A stretch of 62,290 nucleotides of DNA, filler included, from Hausera hauseri (taxonomy: Eukaryota), in the NCBI GenBank assembly GCA_046269625.1. It is 9 parts of 9 records of this genome, joined end to end, with 100 filler letters (N's around TTAATTAATTAA, not from the genome) between each part and the next. Parts side by side here need not be neighbours in the genome. Positions count along the whole stretch, not along the records: positions 4,806 to 12,688 come from JBJURY010896507.1; 8 more parts are not named here. The stretch is one strand, 5' to 3'. Shown in pieces: positions 1 to 62,290 of the stretch (positions within the stretch are counted from its first letter, which is position 1; every line of letters begins with the position of its first letter). Under the pieces are notes generated by a model. It did not search any database and was not told the DNA's origin. It saw only the letters and a program-made list of their open reading frames with translations. Both the position numbers and the translations under genes were made by a program.

Positions 1-87
1 TCTCCGACTCTGTTTGACAGTCTTTGCCAGTTTGTCGACGCCAGTATACGAAACGGGATGACGCGGGTCGAACCACATGTCGTCCAT
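1..87 (-). CDS. Polinton/Maverick retroviral-like integrase, N-terminus (runs off the window start)
   Basis: Minus strand from ATG at 87 reads MDDMWFDPRHPVSYTGVDKLAKTVKQSR, matching the YYDPxHPxSFGGVxKL start typical of Polinton integrases; lies downstream of ATPase and pPolB in the same orientation. Confidence 0.75.
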   Translation of the reverse strand, partial: MDDMWFDPRHPVSYTGVDKLAKTVKQSRR

Positions 88-227
88 AGTTTTTTTGATT
101 ATCGGTTTTGGTTGCATTACAACAATTTGAACAAAACGTAAATGAAAGATTCTGTAAACCGGGAGAAAATGATGAAAACTATGCACCCATATAGCTAAAT
201 CATCATATACTTACCGTCATTGTTTAT

Positions 228-540
228 ACTAATCTGTTCCACCAACGAGTCCACCCAGTAATGACGTAACAAGCAGTAGAATTGTAGCGAAAAATCCTCG
301 GTCTTGTTGGTACATGAACTCTCGTTTCAGTCGTTTACTACGAGCGTTGGCAAGGCCAATGAGTCATTTTCGATACTTTAGTAAATTCCGTTTCCCACTA
401 CTAATGTCAACGTGACCCACAACAATATTGTATAAAATTTCCATCAAATCATCTACTACAAACTGCGGGAATGATCGTAACTTGTTTCGCTTATGTTTCG
501 TAGGTGCCTTGAGCAAAGCAACAAAGTATAGTTGACTACA
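228..540 (-). pseudogene. Small conserved Polinton/adintovirus ORF (basic protein ending in a QxGGF-like hydrophobic tail)
   Basis: Reads ...LYFVALLKAPTKHKRNKLRSFPQFVVDDLMEILYNIVVGHVDIS...KRLKREFMYQQDRGFFATILLLVTSLLGGLVGG with one stop; resembles the small ORF found between ATPase and integrase in Polintons. Confidence 0.55.
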
Positions 541-746
541 TTTGAATCACATTTTTTGGAGCTATTGATGCTGATGAGACAGCGTATAGTTGCTGCTGCT
601 ACTGTTGTTCGAAGCACAGAATTAATCAATAGCTTGACTGTAGCGGTTCGTTTGTAGCCGGACATCCGCTTGGTAGGTTTACATTTAACAATCGTTTTTC
701 AGAAATTCTTCATTTTTATCATAATCATGTCGATTTGCGAATTTGT

Positions 747-1160
747 TTATAGACACATCTTTTTATTAAAAATATCTGCTCGTACACGCATGCCATCGAA
801 ACACCGTTGTGTAAAGACAATAAACAGATATCCATGCGGTATGCTCGAAGCATCGTAATATGCATCTATCAAGTAGGCTCGGTTGTGAGGAAATGCTTGT
901 TGTGCAACATAATCAATGATAATTTGATCACGGAAATTTTTGAGCAACACCAGTGTACGTTTAGATTTCTTGTTCGATGCTGTCCGCCCTAATGAAACAT
1001 GTTTTGAGTAATGAGAATAACCGTCACACCACTGTCGTGCAATCTTCGTGAACAGGTTGTTGAATTCCGATTGTTTCGCAGCTTTCTGAAATAAGTCGTC
1101 GATGACAATAATGTCACCGTTGCGTAATCTCTGACCAGTTCTCCGATAAAAAGCAAACAG
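747..1160 (-). pseudogene. Polinton packaging ATPase (A32/FtsK-like), C-terminal half, frameshifted
   Basis: Walker-B-like IVIDDLF, then ...VTVILITQNMFH and LLKNFRDQ...IDAYYDASSIPHGYLFIVFTQ...RVRADIF. Confidence 0.75.
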
Positions 1161-1713
1161 GTGAAGTAAAACGACAGTGATTTGGACGCGATGGAGGAAA
1201 CAATGAAAAAACTCGATAATGACTTGGAGTTGTCTAAAGATATCTGAGATACCTCCTCATTTTTTCTCAAGGGCAATATGCGGAAAATTGTCCGTTCAAA
1301 TGGAGAACCACCAGCAGCATTGCGAGCTAAAGGCGCTAAAGGCTACTTAACTCTGAAGCTGAAAGGCTACAAGGAGATGATGTTCATGAAATCCATGTGT
1401 AAATGGCAAAATTCAGTTTGATTTGACGTGATTTTGTAATTTATGATTAATGTTTAATAAACTTATTTGCATTTGTAATGTTAAATTGACTTTGTAATAC
1501 TGTATTAAAATTTAATTACAACTAAGGTTTTCTTAGTCATCATTAGTATGAAAAAAATTAAATAACTATATAAACCAGAACGAAAAAGTCGGTGAACAAA
1601 AATACATTACTGTGACAACAATAAAAATCACAAGATTTCCGTAAATGTCACAATGTACAAATGACTGTAACTGTCTGCCTCGAATTATCGGAGCACATAA
1701 GGAATCACGTGTG

Positions 1714-3884
1714 TTATTTCAAATGCCAATGCCCATACGCCCAACTCTTATTTGGCTCCACCCACTTTCGCTTATCATCATTACATGACAAAGCAATTTT
1801 TGTTTTTGTTATAGTATACAGCTGGTGTTCAATCGATCGTATGGTCTTTTGAAACACAGCCATTGATTGTCCTCCTCCTCCTTGTCGTCCTCCGTTTTCT
1901 GCTGCTACTTCATAGATACGGCGATAATCACCGTGACTTATTTCCGTCTAGAATAGATGAACGCCTTTTGCGCGCATTTTCAGTCCAAAGTCCGTCAGAA
2001 AACTGTAGCACTTTGGGCGCAGGAATATCAATTCTCGGTACTGAACACCGCCTTCGCTTTCATTCTTGAAGCAGCCGATTTTGTTCGTGAAGGCGACACT
2101 ATACAGCGGATGATTCTGCGGGTAACTAGACGTGTCCAGTAGTCCACCTGCCATCATTTGCCTGAGCAATTGGTTGCGATTGACGTTTTCCAGCTCACGG
2201 AAAAGGCTGACTGTCACCGGCGACGATACTGATCTCACAGCCGTCGAACATTTCCCGGTAACGTGCCAAGTCGCGATACTGGAGCTCGCATTTTCGCAAC
2301 TTGCACAAGTCCAATACCACTTGTCTGATGTACCTTGGTCAGTCCAGTACGACTTCTTCCCTGTTTATCAGCACGGCGATCAATCCATCGGCAATGTGCA
2401 TTGACCGCCTGAACTTAGCCGTGTTGGTGTACGTAACCAGCGGCTTTTCGTTGTTACATAGGCTCACATTGAGTCGCTTTTTGAGATTCTCTACCGTTTT
2501 GCCTTAGAGAGAATTATTTTTCAAATTGTAGTAGTCATTTTCGAACTTTGTACAAACTGAGGCTCGTTTTTCTGAATTACCGTAAATGTATGCCTTGAAT
2601 ATCGGCGCCTGATTGAATTTGATTGCGCGATGTAGCTGTGTGACGCCTACACTGAGCTGCATGTAGAACTGTAGCAGACGCTAATGGACCACGTAATTCA
2701 GCTTCGATTCATGCTTCATCAGGAGTTTCTTCACCTTTGAGCCGCCAAACGGACATTGGCTGATCGGTACGACAGGCAATAGGACAAAAGCGTTATGCAA
2801 TTCATCCGTACCACGAGATCAACTTCCATCAGGTAGTCGAATGAACTGTTTTCTGCCGTGTCTGCTATATGTAAATTTTCCAATATTGCCTCGAGATCTT
2901 GCTTATCCGTTAACCATTCAAATGAACCGTACGACAAGGGTTGCAAAAGCGCCCAGCCATACAGGTTATTAATGTCAATGGACAGCAGTGATGTGGTGTT
3001 ATCATCACTGGTTACGTGGTGCTTGTTGACAAATGTCATGCCGCCACAAATACCAACATCAAACAGTCGGTACATTTCTGGGTCTTGCAACAGCTCAATG
3101 TCCCGGTCCAGTGATATCAGAGCCGACGCCAAACTCATTTCCCGGTACAGAGTAAAAGTTGAGCGGCTCCAGCCTATCTTCCGCCAACGTCCAGTCAGGT
3201 TCCGACTTCAACAGATTATGTCCACGTGAGGATTCTTGTAAATTTCCTCATCTTCCGGTATCTCTATTACTGAGTTGTACCAGAAAACGTTGATTGACAG
3301 TATCGGATTACGCTGCTCAAAAGCCGGAATGGTTTTGAATTTCATCGACATCCAGTTTTCATCAAAGTCCAATTCATAAAAATAGGGAATATATTGTTTT
3401 GAACAATTTGCACTATTTCTTGGCACTTTGTCATATTTTAATATGACTAAAATACTGTAATGAAAACAGCATTCGCCGCTATTATTTTCTACATTCACTA
3501 CAGTTTTAGAGTGCTTTAGGACTGCAGGTGTCGGTACGAATGATCGCCCTTGCAAGTAAATCATGTCACTCGACTTTGTAACGATAAAGCCGAGAGTGAC
3601 AATCTTTACAATTTGCCATCCACTACCCTTTTCCATGTAGTTGGCGATTTTCTCCTAGAGTTTTTACCAATCCCAGCGACAAAATCCTCGGTATATGGTA
3701 CGGCTCAATATGACAGGTACCATCGTTTCCTGTCGCCTTGCACGTTTTCGAATTCTGAAAGTGCATAATACTGCACTTTGAAGTTGTGTTGGAATTTGTC
3801 CACTTCAGATGCCAACCTGCTTCACACAATGGGTAGAACATGTCCCAACTGCGTTGTTGTTGTTGTTGTTGTTGTCGCTGACAT
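1714..3884 (-). pseudogene. Protein-primed family B DNA polymerase (Polinton/adintovirus pPolB), decayed and internally deleted
   Basis: N-terminal GSGW...SFVPTP...VVNVEN...CF...FEQRNPILSINVF; motif A DINNLYGWA..PL.YG.FEW; KIGCFKNES...FLRPKCYS...KMRAKGV; C-terminal IRSIEHQLYT...ALSCNDDKR...AYGHW. Stops and frameshifts present; 5' boundary approximate. Confidence 0.9.
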
Positions 3885-4044
3885 GTTCACTATTACATCC
3901 ACATACGAATTTTTCAGATCGTACATGACAATAATGTGTGGTTTCTCTCCCTGTTCCTCCTGTTCCTGCTGCTGCTTCTTCTGCTGTTTTTGATTTCTGT
4001 TGTTTCTCAAGTATTCATCAAGGCATGTTGATGTCTGACGTTTT

Positions 4045-4368
4045 CTACTTATTGAGGGAATACCACTGCTGCTGCTGCTTTTTTGCGGCCATTGGTATTT
4101 GTTTTTTCGACTGCCTAAACTGGTTTAAGTGGTCATGGTGCTGATTATTAAATTGTTCACAGCTGGTTTGATCATCAGCTATAGAACAAGCGGGACATAC
4201 ATAGGCCCGTTTACTGTGCACCGTTGTGGTTCCACAGCATTGCGCCATTGCACTATGGCAACTAGCAACGTCATACATTTTATTGGTACAGTAACGTGGG
4301 TATATGGGGCAATGCACAATTTTCATTTCTTTGGAATGCGTGAGCGTACAGAGATGATGCTTGTGCAT
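4045..4368 (-). CDS. Small Cys/His-rich hypothetical protein in the Polinton
   Basis: ORF with CxxYPxYC...H..MA...YVCxxCS motif and Gln-rich tail. Confidence 0.5.
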   Translation of the reverse strand: MHKHHLCTLTHSKEMKIVHCPIYPRYCTNKMYDVASCHSAMAQCCGTTTVHSKRAYVCPACSIADDQTSCEQFNNQHHDHLNQFRQSKKQIPMAAKKQQQQWYSLNK

Positions 4369-4612
4369 CTAATAAAACTGGGAATATAAAAATTTCTTTG
4401 AAATACTGCATGTTTGACACACATACGTGTCCCTATTCACTTTGTAATATTTGGCCATCTGTTGATGGTACTGCACATCAACATGTATGCGAGACACGCA
4501 ATACATGGGATATTGCTTGCATTTCTGAATGAGAAACAAATAAGAAACTTGCGAATTATTCGAAAACCAATCAATTGATTTAAATTCTAACTGCACATTC
4601 ATATATAACATC
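4369..4612 (-). CDS. Small Cys/His-rich hypothetical protein, paralogue of the adjacent ORF
   Basis: CKQYPMYC...YHQQMA...YVCQTCS, the same motif as 4045-4368. Confidence 0.45.
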
Positions 4613-4705
4613 AAGTGCACTACCGATCGCACCCGGTCTTGAGCCCCAAAGATCGATTTTTGAAAACTCGAAAATCCAATATTATTGATTTTTGCACACT
4701 TGCAC

Positions 4706-4805
4706 NNNNNNNNNNNNNNNNNNNNNNNNNNNNNNNNNNNNNNNNNNNNTTAATTAATTAANNNNNNNNNNNNNNNNNNNNNNNNNNNNNNNNNNNNNNN
4801 NNNNN
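4706..4805. other. Artificial contig spacer (N run with TTAATTAATTAA); also at 12689-12788, 19792-19891, 24470-24569, 31369-31468, 35564-35663, 49345-49444, 53888-53987
   Basis: Identical 100-nt blocks with a six-frame stop linker. Confidence 0.99.
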
Positions 4806-4819
4806 CAATATATAACATT

Positions 4820-4837
4820 TGGCGACCCTAGCAGGAC
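4820..4837 (+). promoter_or_regulatory. Primer binding site, probably tRNA-Arg
   Basis: TGGCGACCCTAGCAGGAC 2 nt after the LTR-terminal CA; reverse complement GTCCTGCTAGGGTCGCCA resembles a tRNA-Arg 3' end. Confidence 0.75.
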
Positions 4838-5010
4838 AGATTAGTGCCTCGCTAGACTTACTTCAGCTGAGAATTAAATAACTACATACCGTCGATCAGC
4901 GCCATTCACACCAAGTAATTTAATACAGTTTGAGATTTAAAATTCGGGTCATAAGTTGGGTGAGATTTAAATAATAAGATTGTCTGAGAACAATTATTGA
5001 TAGGTTTAAG

Positions 5011-6473
5011 GTGAACCTCGATTTAAAAGATAAGGAAAATTCGCCTATACGCCAGACGCGTAGAAATACATATAGAGATAGCAAAAAATTAAACAAACGC
5101 TCATTCTCTGAGACTAGAGTAAATTTATCTAATTCAGATTTAACTGCTGTTGAGAGAACAGATAAGTTTAAAATTCCTCTTGCAGAAACTAAAGTTAATA
5201 AAGCAAAATTTGAGATTAATAATATGGCAGCAGATAACCCACCAGTGGCGCAAAAACTGGACATCTTTACTTTTTATTCTCTAAACCTGCCAGCATATGA
5301 CGGTGATCCGAACGGACTAAATGAATTCTTGAGAACTTATAAATTGCATGCAGAAGGTGCTAGTCTTACTCCCGAAGTGATGATTAAACGATTATCGTTA
5401 TACTTGAAGAATTTAGCCGCCGATGCTTATAGCTAGCTCACTAATGATGAAAAGAAATCTTGGTCTTCCATGATAGGATCTTTTAACTGTAAATTATTGC
5501 CGACAGTAACGCCGCAACAAAAACTTATGGCATTTCAGAATAGAGTACAACAGAAGGGTGAATCAGAAACCCAGTTTGCATTCGCATTGAAGAAACTTGC
5601 TAATAGTTATGTGAGCACATTGAGGATAACTAACGAAGAAAAAGCTAAAACCGAAACTGAACGCGAACTTGCAGAATAGGCAAACCCGCCAGATTTAGAC
5701 GTCATGATGATGACGCAATAAATAAATGGTATTTGGTCCCGAGATCTAGTGAAACAGTTGATTTTGACCAGACCTGAGAATTTTGAAAGGACTTTGCAAT
5801 TGGCCCAAGATTTAGAAATGGAACTGGACAGATATGCCAGACATAACGATAGAAACGATAGAAATGATAGAAATAATGATCGAAATGATAGAAATCGGAA
5901 TGACAATCGTGGAAGAGATGATAGACGATTCAATATTAATAGGAATTATGGAAATAAAAATAATAATGACTACAGAAATAGCCGAAACAAAATTTACGGT
6001 AATGACCGAAATACAAATAAGTCGAATCTTAATACGGATAGAAAGGGAGGAAACTACAAAGATTTAACTACTCAAACCGTTATGATGGTGACCGAAATAA
6101 TGATAGTCGACGGAACGTAGAGAATACACAAGGTTCGCCGAACCAGTACAATAGAAGCATAAACAGGTCTAAGTCACCTGTGAATAAAGACGGGCGACAA
6201 AGAATCGGCAGAAATGGGAATTTAGTGTGTTTCACATGCGGTATAGAAGTACACATTGCACGGTCATGTTCAAACCAACGGAGCGTTTCGTTTACCGAAC
6301 CTAATAAAACTAGCATGATTAAAGTCAAAGAGAACTTAGAAGCGAAATTTGGTGATCTTGGAGATACAGGTACTATTATCAACGTACAGGATTTGCGGAA
6401 ATTTCTAGATGCTCAACCTGAAACTACTAATCCACAGATTTTGACGACCAAAAAGAGTATGGAGATAAACTAA
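5011..6473 (+). pseudogene. gag: Gag (retrotransposon capsid region, NDR-repeat linker, CCHC zinc knuckle)
   Basis: YDGDP..LNEFLRTY...IKRLSLYL; FQNRVQQKGESETQFAFALKKLA; RND repeats; CFTCGIEVHIARSC. In-frame stops and one frameshift. Confidence 0.85.
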
Positions 6474-6479
6474 GACTAT

Positions 6480-9400
6480 TAGAAGTGTATCATGGTTTAG
6501 CAGAACCAGAAACTGAATTTGAGTATGCGATAGCGTCAAAGCGAATTGATATGAAACGAAAAAAGAGTATTTCGACGAGTAATAAAACAGCCGATACAGC
6601 AGGAACTTCAAAAGAAGTCAACTTAGATGCAGAGCCCGAGTTCACGGTTGAAATGTAGACAAGACTACCGAAGACGATATATTTAAAAAAATTTATGGAG
6701 CTATTAATACTTAAAATTACGAAGAATAGAGGCCGCAGCCCCTTATTGAAAACTGGATGTAGAATTCGTTCACGATCATCAGTAACTAAGGGGAAACCAG
6801 TAGAAATGAAAAATAGGAATATCGCTATAGAGGGCGGTCTAGAGTCTAGCTCGAATACACCAGAGATTGGTCCACTCACACCTATCGAGGCAAAAGAACC
6901 GGCAGAATAAATAAATGAAATTAACTAGATTTGCTCACTTCCCACTAGTGAAGAAGAAACGGGGAGCATAAATGATTTCGATTCAAGAAAACGAAAAGTC
7001 CGACGTTCGTGGAAAAATGCCAAGGAATTAAAGAAAATTAGAATTAGATGTCACGATCCGAAAATATTGCAGCAGAACTTAGAGAGGTTTAAGCAAATTA
7101 ACAAACAAGTAGATATATCCCGTAAAGAGCAACAATTTGCTGAGAGGTTGTATAAAAGTTTAAAATTATGTACTGAAGGAAAGCTCGATGAAGCAATCGA
7201 CTTAGGACAACCGAAAGAAGTGCCACCTGAAACGTTGCTAAAATGGAAGCGTAAATTAAAAACATGGATTAAAAGTGGAGTCGAATTTTCGGAAGGATGG
7301 AGCAAAAACGAAGATAGTTTTGATGTAAAAGTCGCTAAAGCTCAGACGCTACTGTCTACCTTAAATGCAAAACCTTAAAATTCTTAAAAATCTTTAAGCA
7401 AAACCTTAGAAGTCCGTAATGTAAAGCATATGATGGATGAAATTCGCTGTGCAATGATTAATCGGCTAAGAGAAAATCCGATAAATATTCCTCCCTTAAT
7501 GGAGATGATAAAAATCGCCTTTGCGGTACCCAAGCAATATACGAACCTAGAAAATCGTATCAAAATGGAAAATGAAAACCGGTTACAAATTTGTGGTTTG
7601 AGAAACCGAATTATGTTTCTAAATAACGAAGAAACCAAATACGTAATAAAAGCTTGTAGCATAGAATTCGATGAATACAACGATGAGTTTAGTCATATCA
7701 GCCGGATTATAAATTTCATAAAAGGTCCATATGATGAATTAATGGATGTGTATAAGATGCTAGATAAGGCTATATTAGCAAAGCCAATAATAGATAATCA
7801 AGTACGGGAATGGTCCGAATTAGTAGTGAGACTAAGTAAATTAGTGGACGACCGTAGGAAAGAATTTCTAGAAAGGGAGCCTTCTATTAAAAAACAATTA
7901 GAAGAAAGTGCACGTAACTTATATACAATACAAGCGGAAATAGATATCAGGACTCAATTAGAAGAATTATGACAATTGAATTTTAGGAAGAAGCAAGAAG
8001 TAACGATATTTGAAGAGATATATAAAATGATCGAAGAAACAGACTTTACAGAAAAGCGGAATATGACTTGCAATTTTTACCCTAGATTAAGAAACGTCCG
8101 ATTAGAAGGAGTCCAACATTTAACAGCTAAATCTATCGACGAAATTTCCATACAAGATATCGAAACCTTAGATATTTGTCCAAAACATAGAACAGCTTTA
8201 GAGGAAACGATGCGACTAAAACATAAACCACAAGAATGTATAGTCGAAACAGATCAGAATTGTCATACCCAGTTGAAAAAAATAAGAAACGACCAACATC
8301 TTAGTTTTGAAGAAGCTAAGTTGGTAAAGAAATTGCTTGACGCGATAGATCCCGATTCAAGAATCATCAATGAGATGTACGAGTTAGCTTTTCTCTTATT
8401 AGAAATGGCAGAAATTAATGATGAGAAGATGAGGCAATTCATGCCTAAAATAAGACAGGTTGAAGAAACATGCACTAAAACTAAACAAAGAACAACCAGG
8501 TTAGACGAACTAATAAAAGAGCTCGAAATCTACCGGAACAAATATGCTTTCACAGAATCGGAAATAAAACGGAAGACAAAATTTGTACAAAGATGGCAAA
8601 GAAATGTAATTATTGAACTAATTGATTACCACCAAAAGGGATTCATCCATTCTACTGAATTAGGCGAACTACTGAAAATGATTCAATATGCCCGGAGAAA
8701 CGGAATAGGTCTCCGAACTATGCAGATAAAAGAAATACAACCGAGATTGTAAGACATTCGAGAGAATATGCAAAGGACGAATACAGCACCAGTGGACTAT
8801 AGACTTCCAGACGTTGGAAATGAACCGGAATGGGATGCGCACTTAGATGCAGTAACGGCCGAAAATTCTGTGACGCCAGTACAGCTTAACGAATGGAAGC
8901 GTATCCGCAGAACAGTAGATTCAATGTGGAGATACTACTGGATTCAGCGCTAACTGAAAAAGATTTACTTAAACTAATTAACGTAAACATTACTGAAAAT
9001 AAGTTAAGACAACTTATTCCGACTTTGACTAAATTATCTAGTGAGAATATAATTTATAGCACGGTGCCGAAACTTTTGATAAGGAAATACGCTAAAATCG
9101 TAAGGGCTAAACCTGAGGTAACGATGAAAGTGTGGGTATCATCCAAGTGGACGGACGAAAAAGAATCTGAGTTAACTACGTATTCCTATGTAAGGGGCGT
9201 AAGAGAATGGCTAATCAATAATGGTGGAACAAACGAGTTAAACTATAGATTCTATTTTAGAGGTAGAATACTAGACGATTTTGAACAGCTAATAGACGTC
9301 GGTATCATCCCCGAAGAAACAAATCGAATAGTAGCGATAGTAGCTAATGAACAGACGAAAAAAGAAGCCACGCGTAAGGCTAAAACAGAACAATGTGTAG

Positions 9401-10050
9401 GACAAATTATGGGAGTCAAAGATGCTGCAATGTATTTCGATTATTTACAAACACACGAAGATAAGGAACAATACGACAAGAATTTAGTGCCACTGAGCAT
9501 AATGATAACAACCGTTACGAAACAGAAACGTCCGGTAGGCCGTCCCAGAAAATTCGTGAAGATATTGACTATAATGGAGAACTGATTAGAGAATTGAGAC
9601 AGATGTCGATTCCTATTTTCAGCACAGACAATGAACAATTAATCGAACTAATGAAGAATTTCATTCGAATTGTAAATTATGCAAGCCTTTGAGGAGGCAT
9701 ATTGGACGATAAAGAGAAGGCGATATTTAATGCAGCTAGGATAATGAGAAGTTCACGTTTTAAGTTATCAGAGTAACTTAACCGATGAGTCGGAGATTGA
9801 AAAGATCGTGGTAGAAAATTCGATAGATTAAATAAGAAAAGTACTACTGTATCTAGCTATCAAGACAAACCCCAATCGAGAAAATGAATTTGACAGAGCT
9901 ACAAGCTTGGCATGAAGAGCGGCTAGGAAATTACCTGAAGAAGTAAACTGGCCAAAATTATTTGATACAGAAGATAAAAGGACTAGTAATAGTACCAGAC
10001 TCGAGGATATGTTACGTAATTTCACAACAACAGATAATAGTAACCGGAAA
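6480..10050 (+). pseudogene. Long accessory region between Gag and Env (coiled-coil segments, Cys/His cluster, ubiquitin-like domain about 9124-9342, AT-hook 9526-9552)
   Basis: ORF pieces at 6695, 7067, 7430, 7976 and 8768 share one frame, separated by stops; YRFYFRGRILDDFEQLIDVGI; KRPVGRPRK. Confidence 0.65.
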
Positions 10051-11870
10051 AACGAATCCGACTGGTTAATCAGCTTACTCACCTTGATGGTGCTAATAAA
10101 ACAGTTAGGTACGACTGCGATAAATTTAGACTGGGACAGAAGTATTCTCTAATGGATTTAGAGGCATGCTAAGATGCCTGACCGCATAAATTAGAAATGG
10201 GGAAGAAATATTACTTCCTATATCAACAACAAGAATTAATATCGTTGGACGGAATGGAATGTATGTTGAGACGATCTCGTAGCATTTTTCACTGTGAATT
10301 AGGGAACGGACGTTCTTTAATAATCAAACCAACAACTCCAATCCCAATGAATTTGGAACCCCAGTATTGTAAGCAAGCCAAGGAAACCGAAAGATTAAAA
10401 TGGGATGGTATGGAACTAGAGATGCAACCAGGAAATATAATTAGGGCATATAAAGTAGTGGTTGGAAGACTAGACATGAATAATGGACATTGTAACGGAG
10501 CAGAGTATGACACCAGAAAAGGATTAGAAGCAAACGTAGTGGTCGTAGATTTCTATGAATCGGAGATGCGAGTACAGAAAGTAATGTTCCATAGCGTCAT
10601 CAAATTATATACCGAAAATCAAAAATGCCATTTACAGGACGGAACCTGCGCCTTTAGAAGTTCGGTTATAATATGGGAACCCCGTTCTGGAAGAAACTAT
10701 AAGTTCATCAAAATTAAGGAATTGAAATTTAACGAAACTACAGGGAAACAATACGCGAATAAATCCGATACCAACTCAAGAACACGCGAGGACGTATCAG
10801 AACACCCTACACCTACGATACTAATCTCCGACCAGCATGGACTAAAATTTATTAAGAAGGAAATGATCTCCCGTTGAGATGTTGTGATGTTCGCCACTAA
10901 CTATAAAGCATTTTTCGTCGTAGAAACGAAAATAAATACGAACTTATAAGCTAGAAACGCAGGACATTCGGATTGAAGATTACTTGAAAAACCGGGGCGA
11001 TTATTTTTATTACAAAGGCCAAGTTGGAATAGCCGAACTATACCACAAAATGATAACGAATGATTGTAAACTGGATAAGGAAATCATGAGGACAAAGCTG
11101 GCTCTTATCTGTGCTAACCCTGAGTTATCATCCTCAATAATTCCTATGAGAGAAGTAATTTTCAGTCGAGTTACTGGAGAAATCTTATTGATTTACAAGT
11201 GTGAGAAACGGGATATACCAACTAACGTTGAAGAGAAACGATGTATACAATAACTTACCGTTATCTACCAGAGCACCCCAAGATTGGCCATGCCACTTAC
11301 CACAGTATTGCTAGATAACGCAACTCAGCCAACAATCCTTAAGGATTGTAAGACAAGTTTAGGAGAACAAATGTTCAGGCGTAGCAAAACAAATTAGGTT
11401 AGTTTACCTAATGGAGGTATTACTGCCGCTCCAAATAAATTAACGGGAACAAACCTCGCGAAAGGGATCACCGGCGACAAATTTTAGGATTCCTCATCTA
11501 AAGGAATATATAGACCTAAGGAAATTGAAGCTTTCATATATTTCTCACCTTTCCACGACAGCGAACACGAGTTAAATCGAGCTATGGCCTTCGTAGTGGA
11601 TGATTCTCGATATCAAGCTAAATGGGAATCTTTGCTTGGTGTAAACCATTACCAGCGAATAACCACAGAAATACTCGACAAAATTTGGGAAGATTTTTAA
11701 TTTTTGGACAAGCCGCATCCGGAATTTTAGCGATATATTTTCTAATAGAAATTGTTAAGGCCGTCATCCAAGCAGTAATAAATAGGTATGAAATATTTGC
11801 ATTGACCGGATTTTCATGTAAAATACTAACGGCAATCATAATGCCTTTTGGAAAGTTCTTGAGAGCATAT
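10051..11870 (+). pseudogene. env: Chuvirus-like (class III/gB-type) envelope glycoprotein with hydrophobic signal and C-terminal TM
   Basis: WLISLLTLMVLI then, across a frameshift, YDCDK...YSLMDLEAC; C.....S..HC; GHCNG..Y....G...NVVV; CHLQDGTC...IIW; GEILLIYKC...C..LTVIY; KGIY; TM FLIFGQAASGILAIYFLIEIVKAVI. Confidence 0.75.
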
Positions 11871-12688
11871 GAAAAGAATAGATGGAAATCGGACGTACAA
11901 CGTCATGTCGGTTATCACAATCGCAAACGAAAAGCAAAACCTATGTTCTTGTACAAGCGGAAATTCACAAAACCTAATACGCGAAAAAATAATTCGGATG
12001 ATGACGAGCCTAAGGGAAGAGAAGTACTGCCAAGAACAGAAAGACACAAGACGTATTACGTCATTAAAGCACTATTGCCTATGCTACCTCCTACTGCTCC
12101 AGTCTATGAAGACTGTGACAAACGATCATTGAGCTCATATCAGACAGAAATCTATAAAAGGACAATTAGTTTAGAAGACCCATACGAAGGAACAAAACGT
12201 TATGGAGTCCTACGGAAAGTAAGTTATCGGCAGCTCGTGGATGACCCCAGAATATTGTATTCCCCGAGAAAGCCTCAGAATATAGAGACTAGACCGCCTG
12301 TCTGGGGAAATCAAAGGTTACAAACCTTCCAGAACATAGAACCACAGACTAACAATCGAGAACCATTAATTAATACTCATGAAACGGAGGAATTGGACAT
12401 CGAAAACAATGAATTATATCCAAATGCAGAACTAAGACAACTGTCGGAAAACATAGTATCCTCCCCAGAGATCCGAATCAAAGGACATAAAATATCAGCG
12501 ACCAAACGCCCAAAAGCCGCATCAAACTGTTTTGGAACAAAAAGAGAAGGAAGACCCTTCGCCAAAATCATTATTGAAGACTGGGAAGTTTATGCATTAA
12601 TAGACACAGGTTTTGAGATGTCTTACATTGAAAATGATTCAATACCTCAAACGCTAAGAGGACAATTATACCCACCATCTACAAAGGA
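11622..12688 (+). CDS. Env TM and tail fused in frame to a retropepsin aspartic protease (truncated by contig end)
   Basis: One uninterrupted ORF runs from the TM helices to RPFAKIII...VYALIDTGFEMSYI (DTG at 12603-12611). Confidence 0.85.
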
Positions 12689-12788
12689 NNNNNNNNNNNN
12701 NNNNNNNNNNNNNNNNNNNNNNNNNNNNNNNNTTAATTAATTAANNNNNNNNNNNNNNNNNNNNNNNNNNNNNNNNNNNNNNNNNNNN

Positions 12789-13005
12789 ATTCAAATTTTT
12801 ACACGTACCTAAAATCCATACAGTACGCCCGCCTGTGTGTATCCACTTTCTGACTGTGTGTCTCCTATCTCCGCCCTATTAATCGTGCGTTTGTATATCA
12901 TTTTTTCTACCCCATGACTCATCCGCGAACCAAACCTTTCCTTCCTTCCCGGGGGGGGGGGTCTGATCTCATGCACTCCTATCCTACTACTTCTATATCA
13001 ATAGG
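12789..13005. repeat. About 200-bp dispersed direct repeat, copy 1 (promoter-like cassette)
   Basis: Shares ATTCAAATTTTTA, CATACAGTACGCC, CTCCTATCTCCGCCCTATTAA and CCATGAsTCATCCGCGAACCA blocks with 16534-16730. Confidence 0.8.
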
Positions 13006-13892
13006 TAAAATTTTGACGTCGGAAATTTTGATAAATACAATTTGCTACATTTGAACGCATGCTAGATGTTGTCACATTTAAAAGCTGCGTTATTTTGGGT
13101 TCGTTTGTTAGATTTTAGATCGATGAACAGTTTTGGTCTTCCGACCTTGAAACATAAACTCATATAAATTATGCAACAGCCTGTGGGTTGCTGTGACTTA
13201 CTTTACCTTATGGAAAATTCGGACGCAGAAGGAACACCGGAGGTAAAAACTTACTTTTGAATATTTTTATACAAACGGTATATTAACACCGTTATACCAA
13301 AAGTTGGTGTGAGTTTATTCCCCTTTTAATTTTGATGTACAGTACAAGCTACTCAGTCAAACAACTGCATAATCACCGAATGAAAATAACAAAATGATAG
13401 AAACCATGTAAACTATATTAAAAGTTATTAAATAAGATACGGAATCACAATGATAATAAAAAGTATACTTACATGAGTCTAGGGTTCTATATGACATGAT
13501 CAAAGTCGTGAGAATCTTTAGTCAACAAAAGTTGTTATATAATTGCCAAAACCAAACTAGTATTTAGAATTATTTTATAAAAAAGAAATTTCTCGGTCAA
13601 GTATACTAAAAACGGTTTTTGTCGATTACTGAAAAATTAAAAATCATTAAGGATATTGGCCTATGTGAATTTTGTCAATACGGAAATTTAAAATCATTGT
13701 CAATCGAGAATGTCGTTCAATGTAATTATCAATGGGCGAATCGATCAGTGTGATTGTCAATGGGAGAATCACTTTTGTCGGTAAGACTGACATTTGGAAA
13801 TGTTTGTCGGTCAAACTTGCTTAACATGTTGACAAAATGTGTTTTCATATTATTAATCATCATTATATTTTGCACGTCTCTCTGATTATTCG

Positions 13893-15319
13893 TTATAAAC
13901 ACCTTGTGTGATAGTAAGATTTTTTACCAGTAAAGAAGACTGGAGAATTTATAATATACGCAATGAACGATTTTGTTGAGTTCGTAATTTTGATACGAGG
14001 TGAAAACACACCAGATATATTACTCTTCTTTCGAATATTTTTTCTCCTTTCATAGCCAATAATTTTATTGTAAATTACCCACAAAATAAAATGAATATCA
14101 ATCTCATAACTACCCCTAGCTCCTCTTGACGGGGAATCTTTCTCCGAATAACACTGTCCACTCTTAATAATTTCTCCTATCGCACTCAAACTGATTTTAG
14201 CAAATATACATTCACATGCACACACATCACGGTTCTTGCTGACACCAAAAAAATGAACAAACGAGTAACGCAAACAACTTTTATAATTAGCAATATCTTT
14301 TATCACAGCATTATAAACCACGCTCGGACCGAAGTAGCAGCGATATAACAAACAACAGGACGTGGATTTGTTGTGTTCAAATGAGAAGTCCAGAAAAGGT
14401 CCGTCACTCAAAATTACATTCCATGTTAATTCGGTAACATCTAATCGCTCATATCTAATTTGATTCTGACTGGCAATTGGAACGTAACTGAGGACAGAAA
14501 AATGAAATCGTGGATATAGTACGACCTTGATCAAGAATTTGTCAACATAAAAGTAATACGTTTCATCTTATCGAAACTGATGGGATAGAAAGATGCACAA
14601 AACCAATTGACTTAGAAGACGATTCATCAGAATGTACATTAATTTCACATAATCCAAATGATTAACTTCTTTTTGATAGAGATTCGCTGACGAACAGAAT
14701 TCCGCAATAAACATATTCCATTGCAGAGTAAGAGTGCAAAATAGAATTGTACTGATCCACAGTACTCTGGGACATCGTTAGCAATAGATATATTCCAACA
14801 GAAACCCGAAATTTTTTCCATACATTTCTGACAGCTTTAGCAAGTATAATCTGAGTAATTCAGACTTAAATTCCATATTATCCAGTTTTAAAATCCTATT
14901 TCTTTGTTCTGCCAATTTCCCTTTGCACGTCACTCCATGTGCAACATAATATAGCTCCCAAACGACACTACCCAACTGTATCTCAGCTTGCCCAATATGT
15001 ACAACAACAATATGAATGTACTTAATTTCTTTGATCCAAATTCAAAAATAAATTTCAATATTATCCATTTTAATCAATTCATTATATTGCCCTATATACA
15101 ATATATTATATATAAAACAATATATTTTTCATTATGATTTATAACTGCATTCTCATACAGTGCACATAATACGCACCAGTACACTGAATATTCGATATTT
15201 GTATATTTTTCTGTCAGTTTCTGATTACATCTGTAGTTTGCTGTTACAATTGAATAACTTTTCTGAGTTCCAATTTTATAATTTGTCAGATTCTGAATAT
15301 ATCGTAGCCATTTGCTCAT
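13893..15319 (-). pseudogene. Orphan ORF, decayed (three consecutive same-strand pieces; 213-aa open C-terminal part)
   Basis: ORFs 15092-15319, 14778-14975 and 13893-14534 are contiguous on the minus strand; no recognisable domain. Confidence 0.4.
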
Positions 15320-16113
15320 TTTCTACTGCTGTAGTTATGTTCGGGTGCAGGCGTTAAACGTTGTTTATCAAAACTTTAATTTGGAAATAATTTAATGAAT
15401 GAGCTACCCGAAATGCAAAAATTCTGTGTTGATAACAATGCTTTACTATACTCTTTACACTATCAGTACATCACGTAGTCACCTCTCTCATTTCGCTCAA
15501 TCATCTCTCGAATGCCAGCAAGAGTCGTGATTTTCTTACATTATCAATCACATTTTCCTTTATAATACACATTTATTTTCCACATTTATGCATAAATTTA
15601 CATGATAAACCTAAAAAATATGTATAATATATAACGTCACCATTCGCTCACTCCATCCTGTACATATACACACGCATGCTCACACACATACCTCTATATA
15701 TACACTATATACACCCTCTTTTTTATCTATACCTCAAGTCTTCCGGATTACCCAACTAGTCAGTCAGGTTCCAACAAAGACTTTGCTCGGCAAAATGTTA
15801 AAAGCAAAAAGGATGTCAATATTACCCATCTTATTGATTTACTAACTGATATTATTCAAAGCGGTGAACTTATCGAAACTACAGTTGTACCTGAGGCTAA
15901 GTTACCTATTACTGTACGCGAAAATATTCAATTTTTCGCTCGATGTATGACGGTTTATGACATTGTTATAAAACTGGGTACTAATGACTAACAATCACCT
16001 TTTGTGTTTTTATTAATAAACTGTATTTATTAATAATACTGTAGTTTAATAAATTTTTGTGTTTTGTGTTCATAGTTTTTATCGTATAAAAAATAACAAG
16101 TCATTGAATACAT

Positions 16114-16407
16114 TCATTGTCTATTAAATTCAACAATCACATTATTCAGTTCTTTCTGACTGTTTTCTAATTCATGGACCTTTCTGATTATCTTTTTAAT
16201 CATTGGACTAGCAATAATCAATCTGCTTCGTATTGCCTCCAACAGAATCTCCGGTACTACATATGCTAAATCATCTGTTGTAGTAAACAAAGCCTGCAAT
16301 TCATGTAATCCTTGCTGAATGTATTCTTGTTTCAATTTAATGACTGCCGCATAAACTGTCATTTTCGATTTAAATAATTCCAAGATATCTGGTTGAGACA
16401 TTTTCAT
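16114..16407 (-). CDS. Small orphan alpha-helical protein
   Basis: About 97-aa ORF with TATA-like motifs upstream and AATAAA-type signals downstream; shares motifs with a convergent open frame at 15740-15991. Confidence 0.5.
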   Translation of the reverse strand: MKMSQPDILELFKSKMTVYAAVIKLKQEYIQQGLHELQALFTTTDDLAYVVPEILLEAIRSRLIIASPMIKKIIRKVHELENSQKELNNVIVEFNRQ

Positions 16408-16533
16408 AAGTGACACTTAAACAGCGGTATTTATAGAAATTTAAACAACGTAGGGTGAGAATAGTGAAACCACGATCATGCCGCAATGCTTTGTTCACTG
16501 CCAAAATTTAAACAGAAAAATTTTTGGCGAGAA

Positions 16534-16730
16534 ATTCAAATTTTTATACCACTCCCAATTCATACAGTACGCCTGCAGTAGGCCACTGTGTGCCTCCTAT
16601 CTCCGCCCTATTAACCGTGTATGTGTGTATCATTTTTTTTCTATCCCATGAGTCATCCGCGAACCACTTCTTTTCTCCTTCCTCGGGGGTGGTTGGCCTG
16701 GTGCGCTTCCTTCTATCTACTATTGCTTCC
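16534..16730. repeat. About 200-bp dispersed direct repeat, copy 2 (promoter-like cassette)
   Basis: Matches 12789-13005; minus-strand order is AP-1-like site, GC box, TATAAAAA. Confidence 0.8.
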
Positions 16731-16854
16731 AGATTTTCACCATATGTTTTGTAATGACCAATTTCATTTCGACCGAATTTCAAATTTCAGTTTAATTTGT
16801 AATAACCATCATTGTAAATAAACAAAATTCAATAATTTTGTACATTATGTATAG

Positions 16855-18100
16855 CATAAGGTGTCACTTATGTTTGCGCATACGCACAGTTATTTTAATA
16901 ACAGCAATTTGTCAGAATCCCGGTGTTGAAAATTTCAGTTAGTTAGATACAAACGTCATCTATCAGGTAGTTATTTGTTTGATTTGGAGGTTTTTAACAG
17001 TTTTTTAACAAATTTGATTGCCTATTAATGGGCAAAAAGAAGCAACTTGATGACGCTATTAAAGGGCAGATCATTGCGTTAAAGGAACATTCTTCTATAT
17101 CAACAATGGAATTTGCCAAATTATTAAATATTTTTCAAAGCTGTAGTTTCATGGATCAAAGACACGAACAGACTGGTTCAACCAAATCCAAAGCATGATC
17201 TGGAAGACCCAGAAAAACAACAAAGCAGTTTGAGAGGTGATTAAAATATGAAGCAATGAAAAATCCTTTTGCCACTGCAAATAAAGTGAAAGCGAGGTTA
17301 GGTTGTACAGTTTCCTTAAGCACAGTAGAAGGCGATTACATGACGATTTTAACTTGATTGTTATGCGTCCCAAGAAGAAAACTGTAATAACGTTGGCACT
17401 GAGGCAAAAGCGGTTAGAATTATACCAAAAGTTCAAAGATTGGGGTCAGGAACAATGGCACCATTACACTGTTAAGACATGAAAGCATCCTCTTTCTATT
17501 ATGGTTTGGGCTGCTTTAAATACGAAGGTTGTGGAGCATTAACCTTTCTTAAACCAAAAACAACAATGAACACCGAATATTATTTGGAAATACTTGAGGA
17601 AGAGCTTAAAACATTTATGGATATTTTGAACTGCAACATTTATCAACAAGATTCTGCTCCATGTCATGTATCCAAAGCAACCCTAGCATTGTTCCGAACA
17701 CATCGGATTGAGGTGTTGGACTGGCCTGGAAACAGTCCAGGCGAATTGTCAAGAACAAGTTGCATTCAACAGAATTCAAGAACGTTGATAAACTCAAATG
17801 TGCTATTACTAATATTTGGTACCGGGAAATAACGCCGGAGATCTGCAAATCACTTTTTGACAGAATGCCCAGACGAATTAATGCTGTTTTGTTGAACCGA
17901 GGATATCCAACCAAGTATTGAGCTTAATTGACTATTGTGAATAATTTGATATCTTACTGTTGCTATAATGTTCTATTTTGCTTATTCAATAAAAATCAAT
18001 AAATATTTCATTAAATTACTGAATGTTTTACGTTTCAAACCAAAACATTCAAAAGATTCAAAAAATTGCCGTGAGTGTAAACTTATGAGCGATATTGTAC
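16855..18100 (+). mobile_element. Tc1-family DNA transposon, decayed (transposase 17028-17921)
   Basis: MGKKKQLDDAIKGQIIAL; GCFKYEGCGAL; YQQDSAPCH...VLDWPGNSP; MPRRINAVL..RGYPTKY; degenerate terminal inverted repeats. Confidence 0.85.
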
Positions 18101-18599
18101 ATATATTATAAGTTTAGATTCGATATGATCCATTATTGGCTACCTACGAAATAACTCCCATATTCGATATCTGACATGTGTAATTATTTACTAAAAAGTA
18201 TCAACAAAATTAATGACACAAAAAATACAGCTGGCCCACGAAACTAGACTCAGTTTCAACCATAAGTTGTAGACAGTATAATTTTGACTCATAAACTGCA
18301 TGTTATTCGTTATGTTAGCAAATTATTTCAAATAGTTCAATGTTTAAAACATTGATAAAATACCATGATAATGAGCGCTATATGTCGATCGTTTATCTAA
18401 CATAGTTTCAATGTCCATATAAGTCGCTATACGAAATTTGATGTACGTAACATATTAGATGCTGTGCCTAAGTACGACGATCACGCAATGTTGCCGTTAT
18501 TGACATTTAATAACTTCATCCAATGTCCAATCTATTATAAAACATACAAAATAATACATAATAATAATAATAAAATAATTTAAAACTTTGCCATATGCA

Positions 18600-19518
18600 T
18601 TTCGATATCCTTCATGAAAGGATATGTTCAAATTTATTTTTTGTGTTTGTAAAATGTGGTTGGTTTCAACTGGAAAAAATTTCCAACAGCCTCACTGACT
18701 CAGATTTGAATGTTTTTCCATTCAGCAAGTTTTGTAAGGAACAGAAAAGGTGGTAGCCTATGGGGGTAAGGTCTGGGAAGTATGATGGGTGTGGTAAAAC
18801 AGGCTATCCAAGCTCATGCGTTTTGTCTTGAGTCGTCCTTGCTGTATATTGTCGAGCATTGTCGTGTAAAAGAATGAAGTACAAGACGCTTTTCATGAAG
18901 TTTCTCTTTTACTCTTTGCAGTTACTGAACGAATATATCCATAGTAATTGTTAAATTTGACTTCAACAACTCGCGATGAATTACACCTTGACAATCCCAC
19001 CATACTTGAAAAAAACCTTTTTCCATGAATGTTTACTTTTTGATCTGTAGGAGTGATTGATCCTCATTAAACCACTGTCTTTTGTGAACCATTTTTCATC
19101 GCCTGTTATAATCCTATCTAAAAAGGCTCAATAGTTACCTGTAAGTACAGACTTGTGGCGATTGACATGCGATCTTTATTCGGTTCACTGAGATTTTGAG
19201 GTACCCATACATTTAACTTGCTGACTTTTACTCATTTCTACAGGTGGCGGCAAACAGTTGATTATGATGTATTCAATCTTTCTGCTACATCTCTTGTTGA
19301 TTAACGTGGATTTTGCTCCAATATTACCTTTAATAGGTTTGTCATAAAAGTCGAAAGGACGTAATACCCTCGGTTCATCTTTTAATATTGTATCTCCAGA
19401 ACGGAATTTGGCAAACCAAAATCTTACAGCCCGATCGGTAATTAGTCCTTTACCGTATACACTTCATATTTTTTCAGTTGTCGTCTTACCACTATAGAAG
19501 TGAGAAAATGTGCTTTCG
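18600..19518 (-). mobile_element. Mariner-family transposase pseudogene, 5' end interrupted
   Basis: VYGKGLITDRAVRFWFAKFRSGD..LKDEPR; IITGDEKW; VLPHPSYFPDLTP.GYHLF, a degenerate HPPYSPDLAPSDYHLF. Confidence 0.85.
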
Positions 19519-19519
19519 G

Positions 19520-19791
19520 TCTTACCTCCCGGGGGGGAGGTAATCGATAAATCGATTTTGCACGTGCCGATCGATAGTGCACACTGAGCACTATCGATCC
19601 ACAAAGTGCCTAGCAACGGCACTTTTGCACTTTTCACTTATTGATCGCAGCACAGTGCAGTATTGATCGAATCGATCGGGACAAAGTGTTACTCGATAGA
19701 GCACATCAAGGCGAATCGATTGGTGCACAGTGCAAGTGTGCAGCACATGTGCAAGTGTGCAAAAATCAATAATATTGGATTTTCGAGTTTT
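19520..19791. repeat. Palindrome-rich terminal sequence, probably a Polinton terminus; last 43 nt are the reverse complement of 4663-4705
   Basis: Hairpins TTACCTCCC/GGGAGGTAA and GATCGATAGTGC/GCACTATCGATC; repeated GTGCAC, ATCGAT and CGATCG hexamers. Confidence 0.6.
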
Positions 19792-19891
19792 NNNNNNNNN
19801 NNNNNNNNNNNNNNNNNNNNNNNNNNNNNNNNNNNTTAATTAATTAANNNNNNNNNNNNNNNNNNNNNNNNNNNNNNNNNNNNNNNNNNNN

Positions 19892-22068
19892 GTAAACTTA
19901 ATAATGTTACTATCATGGATGCTTACCCTTTACCTTTGATAAAAGACATCTTACATTCGTTGCATAAAGCTACAATCTACTCCACTATAGACCTAGTAAA
20001 TGCCTACCACCAAATACCAGTAGCGCCTGAAGACATCAAGAATCGGCGATAACACCATTTGGCCTCTTCGAATACGCCTTCATGTCGTTTGGCTTAAAGA
20101 ACGTAGCCCAAACTTTTCAACGGCATATTGATTCTATCCTTTCAGGCCTCCCATTCGCTTACCCATATATCGACGATATACTGGTAGCATTATCTTCACC
20201 TAAGCAACACGCTGAACACCTCAAACTTGTTTTTCAACGCCTGCACAACAACAACTTACAGGTTAACTTCGCAAAATGCACATTCTTTCAAAAGAAAGTC
20301 AATTTCCTAAGCCACATCATCACGCCTGATGGTCACAGTCCACAGCCTGATAGAATTCACCAATTACGAAATATCGAACTGCCAAAAACTACAACTGATA
20401 AGCGCAGCTTTCTCGGTACTTTGCATTTCGTTCATAAGTATGTGCCACACTGCAGCCATTTAACTTCTCCTTTCGTTCAACTAAAAGCAGGGCCAAAGAA
20501 GAAACCTTTATATTGGACGCCAGAACTTTTAAATCTGTTTGATGAGCTCCGCAAAAATCTTAAAACCATTGAAATCTTGGATTATCCAAAACCTAATGCC
20601 GATCTCATCCTGACAACCGACGCATCAACCACAGTTGTCGGAGCGGTTCTCCATCAATTATCTCAAGGAATAAATGAACCACTAGAATTCTTTTCACGTG
20701 AGCTCCAGCCACAAGAATGCCGTTATTCCACATTGGATAGGGAACTCCTGGCCATCGTTTTAGTTCTTAAACATTTTTCACATTTACTTATCGCCTGGTC
20801 TTTCACCATTCAAACAGACCACAAGCCCTCGTTCACGTAATGAATATGAAGCACCATCACTTCGACAAAAACGTCATATTTCGTACTTGTCAACGTTCAA
20901 CTTTAAAATCTGCCACATTTCTGGCACAGATAATTTAATAGCGGATTTTTTGTCACGATCGGTTAGTGCAATTAGCGTCATGCCTATTTTTACTAAAGAA
21001 CAATTGGTTCAGAATCCTCCTTCTACTGAAATACTTAAACAATATAAATCTGTCCAAATCATTGATGGCGTAGCCATGGACACGTCGACACCTGGGCACC
21101 ATTTGACAATTTTGGCACCTTCTCTTCAACAAACAGCATTTAACCATATTCATTCGTTGCATCACCCAGATTCGAAGGCTACATTCCGCCTACTCAAACG
21201 TCACGTCACATGGCCATCAATGAGATCTGACGTACAGGGTTGGGTTAGGCAATATGTGGCTTACCAAAAATTCAAAGTAGCTAAGCATCTTAAGCCACCA
21301 TTATTCCATTTCCCATGTACATCCCGTTTCGAATCAGTTCACATAGATATTGTTGGTCCATTACCTTCTGATAATGGCCACCAGTTCATCTTAACAATGA
21401 TGGACCGCGCATCTCGTTGGCCAGAGGCTGTTTCCTTGCGCTCCATCAACGCTGACTCCATCGCCGATGCATTCATAAGGGTTTGGATTTGTCGGTTCGG
21501 TTCACCACGCTATATTACCACAGATCAAGGCCCCCAGTTCGAATCGAACCTATTCAAATCCTTAGTTAATCGACTGGGCATAAACCATATTCATACTACT
21601 CCATACCATTCCCAATCGAACGGCTTATTGGAGCGATTTCACCGAACTCTTAAAATCTCCCTGAAAATTCTAGCCGAAACACATACAAACTGGACTACTA
21701 TCCTTCCATTCGTATTACTTGGGTGGCGCAACATATCATTTACCACCACCGGTTGCGCACCCGCTGAAGCACTCTTCAGCACCACAATTCGTGCACTTTT
21801 TGAACTGACCGATTTAGACAACACACCGACTGACGAAACAATTAGGTCCGCACAAGATCATTTCATCCGGCTAAGTCGAGACTCTTTCTGTAAAATAATA
21901 CACGGCGACAAAACATATTTACCTGACTCCCTATTTAATGCAAAGTTTGTATGGTTGAAAAATCCGTCACCATCTGGATTCTCAATATTACTTCACACAC
22001 AATTTCAATACTCAAAAACGGCAAAAAAACGTGTACATAACGAACGTAAAACCTGCGTTCTTCGTTAA
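19892..22068 (+). pseudogene. pol: Ty3/Gypsy Pol: RT, RNase H, integrase (CsRn1-like), frameshifted
   Basis: DAYPLP, AYHQIP, MSFGLKN, YIDD, TTDAS, DRELLAI, TDHKP, HIDIVGPLP, TDQGPQFES, NGLLERFHRTLK. Confidence 0.95.
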
Positions 22069-22433
22069 TGACACACCAGATTCCTCGACTGAGTCTTTAC
22101 CAACCTTTCTTGACTCTTTCAATGCTTCTTGCAATCTGCCTACACTTCAATCTGCCACCCTAAAATCCTCATCAACTCATAAAGAGACACAAAATGACAT
22201 AACGACCAGTTTTTAACTTGCCCACATGTCTAATCAAGACATAACTTCACCCAAATCATTTCAGCAAGCAGTTAAACAATACGCCAAACAAAGGAAGACA
22301 GTTACCTTCAATAAATATAGCAGGGAACGAAATATCGATAAGGTTCAACGTCTGGTTCGTACAAAAACTGAGTAGATCACACACATTTTTTCCTTTTAAT
22401 TTTTTTTGTTGTATATAATATCATCTTTGCTAC

Positions 22434-22600
22434 GGGGGGGGGGGGAAAGAGTAATGTGGTGCCGCGGCTGTAGACGTCACCACAATCCTGGAGATGTATC
22501 TGTCACCCGGTAACGGTAGACGGGAATGCTCCACGTCGTGGTCCTCTTTGGTCAGTCCTTAGCCCGTCTAGCTGCCACTCAGCCAGTGATTTTGCTCCTT
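22434..22600 (+). mobile_element. Polypurine tract and start of the 3' LTR (TGTGGTGCC at 22455), truncated
   Basis: G-run plus AAAGAGTAA immediately before TG, downstream of the integrase. Confidence 0.7.
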
Positions 22601-22604
22601 TCTT

Positions 22605-22916
22605 AAACCGACATTTTCACCAAACGTCAACACACTTCAGTTTATACCGAGAGTACAAAAACTTTGTGAAATGAAAGCCCAATCACGAATTAACTTGAAT
22701 TTTCTGACGAAATTATCCCAGTTTATGCAATTGCAAGGATCCGACAAATTGAAAGTACCAAATATCAACGGACGACATCTAGATCCGCACAAATTACACA
22801 AATTAGTTCGTAAAAATGCCGGCTATGATCATGTGACCATTAACAAACTCTGGCAGAAAATTGGTATGAAATTGGGTGTAAGGTTCCACCTTACAACAAA
22901 ATTTAAAAAAATATAA
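22605..22916 (+). pseudogene. KDM5/JARID1-like fragment (end of JmjN linker plus ARID domain)
   Basis: KPTFSPNVNTLQFIPRVQKLCEMKAQSRINLNFLTKLSQFMQLQGS..KVP...LD..KL...V...GY..V...KLW.KIG.KLG parallels KDM5 [22 protein letters not shown]...ELQGS.LKIP. Confidence 0.75.
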
Positions 22917-23359
22917 TGTAAATCGAACAAAAGTTCCCAAAAATATAAAATCACATCTGGGAAAAATAAAAAGTTTTTTAACGAAATTTGAAATTAATAA
23001 CCTTAAAGTTTAAATTTTCTAACATGGAAAATTACAAATTTTACGGATTCATTAATAGAAAAATTTTCTAATAACAAAATCTAAAATCTAAATCACGGGT
23101 TCGCCTAACATAAGAACCAAAAATATATTCAAATATAGCCAAAGCAAAAGTAAACAAAAAAAACGGATTACGAGTGCTGAATTGACCAGCACTTGTTAAC
23201 AATCAAGATCTGTGGATTTAATCTATTTGTTTAAATCCACAGTAAAAGATTGAACAGTTACTTTGAAAAAAAAAACGAAAAGTCAGTCGAAGATTTTTCC
23301 AGAAAAGAAAAAGGAAACTTTCAAGAAAAGTTGAACGTTTCAAAAAGGGTACGGCCACA

Positions 23360-24469
23360 GCCCCTAGTAAATTTACCGGGACAAACCTAATCAAAAGATT
23401 ATCGGAAGATAAATTCGAAGATACAGCTAATAAAGGAATTTATAGGCCAAAGGACATAGAAACTTTTAGGCAATTTTTAGCATTTCTGCGACAGAAAACT
23501 TATGAACTGAATCGGGCCATGTCAGTGGTCATGGATGACACCCGCTTTCAAGCAAAATGGGAATCGTTACTCGGCGCTAATTACTATCAGAGAGTAACTT
23601 CTAAAATATTGTATAAGATTTGGGGAAGATTTATGATTTTCGGACAAGCTGCATCTAAATTCCTAGCCATCTACTTTTTAGTTCAGCTGATTAAAGCCGT
23701 AATCCAAGCCGTTATAAACGAATATGAAATATTCACATTAACAGGAATTTCCTGTAAAATTTTTACTGCAATCATCATGCATTTTGGAAAAATACTTAAG
23801 GCCTACAAAGAAAATCGATAAAAAAATGATGTAGAACGCCACGTCGGGTACTATAATCGCAAACGATGAGGGAGGCCCTCAATTTTATATAGATGTAAAA
23901 ACAAGAAAACAATAATAAGAAAGGATGATTCAGATGATGACGAGCCTAGGGGAGAAGTGAGTTCTAGAATGAAAAAGCATAAGACGTACTCAGTGATCAA
24001 TGCGCCACTGCCTATCATGCCACCAATCGCATCAATATATGAAGACTGTGACCGTAGATCGGTCATATCATGTAAGTCCGAAATCTACCAAAAAAGGAAA
24101 CAATATAGAGTATTACAGAAAATGAATGTTATCAACCAAGGACAAACAGAAAACTACCACGGAATATTGTACTCGAAAACGATACCGCGTCACATAGAAT
24201 CAAAATCAACGATCTGGGAGAACCAGAAACTGTGTTCGATCTCGGGTTCACTACCTCGGGGACCGCTCATTGGCAGTCGCGCCAATGAGGTGGCGGATAT
24301 TAATTTATACCCGAGCGGAGAATTAAGACAATTAAGGCAAGATATTCTTTCATCGCCAGAGATAACAATAAATGGACACAGAGTCTCTACTATAAAACAG
24401 TCGAAGATAGCGTCAAATTGCTTCGGAACAGTAGTAGAAGGAAGACCGTTCGCTAAAATACATATCAAA
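23360..24469 (+). mobile_element. Second, diverged copy of the env-tail-protease region of the 4806-12688 element
   Basis: KGIYRPKDIE, FMIFGQAAS..LAIYFL, DDDEPRG, YEDCD.RS, LYP..ELRQL, SNCFGT..EGRPFAKI all collinear; TM part and protease-proximal part share one frame. Confidence 0.9.
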
Positions 24470-24644
24470 NNNNNNNNNNNNNNNNNNNNNNNNNNNNNNN
24501 NNNNNNNNNNNNNTTAATTAATTAANNNNNNNNNNNNNNNNNNNNNNNNNNNNNNNNNNNNNNNNNNNNCATTATAACTCAGCGTCAGCTCTTGTTAATG
24601 CATTATAATTATAGCATCCATCATCTGTCATTCACTAAATCTTA

Positions 24645-25410
24645 TCAATTAAATTGTGCGTGAAAGTGAAGCAGCTTCACAATGGAGGTGTAAGCAGTGA
24701 CAACGGCATGCAGTTGCTCTAGACTCACGTATGCATATTGAGTGATTCTGTGAACATGTTTTAGCAATTTCAGTCTGGAGAGATGTGAAAATAATGGCCT
24801 AAATCCGTCGGGTGGTCGTAAGACAGTTGCTTTCGTCTTCTTACGTAGTCGTGCAAGGATCAGGGGCAACAAGAGAACAGACAAATATGCCAACACCATA
24901 CTTGTGGCAGAGGGCCCATCGATGGATCGAACCGACATAGAGAATGACATTAAAGAGCTTGGTCGTCAGGCCAACATCAATGAAAGTGATGAAACTACTG
25001 TCCCAATCAGGTTGTGAAGACTGCATCTAGCAAGGGATTGCAAGGCATTAAGAACACACAAGAGGCATTAGGAGGATCATGAATGAACACCCAGCTGGAG
25101 CCTGGAGTCGGTGTTCACTCATTCAAGGAGATTCTGAGGAGGGAATCCGAGCACCTATGGGTCTGCGAGGAGTGCAATAATGTAATCCTTGTTGAAATCG
25201 TAAACTCTCTAATAATTCATTTCCTGTTATTCCCGCATAATCTGTCATTAAAAAAAAAATGAAAGTCTCAACATAGAATCCAGTAACAGAATATTTTGAC
25301 GTGTCTGAGCTTACTCATTGATTCACTGAGACTGGGTGAAGCTCCACAACCCCGCCAAGATAACGCCTTCGTCACGGCAATGATTTCCACGGTCAGGCTG
25401 CTTGAGAATG
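24645..25410 (-). pseudogene. Degraded non-LTR retrotransposon fragments (RT-like and RNase H-like)
   Basis: KATVL...FRPL...LKLLKHVH and SLTVEIIAVTKALSW remnants. Confidence 0.45.
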
Positions 25411-26340
25411 CACAATTCCCCTGTTTTAAAATGAATTAATGAGTCAATGGAAATTGTTATTTCACTACATTAAAGAAATGAGGTTTTTGGTATTTTACAT
25501 TTCTGCTATAATCAACAAAGAATGCAAGCAAATATGAATTCTATAGAATACACTAAACGTTAATAGTGAGAAAACACTTTCATTTACTCGCTGGGCTGTG
25601 GGCACTCGTCCAGCTTTGTTTGTCTGGTGTTTATATTGGCTTAAATTAAAGTTGCTGTAACTTTGAGTTATCAACTTGTGTAAAATTTTGCATCAGTGCT
25701 GAAAAAGTTCATTTATTTTTCCATGCACACGTTACACGACATAATGAGCTTGACATCTTTTCTTTGTGGCCTGTATCTTCTTGTTGCTGTAATTATAATA
25801 TCTCTCTGTCTCTCTCTCCTCTGCATTCGGACAGGTCCACCCTGTGATGTGCGTGTTCCAATGTACTAGGCAGGTCACTGATCTTCCCTTTATGGGTCTG
25901 GTCTAATGCGTTGCACAGTGGTTTAGTGTGCCTGGGAGTGCTTGTTACTCAGGCATTCTCAGTTTATGGCAACACAGTGATCGGTCGTGTTATCATTTGC
26001 TGTGCGTCTTTTGGATTATTTCTAAATTATTTCTGAATTACCAGTGGATTAATATGAACGATTCACACACCGCCATGAGCGGACAACGAAGTGGTTTGTG
26101 GTGAAATGTTTTAAAATTCGACTTAAAGCTTATATATTGAGTTTTTGTGACATTTATGAACAATGACGGTAAGAATTACCCATTTCAGATAATTTACCAG
26201 TGTTCGATAGGTTTCACCTGGCGTGGTCTTACGTAATCTTACGGCAACGCCTCAGTCTGATTTTGCGTAATTTTACGTGTGGTTTGTCGAGCTATCCGGC
26301 TGATTACAAATGAATGTCGCGCTGAGGTAATATGTGAACA

Positions 26341-28614
26341 ATGGAAAATGCAGAGAGAGGCGTACTACTGGCTACATCTTCCAAGCCAACGACAAGGCGA
26401 ACAACCAGCAAAGCGTATGATTTGAACAAAGAGAGGGCTGTTCGAAGAAAACTCACCACGTGGAATACACCACCCAACGTTACGATAAAACATACAAATA
26501 AAGGACAATGTTGTACCATCACATTTCACAATACACAACACTATGAACTGTTCCGACATCTAGCCATCGAACACTACCAAAACTATAATATTGACTCGAG
26601 AACCGATAAACAGAACGCCCATGTTGAAGACAAAATAACCACGGCTTCTGTTACTATACATCTATATCATACAAAAAATAAGATACTAACACAAGGCACT
26701 GCCGAGTATCTCAGAATCTGGCTGGAGAACGAATTCCAGAATCTTCAAGCATCAGCTCTAGGCCAGACCACAGCAATGTTTATATATGATCCAGCATCCC
26801 CAACAAACACACTGAATTTCCCAAATACATCGGCTCCACTAGCGATCATGGACTGTAGCATTGCGCCAAACAAGCTGGCCATTGAAGATGGGAATGTCCC
26901 TCACAACCCTACGCCATCCACTGACGCTACCACTAACCATCTGTCTGGCGAAGATACATGTACAATTGTTATCCCATCTAAGGACGGCGTCACTAGAAGC
27001 ACCACCTGCGTTGAGACACAAGCTCATACACCACAAACATCCCAAATCCAGCTAATAGAGATTGAAAATCCCACAGTAGCAGACGTTGCATCAAGTCATG
27101 AGGTGATGGGAAATCTCAACGAACCTAATGTTCCAATAAAGCTGACTTGTTGTGAGGAGCAAATAACGAACCTTCGCAGCTGTATAAGCAACATGGTGGA
27201 CAAGTTAACTGCAGATCTAAAATCAGAACTGACTGCTATCAAAACAGAAATGCACTTCCTTCGAGAAGAAAACATGAAACTTATATCTCATATTAAACAA
27301 CTCGAAAAGAAGGTAGAAAACAAGAAAGAAGGCAGTCTTGATGACAACATGCCCACAACTACTGACAGCCACCCACAAAACAACTCTGCTTTATCCACTG
27401 AGGCAGCCTCGACTTGCAGCAATGAATATTTATCACACTCTGAGACTGCAGCAAATACAACTACAACCACCATGCTAGCGAAAGAAGCGCCAACAAAAAA
27501 TAAAACCTTTCCAATAGAGGTCAAAATTACGAACCGTCAACAAGAGACAGAGAAGAAACTGCCGCATAAAATTACAGATTCGCAAACCTCACGTGGCACT
27601 CCACAGCCAAGTCTCAATCAAAGTGAGTACTCTGATAATGACAACCAATGGCAAGTAAAACAACGGCGACATCGACACCTGCCACAGCGACACGTTCAAA
27701 ACGACGCCACCAGCGTTATAATTGGCGACTCTTTGTTAAACGGCATTCATGCCGACAAAATGTCCATTAGCCCAGACGAGGTGGTCGCAGTACTTGTACT
27801 GCCAGGTGCTGGGGTGGAACGACTGACTTACGAAATGAGTCGCCTTAAAACCAATGGGAGTGTTAACAAGACGACAATCCACGTTGGTATTAATGACTGT
27901 TCAAATGGCCGCGTCTTACACGAGAATGATCTTCATAAAATGATCATTACGGCTAAAAAAGTATTCCCAAGCAGCCAAATCTATATGTCCTCTATTATTC
28001 CCCCCAGCCAAGGCAGCCTTCGTAGAATAGTGGACAAGACCAACAACGTGATCAATGCGTTCTGTAACAAATACGCCCTTGGTTTTATCAATAATACACC
28101 ATTCTTCACATCGGGCTCGGGGGCACCAAAAAAGGCCCTATACAGAGACGCGATCCACACATCCAAACTAGGAACAAGCTATCTGGCGAAAAATATAAAA
28201 TTTCCTGAAAGGACAAGTCATGAACGCCGAATGCCGCAGCGTGAATACAAAGCTGTTGACCCAGCCAATAGGCAACAACAGAAAATCTCGCCACTACTGC
28301 CCGCACCTAAAACAACGGGCGAAACTCAACGTTTGCCATATCAGCAAAGTCTGCCATATAATGAAGCATTTCCAGCGCTTCCCACAAGGCAAGATCCTCC
28401 AGCCAGCTGGGCAGACCTGACCATGGCTAATCCAGGCACCAGTAATTCCCCAGTCACAAGAAACACAGCAGGGAAACCGGCCTTAGCCAATCACTTTTCT
28501 GATGGCTCAGAACGATCTGTTCACAGCCCATCGATAGTTCATTATCTTATGCAGTACAACCCTGTAATCTTACGACAAGCTTTGCAGATGTCGTTACAGG
28601 GCATCACTCAGTGA
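26341..28614 (+). CDS. CR1/L2-group LINE ORF1 with coiled coil and SGNH/GDSL esterase domain
   Basis: 757-aa open ORF; IIGDSL, PGAG, HVGIND and DAIH esterase blocks; coiled coil LKSELTAIKTEMHFLREENMKL. Confidence 0.9.
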   Translation: MENAERGVLLATSSKPTTRRTTSKAYDLNKERAVRRKLTTWNTPPNVTIKHTNKGQCCTITFHNTQHYELFRHLAIEHYQNYNIDSRTDKQNAHVEDKITTASVTIHLYHTKNKILTQGTAEYLRIWLENEFQNLQASALGQTTAMFIYDPASPTNTLNFPNTSAPLAIMDCSIAPNKLAIEDGNVPHNPTPSTDATTNHLSGEDTCTIVIPSKDGVTRSTTCVETQAHTPQTSQIQLIEIENPTVADVASSHEVMGNLNEPNVPIKLTCCEEQITNLRSCISNMVDKLTADLKSELTAIKTEMHFLREENMKLISHIKQLEKKVENKKEGSLDDNMPTTTDSHPQNNSALSTEAASTCSNEYLSHSETAANTTTTTMLAKEAPTKNKTFPIEVKITNRQQETEKKLPHKITDSQTSRGTPQPSLNQSEYSDNDNQWQVKQRRHRHLPQRHVQNDATSVIIGDSLLNGIHADKMSISPDEVVAVLVLPGAGVERLTYEMSRLKTNGSVNKTTIHVGINDCSNGRVLHENDLHKMIITAKKVFPSSQIYMSSIIPPSQGSLRRIVDKTNNVINAFCNKYALGFINNTPFFTSGSGAPKKALYRDAIHTSKLGTSYLAKNIKFPERTSHERRMPQREYKAVDPANRQQQKISPLLPAPKTTGETQRLPYQQSLPYNEAFPALPTRQDPPASWADLTMANPGTSNSPVTRNTAGKPALANHFSDGSERSVHSPSIVHYLMQYNPVILRQALQMSLQGITQ

Positions 28615-29217
28615 TAGTATCTGCATTAAACTAATATGTGCTCATTTAATTTGATCTATGGAATGTTGTCTACATACGCTTTCTCTCGGCAACGCATTGA
28701 TTTTTATAACTAACAAGTATTTTGTTTAAGAAAACCTGTTTTGACACTCAACACTATAGAGAAGTGTTAGTTTGCTGTTCTATTCACGAACACAAAGAAC
28801 TTTTGACAATTTGCACTAATTAGTGCCTTTTAACATTTTTTTTTTCTGTTCTGCTACACATTATAGAGAAACTATTGACTGTTTTATTTTTCTTCTGTCC
28901 TAAACGGAAGGCACAACTTTTATCTTGGTTGTTTCACTTTGTTCTCTGTACAGGTGCAGATCACGGTCACTGACATTTGAAATCATAATCATCAGTTAGC
29001 TTGACGTTTATGGACGTTTGAGTTCGTCTTTGCGTATTTGACTGTGTTGAAAATATTGATGCATTCCTGTCTGTTTTTAACTTGCCACATTTTATAGAGT
29101 GCGTCACTACAACAATTACTGTGTAATTTCTGTTCATCCGTTATTGATAATTTTGACTTTTTCTTGTTATACATTGTATTTCATTCGCATTTTGCCTTTT
29201 CTTAAAAACGATACTTA

Positions 29218-31368
29218 ATGACTCAACCAATCAAAACCGAGTATCCAAATCAACATGGTCTCAGGATTGGACATCTTAACATTTGTCATCTTTTTAACAT
29301 CGGTAAACTGACCGAACTAAACTCTCTCTTACACAACAACAACAATAATTTCCACATTTTTGGTCTAACAGAAACAAGACTGAATCAACATATTTTGGAT
29401 TCAGAGCTCCAGATTACTAACTACAATATTCATCGAAAAGATCCGACAATTAAATTACAGACTGGGGTGGCAGTATATGTACATACAAGTCTCAAAGTAA
29501 TACGTCGACTAGACCTTGAATGTCCTGAAGTCGAGTGTATGTGGTTGGAAGTTTGTCTTCCACACACATCTCCTCTCTTGATATGCATTCTGTACCGGAA
29601 TCCCGAGGCCAGAGTAAGATGGTTTGATCATTTTACAGACATGATGGATGTTGTTTTTAATACCTCTCTTGAAGTAATAATCTTAGGAGACTTTAACATT
29701 GACGCCACGAAACAGAATGCAAACTGGGAAAATCTCTACTCCCTGTTTAACTTACAACAGATGATATCACTACCGACCCGAGTCACGGACAAGTCGTCCA
29801 CATGCATAGATCATATCTATGTTAGCAACACTGCCCGAATTCTAGAAGTGTGCGTCCCTGTCTGCGGTCTTAGTGATCACTATCCGATCTGCTGCACGTG
29901 GACTAAGAAGGGTGTTCGAATCCCCAAATTACGCCACCATATTGTTCATAATCGTTCATTCAAAAATTTTAATGAATCGGTTTTTCTGGCAGACCTATTG
30001 GCGGCACCCTTCCATAATGTGTACGGGTCATCCACTGCCAGCCAAGCCTTGGAAACGTGGCTAAAAACCTTCATAACGGTCTTGGACTGCCATGCTCCCC
30101 TGCGTGCAAAACGTGTGCAATCTAAAACTATACCACCTTGGATAACCTCGGAATACTTAGCCCTGAGGCGCCAAAGAGACTATTTTAAAAAAATAGGGGA
30201 CCACGCAAACTACAAAAAATACAGGAACCTATCGCAATATGTACTGAGAAAATCTAAAAAAGATCACTTTACAGCGATAGTAGAAAATGGTAAAAACTCT
30301 TCAAAAATATGGGATGCAATAAACAAACTTACAAACACAAACCAAAGCAACCAATACCACTCCAGTAATATCTCTGCCGATAACTTTCGTCACTTCTTTT
30401 CCTCAAACACAAAAGCCGCAGAAACAAACTGTCCTCCTTCTGATTACAATGATCTTTCTAAATTTATTCAGTCTAAACTGAATGGCACTGATCTTCCTGA
30501 CCTACCTTTTCTTTCTGCTACAGAAGTAGTCTCCTTAATCAGAAGCCTGCCTCGCAAGAAATCTTGTGGTATAGATGGAATTTCACCACGTATCCTGCAT
30601 TTAGCAGCCCCTGTGGTAGCTGAATCTCTCACATACATATATAACTTATGTATTGCTCAAAAGACTTTCCCGGACCACATGAAAGCAGGGATCGTGATTC
30701 CAGTCCCCAAAAAAGGCAACCCTGATCTTGTAGAAAACTATAGACCGATTTCGTTACTTTCTGCAATCTCCAAGCCTCTCGAGCGACATATCTATAATCA
30801 TATGCAAATTTCTATTAATAAATTTAATCTCTTACATGAGAATCAATCGGGCTTTAGGCGTAACCACTCCTGTCAGTCTCTACTAACAAAACTCACCGAG
30901 ATATGGCACTCAAACATAAACTGTAATAAAATCAATGGTGCCCTGTTGATAGATTTATGCAAAGCCTTTGACAGAATAGACCACCGTATACTTTTACATA
31001 AACTAAAATTGTATAAGTTTCATTCGAACGTCATCTCAATGGTTCAGTCCTTTCTTGAAAATCAAACACAACGTGTTCTCCATAATAATACATTATCCCA
31101 GCCCTATACTGTATCGGTTGGGGTTCCACAGGGCTCAATAATGGGCCCTCTACTTTTTAATATATATGTCAACGATCTTCTGTTAACACTCCCACATGAT
31201 GAAAGTCTCATGTTTGCCGATGATACAACTCTGACAGTAGCTAGCACAGACATGCACTCTGTAGAATCCCGACTACAGCACCATTTAAATGTACTACATC
31301 GGTGGTGCCTAGCCAATAAAATGTCCATTAATATTGCCAAGACGAAGTCGTTAATAGTATCCACAAGA
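29218..31368 (+). CDS. CR1/L2-group LINE ORF2 (APE endonuclease plus reverse transcriptase), cut by contig end
   Basis: LTETRL, LGDFN, IDHI, SDH; NYRPISLL, QSGFR, KAFD, GVPQGS..GPLLF, FADD; no stops. Confidence 0.95.
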
Positions 31369-31491
31369 NNNNNNNNNNNNNNNNNNNNNNNNNNNNNNNN
31401 NNNNNNNNNNNNTTAATTAATTAANNNNNNNNNNNNNNNNNNNNNNNNNNNNNNNNNNNNNNNNNNNNTGTTGACTTGAAGTACTAATTAA

Positions 31492-32025
31492 ATGACTCAA
31501 CAATGGCTGATGTTAATTCAAATTCACAATTTTGCTACCACAGAATTCGATAATCTTCCTTTTAAAAGTAATGATGAGATCCAAACGAATAGTTTGGCAG
31601 AAAACTGTTATGATGATACAAAAGATGGATTGAAAAATATAGATTTTGATACTCAAATAGGCCTGAAACGAGTTGCAGACAAAGATGAAGACAATAATAC
31701 AAAATGTACAAGAAATTGTGGTCTGCTCAATACTGATCAACATTCACTACTTGAACATTCTACACTTTCCATGAAAGAACATCCAATAAGTAGTCACAAC
31801 GACCATGTTGCTAGAAATAATGTACCTCAAGAAAACGACCACAGTGACATGATTTCTCCTGACCATTTTGATAAGGACAGTCGAAGACCTTTTCTCGATT
31901 ATACTACAGAATCTGTTGATGTAACATATCTACCTGTTATATACGATTCTAGATGTCATAAAAAGTCGGAAATATCATACAGCTTTACTCGTCAAACGCT
32001 TTCATCAATTCAGTCTTCGAAATAG
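31492..32025 (+). CDS. Hypothetical low-complexity ORF of unknown origin
   Basis: 177-aa open frame in AT-rich DNA with no recognisable motif. Confidence 0.25.
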   Translation: MTQQWLMLIQIHNFATTEFDNLPFKSNDEIQTNSLAENCYDDTKDGLKNIDFDTQIGLKRVADKDEDNNTKCTRNCGLLNTDQHSLLEHSTLSMKEHPISSHNDHVARNNVPQENDHSDMISPDHFDKDSRRPFLDYTTESVDVTYLPVIYDSRCHKKSEISYSFTRQTLSSIQSSK

Positions 32026-32129
32026 TCTAGAAAACCTTAATGATTATGAAAAACCTCGTGTTGATTGCCCCAAAATTGTGAAAACCGTAGAGACAATACA
32101 TTCCGTTCAAAATCCGACGAAATACGATT

Positions 32130-32748
32130 CGGTCAAAAGACAACCATTGTCACGATCAGTCTTGTCCAGTTCATGAGAAATCCGCTACCTTATCTCATGG
32201 TCGGCATGGATGGTGGCGGTCTCGTCCGTTTCCAAATTGACCTATTGAGATGGACACACCAAAAGCTGGATGCCGTACTGACGGAACAACGACGAGTCAC
32301 CATCGGTGCTGGCCCGTACATGCGATTGTTATTGTTGACATCACTCAATCAATCACACGAATTGCGTGTATTTGACTGTTTCAATCATCTGAGTATCATC
32401 CATTATAGCGACGGACGACTGTTATTTAGCAGTACTAATTTGAAAAACGAGGTATCGTCAATGCGTCCATTGAACAGCAGTGTTTACAGAAACTATCTCG
32501 TACTCGTCAGCGAGCCAAACGTCATATTCGGTAGTATCGATAAAATAGAGAAATTGCACGTGCACAGTGTCCATCTCGTCGAGAGTCCACGACGTATGGC
32601 AATTCTGAAGGGAACCGACACAATCGGTTTAGTCACAGTCCGATTTGATACATTCCACGATGGTTCATTTCGTCCGGTTCGTTCATCAGTCTTAGCGGAT
32701 GAGAAATTGTCGAGGAGTGCCAGTCCGAGTCCGGATTACGTGAAATAA
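32130..32748 (+). pseudogene. DDB1: DDB1-like beta-propeller fragment
   Basis: YLMVGMDGGGL...RRVTIG...LLFSSTNLK..V..M.PLNS..Y...L......FGSIDKIEKLHVHSVHLVESPRR parallels DDB1 (KVTLGTQP...LVFSNVNLK...[23 protein letters not shown]); both ends are missing. Confidence 0.8.
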
Positions 32749-33039
32749 ACGGCGATAAGGAAAATACGGGACATCGAATCGTCTCAGTTGCTCGTCCTCC
32801 ATTAGACGTCGATGGAATCGATTCATGTGCATAGTTATTTCTGTTCTGAGGATGATGCAGTAACAGGCGATCTTTATCATAGCTGGTATGATTTAATGGA
32901 TTATTACCTATATATTTATGATTTTGGATAAACAATTCCTATTCAATATATTGCTGATAATCGCAGAAACTTTAATTTTGATCCCAAAGGACTTCGGTGT
33001 TATACAACAGATTATGATAACACTTCAAGTGGAGAATTC

Positions 33040-35563
33040 GGGCACCCCGCATTTTGGTGCCCGTCCCGCCGAGGCGGAGGTCCTGACCGCCAAACTTGCG
33101 CCGGTCGGTCTGGGGGCACTTTCGACGTCGGTCCCAGGTCACGCTTCCAGGCGCACCACTACTCTCCCCATTTACTTTTTTTTCTATAATAATACCCACA
33201 AATATACGGCCAACACAAAACACCTACACATTTCCACCCTTCAGACCCGCATCTCTTCCTCCCTTGGGTCTTCCGACTTCCTTCTTACTCATCACGGCGC
33301 TATCATTTATCTTAACGAAATTTCCTCTTTTCCTAATCTAACTTGCTTCGACATACATCTCCGTATCCGTGGTGGAATGAATTCCCCACCAACCATTGAC
33401 ACCATGGATACAACTACCACAAATAAACCAATACCCATCCTTTATTACTCCAGACCAAACCCTCCACTTTCTTCAATCCATGCAAATCTCCATAAAAACC
33501 CTACCAACACTTTTCACAGCACTGAATACTTTGTAGGTAACGAAAAATCTAGTAAGACGTGGCTTCATTTCCACCAACACTGGCTCCAGTCTAATGCTAT
33601 CACTGAATCCTTATCTAAAGCCTATAGCTTGCTCTATCATCTCCCAAACTCCATCAAAGCCTCGATACATAATCTACTAGAAATCTTTCAAAATTCTGAC
33701 CCGTATACCCAATTATTCGACGCTGTATTAAAGCAGACTGAATCCTTAATTGACTCCATAATGCAGCGTGTCTTCAACGAAAATGCGCTGGGCACGCAAA
33801 AACTCAGTTACTTCTTACGCACTTTACTAGCACACTTGCGCACTCTTGGAGTAACTCAGAAATATAACCCGGATCTTCTACGCCATTATTTTATGAACGC
33901 TTTACCTATCCAAATCCGGACCATTCTTACCGTGGTGGGAGACTCCACGCAGCTTGAAAAATTGGCCGAATTGGCTGACAGGACATACGACGTCCTAAAC
34001 ATAAATTCGTAACCCGTAGTTTCAGCAGCAGTTGCTGCTAACGACATACAAACAACCAACATGCCCATAGAACAGCAGCTAAATCAGCTACGTGCTGAAA
34101 ATATTGCATTGCAGGCAACTATCAACAACAAATAATAAACTAAATAAATTGTCTTTGTCCCGACGAGGGGGCTTTGCCGCTGACCGTACCCCTTCCACGT
34201 CACGAAACCGCTTACCATCGCCTGCGCGTTCGTCGATCTGCTACTACCACAGCAGACTCAACACAAATGCTCAGAAATGCTGTCTTGGTTGCCAATTTTA
34301 CAATAGTAAATTTTCTTCCAACAAGGTTATCTGCATTTACCATGCAAGATTCAAAAATCAAGCATGTAAATGTATTCCCGGCTGCACCTTCAAATCCAAT
34401 ACGAACGACGGACGTATTGCCTTCACTTGAAACATTCGTCCCACTTCTCCTTTTCCAAAAACTAACTTCGCCACCAGAAGTCACGGCAACCGCTGGCGAA
34501 GGCACTTCTTCACACTCTAAACGCCGACATGTCTCTTTCGCAGTCTTCACGCTAAAAGCCGCAATCACTGCCCCTACAAATCAATCTCTTGACTTCCTTA
34601 TTGATACAGGGGCAGCCATTTTTCTATTACCGCAAACCTTTCCTACACAAAACTCTCGTTTCAAAATCAAGTTTTTATATACTGCTTCAGGCCAGCCGAT
34701 GCACATCTCGGGCACGGCTACAGTGTCTTTCACGCTACCAAATTTCTCTACATCTTTCCGCTGGAGGTTCACAGTCGCTAATGTCCAGTCGGCAATCCTT
34801 GGATCTGACTTTCTCTCGCACTACAATCTACTGGTTGACTGCAGCCAGCGATGTTTGAGGAAAGGCACCGTTGGCGACATTTCTGGACATGTTAATAACG
34901 TTTCGACTACCGCGCAGTTGACCGTGAGGCGGAAGTCAATCTTAAAAAAGGCCGCAAATAATTCGATTTTTTATAACAATAATTCGAATCTTCATAATAA
35001 TAATTCAGTTCGAAAATTTTTAAACAATAACTTTGATATACGATCGAGATTTGATGTCGATAAGTGTGGTGCTACCACCAACGCTAACTCCTTCGACGGA
35101 AATACCTCAGCCAACACCATTTTCAATTCAACCATTTTACACCAAATACCACTTGGCTGCACGTCATCTAACAACTCACACATCGCATCCGCCACCACTC
35201 AAACCGTTCCACCACTTTCACCGAATCTATCACAGCTACGTACCATGTTACAGCAAATCATCAACAAATCATGTCCACGAGTACTTAAAAAAGACCGTAC
35301 TTTTACTCCCGCAAACAGCGCCTTACACCACATAGTCACACAGCACCAACGTCCAATACGCCACAAAGTACGGCCTCTGTCACCTCGCCGTAGACAGGCC
35401 GTAGAAGCCGAATTTCTTGAGCTTGAACGTTCTGGCATAGTACGCCGTTCCAAATCTCCTTGGTCTTCACCGTTACACGTCGTACAAAAAAAGGACGGTA
35501 CCTTTAGACCATGTGGTGATTACCGACAGCTTAACAACTTGACCATCATGGACGCATATCCTT
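33040..35563 (+). mobile_element. CsRn1-like Ty3/Gypsy element, 5' part: LTR end, PBS-like TGG at 33055, ubiquitin-like leader, Gag with two CHCC fingers, protease, start of RT
   Basis: Gag ...FMNALPIQIRTIL...LAELAD; CYYH...AQKC..GC and CIYH...ACKC.PGC; FLIDTGA; ILGSDFL; [24 protein letters not shown]. Confidence 0.92.
34456..34501 (+). promoter_or_regulatory. Probable -1 ribosomal frameshift signal (gag/pol)
   Basis: Imperfect slippery run CAAAAAC, then TAA, then stem CTTCGCCA...TGGCGAAG, just upstream of the protease. Confidence 0.55.
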
Positions 35564-35663
35564 NNNNNNNNNNNNNNNNNNNNNNNNNNNNNNNNNNNNN
35601 NNNNNNNTTAATTAATTAANNNNNNNNNNNNNNNNNNNNNNNNNNNNNNNNNNNNNNNNNNNN

Positions 35664-35830
35664 TGTCAATGGTCGTCTTTTGGACAACTGTCAAGTCAGC
35701 AGTCTTCTCCATGATTGTGTAGCCTACAGAACTAGACTGAATTCTTCTCACTAAAGGCTCTTTTTTGTTTATCAGTTCATTCGTTACTGGTGATCCATGG
35801 AAAATCAACTGAATTGAAAAATCCAAGCAG
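35664..35830 (-). mobile_element. Fish-type Tc1 transposon 5' fragment
   Basis: MEKTADLTVVQKTTID resembles teleost Tc1 transposase starts (MGKTADLTVVQKT). Confidence 0.6.
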
Positions 35831-36304
35831 ATGTATATTTAGTCTGTCCCATTCTCAGTCATGACATTGATGTCCTCAGAGTGCATTTCTGCCGTTGCCT
35901 TCAAAACAGTTACGCAGGACTTCTTCAGCTGCCTGTGACCATCTTCTCACAGTTCTCATCACTACAGGTTGTTCCAAACAAGAAGTTCATAGTCCAACCT
36001 TTGGAACACAAGATTGTGATCTTATTTTCAATGATGTGGTTTTGCTGCATAAATGTATGCATCATTTTAATACCTTTATGTAACCCCCTTTAAAAGAATA
36101 AATTAGAATGACTGTAACAAAGCTGTTCTAACACATTGCTACCTTGAGTGGCTCAATACTAGAACTTAGCATACCTTGAGTGGCCATTCTATATGTTTTT
36201 ATTTATTCCAAAGTATAGAGTTTATTGTGCAGTTAACCATGGTGGCTGTCCACATTTTGAACCTGAAACTGTTACTGGTACCAAAAATGTAATATAAACT
36301 AATT

Positions 36305-36594
36305 AGTGTGTATGTATTACTCCACTCACTACTAAAAACCTGACAAATGTGTATGTATTACCCCACACAGTACAAAAAATCTGACAAGTGTGTATGTATT
36401 ACCTCACTCACTACTAAAAACCTGACAAGTGTTTATGTATTACTCCACTCAGTACTAAAAACCTGACAAGTGTGTATGTTTTACTCCACTCTATACTAAA
36501 AACCTGACAAGTGTGTATGTATTACCCCACTCAGTACGAAAAACCTGACAAGTGTGTATTTGTTACCCCACTCAGTACTAAAAACCTGACAAGT
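36305..36594 (+). repeat. Minisatellite, about 41-bp unit, about 7 copies
   Basis: Tandem AAGTGTGTATGTATTACyCCACTCAGTACTAAAAACCTGAC. Confidence 0.92.
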
Positions 36595-36785
36595 CCCCAA
36601 GAGGCAGGTTCTTGTCAAGTTAGGGAACTCTACTTTGTCTTATTGTAAATTCAAAGTGCCCTCTTTGTTCCCTGCCCCTCTAGCATGCTACATGATTTTT
36701 TGCAGAACTGTATTACCTTCAGAAAGGGTGGTTCCCAGAAAGCATGGCCTTGTCTTGAGTCCCGACTAGGGGACACAAACAAGGC

Positions 36786-36812
<27 letters not shown>
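36786..36812 (+). repeat. (TG)n microsatellite heading a teleost-type interspersed repeat
   Basis: About 13 TG units followed by GTGGGGACC/GGTCCCCAC inverted motifs. Confidence 0.8.
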
Positions 36813-36816
<4 letters not shown>

Positions 36817-37379
36817 GTTTTTCCTCCAACGTGAGGACGTTGACCTGACTCTGTGCAGACCCGTGGGGACCCGTTTACCCGTGGGGACCAGATTTTTGGT
36901 CCCCACGGGCACAACCCCATTATGTAGCAGAAAATAGTGTATAAACATGCCCCATGCAGTTTTCCTGGAAGTCCCCACGAACTTCATTTCAAGAAAAAAT
37001 TTGTGTTAGTGTGTAGGCAGGATCTCCTGGTGGTCACACACTGGTACTGCAGTCCCCATTAAACTACGTGTTCTGGAAGTGTGCGTCACTGCCTGCTCAC
37101 TCTCTAGTGACCTGCATTGGTCAGAAGAAGTATTGCAATTTAATAGTCAATTTAAACCTTAACTTTTAAAATCTAACTTTTTAAAATGTATTTCGTGTTG
37201 TTTGGTTAAGAGTATTTCATGAGTATTTTTCATTTAATTTATTTTATTTTAATTTAATTGAAGTTTAACAATATAAATATTTTTAATAAAATAATTGTAA
37301 TCAGGCAAAAGCAGCTAAGTGCTGCAAAGGCCTTTTTTTAAACAATAAATATATTGGGTTTTTGCATATATGAAACATA

Positions 37380-38220
37380 GAAAACATACATTCAAACAAA
37401 CATTGACTTGGTAGTAGTGGCTTGGTACAAAGTCATTAGGATAAATAGCTAATATACAGAACTTTGCCTCAAGAAGAACCTTTATAGCAGCTATATGTGA
37501 AACCAGATCAATTACATTCTTTTTAATATCTGAATTTTCAGGCATTCTCACATGTAGTGCAACAATGTGCCAATATTAACATTACATTTAGGACAATTAT
37601 CAGGAATGTCAGGGTTAAACTTATTAAGTTTCACAGGCATTACATATGTCCTGAATAGCCATGTATACTGTAATAGTTTCAATGTTGTATTAGTAGTCTG
37701 CATTTGTGTTTTTAAGCAAACATTTTTCCACTCAGCCTCAGTAATATCTACTTGTAGATCATCTCTCCAGGCATTAAGTTTTGATTGTGAGGTATCTTTG
37801 GATTTGGATAGCATACAATAGTGTTATTTGTCTTTGACTATCTTCACTATTTACAGTGATTCTGTTTCTGAAAGGGGCAGCTCCTCTAAGCTGTGGACCT
37901 GTGATTTTATAAAACTTTTTAACTGTAAATACATAAAGTAGTACTTTCTAGGAATGAAATAGCTATGAACCAGCTGGTCAAAAGTCATTAGTCTCACATC
38001 AGCATATAAATCAGCTATTTTGCCTAAACCTTTGACCATCCATTGCTTGAACACACCATCAAATTTACCAGGTACAAAATTGTCATTTTCCCATATTGGT
38101 GAGAATTGAGAAAGCTTAAGTGCATCCCTTGTATAAGCTTGTGCTTCATGCCAAACAGAGAGGGTATTCTTAACACACTGATTTTTTTTATATGCTGCGT
38201 CTGCAGGTGTCAACACCCGT
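37380..38220 (-). pseudogene. L1-clade LINE ORF2 C-terminal region (CCHC zinc finger)
   Basis: SPIWEN..F; LKLLQYTWLFRTY..PVKL......NCPKC....GTLLH. Confidence 0.8.
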
Positions 38221-38912
38221 GAAAATATCTTGAGCTTCTAGTTTATTTATAAAGGACTGTTTCTTAAGGAGAGTTTAAAAATGTTGTGTTACTCTATTAT
38301 ACAAATAGTTAATAACTTTGCTATAAATCTATTCACAATGGGATCATACGCTATTGGAATTGATTTTTTAAAAATTATATAATATGGAAAGGTTGCGTTA
38401 GGTTGTGGTTTTTCTCCTGTTTCTTCTATAACAGCTTATTTATTTATTTATTTATTTTCAGTAGTCTTTCTAAAGACGTTCTACTTGATAAAATATATCT
38501 TTATTTTTAAGGGAATTATTTAACCTATTGGAATAATTAATAATTTGTTGGAGCAGACTGGAGAATAGAACTTTTTATGCTACCATATCACACTGCTTCT
38601 CAATCTGAGGCTCAGAGATGCAAAAATAACCAAGTGCATACTTATTTAAGGGGTCGTTTTCATTTATTTCGTATGAGGAATGCATAGGGGATTTCAGGGT
38701 ATCTGTCATATAGGTGGTGTTGACACTTTTTTCTATGTTATTATTTTATTTAATCTTTTATCACTGTTAATGCTGTTTGCTGGGTAAAATGTGTAGTATT
38801 TTCATCTCTATATCTTATAATTAGTTTATTATTAAATGGTAAGTAAGTCACTTATTAAGGTCACATCGGAGAATGTCAATGGATTTAATATTAAATGGTA
38901 GGTAAGTAACTT

Positions 38913-39530
38913 ATGAAGGTCACATTGTGGAATGTCAGAGGGACTAATAAAATAGTGAAATTAAAACAGGTACCAGGCAGGATTAGACTACATAAATGTC
39001 AAATGATTTATCTGCAAGAGTCAAATCTGGCAGACATTACTAGAGTTAAAAAAAGATGGTTAGGACAATTTTTTTCTGTCCCATTTAACTATAAAGCCAG
39101 AGGTATTATTATGTTGATCTGCAAAGCAATCCCCTTCATGGTTAAGTAGGAATTCACTCATCCAGCTGCGAGATATATCATCTTACAGGGAACAATACTA
39201 GAAGCCCAAGTCACACTGGTCAACATTTATGGACTTAATGAGGACAATCACTACTTTTTTAGGTGTCTCTTTCTTACTATATCGACCATGTCTGGTAAAC
39301 ATATAATTGGTAGTGACTATAACTGTATGCTAGACCCCGTTAATGACCGTTCAACTGGCTTTGACACTGCCAGAAATGTCCTGATACAGTCTATAGATAA
39401 TTAACTTAATTGAAGTCTGGAAGAAGCTACATCCTAATAGAAAAGAGTTTTCATGTTGTTCAAGTACTTATAAAACATCACGAATTGATTACTTTTTGAT
39501 CTCCATGAGTCTACTACCTCAGGTATCAAA
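38913..39530 (+). pseudogene. L1-clade LINE ORF2 endonuclease region, decayed
   Basis: WNVRG, YLQES, KARG..MLI.K..PF, LVNIYG.N, GSDYNC.LDP, SRIDYF. Confidence 0.8.
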
Positions 39531-40133
39531 AGGTAGTTTGCACCTATCTCTTTAACCCTTTATATACCAAGGCTTTTGTTAGGGGAAACAAATGTCTTAT
39601 CTCCTCTCCCCTGCCCAGGTTGTTGCTCTGAAGGAACACGTTTATGTCAGAATTAAACAAGATCTTTATTTCTATTGACTTCAAAATGAGTGAACAAGAG
39701 AGAATTGTATAAGTATATATATTACCTGACATCATAGAGGCCCCCGTACAATATAATTCTGCCGTGTATCTGCTCTGTCCCCACATTTATAAACTATGTT
39801 TATCCATCCCCTGACACTTCCTGTTTTCAATTCCTGTCCAATAAACATCTTACAGATTCTCTGAAGTCCCTGTCCAATAGAACAGGCACACATTATCTGT
39901 CCTCTCTTATCACTAAGTATGTGACACATTACAAGCACCAATCTACATAATCTTACAAAGACTGTGAGACACTGATTATCCCCTTGGTAACCTGTTACAT
40001 TATCTAGTCTTACTAAAGTTGTTTTGACCTATTAAGCTGCTCTTTGACTCATCATTAATTATTTTATAATCCACACACATACTCAAATGATTTGAACTAT
40101 AATTTAACTTTATAGTTTGGTTATTTGGTTATT

Positions 40134-40465
40134 GGGCAGCTGTGGCTGAGTGGTTAGAGCAGTTGTCCTCCAATGCAAGAGTTGGGGTTCTAATCCACCA
40201 GCAGTCACGTGCCAAAGTGTTCCTGGGCAAAACACTAAACCCCTCATTGCCTCCGATGTGTGTCCCATCGGTGTACGAATGTGATAAAGCTCTGATTAGT
40301 CTCTTTAGAGTGATTTGTTCACTTAGCTTTGTAGAGATCTAGTAGAGTGCTGTATGAATGGGTAAATGAGGACACAGATTGTAGTGTAAAGTGCTCTGAG
40401 TATCTCCATAAGATAGAAAGGTGCTATATAGGTACAGTCCATTTACCATTTACAGTCCATTTATT
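40134..40465 (+). mobile_element. tRNA-derived SINE with CCATTTA tail
   Basis: A-box-like GTGGCTGAGTGGTTAGAGC, B-box-like GGTTCTAATCC, core GTGTTCCTGGGCAAAACACTAAACCC, tandem CCATTTA 3' end. Confidence 0.8.
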
Positions 40466-40874
40466 TAACTGAACAATAACATGTGAGTTGCTTTGTTTTC
40501 TCATTAAAGGCCTTATAAGGAACTATTTTCCTACTGACAGTAGAAAGTGTCATGGTTGATTTTAAAAGTTAGCAGTCACTAAAGATATATTATTTATCAG
40601 CTTATGGCCTAGTTTACACATCTGACAGATATTCTAGTCATCTTTATATGATCTATGTTCCATAATTCATAATCAAACTTTATACTCACCAAGCCATATT
40701 ATTTTCCATAATTTATCATCAAATGTTATTTTATTCCTAACACATCTTTCAAACAAAATGTTTGCAAGAACCCAAATTTATTCAATTTCCTAGTGATAAC
40801 ATTGACATTTATTTTCAGACAAATACAGATCAAACTACCCTGATGCATGCTCAATAATCCAGGTTAAAAAAACT

Positions 40875-41041
40875 AAAAAATCTAAGTCTGGTCCTCTGGA
40901 CATTAAAAAAAAAACAACGCAAAAAAAATTGTAGAAACGACTGAGGAAGTCTTTCGGACGAAAGACAAAACGTTTCTACAATTTTTTTGTGTTGTTTTGT
41001 TTTGTTTTTTGAATGTCCAGAGGACCAGACTTAGCTTTTTT
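40875..41041 (+). repeat. Fold-back inverted repeat enclosing a Penelope-type hammerhead ribozyme remnant
   Basis: Arms CTAAGTCTGGTCCTCTGGACATT...TGTAGAAACG and CGTTTCTACA...AATGTCCAGAGGACCAGACTTAG; centre CTGAGGA-A-GTCTTTC-GGAC-GAAAGAC-AAAAC. Confidence 0.65.
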
Positions 41042-41158
41042 AGACAGATCAAACTAGTGCAAGTGTAAAATGTGAAGCTTTTAAAGCTTACATTAGAGGT
41101 ATGATCATAAACTATACAACCTTTAAATCTAAGACTCATTTTGATGAACTAATTAGTC

Positions 41159-41750
41159 TTGAGACTCAAATTAATGTTTGAGTTGGATGTATGTCAAAAA
41201 GATAGTCTAGAGAAACATAAAAAGCTTTTGCTGTTGAGACTTAGGTACAGAGAAATTTCCACCAATAAAATTTCAGCAAATCTTTTTTGGTTGAAACAGT
41301 TCTACTATGACCAAGGTGACAAAGCGAGCAAACTTCTTGCATGGAGAATTTAAAAAATGCAATCAGATAGAGCTATAAACTTAATTACATTAGAAAATGG
41401 AAACAGCAATAGACCCAGTGACAACTAACTCCTCCTTTAAAACATTTTATAAAGCACTTTATCAATCATAATATCCAGAAATCATGCAATTACAGACTGA
41501 CTTCTTAGAACAATTAGATATCCCAACTACAATAGCTCAAGATAAGACTGAATTAGATGAACACGTTTCGGTTAAGGAAATGTTAGAAGCTGTACAGAGC
41601 ATGAGGAGTGGAAAAACCCAAGGGCCGGATGGGATTCCTATGACGATTTATAAATTGTTTCTAGGAAAATTATTTCCTCCATTACTACAAGTGTTTGAAG
41701 AGGCATATGAATCAGCAATCCTGTCCCCACCCTTACAGTCTGCACTAATA
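41159..41750 (+). pseudogene. L1-clade LINE ORF2 pre-RT region, probably continuing 38913-39530
   Basis: YYDQGDKASKLLAW; F..FY..LY; M.SGKTQGPDGIP...YK.F. Confidence 0.8.
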
Positions 41751-42951
41751 CATAGTTCCCACATACGTGACCGGTATTGTGCAATACCGGGTTTTCCGCC
41801 ATTTGTTGAGGCGCATGTAAAGAAGATGGCCTACAGACAGACCAGAGCTCAGTATATTGATACTCTTAACCAAGAGCAAGATACAGGCATAAAATAGCTG
41901 TGGTCCCTATGAGGTGGAGAAAGAAATTACGTCAGACGAAACAGACAAGTTGTCACCGAGAAGTCACTTTCATATTGTTAATTATTAATGAACACGAGGA
42001 GTGCCTACAACGGAGGAGCTTCGCAGCTTTAAATCCAGGGATGCTTATAATTAATAACGGATTTGTGAAGAACGACCAAACTCTTCATGTTAACAAAGTT
42101 CTGGTGACTGGCAGAGTAAGTAATTACAATGCAGTAATATATACGTAGATGTCCTTTGTAGCTTGCTACATCAGCTAAACTAATCAGTACTACGTTAAAG
42201 ATTGTTGTTATTTAATGTAGCAAAGATTAGTTTAGCTGATGTAACTTGTGCTACAGTAAATATCAGTGATCTTTAACGTAGCACAAGCTACTTGTGCAAT
42301 AGTAAAGATCTACTTGATGTAGCTTGTGCCACGTAAATTTTACTGATTATTTCTCACATTACTACATTATTTATTTTGCCTATGACTGCCTTTCATACTT
42401 AAATTAGTCTTAACAAAATAAATCATTTGTAATTATTTTTCAGTCATTGTATTTAACGTGTTACAGTAAATGTCAATGATATTATTTATTTTCCACTATG
42501 ACTGCCTTTGTTAATAAAGTTAGTGGTGAAAAGTTACAATTTGGTAACTCGTTTTCAATCCATTGGTTAAATGTTTTAAAACCCAGAAACAAGAACAGCA
42601 TTTTAATTGTTTTCCTCTTTTGTGTTGAATTTCTGTGAAAGGTTCTCCCAGAACATGGATGAAAATCCACTTGGTCCAGAAGTTGTGTGCAGCCGTGCAC
42701 CACAGCAACAAATGAGTGAAAATATCATTTCTATAAATTAATCTGCTTTTGAAGTACATGTGGTGTGGTTGTGAAACATGCATTCCTAAATGTATGTGTG
42801 CTTACCTTTTGTTTGAATAAAACAGTTGCACCAAGTTTCACCTTCTTTATTTCAATAATTAAGATACTCTGTTTAATCTCCAATACTGATAAATAGTTTC
42901 ATTGTAATGTCACCTCTACTAGACATTATTCTACTGCACATAAATAAAACC

Positions 42952-43760
42952 TGTAGTGATCGGTACCTGCCCTGCTTTATTCATTTAGTTATTCTTTAGT
43001 ATTCTGTATCAGCCCAGCTCTGACCTTAGTGATCTGCCCCTGCTCTGTGCTTTAGTTTAATTATTCTTCATGTAACATGTTTTGTTTTATTGGTTCTCCA
43101 GTCCAGCTCCTGCTCTGTGTTTTAATTTAATTATTCTTCATGTAACGTGTTTTGTTTTATTGGTTCTCCAGTCCTGCTCCTGCTCTGTGTTTTAATTTAA
43201 TTATTCTTCATGTAACATGTTTTGTTTTATTGGTTCTCCAGTCCTGCTCCTGCTCTGTGCTTTAGTTTAATTATTCTTCATGTAACATGTTTTGTTTTAT
43301 TGGTTCTCCAGTCCAGCTCCTGCGTTTAATTCTTCAGTTGCTGTGTTTTGGTTCTCCAATCCTGCTCTGTGCTTTAGTTTAATTATTCTCCATGTAACGT
43401 GTTGTTTTAATTAGTTCTCCTGTCCTGTACTGATCTGTACTCTTAGTTAATTACTCCCCAGGTGTTTTGTGTTCAGTTTGATTATGACTTGCCTTTATAC
43501 TCTGAGCTCTCAGGCAGGGGAGCATTAAGTGTAAATGCCTGCACCTTCACGGTCAGCTTCTAATTTCCTGTTTCCTAGCGTCCTGGTATTCCGAGTATTC
43601 CCTCGAGTCATGAGTAACTCTGCTGCCCTGTCAGCTTCCTATGTTTTGTTATTGCCTTTTTTGTAATTAAAGACTGTTTTGCTGCACTCGGAGTCTTGCT
43701 TGCATTTGGGTCTCAACCAACACCAAAACCTAGGTGTAGTGATTGTTCTTTGACAACTTA
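42952..43760 (+). mobile_element. Probable solo LTR containing a 70-bp minisatellite (43040-43450)
   Basis: TGT start, ATTAAA signal, CTTGCATTTGGGTC motif, TGACA end; at least 4 tandem 70-bp units. Confidence 0.55.
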
Positions 43761-45824
43761 CCAGTTTAGTGTTTTATTGACATGTACAAAACATAAAAAC
43801 ATGCATGTTGCTGTATGGTTCCTCCTCCAGGAGGAGATTGACAAAGTTCTAAGTCAAAGCCTATAATTAGACATTCAAAACAGTTGAAACTGAATACAAT
43901 ATGAGAACTGTGGGTGATTTTGTCTTTTAATGAAAATGACTACATGTAGCTTATCGTAGTGGGCTACAGAATAAATACCACATCAACAACACTCTTTAAC
44001 AAGGAATGATGGAGGCCAGTGTAGTTTCTGACTTTAAACAAACTGGAACAGATTCCTCGTGATGTTGGACCACCCGATTGGAGAAACCAACCCCTCAGGA
44101 TCCAAGACTGGACCCAGGTCTAGGATCTGAGACTGGACCCAGTTCTAGGAGAATCCTCGCACTGGAGCTTTTTTTTGGATCAAACTCTGTCCTTCACTCG
44201 TCTGTAACTTAAAAGAAAAAAAACAAGATTAGTAAACTTTGTCATGTTTGCATCACAGTCTAAAATAAGAATTAATACAGTTGCTCCTAACATTTTTACT
44301 CATTCACAAAGATATATGTTCAATTTTATATTGATTTTAGTAATTTTTATCTTAGATTTACTTTAATATTTTTGAATTATTGTTCCGGTTGCTTGTGTCA
44401 TTATCTGCTGTTTCTCTGCTGCTGACTTTCTCAGAGTAAGTGTGTCTGTCAACTTCAGTGTAGGAGAACAGTCTGTGTTTGACTTGTATGCAGGTCTTCC
44501 TGAAAAAAGAAATTGTTGGGTGTTGTGGTAATGAAGACGATCGACTTAACTTGGAACTGTGTCTTTAATAAGTACACGTTACATGAGAGATTCCAGACGC
44601 ACCTGCTGGTAGCTAACAGTATAGCTAGCAATACCCAAGACCTTACTGTGCATGTGCAGACTACGGTATCCGTGAGAGGTCAATATTCAATATTACTGCG
44701 TTCACAGTCAATATTCTACAGAAATAATTAAATAGAACAAATGTAATACCCAACTGAACTTGTGTTATGGAATATTTTCAGTAGACAGCATCCCACTGCT
44801 TTATTCACACGAGAGTAAACGGGGACTCAAAACAAACTGATAGTTCTAGTCTGACAATGTTGCAGTGTTCAAATATTATGTATATTAACTACAATGTGTG
44901 TGTATGATGCATATGCAGTACAGTATATACATATACACAGTGTGTACTGAATAACACACATGTATTTATATTAATTATTGAAGATTTGTTTAGTAAATGC
45001 TTTAACTGATATTCACTCACATTTTAGTACAATTTAGCTTCATGTGTGTTTTTCTTTTCTTTTTCTCTCCATCATTATTTTAAGTGTGCTTTAATAACTC
45101 TGGTTTAATGACGGGTCGTGTTTTGAGAGTGCTATAATGTCATATTGACCCGGTCTATCTTGAAAAAAAGATGTGTAAACTGTCTCAATCAAATCTAACC
45201 AGCTAAATAAAGGTTTAAATAAAATAACATGCAGCCTTCTGACAATAAACAGTCCAGGCTCAACACGGGACCCGAATCAGAACTATGTTGCTGTGAGTAT
45301 TATGGTGTGGAGGTTAGCACGTGGCATAGCATTCTAAGCTAACTACAGCAGTAGAGATGCTAAATCGTGAAGACAAAAAACAGTTCCAACACACACACAG
45401 TTATACTCTGACATTGTTTCACAAAATTATTTATACTGTATAGAATGTTTTGTTTACCGGACAAAAAGTGATCGGAGCATGGCGTCTTTGAGGGGAGATC
45501 CTTAGCCAGACTCAACGATGTTCTGCGGTGAGCTCCTCCATGAAGGTCCTTCTCATTTCCTTATTTTTGGGATTAAGTGAAAACTGCACTTTGCCCAAAT
45601 GTCTCCCCGGTTGTAACATCCTCTAACCTAGCATGAAATAACCATTGCAATTTAATTAAAGAAAGAAAAAAACTCGAGAAAATTAACTACCGGTAAACTG
45701 CACTGTGTCTGTAGGCAGCCTCCCAACATGAAGGACGTACCGGAAATGCCCCTGATGTTACGTCACATGGGAATTATGTATTACCTTAGTTCCAAAAATT
45801 GGCAAGCCACCAGCAGAAAGGGTA

Positions 45825-45965
45825 TCTTATCTTACCATTAGGTAAAGTTATTAAACAGCATGGGATACATTGTCATTGTTATGCTAATGATACACAATTA
45901 TATTTGTCCATGAAACCCAATGAATCCAATCAGTTACTTAGACTACAAGCAAGTCTTAAAGGGAT
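45825..45965 (+). pseudogene. L2 LINE reverse transcriptase fragment
   Basis: LPLGKVIKQHGIHCHCYANDTQLYLSMKP, a degenerate YADDTQLY motif. Confidence 0.8.
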
Positions 45966-46799
45966 CCATGATTATTTGTAACAGTATACTTTATTTGAGA
46001 AATATTTATTGTAGATGTACAAATAATACAGTAAAAATATTCAAGGCTGTTTAGTTTTTATAAATTAAAATAAAATATTGTCAAACAGACGTAAACATGT
46101 TGTTTTTGCTGCAATGCATTCTGGGTAAATGATGTATGCCAAGTCCTGTAGTGCTAGCTCCGTCCAGCCAAAACAGCTATGAGTAACGTTACTCCTTTTC
46201 AGTTTGAACCGGAACGCAATGAAATTGATGTCAATGTAAAACTCACAAGGGGAATTCAAGTCAATTCTATTCAGTTTATTTATATAGCTCCAAATCACAA
46301 GAAAGTTGTCTATGGGCACTTTACAGGAACATTCACATACATAGAAAAGCCAATTTGTAAAGTTCTCTATCTAAGGAAGCCAGCAGACAAGTTGAATCTT
46401 GACTTCGTTGCAGTCATCAATCCAAAGCAAGCCCAATGGCACAGTGGAAAGGAAAAACTCCCTTTTAAAAGGAACAAACCTCCAGCAGAACCAGGCTCAG
46501 GACAAGCGGTCATCTGCTTTGACTGACTGGGTTTGAGAGTACAGAAAGGAAATCACATGTTAAAGATAGAAAAATATGCCCATGGGTATACCATGGCACC
46601 AGAGTGGCATGGACAAGGGGTACGGCATGGTACAAGATGGGCTCCGAAGCCAAGATCTGACCTTAACGAGCTTGAACTTTCATCTAGTTACAGAGGAGAG
46701 TGGGGGAGGGGTGGAAGCAACTCAGAGGAGCCCAGGCTTCCATATGAGTCAAGTTCATCAATGTAAAACCTAAGGGTCACTGAGTAAAACACTCTTTTG

Positions 46800-49344
46800 T
46801 GTTGTGTGTTGCGTAGGAAGCACGTACAGATATGAATGAGGGCTCTCAGATCTGTCTGTCCAAGACGTTTCCAACGGTATCTGGCTTATCTTCCTAGTAC
46901 ATTGCTAGCCGAAGTTATAAGCTGAAGAATGTTAGTTTTTACTACCATATTTTTTGCTATACAGGCAGCACCATAAATTCATTCAGCATTAATCAAACTA
47001 CTTCAAATCCACACGGTATGTTAAGTATGGACACCTGAAGGTATGTGCACAGTTTCACATCCATGCGTTAACCACGGCGCGCACGGGGGCCACATAAATA
47101 ACCTATGTTAAGTCTATGGAGACCCTGATAAGCAAACTCTACAGCCCGTTGAATATCATAGAAAGCACGCACAGAGATGAGAGAGAGCTCATTGGATTTG
47201 TATTAACTAGAGCTTTACATCAGTATGAAGATCCTTGCAGGGCATTTCTATGTGAAACTGTGAGCTGAAATGTACTTCTCAGAGAAGACCTCAATTGACA
47301 ATAAAGGCTCAAGTACCAAATAATTCACAACTTCCTTCAGAAATAAGCCAACTACATCAAATTCACAGGGTTTGTTAAGTATGTTGACCTCAAGGTGCCT
47401 GTACAGTTTCACTTCCGTGCATTAACCACGGCGCGCACAGGGAGCACATAAATTGCCCATGTTAAGTCTATGGAGGCCCGTGATTAGCAAACTACGGCCC
47501 ATTGAGTGTCATGGAAAGCACGCACAGAGACGAGAGAGAGCTCCTTGGATTTGTATTAACCAGAGCTTTACATCGGTATCAAGGTCATCCTTGTAGGATG
47601 TTCCTACATGAAACTGTGAGCCCAAAGGTACCTCTCAGAGAAGGCCTCAAATGACAAAGACTCAAGTATAAAAAAGTTCACAACTTCCTTTAGAAATAAG
47701 CCAACAACTTCAAATGTCCAAGGTGTCATCAACTGAGAGCCCACACAGAATACTGAAAATTTTGTGTCCCTAGCTCTTTTCTTCTATGAAGTATGGGCCA
47801 TCCATCACTTGTATTTATAAAGGCCTGACCTTTTGACCTTTTGACTTTGAAGGGCCCATTGACCCTCTTAAGAACCTCCCAAAGAGCTCAAGCTCACAGG
47901 TCCTGATCAGTATGACCCCCTGACAGCGTTCTGTGAGTTTGGGGTCCATCTTGCATTGTCCCTGGGATTTATGGGTAATTGGTGGTGAGAAAACCAGGTG
48001 CTGGTTAACTACCTAAATTATGTCGTTCGAGCACAAAACTCACAGATCCTGATCAGCACCACCCCTGACCATGATCTGTGAGCTTGGTGTCCCTCATCCA
48101 TTCACACTATGAATTATGGGTACCTGAAGTTTGAGAAAAATTGGGTTTCTGGTTCACCCACTAAACGGAGTCGTAGAGTCACAAAACTCGCAGGGCGTTG
48201 TCGGCTTGACGCCACAACCTAGCACGTAAATTTTTGTGTCTTTACACCTTTCACCCTAGGTTTTATGGGTCCTTGTTTAGCAAACTCTACGGCACGCTGA
48301 GTGTCAAGGGAAGCACGCACAGCGATGAGACAGAGCTCGTTGGACTCGTATTAATCAGAGCTTTACGTTGGTATCAAGGTCACCCTTTTAGGATGTTCCT
48401 AAGGGAAGCTGTGAGGCAAAACGCACTCGTCACACCTATCAGAGAAGGCCTCAAATAACTCAGGTATAAAAACCATCACAACTTCCTTCAGAAATGAGCC
48501 AACCACTTCAAATTCACAGGGTGTGTTAAGTTTGACCACCTGAAGCTGTCTGTACAGTTTTGTGTCCGTGCGTTAACCACAGAGCGCACGGGGCCCACAT
48601 AAACATCCCATGTTAAGTCTATGGAGGCCCTTGATCAGCAAACTCTACAGCACGCTGAGTGTCATGCGAAGCACGCACAGAGATGAGACAGAGCTCGTTG
48701 AACTCGTATTGATCAGAGCTTTACGTCGGTATCAAGATCACCCTCGTAGGATGTTCCTACGGGAAGCTGTGAGGCAAAAGGCACTCGTTTCGCCTTAGAC
48801 GAGGCCTCAAAAAAAGTCAAGTATAAAAAGCATCACAACTTCCTTCAGAAATGAGCCAACCACTTCAAATTCACAGGGTGTGTTAAGTTTGACCACCTGA
48901 AGCTGTCNNNNNNNNNNNNNNNNNNNNNNNNNNNNNNNNNNNNNNNNNNNNNNNNNNNNNNNNNNNNNNNNNNNNNNNNNNNNNNNNNNNNNNNNNNNNN
49001 NNNNNNNCTCGTTTCGCCTTAGACGAGGCCTCAAAAAAAGTCAAGTATAAAAAGCATCACAACTTCCTTCAGAAATGAGCCAACTACTTCAAATTTTCAG
49101 GGTTTCATCGGCTTGGAGCCCCTCTCTAACACTGAAAATTTTGTGTCCCTAGCTGCTTTCCTCTATGTTTTAATAAAGGCCTGACCTTTTGACCTTTTGA
49201 TTTTGGAGGGCCTGTTGACCCCTTTAGGAACCTCGCAAAGGGCTCAAACTCACAGGACCTGATCACTACATCACCCTGACCGTGTTCTGTCAGTTTGGTG
49301 TCCGTCCTCATTTTCCCTGGGGTTTATGGGTAATTGCTTCTTCT
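46800..49344 (+). repeat. Complex satellite: about 350-bp units plus a recurring spacer block; N gap at 48908-49007
   Basis: AAGCACGCACAG near 46819 (variant), 47163, 47516, 48311 and 48669; CTGACCTTTTGACCTTTTGA block near 47825 and 49181. Confidence 0.85.

Positions 49345-62290: not shown

Follow-up and report, generated by a model that had tools for sequence, protein, structure and literature searches.

The contig at positions 4806-12688 of our window (the whole 62,290-nucleotide stretch of Hausera hauseri DNA analysed here) raises two questions: whether an LTR retroelement here carries its envelope glycoprotein inside the polyprotein, between Gag and protease, and whether such an arrangement is new. 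The contig is likely to hold one copy, decayed and truncated, of an LTR retroelement that exists in many copies, probably Ty3/gypsy and of the Burro-like GAG-ENV-POL kind. The element's gB-like env is in frame with the protease, and its ancestor probably made Gag, spacer, Env and Pol as a single polyprotein, which is predicted to cross the ER membrane twice. The copy reads, in order, primer-binding site (PBS), Gag with a CCHC knuckle, a 3.8-kb coding spacer, a signal-like stretch, glycoprotein, transmembrane (TM) region and protease (Table 1). Profile and homology evidence places env between gag and pol, and the Gag-accessory-Env-Protease order described in an earlier note on this DNA is present, as judged from a PF24664 glycoprotein, a Gag match to the metagenomic relative L001 and the protease DTG.

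Table 1 Features of the element, with positions in the window
Feature	Position	Strand	Basis or remark
Probable 3' end of 5' LTR	4806..4819	+	Sequence: ...CA plus 2 nt at contig start
tRNA primer-binding-like site	4820..4836	+	TGG start, after ...CA end
Gag capsid region and Asn/Arg-rich linker	4978..6039	+	3 in-frame stops; L001 Gag match; stop depletion
CCHC zinc knuckle, one	6228..6269	+	Frame differs from capsid part
Long helical/charged spacer	6476..8950	+	7 stops in 824 codons; coding by stop depletion
Helical bundle (8929-9117) and ubiquitin-like domain (9118-9357), without di-Gly	8929..9357	+	P0006 match; PDB profile ranks; AF2 of L001 homologue
Internal signal-like hydrophobic stretch	10063..10098	+	Sequence; equivalent stretch in relatives
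gB-like (class III) glycoprotein ectodomain	10110..11693	+	PF24664; family HMM; PDB gB matches
Transmembrane helix (11694-11780) and second, probably amphipathic segment (11793-11862)	11694..11862	+	Hydrophobicity; second copy
In-frame cytosolic linker, Env tail to protease	11863..12550	+	pN/pS between two copies
N-terminal half of retroviral-type aspartic protease, DTG at 12603	12552..12688	+	Cut by contig end

The contig holds only 14 nt upstream of the PBS-like site, so the LTR itself is not visible. The complement of this site matches the 3' end of a tRNA that has C61 and G73. A pattern derived from this site and a second one at 52774 occurred twice in the whole window, each time upstream of a family Gag. 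The Gag capsid region had no Pfam match; it was stop-depleted (0 of 300 shuffles as low) and aligned with L001 Gag at 32% over 108 aa (E = 1e-12). The knuckle fell below the Pfam cut-off (E = 0.038). A PBS followed by Gag with CCHC, a Ty3/gypsy (Metaviridae) feature, is present in this copy as first read, with the LTR outside the contig.

The spacer (6270-10062) is mostly coding by stop depletion over about 3.8 kb, which bears out the accessory coding region of about 3.5 kb noted before. Besides the 824 codons in Table 1, a run of 231 codons had no stop (0 of 300 shuffles as low for either), and at 9586-10100 no single frame was depleted (101 of 300). Pfam and NCBIfam gave no meaningful match to a recognised domain in 6476-8950. 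A second match to the relative P0002, at 8030-8492, had a z of 6.3 by shuffling, yet a BLASTP E of 0.059.

By sequence comparison, the spacer carries a conserved module of a helical bundle and a ubiquitin-like domain. The module matched the relative P0006 at 25% over 128 aa (E = 2e-7), and in the PDB its profiles gave ubiquitin/ISG15 the top rank. One such profile (A4) had four rows, two of them chosen by eye; a BLAST-defined two-row control profile again placed ubiquitin first, weakly (single-domain E 0.03-0.16). As single sequences, the window and L001 modules were below the Pfam ubiquitin cut-off (E = 0.16 and 0.018-0.024, respectively). For the homologue in L001, AF2 gave a model (pLDDT 75) with four helices followed by a beta-grasp pattern; one of five AF2 models exceeded pLDDT 56, and the single-sequence model of 8890-9582 (pLDDT 34.5) was uninformative. 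In an Atlas search, ubiquitin-family clusters came up at 0.86-0.88, which is no more than a lead. The helical bundle is perhaps TFIIS-N-terminal-like, which is a guess. One module copy is found in this element and in P0002, and two in L001 and P0006. Lacking a di-Gly, the ubiquitin-like domain would be an interaction domain rather than a conjugated tag.

The spacer was also searched for MATH, BIR, ankyrin and BCL2-like domains. None was found in this copy at Pfam E<=0.1 or, ahead of Env, at E<=1, and a three-sequence Bcl-2-like profile found nothing in the spacer; decay may hide such domains. A Bcl-2-like domain is present in the relative P0008, and on L001 the profile was borderline (7 of 300 shuffles). 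As these domains were not found, we call the element Burro-like and do not file it as Burro.

The glycoprotein passed the cut-off of PF24664 (Pfam Monjiviricetes_fusion) in each of three pieces, which lie in collinear order (E = 3.5e-8, 2e-15 and 1e-10), and the family HMM matched 10110-11693 with E = 2e-46 and 3e-40. All 28 PDB matches of the family Env profile were herpes gB, all weak (E 0.06-2.4), and the single-sequence search with L001 Env had no fusion protein among its matches. The ectodomain holds 13 Cys and 3 N-glycosylation sequons and is broken by stops and frame changes near 10105, 10935 and 11690. These sequence matches support a class III/gB-like, chuvirus-type glycoprotein, the resemblance originally drawn from the Cys pattern.

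The signal-like stretch is present ahead of the ectodomain, and the continuity with the upstream frame that had been claimed for it held over a short distance only. Its frame is open for only 50 codons upstream, to a stop at 9913, with a Met at 10009, 18 codons ahead of the stretch; the stretch and the YDC start of the ectodomain (10110) lie in different frames. In all eight relatives that include the Env start, a hydrophobic stretch precedes A-[YF]-D-C, and with cleavage set two residues before this motif, small residues occupy -1 and -3 in 8/8 (by eye), two of these having an N-terminal signal. Where TM helices had been proposed, one was retained: the Env tail is probably one TM and a weaker second segment. 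Both segments score alike in this copy on a hydrophobicity scale, and the second is far less hydrophobic than the first in 5/5 relatives with an unbroken tail. The TM region is 77% identical to that of a second copy of the family.

From the TM region to the protease DTG, a single frame (11690-12688) has 0 stops in 332 codons. The second copy, 68% identical and saturated at synonymous sites, retains the Env-linker-protease frame, and between the two copies the linker had pN 0.26 against pS 0.83 over 218 codons, with a net length difference of 45 nt; the frame is under purifying selection. These data uphold the in-frame fusion of Env to protease, and the ORF assigned to 11622-12688 does join the two in a shared frame, apart from its first 20 or so codons, which are not in the Env frame. 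The protease was below cut-off in Pfam RVP (E = 0.015) and aligned with that of L001 at 34% over 47 aa (E = 0.94). Because the contig stops 85 nt past the DTG, it includes neither RT nor integrase, and the lineage of this copy is taken from relatives. An RT-IN at 19894-22068 of the window belongs to a different gypsy element, at 31-35% to the relatives' RT, and is not the pol of this one.

Gag-to-Env continuity is not readable in this copy, which contains in-frame stops and about eight frame changes, the majority of these changes falling between Gag and the start of Env; since stops and frame changes occur all along the copy, Gag and Env included, the pattern is decay-like. A programmed frameshift or splice is indistinguishable from decay here. 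L001 has a single intact ORF of 3703 aa (Gag-spacer-Env-PR-RT-RH-IN), collinear with this copy for Gag, the spacer module, Env and the protease; among PDB entries, Ty3 is the nearest to the L001 RT (E = 3e-89). P0002 continues as one ORF from the CCHC knuckle through env, and both collinear relatives have the PR-RT-RH-IN order with a gypsy-type RT. L001, P0002 and P0006 are unbroken from spacer through signal, and 4/4 matches in a search of representatives hold the Env TM and then the protease in one protein. The single Gag-X-Env-Pol polyprotein of the earlier note is therefore borne out as one ORF in the intact relatives L001 and P0002 and is broken between Gag and Env in this copy; for the family's own ancestor, we infer both this continuity and the ER threading. 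Protein, viral, prokaryote and metagenome scans yielded no close intact relative of the family: the window's Env pieces had homologues in 0/1433 and 0/220 candidates among longer proteins, and locus scans gave 0/4 and 0/168 viral contigs, 0/111 prokaryote genomes and 1/108 in metagenomes (L001).

The same gene order could instead yield Gag-spacer and Env-Pol as separate products, with translation of Env-Pol beginning at the Met that precedes the signal stretch, on an RNA that is spliced or subgenomic, or with a programmed frameshift leading into Env-Pol. A single polyprotein would yield its parts in equimolar amounts, whereas retroelements generally require Gag in excess; this counts against one polyprotein, and separate products would solve this Gag:Pol ratio problem. 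They would also suit the Met at 10009 with the stop at 9913, and two of six Env relatives, P0010 and P0011, each of which is a stand-alone protein that begins with a signal of its own; these are 23-26% to L001 Env, and the Env of our copy is equally distant at 26-27%. In its accessible text, the survey of Chary and Hayashi (PMC13524379) permitted inter-ORF gaps, and the word 'polyprotein' appears in neither the main text nor the seven text supplements. However, the breaks within Gag and Env look like decay, three relatives are unbroken from spacer through signal, and Burro is described as one ORF (PMC6431247, accessible text), which makes separate products unlikely. Somewhat less likely again is a glycoprotein that now acts as membrane anchor or as a scaffold for assembly, cell entry having been lost, in an element that spreads within cells. 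The element is known here from sequence alone, and the accessible text of the eLife paper by Chary and Hayashi takes copy number to show expansion and nothing further, both of which would suit such a role; however, the entire ectodomain is kept with its conserved Cys (11 invariant in alignment A9) across relatives of only 23-38% identity, which a mere anchor would not need. That env is a nested insertion, or a neighbour by chance, in this copy alone is very improbable: the element has no internal repeat of at least 40 nt, its sole exact 16-mer repeat lies at 8673 and 12629, the in-frame linker is under purifying selection, relatives have the same order, and 30/30 bins of the element are covered by 22,227 contigs of one sequencing run, possibly the window's own source and not independent.

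For the single polyprotein that we prefer, Gag and spacer would remain cytosolic, and the internal hydrophobic stretch would serve as a signal anchor that signal peptidase cleaves, so that Gag-spacer would stay attached to the membrane. The ectodomain, assigned to its family from sequence, is predicted to fold in the lumen as a glycosylated class III trimer capable of fusion. A single TM would bring the chain back to the cytosol, so PR-RT-RH-IN would begin tethered to the Env tail, from which the element's protease, observed in the same frame, would later release them. Capsid, fusogen and enzymes would thereby be coupled at one budding membrane. More tentatively, at a little short of even confidence, we propose a double-threaded ER polyprotein in which the internal signal peptide anchors Gag, one TM ties Pol to the fusogen tail and the repeatable helical-bundle and ubiquitin-like module is a conserved core part; in intact relatives, a second type I protein downstream of integrase would take the chain into the membrane again, so that the retroelement polyprotein would be multi-pass, as in flaviviruses. 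The accessible literature on Burro and GAG-ENV-POL elements yielded no description of this double-threaded topology.

The Gag-Env-Pol architecture itself is not new. In the accessible text of Arkhipova and Yushenova 2019 (PMC6431247), Burro is the first case of an in-frame env between gag and pol, and that of Chary and Hayashi 2026 (PMC13524379) lists GAG-ENV-POL gB-type elements in Platyhelminthes, Nematoda and Bryozoa. The layout, which the earlier note had raised as a possible undescribed infectious Metaviridae architecture, was thus already published for Burro and in three phyla. As described there (PMC6431247), Burro/GYPSM1, giant gypsy-like LTR retrotransposons of planarians, share with our element a Gag with CCHC, a long accessory region with a ubiquitin/SUMO-like domain, an env matching mononegavirus fusion glycoproteins in frame between gag and protease, and high copy number, with decayed copies in Dugesia japonica. 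Both the env in frame with pol and the ubiquitin-like spacer domain are found in our copy. Burro has two or three CCHC knuckles, whereas our copy has one; its spacer carries Ubl, MATH, BIR, ankyrin and BCL2 domains, the last four undetected in ours; and it is giant (over 30 kb), whereas our contig is 7.9 kb, the likeness being by description, not sequence comparison.

The GAG-ENV-POL HSV/gB-type errantiviruses share the gene order and the gB-type env, with ectodomains flanked by two TM segments, and six Schmidtea Env domain I-II rows show, by eye only, the Cys and motif pattern of P0002, L001 and our copy (PMC13524379, accessible text). That set comprises intact elements whose RTs were placed in a phylogeny, whereas our copy is decayed and without RT; its missing intact ORFs concern the copy, not the family. 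The words 'ubiquitin' and 'accessory' occur 0 times in the main text of that paper, and 'ubiquitin' 0 times in the supplements. As described in partial form, the hosts of nematode endogenous retroviruses (NERVs) are nematodes, and we liken these to our element by description, not sequence. NERVs reportedly have a continuous gag-env-pro-pol ORF. They are Metavirus elements that, in the accessible account, also captured an RNA-virus glycoprotein before pol (Sacco et al. 2022, PMID 35550022). The relatives of our element have a Ty3-like RT. Certain mosquito elements, by contrast, are reported to carry env at the 3' end of a Bel/Pao backbone. These chuvirus-glycoprotein Bel/Pao elements share the glycoprotein class, as far as the accessible description goes (Dezordi 2020). 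As gene order, our locus is one more decayed member of a published class; the compact, intact P0002 (2627 aa) and L001 are simpler subjects than the 4,900-aa Burro or this decayed copy for studying threading, processing, Gag excess and partners of the ubiquitin-like module.

The window consists of ten contigs with 100-nt N spacers between them, and contigs lying side by side need not be genomic neighbours. The element fills the contig at 4806-12688 entirely and has a strong purine skew on its + strand. The gene order claimed for it in the earlier note, from a PBS-like site to a protease, was borne out.

Features of the retroelement filling contig 4806-12688
Feature	Position or extent	Remark
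PBS-like site	4820-4836	after ...CA end
Gag capsid region	between PBS-like site and CCHC knuckle	32% to Gag of L001
CCHC knuckle, one	6228-6269	
Spacer	~3.8 kb	between CCHC knuckle and hydrophobic stretch
Hydrophobic signal-like stretch	10063-10098	
Glycoprotein, then TM region	3' of hydrophobic stretch	
Protease DTG	12603	85 nt short of contig end

In six of the seven segments tested, one frame had fewer stops than any of 300 shuffles, while segment 9586-10100 was not depleted in this way (101 of 300 shuffles as low). Three-frame translation revealed a decayed copy, in which the frame changes about eight times and in-frame stops occur. The signal-like stretch had been described as continuous with the upstream frame. 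That frame is open upstream for 50 codons only, and the stretch and the ectodomain start lie in different frames, so "continuous" was overstated for this copy. The feature is real and the first reading mostly correct. The suggestion of an undescribed architecture fails, since two papers already report GAG-ENV-POL gB-type elements (PMC13524379) and Burro, giant gypsy-like elements of planarians (PMC6431247).

The proposed in-frame fusion of Env to protease was confirmed. The 332 codons between 11690 and the end of the contig are free of stops. A second copy lies at 23267-24469 (+), with 68% DNA identity and a net length difference of 45 nt. It takes in the C-terminal part of Env, the TM, the linker and the start of the protease, and as far as the first strand of the protease it holds the same frame, broken by two stops but by no frame change. 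All four matches in a search of 1.84 billion proteins carried an Env TM and then a protease within one protein. Between the two copies, whose synonymous sites are saturated, pN was 0.13 and pS 0.75 in the TM region, and 0.26 and 0.83 over the 218 codons of the linker. Moreover, 22,227 contigs of one run, which may be the window's source, covered 30 of 30 bins of the element, and 10,151 of them were under 90% alike, indicating that the entire structure is that of a large family with diverged members. A nested env insertion was rejected, given this coverage, the frame kept under selection in the second copy and the same order in relatives.

Among 108 candidates, the single positive was L001, a 16.6-kb metagenome contig. 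Its one 3703-aa ORF encodes Gag, two CCHC knuckles, spacer, signal, Env, TM, two proteases, RT (closest solved structure, Ty3), RNase H, integrase and one more membrane protein. Gag, spacer module, Env and protease lie in the same order in the window element as in L001, at identities of 32%, 24%, 26-27% and 34% (E 0.94 for the protease). A relative protein, P0002 (2627 aa), runs from CCHC through integrase. On the other side, two of the six Env relatives compared stand alone with an N-terminal signal, and they are as far from L001 as the window Env. Gag-to-Env continuity is thus likely in the window element's family. P0002 (HBK71150.1) is labelled a Flavobacteriaceae hypothetical protein although it is an intact Gag-Env-Pol retroelement polyprotein, and it probably comes from eukaryotic DNA that was binned with bacterial sequence. 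The aspartic protease domains of L001 (5974-6800) are in tandem, as they are in the relative P0006. The same ORF of L001 goes on past integrase (9994-11208), and there, as in the C-termini of P0002 and P0006, lie another signal-like stretch, an ectodomain of 270 aa, a TM and a tail. This part had no Pfam match, and its other matches were weak, to designed Ig-like proteins (E 0.12-0.18). Downstream ORFs of L001 (11375-13473) encode a coiled protein and, by a match below cut-off (E 0.001), an RNase T-like exonuclease.

The likeness of the glycoprotein to chuvirus-type class III proteins was upheld. Three Env pieces each matched PF24664 Monjiviricetes_fusion above cut-off, collinear with the profile (58-210, 299-545 and 540-614 of 653). 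A family profile built from six natural relatives gave matches of E 2e-46, 3e-40 and 4e-14 there. Against the PDB it returned 28 sequences up to E 10, every one herpesvirus gB, weakly (E 0.06-2.4); a single-sequence Env search of the PDB found no fusion protein. Together with the gB-like models published for such elements (PMC13524379), these profiles make the window Env a predicted class III member.

Within the spacer, 8965-9351 aligned with P0006 (25%, E 2e-7) and also with L001. A four-row profile of this module, two rows of which were chosen by eye, matched ubiquitin and ISG15 in register, and each of the best 60 of its 433 matches was a ubiquitin-like protein, with single-domain E from 2e-5 to 7e-4. 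With a BLAST-defined two-row control profile, ubiquitin was still top, weakly. The module profile also found P0002 (E 7e-5) and a second P0006 copy (E 5e-14), both outside the training set. AF2 predicted four helices and a beta-grasp pattern for the L001 module (five models, pLDDT 75 for the best and 53-56 for the rest). No module copy checked had a di-Gly end, and domain scans recognised no domain in the remaining 800 spacer residues. An AT-hook-like motif lies 3' of the ubiquitin-like domain at 9526-9552 (+) (Pfam E 0.31). Just 5' of the Env signal, the relative protein P0008 carries a Bcl-2-like domain (residues 9-80, Pfam E 0.001; best 60 of 85 PDB matches all Bcl-xL/Bcl-2), as does the N-terminus of the relative P0009. 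This feature is reported for Burro (PMC6431247); the domain was not detected in the window spacer.

The sequences show the order of the genes, the family to which Env belongs, the frame shared by Env, linker and protease together with the selection on it, and a single ORF in relatives. Small residues at -1 and -3 in eight of eight relatives (by eye), in two of which the stretch is a true N-terminal signal, suggest that the internal hydrophobic stretch acts as a signal anchor and is then cut by signal peptidase. One TM would return the chain across the membrane, as the second hydrophobic segment is far less hydrophobic than the first in five of five unbroken relatives, though not in the window copy. 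Gag would remain attached to the membrane, with Pol tethered to the tail of Env until the protease frees it.

Other elements were also observed. A related decayed element lies at 49445-52774 (-). Its PBS-like site is at 52774 and its ubiquitin-like domain at 51061-51273; its Gag and CCHC match those of L001, and no Env was recognised in it. In another decayed element, at 57447-59990 (-), Gag and two CCHC-like knuckles precede a short coiled region, which is followed by part of a gB-like Env (E 2e-23 to P0002); the order is Gag then Env, and the spacer is much shorter. Ordinary gypsy pieces of another lineage lie at 19894-22068 (+) (RT-RNase H-integrase) and 34144-35562 (+) (protease-RT). A LINE-like element spans 26338-31368 (+), with a GDSL esterase-like match in ORF1 and endonuclease-RT in ORF2 (by eye). 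Intronless host-gene-like fragments sit beside LTR elements at 32065-32748 (+), a DDB1/RSE1-type propeller (E 1e-15), and at 56984-57541 (-), which we take to be CWC22-like. Fragments at 2731-3654 (-) resemble Polinton-type DNA polymerase (by eye), and tandem arrays occupy 36255-36635 (41-nt units), 43034-43476 (70 nt) and 46948-49325 (about 354 nt).

According to PMC13524379, GAG-ENV-POL gB-type elements are known in Nematoda, Bryozoa and Platyhelminthes, and the window Env resembles, by eye, those of its Schmidtea elements, a likeness that suggests a flatworm host. With gene order already published, novelty would lie in the membrane topology and processing of such polyproteins, for which the literature searched, including the available parts of PMC6431247 and PMC13524379, yielded no treatment. 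Burro has MATH, BIR, ankyrin and BCL2 domains (PMC6431247), whereas none was detected in the window element, and the 7.9-kb contig ends before RT; we therefore keep the two apart. The window element works like Burro, as described in PMC6431247, and adds a decayed member to the published architecture.

Follow-up and report, generated by a model that had tools for sequence, protein, structure and literature searches.

This locus raises the question of what is encoded between the gag and env genes of a decayed retroelement, and of what the product could do for the element. The window is the whole stretch of DNA that we analyzed (62,290 nucleotides), and it consists of joined contigs (counted as 10) with spacers of the form N-TTAATTAATTAA-N, so that parts on either side of a spacer are not to be taken as genomic neighbors. 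The element lies on one of these contigs, where a probable LTR end, a primer site, gag, extra coding sequence, env, a linker and the start of a protease follow one another on the plus strand:

4806-12688, plus strand: contig part of the window (limits of the joined contig)
4806-4831, plus strand: probable terminal bases of the 5' LTR, with AACA up to 4817 (read from the sequence)
from 4820, plus strand: candidate primer-binding-site-like TGGCGACC (read from the sequence)
4978-6470, plus strand: gag, with capsid region and one CCHC-type knuckle (6225-6272), interrupted by stops and a frame change
6491-8950, plus strand: extra coding sequence, charged and probably helical, about 820 codons (frame statistics)
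10063-10110, plus strand: signal/anchor segment with which env begins, hydrophobic (Kyte-Doolittle 1.91 for the 15 residues that begin at 10066)
10110-11910, plus strand: env, class III (gB/chuvirus-type), in several frame pieces (PF24664, tblastn)
12546-12688, plus strand: start of an aspartic protease, LIDTG (RVP E=0.015, translation)

The gag assignment comes from the Gag of a relative, P0004 (described below), which matches 5287-5601 (E=8e-9) and 6195-6347 (E=8e-4) by tblastn, and from Pfam, which reports zf-CCHC at the knuckle (E=0.038); the element therefore has both the capsid region and the CCHC knuckle of a Gag. An Asn/Asp/Arg-rich repeat (NDR units) lies in gag ahead of the zinc knuckle, at 5850-6000 (+). 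For env, the Monjiviricetes class III fusion protein family PF24664 was above its cut-off in three pieces (E=3.5e-8, 1.8e-8 and 1.3e-10), and the env on L001, the contig that encodes P0004, matched by tblastn with E=2e-37. This class III env is upstream of the protease motif, which places it between gag and pol. The signal/anchor segment is in frame with the last piece of the extra coding sequence, since 9916 to 10149 is stop-free. From the env transmembrane region to the protease there is a linker of about 210 stop-free codons (11910-12545, +), which is also present in a sister copy at 23870-24469. From gag to protease the element spans about 7.6 kb, and the extra coding sequence between gag and env is about 3.6 kb. 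Reverse transcriptase and integrase are absent from the contig because it ends within the protease, and as to the LTRs, what the contig shows where it begins (at 4806) is TGGCGACC and one probable LTR end.

The window copy is dead, as stops and frame changes break gag, the extra region and env. It is a decayed member of a high-copy family of gag-env-protease retroelements: 22,212 contigs in one sequencing run (X1, possibly the same source as the window) and 1,257 in another (X2) match the element, with 30 of 30 bins covered in both, and the majority of the copy contigs are less than 95% alike.

In spite of the decay, the reading frames of the extra region can still be followed. Over 6491-8950 one frame has 7 stops in 820 codons (at 6656, 6908, 6926, 7376, 7385, 7970 and 8750), against 89 and 75 in the other plus-strand frames. 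Downstream, 8890-9582 is stop-free in one frame over 230 codons, against 33 and 24 stops in the other two. Because stops are this few, we conclude that both are decayed coding frames and not chance ORFs. We found no family for 6491-8950 in Pfam (weak matches only) and no similarity to P0004, where a counterpart is absent. The parts that concern us here are as follows:

8069-8266, plus strand: Cys/His cluster C-x35-C-x2-H-x11-H-x4-C-x7-C-H, with an extra His at 8117 (positions)
8893-9120, plus strand: conserved domain, predicted four-helix, directly before the ubiquitin-like domain (P0004 similarity and model)
9124-9351, plus strand: ubiquitin-like domain (Ubl), predicted beta-grasp, integral and without a terminal Gly-Gly (relative's sequence and model)
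9526-9552, plus strand: KRPVGRPRK, an AT-hook-type motif within a basic patch that follows the Ubl at a distance of 61 residues (P0004 alignment)
9555-9970, plus strand: tail split over two frames, corresponding to the weakly Bcl-2-like domain of P0004 (by position only)

The initial annotation had described a single accessory region with a ubiquitin-like domain, an AT-hook and a Cys/His cluster. The coordinates were right, but the cluster is on a frame piece of its own (7973-8749), apart from the stop-free frame of the Ubl and hook. A stop at 8750 and a change of frame near 8890-8950 lie in between, so in the window copy no intact ORF spans all three, and given these breaks gag and the downstream module cannot be read from this copy as one ORF.

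To read the region we depended on a relative. Among 1,835,955,588 proteins the Ubl ORF had a sole match, P0004, a retroelement Gag of 997 residues (PF03732 E=7e-4; zf-CCHC E=1.4e-5), and its contig L001 runs on into a PF24664 env (E=7e-43). The order of the parts is common to the two elements. In P0004 the helical domain, Ubl and hook form the tail of Gag and not a separate accessory protein. Identity to P0004 is only 26-27%; at the nucleotide level it is 0.43 at the first codon position, 0.54 at the second and 0.32 at the third across 157 aligned codons, different codons are used for 23 of the 39 identical residues, and blastn gives no match between the window element and the L001 element. 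We conclude from the codon-position pattern and the lack of a blastn match that the module has been conserved over the long term at the protein level between these two elements.

Further searches with the Ubl ORF returned none of 1,051 candidates among proteins of 406-2000 residues, none of 537 among those of 1444-4596 residues, none of 161 pattern matches in metagenome contigs and none of four in viral contigs. A search with the P0004 tail recovered only P0004 itself among 7,989 candidates, and the P0004 cluster has one member. One other locus, L002, gave E=3e-5, but over 51 low-complexity residues. On L001 the Gag-accessory ORF and env share a frame with one TGA between them (L001:3052-3066). 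Programmed read-through could explain this, as could a single mutation.

The Ubl is the part of the module for which we have the most to report. It begins with MKVWV at 9124, and the strand IVAIV ends at 9342. For family membership we required PF00240 or PF11976 above the curated cut-off. The trimmed window piece scores 11.9 bits with PF00240 (E=0.2) and the P0004 piece 23.7 bits (E=4e-5), against a cut-off of 25.4, and for the whole window ORF neither Pfam nor PDB returned a ubiquitin match. When trimmed, the window Ubl has 13 PDB matches; ubiquitin chains make up 9 of these, with scores of only about 2 bits for each repeat. Folding the window ORF as a single sequence gave an uninformative model (pLDDT 34.5), to which Foldseek matched nothing at E<=0.001. 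In the ESM Atlas the top set for the window Ubl is unnamed (0.90), and all four named sets listed are ubiquitin or Rad60-SLD (0.87-0.89). From the window alone, then, the evidence is weak. It is clear through the homolog: a profile of the two Ubls finds ubiquilin-type domains as its best single-domain PDB matches (E=1e-5 to 7e-4), and the best of five models of the P0004 chain (pLDDT 70.9; the other four 41.7-47.2) predicts a beta-grasp fold of about 75 residues. Matches to PTase_Orf2, chlorite dismutase and a MAP kinase were set aside since they are weak and contradict the fold result.

Behind the last strand there is no Gly-Gly in either the window or P0004, so neither would be a conjugatable type I ubiquitin-like protein. 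In this the Ubl is like those of the ubiquilins (PDB 2nbv, 1j8c, 2klc, 1wx8), which are also beta-grasp domains that lack the Gly-Gly; it differs from them in its low identity, in being embedded in a retroelement Gag, and in that we detected no UBA in the window element. We consider it very likely that 9124-9351 is a ubiquitin-like domain. The ubiquitin fold without Gly-Gly that had been proposed from the sequence is supported by the homolog's sequence and model.

The domain before it had been overlooked in the initial annotation. The stretch 8893-9120 aligns with residues 548-632 of P0004 at z=6.4, with 0 of 2,000 shuffles as good, and the P0004 model has four helices there. It has no sequence family match in Pfam or PDB, and in structure searches with the P0004 model the matches listed were taken up by the Ubl. 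Its fold may resemble that of TFIIS-N/IBD domains.

After the Ubl comes the hook, and the window frame breaks directly behind it. KRPVGRPRK does have a GRP core with basic flanks, as does KRGRPRK in P0004. P0004 has no second GRP among its 997 residues; the one it has lies between the Ubl and the helical tail, like that of the window, with an identical GRPRK, and both elements have 7 K/R within 33-35 residues around it. To call the motif a canonical AT-hook, as had been done, is an overstatement: at the center of the HMGA consensus stands RGR, called important (PMC11354804), and the window has VGR there; P0004 has RGR. The window hook falls short of the PF02178 cut-off of 17.4, with a score of 12.8 bits. 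Shuffling the accessory residues 20,000 times produced the pattern GRP[RK]K, which was picked after inspection, in 0.17% of trials, and a six-frame translation of the 62 kb window contains it 3 times. When the two linker segments were shuffled, the hook core appeared in 58 and 38 of 100,000 shuffles. The linker around it aligns poorly with that of P0004 (z=2.2, 88 of 2,000 shuffles). A hook at the same place in a distant relative fits nucleic-acid or chromatin binding, and we believe that it is probably a selected motif for nucleic-acid binding or nuclear targeting. The two elements may also have converged on a basic NLS-like motif, as there are two sequences only and the linker aligns poorly.

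The two remaining parts are less telling. The Cys/His residues are present where they had been placed, at 8069, 8117, 8177, 8186, 8222, 8237, 8261 and 8264. Eight Cys/His in 70 residues is a density reached in about 0.8-1% of 3,000 shuffles in a post hoc test. Pfam assigns the cluster to no zinc-finger family, PDB gives no match to it at E<=10, its stretch compares with P0004 at z=0.1, and the whole upstream stretch is missing from P0004, the one relative found. The cluster may be a zinc module peculiar to this family, or nothing at all.

As for the tail before env, the tail of P0004 is weakly Bcl-2-like (PF00452 E=0.017, below cut-off; PDB 5twa E=0.74). The window tail compares with it at z=1.8 and -0.4, and wrong-frame controls reach z=2.4 and 3.2. 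Because this similarity is not significant against the controls, we do not claim Bcl-2 for the window copy. In a forced alignment VNWPKLF (9943-9963) falls opposite GGWKAF of P0004 and may be a BH2 remnant. A profile of both tails found no Bcl-2 in PDB, and the ESM Atlas had no usable match for the P0004 tail, which speaks neither for absence nor for novelty.

Some of this arrangement has been seen before. Burro/GYPSM1, a giant gypsy-like element of planarians, has a Ubi2/SUMO-like domain between MATH and BCL-2, and its env is between BCL2 and protease (PMC6431247). The view that such domains are not standard between gag and pol therefore needs qualification, since Burro is already known in print to have a Ubi2/SUMO-like domain in the gag-env interval, and the window element has one in the same interval. 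It shares with Burro a Gag with a CCHC knuckle, the Ubi2/SUMO-like domain and a mononegavirus-like env before the protease, and its broken tail stands where Burro has a BCL2-like domain (PMC6431247). There are also differences. BIR, MATH, RING and ankyrin were undetected in the window copy, which is weak evidence in decayed pieces, and there is one knuckle where Burro has two or three. Burro is a single ORF of about 4,900-5,100 residues; the window copy, broken and with its pol off the contig, may or may not derive from such an ORF. In Burro env is in frame without a stop; L001 has the single TGA before env. The term AT-hook has 0 occurrences in the available text of PMC6431247, which names no helical domain fused to the Burro Ubl.

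Gene order, env class and multi-copy state are also those of the GAG-ENV-POL errantiviruses with HSV/gB-type ENV in Platyhelminthes, Nematoda and Bryozoa, for example Smed_errantivirus_1-6 (PMC13524379). By eye, the window env motifs resemble the six Smed rows for env domains I-II in the supplement to that paper, and this planarian likeness points to a flatworm as the probable host of the window element. There the gag-env interval is unannotated, and neither "ubiquitin" nor "AT-hook" occurs in the main text as available. GRPRK had 0 matches in its supplements, but the rows examined were env alignments, so this carries little weight. Our full-text literature search found no AT-hook in such retroelements; the primary Burro papers or their supplements may have one. 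The gene order and the ubiquitin-like cargo are thus not new because they are already in print for planarian elements. What we add is a four-helix, Ubl and AT-hook cassette that is kept between two elements without detectable DNA similarity.

We infer a function for this cassette as follows. Because it precedes the env signal/anchor (10063-10110), it would face the cytosol or the nucleus. It would be made within Gag, as in P0004, and its basic hook would hold Gag or the capsid on AT-rich host DNA. The integration complex would thereby reach chromatin in the manner of the p12 of MLV Gag, by which that complex is held on mitotic chromosomes (PMC5053271), and the Ubl would bind proteins of the host ubiquitin system. 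We give about an even chance to the reading of this decayed retroelement as one with a Gag-side cassette of four-helix domain, non-conjugatable Ubl and hook that serves as a DNA tether and a protein-docking surface, and we are more hesitant, at somewhat short of even, about the hook as a tether to chromatin specifically. The chromatin-targeting accessory protein of the initial annotation survives in part: the recurring hook fits chromatin binding, but the module is the tail of Gag in P0004 and not a separate protein, and none of our results speaks to the anti-silencing role that had been offered as the alternative. For invertebrate enveloped retrotransposons the cassette offers a testable idea, from two sequences and predictions, of how they reach chromatin or bud, which is unknown for most such elements according to PMC13524379.

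The same parts can be read in other ways. The Ubl could be a built-in substitute for a late domain that recruits ESCRT for budding, with the hook binding the element's RNA or acting as an NLS. P0004 lacks PT/SAP, PPxY, YPx(1-3)L and LPxY motifs, and the residue aligned with what we take to be Ile44 of ubiquitin is hydrophobic in both elements (Tyr in the window, Val in P0004). Ubiquitin fused to foamy virus Gag promotes ESCRT-dependent budding (PMC2958808), and AT-hooks bind RNA too (PMC11354804). But identity to ubiquitin chains is only about 13-16% (structure search) and the best sequence matches are ubiquilin-type Ubls; in a second gag-env element of the window no such cassette was detected, and LPAY and YPRL each occur once in the window element, perhaps by chance. 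We consider the budding role unlikely. Slightly less so, though still rather unlikely, is that the cassette is cargo for manipulating the host, freed by the protease: the Ubl, as a decoy for docking to the proteasome or an E3, would act with the hook and a Bcl-2-like tail on the survival of stem cells or on transcription, silencing of the element included, and the cassette would have no part in particle formation or integration. The Burro MATH, BIR, RING, Ubi2/SUMO-like and BCL2 domains have been read as tampering with apoptosis and ubiquitination (PMC6431247), and Burro1 B-IAP is reported to protect stem cells against apoptosis (cited in PMC13465017). Ubiquilin Ubls as top sequence matches and the weakly Bcl-2-like tail of P0004 would agree with this, but that Bcl-2 call is below cut-off in P0004 and not significant in the window, Pfam detected no BIR, MATH or RING in the window copy, and we found no silencing-related domain.

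A further reading is a LEDGF-like tether on Gag, in which a TFIIS-N/IBD-type bundle would grip the element's integrase or host elongation factors, the AT-hook would sit on chromatin and the Ubl would be a budding signal. If it were true, the elements would have captured in a single cassette a substitute for two cofactors that retroviruses have to take from the host, but we think it quite improbable. LEDGF has AT-hooks beside a helical integrase-binding domain and p12 is a Gag-encoded tether (PMC5053271); the likeness of the cassette to either is a functional analogy only. Least likely of all, and in our view very improbable, is that only the Ubl and the helical domain are real, the hook and the Cys/His cluster having arisen by chance or convergence in the basic, low-complexity linkers of a polyprotein that evolves fast. 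Both patterns were picked after inspection, the hook core recurs elsewhere in the six frames and is below its Pfam cut-off, and the Cys/His stretch has no P0004 counterpart. Against this, the only GRP of P0004 is in the same interval with an identical GRPRK, for which chance gives about 6 in 10,000.

Several other elements are present in the window. At 23267-24469 (+) there is the env end of a sister family with its linker to the protease, at about 68% DNA identity to 11427-12154; the accessory region is absent from it. The second decayed gag-env element is at 57450-60030 (-), with zf-CCHC (E=1e-5), a PF24664 piece (E=5e-5) and a tblastn match to the L001 env (E=1e-15); its knuckle is separated from env by a short stretch only, and the Ubl cassette was not detected in it. 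Its truncated end is overlapped on the opposite strand by 185 stop-free codons at 56984-57538 (+) with an MA3 match (E=1e-4). This piece, which we take to resemble the splicing factor CWC22, may be a captured host gene. A gypsy RT-RNase H-integrase lies at 20031-22068, and a LINE with a GDSL-esterase-like ORF1 and an endonuclease-RT ORF2 at 26338-31368. A further probable gag-protease-RT start was read by eye at 32897-35562, and a gag piece at 51879-52584 (-) resembles P0004.

Follow-up and report, generated by a model that had tools for sequence, protein, structure and literature searches.

In the 62,290-nucleotide stretch of Hausera hauseri DNA analysed here (the window), a broken retroelement carries a candidate ALIX-binding motif of the form LYPxxxLxxL on the spacer that joins its Env membrane segment to its aspartic protease, with a TSG101-type PTAP upstream on the same spacer. 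We give about an even chance (roughly 0.5) to the reading that the LYP motif is an ALIX late domain on a cytosolic Env-Pol spacer and PTAP an optional addition, ALIX binding being a prediction from sequence. The type of element and the motif types are already known; the new part is the placement of the motifs behind an Env anchor.

The window consists of nine contigs joined by N44-TTAATTAATTAA-N44 linkers, and since these are separate contigs, adjacency across the gaps does not represent a true neighbourhood. The contig at 4806-12688 holds the body of a broken LTR retroelement (referred to as copy 1), in the order Gag-like region with CCHC, long coiled region, likely ubiquitin-like domain, signal-like segment, Env, membrane segment, spacer and protease start (Table 1). 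Copy 1 is dead, because it contains stops and several frame changes. By its sequence it is a Burro/GYPSM1-like Ty3/gypsy element, whose contig ends at 12688 within the protease and leaves the LTRs and RT out of view. The planarian Burro/GYPSM1 is described as having a Gag with CCHC, a long coiled region, Ubi/SUMO-like and Bcl-2-like domains, and an Env of mononegavirus-like type that lies between gag and pol in the same frame, followed by the protease, with Pol in one polyprotein; copy 1 shares with it the Gag CCHC, the coiled region, probably the ubiquitin/SUMO-like domain, the in-frame Env and the protease (PMC6431247, available text). The Bcl-2-like domain was matched only weakly and only in the relative P0010 (E 0.001, below cut-off). 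The likeness to Burro by itself makes a flatworm the probable host.

Table 1. Features of the two element copies (positions along the window)
Feature	Position	Strand	Evidence or remark
Gag-like region, broken, with CCHC zinc knuckle at ~6225-6272	4978..6470	+	zf-CCHC E 0.028, weak
Likely ubiquitin/SUMO-like domain, placed as in Burro between Gag and Env	9091..9369	+	Atlas neighbours PF00240 and PF11976 at 0.88-0.90
Hydrophobic signal-like segment directly upstream of Env	10063..10110	+	Sequence; equal position in P0008, P0010 and L001
Chuvirus/gB-type Env ectodomain, stop-interrupted, frame changes near 10100, 10930 and 11690	10089..11697	+	Pfam PF24664 on 10182-10874 and 10936-11250; tblastn with relatives
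Env membrane segment: TM at ~11724-11780, then weaker amphipathic helix at ~11793-11849	11685..11870	+	PF24664 E 1.3e-10; hydropathy
Spacer of 227 aa from Env membrane segment to protease; basic at its start and diverged mid-way; cytosolic and disordered by prediction	11871..12551	+	
PPTAPVY, TSG101-type PTAP motif, seen in this subfamily only	12087..12107	+	P[TS]AP itself at 12090-12101
ELYPNAELRQL, ALIX-type long motif (LYPxxxLxxL), copy 1	12411..12443	+	
Aspartic protease, N-terminal part, ALIDTG with Asp at 12603, cut by contig end	12552..12686	+	RVP E 0.015, below cut-off; equal position in relatives
Copy 2: 5'-truncated Env end, TM, spacer with two stops, protease start	23345..24469	+	
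PPIASIY, copy 2 counterpart of PPTAPVY	24020-24040	+	
NLYPSGELRQL, copy 2	24302-24334	+	

Pfam PF24664 scores above cut-off on four segments of the window, which identifies the Env as mononegavirus/gB-type. A Vps36_ESCRT-II match in the Env ectodomain (Pfam E 0.008, below cut-off) was dismissed as spurious. The likely ubiquitin/SUMO-like domain has a tblastn match to the relative P0008 (E 6.6e-5); for the wider region 8890-9582, an AF2 model (pLDDT 43.5) was too poor for a fold search, and a sequence search against PDB gave no match. A third gB-type Env fragment lies at 59500-57450 on the minus strand, where it immediately follows a Gag-like region that has several CCHC knuckles; this fragment (minus, ~58500-57450) ends before the TM and is uninformative for spacer motifs.

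A motif scan and the reading frame bear out the preliminary description as to the positions of all four motifs (Table 1) and as to the copy-1 pair lying between the Env TM and the protease. A single open frame in copy 1 (11622-12686) contains the Env membrane segment, both motifs, which stand 108 residues apart, and the D-T-G of the protease. In a six-frame scan of the whole window, P[TS]AP occurs once in total, and the two LYPxxxLxxL matches are those of copy 1 and copy 2. About one P[TS]AP is expected by chance in 62 kb by a rough estimate; shuffling the copy-1 spacer 20,000 times produced PTAP in 0.6% of cases, LYPx3L in 0.5%, and the combination of P[TS]AP and [LIM]YPx(1 or 3)[LI] in 0.01%.

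A late motif on this spacer would need to face the cytosol. Behind the copy-1 TM there are 18 K/R vs 3 D/E, and no further TM precedes the protease. By hydropathy, the first hydrophobic segment of the relatives is clearly TM-like and the second weaker and amphipathic, while in the window copies the scores of the two helices are closer. Pol must be cytosolic, and from this we infer that the spacer is too; this predicted topology is supported by the one strong TM, the positive-inside charge and the lack of a later TM. For disorder, an AF2 model of the relative P0004 (9-sequence alignment, mean pLDDT 61.9) places residues 161-218, including IYPTI, in an unstructured stretch outside the protease fold, which begins near 222; the spacer pLDDT is under 50, a value that points to disorder but may reflect just the poor alignment.

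For comparison beyond the window, we counted seven distinct relatives with an open spacer from Env TM to protease (P0002, P0003, P0004, P0008, P0014, P0015 and L001). P0010 was omitted since it ends in the TM region, as was P0011, which belongs to the P0014 cluster and ends at a stop; P0005 and P0012 were each counted once, via their cluster mates P0008 and P0015. A metagenome scan yielded at least one related locus; word-index protein searches with P0001 and searches of viral contigs and genome contigs returned no relatives, and an Atlas search with P0001 gave no usable match. Env TM, spacer and protease stand in one frame in copy 1 and in 7/7 relatives. The TM blocks of the relatives are 24-37% identical to that of copy 1, and the spacers are essentially unalignable save P0008 with L001.

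Tyr-Pro nevertheless recurs in these spacers, in 5/7 relatives (IYPLL, IYPTI, LYPVDQIEEI, MYPDTNRI and HYPQI; expected 1.48, P 0.004) and absent from P0002 and P0014. [LIM]YP occurs in four of the seven vs 0.26 expected, with none of 20,000 shuffle sets as high, and YPx(1 or 3)[LI] likewise in four (expected 0.39, P 0.00025). By density, [LIM]YP occurs 4 times in 774 spacer residues vs 3 times in 14,317 residues elsewhere in five of the relatives (Fisher P 2e-4). The ALIX-type motif thus appears conserved above background for the widened pattern, Ile having been added to the class after the relatives' sequences were seen; strict forms are rarer, LYP and YPx(1 or 3)L each being found in 1/7 (P 0.09 and P 0.16, respectively). 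YP ranks second of 400 dipeptides in enrichment, behind VA, so that its enrichment is valid solely as a prior hypothesis. P0001, P0006 and P0008 match [LM]YPxxx[LI]xx[LI], which we take to be the ELM pattern for ALIX motifs, and P0015, with MYPxxxxI, is one residue off the pattern spacing. Short forms (IYPLL, IYPTI, HYPQI) and long forms alternate among the relatives, which resembles the short and long classes into which ALIX motifs fall (PMC8728146). PPxY is present in the spacer of one of the seven (P0008 PPRY, residue 1174; P 0.08).

The preliminary description had read the two motifs as TSG101- and ALIX-binding sites, and the two halves fare differently. The ALIX half is backed by the distant relatives just described. 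P[TS]AP, judged from the sequences at hand, is not conserved above background: it is found in 0/7 relatives' spacers, and in copy 2, where it is lost, 4/7 residues of PPTAPVY are kept, the same as in neighbouring residues. The pair, PTAP then LYP, is therefore a feature of this subfamily, and the comparison with HIV p6 holds for the subfamily but not as a family trait.

The comparison of copy 1 with copy 2, in which motif conservation was set against the linker, adds less. The LYP 10-mer is 8/10 identical, a level equalled by 23/226 ten-residue windows. The earlier remark that the surrounding linker differs strongly applies to the mid-spacer (12159-12410; 25/84 residues or 30% identical) and not to the flanks, which are 53-64% identical. 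By itself the two-copy comparison is a weak argument for motif conservation, as strong divergence is limited to the mid-spacer. Between the copies pS is 0.77-0.90, near saturation, and pN 0.09-0.33 throughout, which indicates two old sister lineages, both once under selection; PPIASIY was thus wrongly called decayed, since it belongs to an old sister lineage and not to a decayed duplicate. Around copy 2 we further observed a separate gypsy RT-RNaseH-integrase upstream (19894-22065, plus strand), whose pieces share 28-51% identity with the Pol of the relatives, and an ARID/BRIGHT domain fragment (22590-22913, plus strand; Pfam E 4e-15) just upstream of the truncated Env, possibly a captured piece of a host gene.

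Variation inside the host family was assessed with the contigs of run X1; run X2 was left out owing to thin coverage of the stretch. The family is very abundant, with 4351 contigs aligned on 1289 bases (copies at least 80% alike). There are 96 variable sites from 12075 to 12460, and among the best-supported 40 of these (shares 28-99%, half synonymous) none alters P-T-A-P or the L-Y-P, L and L of the long motif, within which the sole amino-acid change falls at an x position. With no variant in PTAP among these best 40 of 96 sites, PTAP seems to prevail in the subfamily and not to be a private mutation. The sparing of the motifs relative to the mid-spacer is not significant on the same 40 of 96 sites (0/9 vs 17/101 codons changed, P 0.21). 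Some joints in run X1 skip across each motif. Internal deletions sparing both motifs (12 joints) were considered and dropped, as joints near the stretch ends are invisible and other joints cross both motifs.

The motifs had also been placed on Env rather than on Gag. They do lie behind the Env anchor, and the Gag-like region of copy 1 has no P[TS]AP, PPxY or YPxL in a motif scan; the part of the window from Gag to Env lacks both P[TS]AP and PPxY and contains a single FYPRL, at 8075. The parts of the relatives before Env (147-526 residues, with no whole Gag among them) have none of the patterns. This placement is qualified by the single broken Gag that was checked and by the likely translation of the element as one Gag-Env-Pol polyprotein: P0003 runs from a knuckle-like start through Env, PR, RT, RH and IN in a single chain, and Burro is described similarly in the available text (PMC6431247). 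If the whole is one polyprotein, the contrast of Env and Gag concerns the location of the motifs after processing. Giant single polyproteins are seen among the relatives, P0015 having 4844 aa and 8 D[TS]G protease-like motifs (a loose pattern), L001 3 and P0008 2, and all three have extra membrane segments past the integrase.

The likeness to the position of HIV p6 is loose. In HIV, p6 is translated in the frame of Gag and not in that of the protease, whereas in copy 1 ~5.8 kb and the whole Env intervene between zinc knuckle and motifs, and the motifs share the protease frame, so that they do not form an HIV p6-like Gag domain.

We propose that LYPxxxLxxL (12414-12443) would act as an ALIX-binding late motif on the spacer joining Env to protease in this Burro-like element. 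The signal-like segment would direct Env to the lumen of the ER, and the TM of Env would bring the chain back to the cytosol, so that Env trimers might display the spacer and Pol at the cytosolic face, where capsids would gather. The motif would there recruit ALIX and ESCRT-III, and an enveloped particle could be pinched off, either into endosomes or at the plasma membrane. Later the protease may cut itself loose at a distinct site ~25-30 residues upstream of the catalytic Asp, so that the motif stays with Env. PTAP would give this subfamily an additional, optional route to ESCRT. A broader reading is that in Burro-like gag-env-pol elements the late domain has left Gag for the cytosolic spacer of an Env-Pol precursor anchored in the membrane. 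This precursor would drive the budding of these invertebrate elements as true enveloped particles, with scission by ALIX/ESCRT-III wired to the presence of Env and Pol in the bud, and subfamilies would exchange ALIX, TSG101 and NEDD4 motifs as retroviruses do; we advance this reading tentatively and think it rather more apt to fail than to hold. The presence of the motifs had been taken to support real extracellular particles, which it does not demonstrate. Late-domain-like motifs have been reported in HSV-1 proteins, where their function is disputed (PMC12607790, available text).

Instead of genome-particle scission, an ALIX-bound motif may serve to route Env or Env-Pol to multivesicular bodies, where it would be turned over, or to ordinary extracellular vesicles. 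There is a precedent in the membrane receptor PAR1, whose YPX3L motif is bound by the V domain of ALIX and directs MVB/lysosomal sorting independently of ubiquitin (PMC3341166, available text), and the motif here is likewise on a membrane protein. It is, however, linked to Pol, in a mobile element that has retained a gB-type fusogen, where degradation of Env-Pol would presumably cost enzymes, and it is accompanied by PTAP in the window and PPRY in P0008, which are virus-type late motifs. We therefore regard sorting for turnover or vesicles as unlikely.

The hydrophobic residue followed by Tyr-Pro could also be a cleavage site of the element's own aspartic protease, trimming the Env tail or freeing Pol. 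Tyr-Pro and Phe-Pro junctions are classic retroviral cleavage sites, and LYPAL of MLV doubles as the MA/p12 junction. The conserved core is indeed Tyr-Pro with its preceding hydrophobic residue, always upstream of the first protease, while the downstream residues vary. Yet FP replaces YP in 0/7 relatives, and YP precedes the first protease in 5/7 relatives vs 1/10 later protease-like motifs (P 0.018), with a distance from Tyr to the catalytic Asp that ranges from 30 to 62 among the relatives. A hydrophobic strand 25-30 residues before the Asp is, by eye, a better candidate for the protease start, and it coexists with YP in P0003 and P0004. Late-motif and cleavage roles could coexist at Tyr-Pro, but we consider cleavage as the explanation of the motif quite improbable.

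Chance matches in a proline-rich, fast-evolving spacer are a likely enough origin for PTAP alone, given its distribution among relatives and its background-level identity in copy 2. For the ALIX-type motif, the sample of seven relatives is small and linked by descent, and the pattern was widened afterwards; [LIM]YP is nonetheless enriched in held-out relatives, and LYPVDQIEEI of P0008 has the exact long form found in the window (P 0.0005) despite Env TM blocks 24% identical and spacers that are barely alignable, so that chance for the pair as a whole is very doubtful. It is highly improbable that the tyrosines are ordinary YxxPhi signals for adaptor-protein (AP-2/AP-3) sorting of a glycoprotein tail, for although YPLL, YPTI and YPQI of three relatives fit that form, YPNA of the window, YPSG of copy 2, YPVD of P0008 and YPDT of P0015 do not, YxxPhi in general is not enriched in the spacer (5/7, expected 4.0, P 0.35), and such a signal does not need Pro.

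With respect to known systems, GAG-ENV-POL errantiviruses with HSV/gB-type Env occur in nematodes, bryozoans and flatworms (Chary and Hayashi, PMC13524379) and have gene order and Env class in common with copy 1; that paper analyses ectodomains. In its available text the survey deals with ectodomains and copy number and not with egress, the terms 'ESCRT', 'late domain', 'budding' and 'cytoplasmic' are absent, and the supplement rows examined are ectodomain pieces only. Likewise, the available text of the Burro review makes no mention of late domains, ESCRT, ALIX, TSG101 or budding (PMC6431247). In the accessible literature on late domains or ESCRT in retrotransposons, gypsy, errantiviruses and Burro, subscription journals being outside its coverage, we found no such report.

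Retroviral late domains, as given in the sources available to us, comprise PTAP and LYPXnL of HIV-1 p6, that of EIAV p9, and PSAP, LYPAL and PPPY of MLV. Copy 1 is like them in motif types, order, likely disordered context and varying sets among relatives; it differs in that retroviral late domains sit in Gag, whereas its candidate motifs are behind the Env anchor and in the protease frame. Closer to the proposed arrangement, the PAR1 YPX3L, bluetongue NS3 and the Env-dependent release of foamy virus have ESCRT recruitment or budding steered from the cytosolic part of a membrane protein, although, as far as these accounts go, none is a retrotransposon Env-Pol fusion and the late motif of foamy virus is in Gag. 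Fused ubiquitin is able to replace a late domain (PMC2958808, available text), so the likely ubiquitin/SUMO-like domain of copy 1, also present in P0008, could be a further ESCRT entry.

These observations touch on whether env-bearing gypsy elements outside insects form infectious particles and how they leave cells, and a conserved ALIX motif would be a specific and cheap handle on their egress. If the proposal is true, a retroelement budding signal would be on Env-Pol instead of Gag, tying scission to the incorporation of Pol. When ESCRT action is delayed in HIV, the protease sets enzymes free prematurely (PMC4900648, available text).

Several other features were observed in the window. On the minus strand, 26338-31416 contains a LINE-type endonuclease-RT ORF and a GDSL-esterase-like ORF, and 32065-35619 contains Gag/protease-like ORFs and a beta-propeller ORF (PF23726, E 1e-15). 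An MA3-domain fragment is at 56984-57541 on the plus strand (E 1e-4), and a minus-strand piece at ~54700-55000 presumably resembles choline/ethanolamine kinase. Tandem arrays occupy 36305-36594, 43034-43418 and 46978-49325, with periods of 41, 70 and ~353 respectively.
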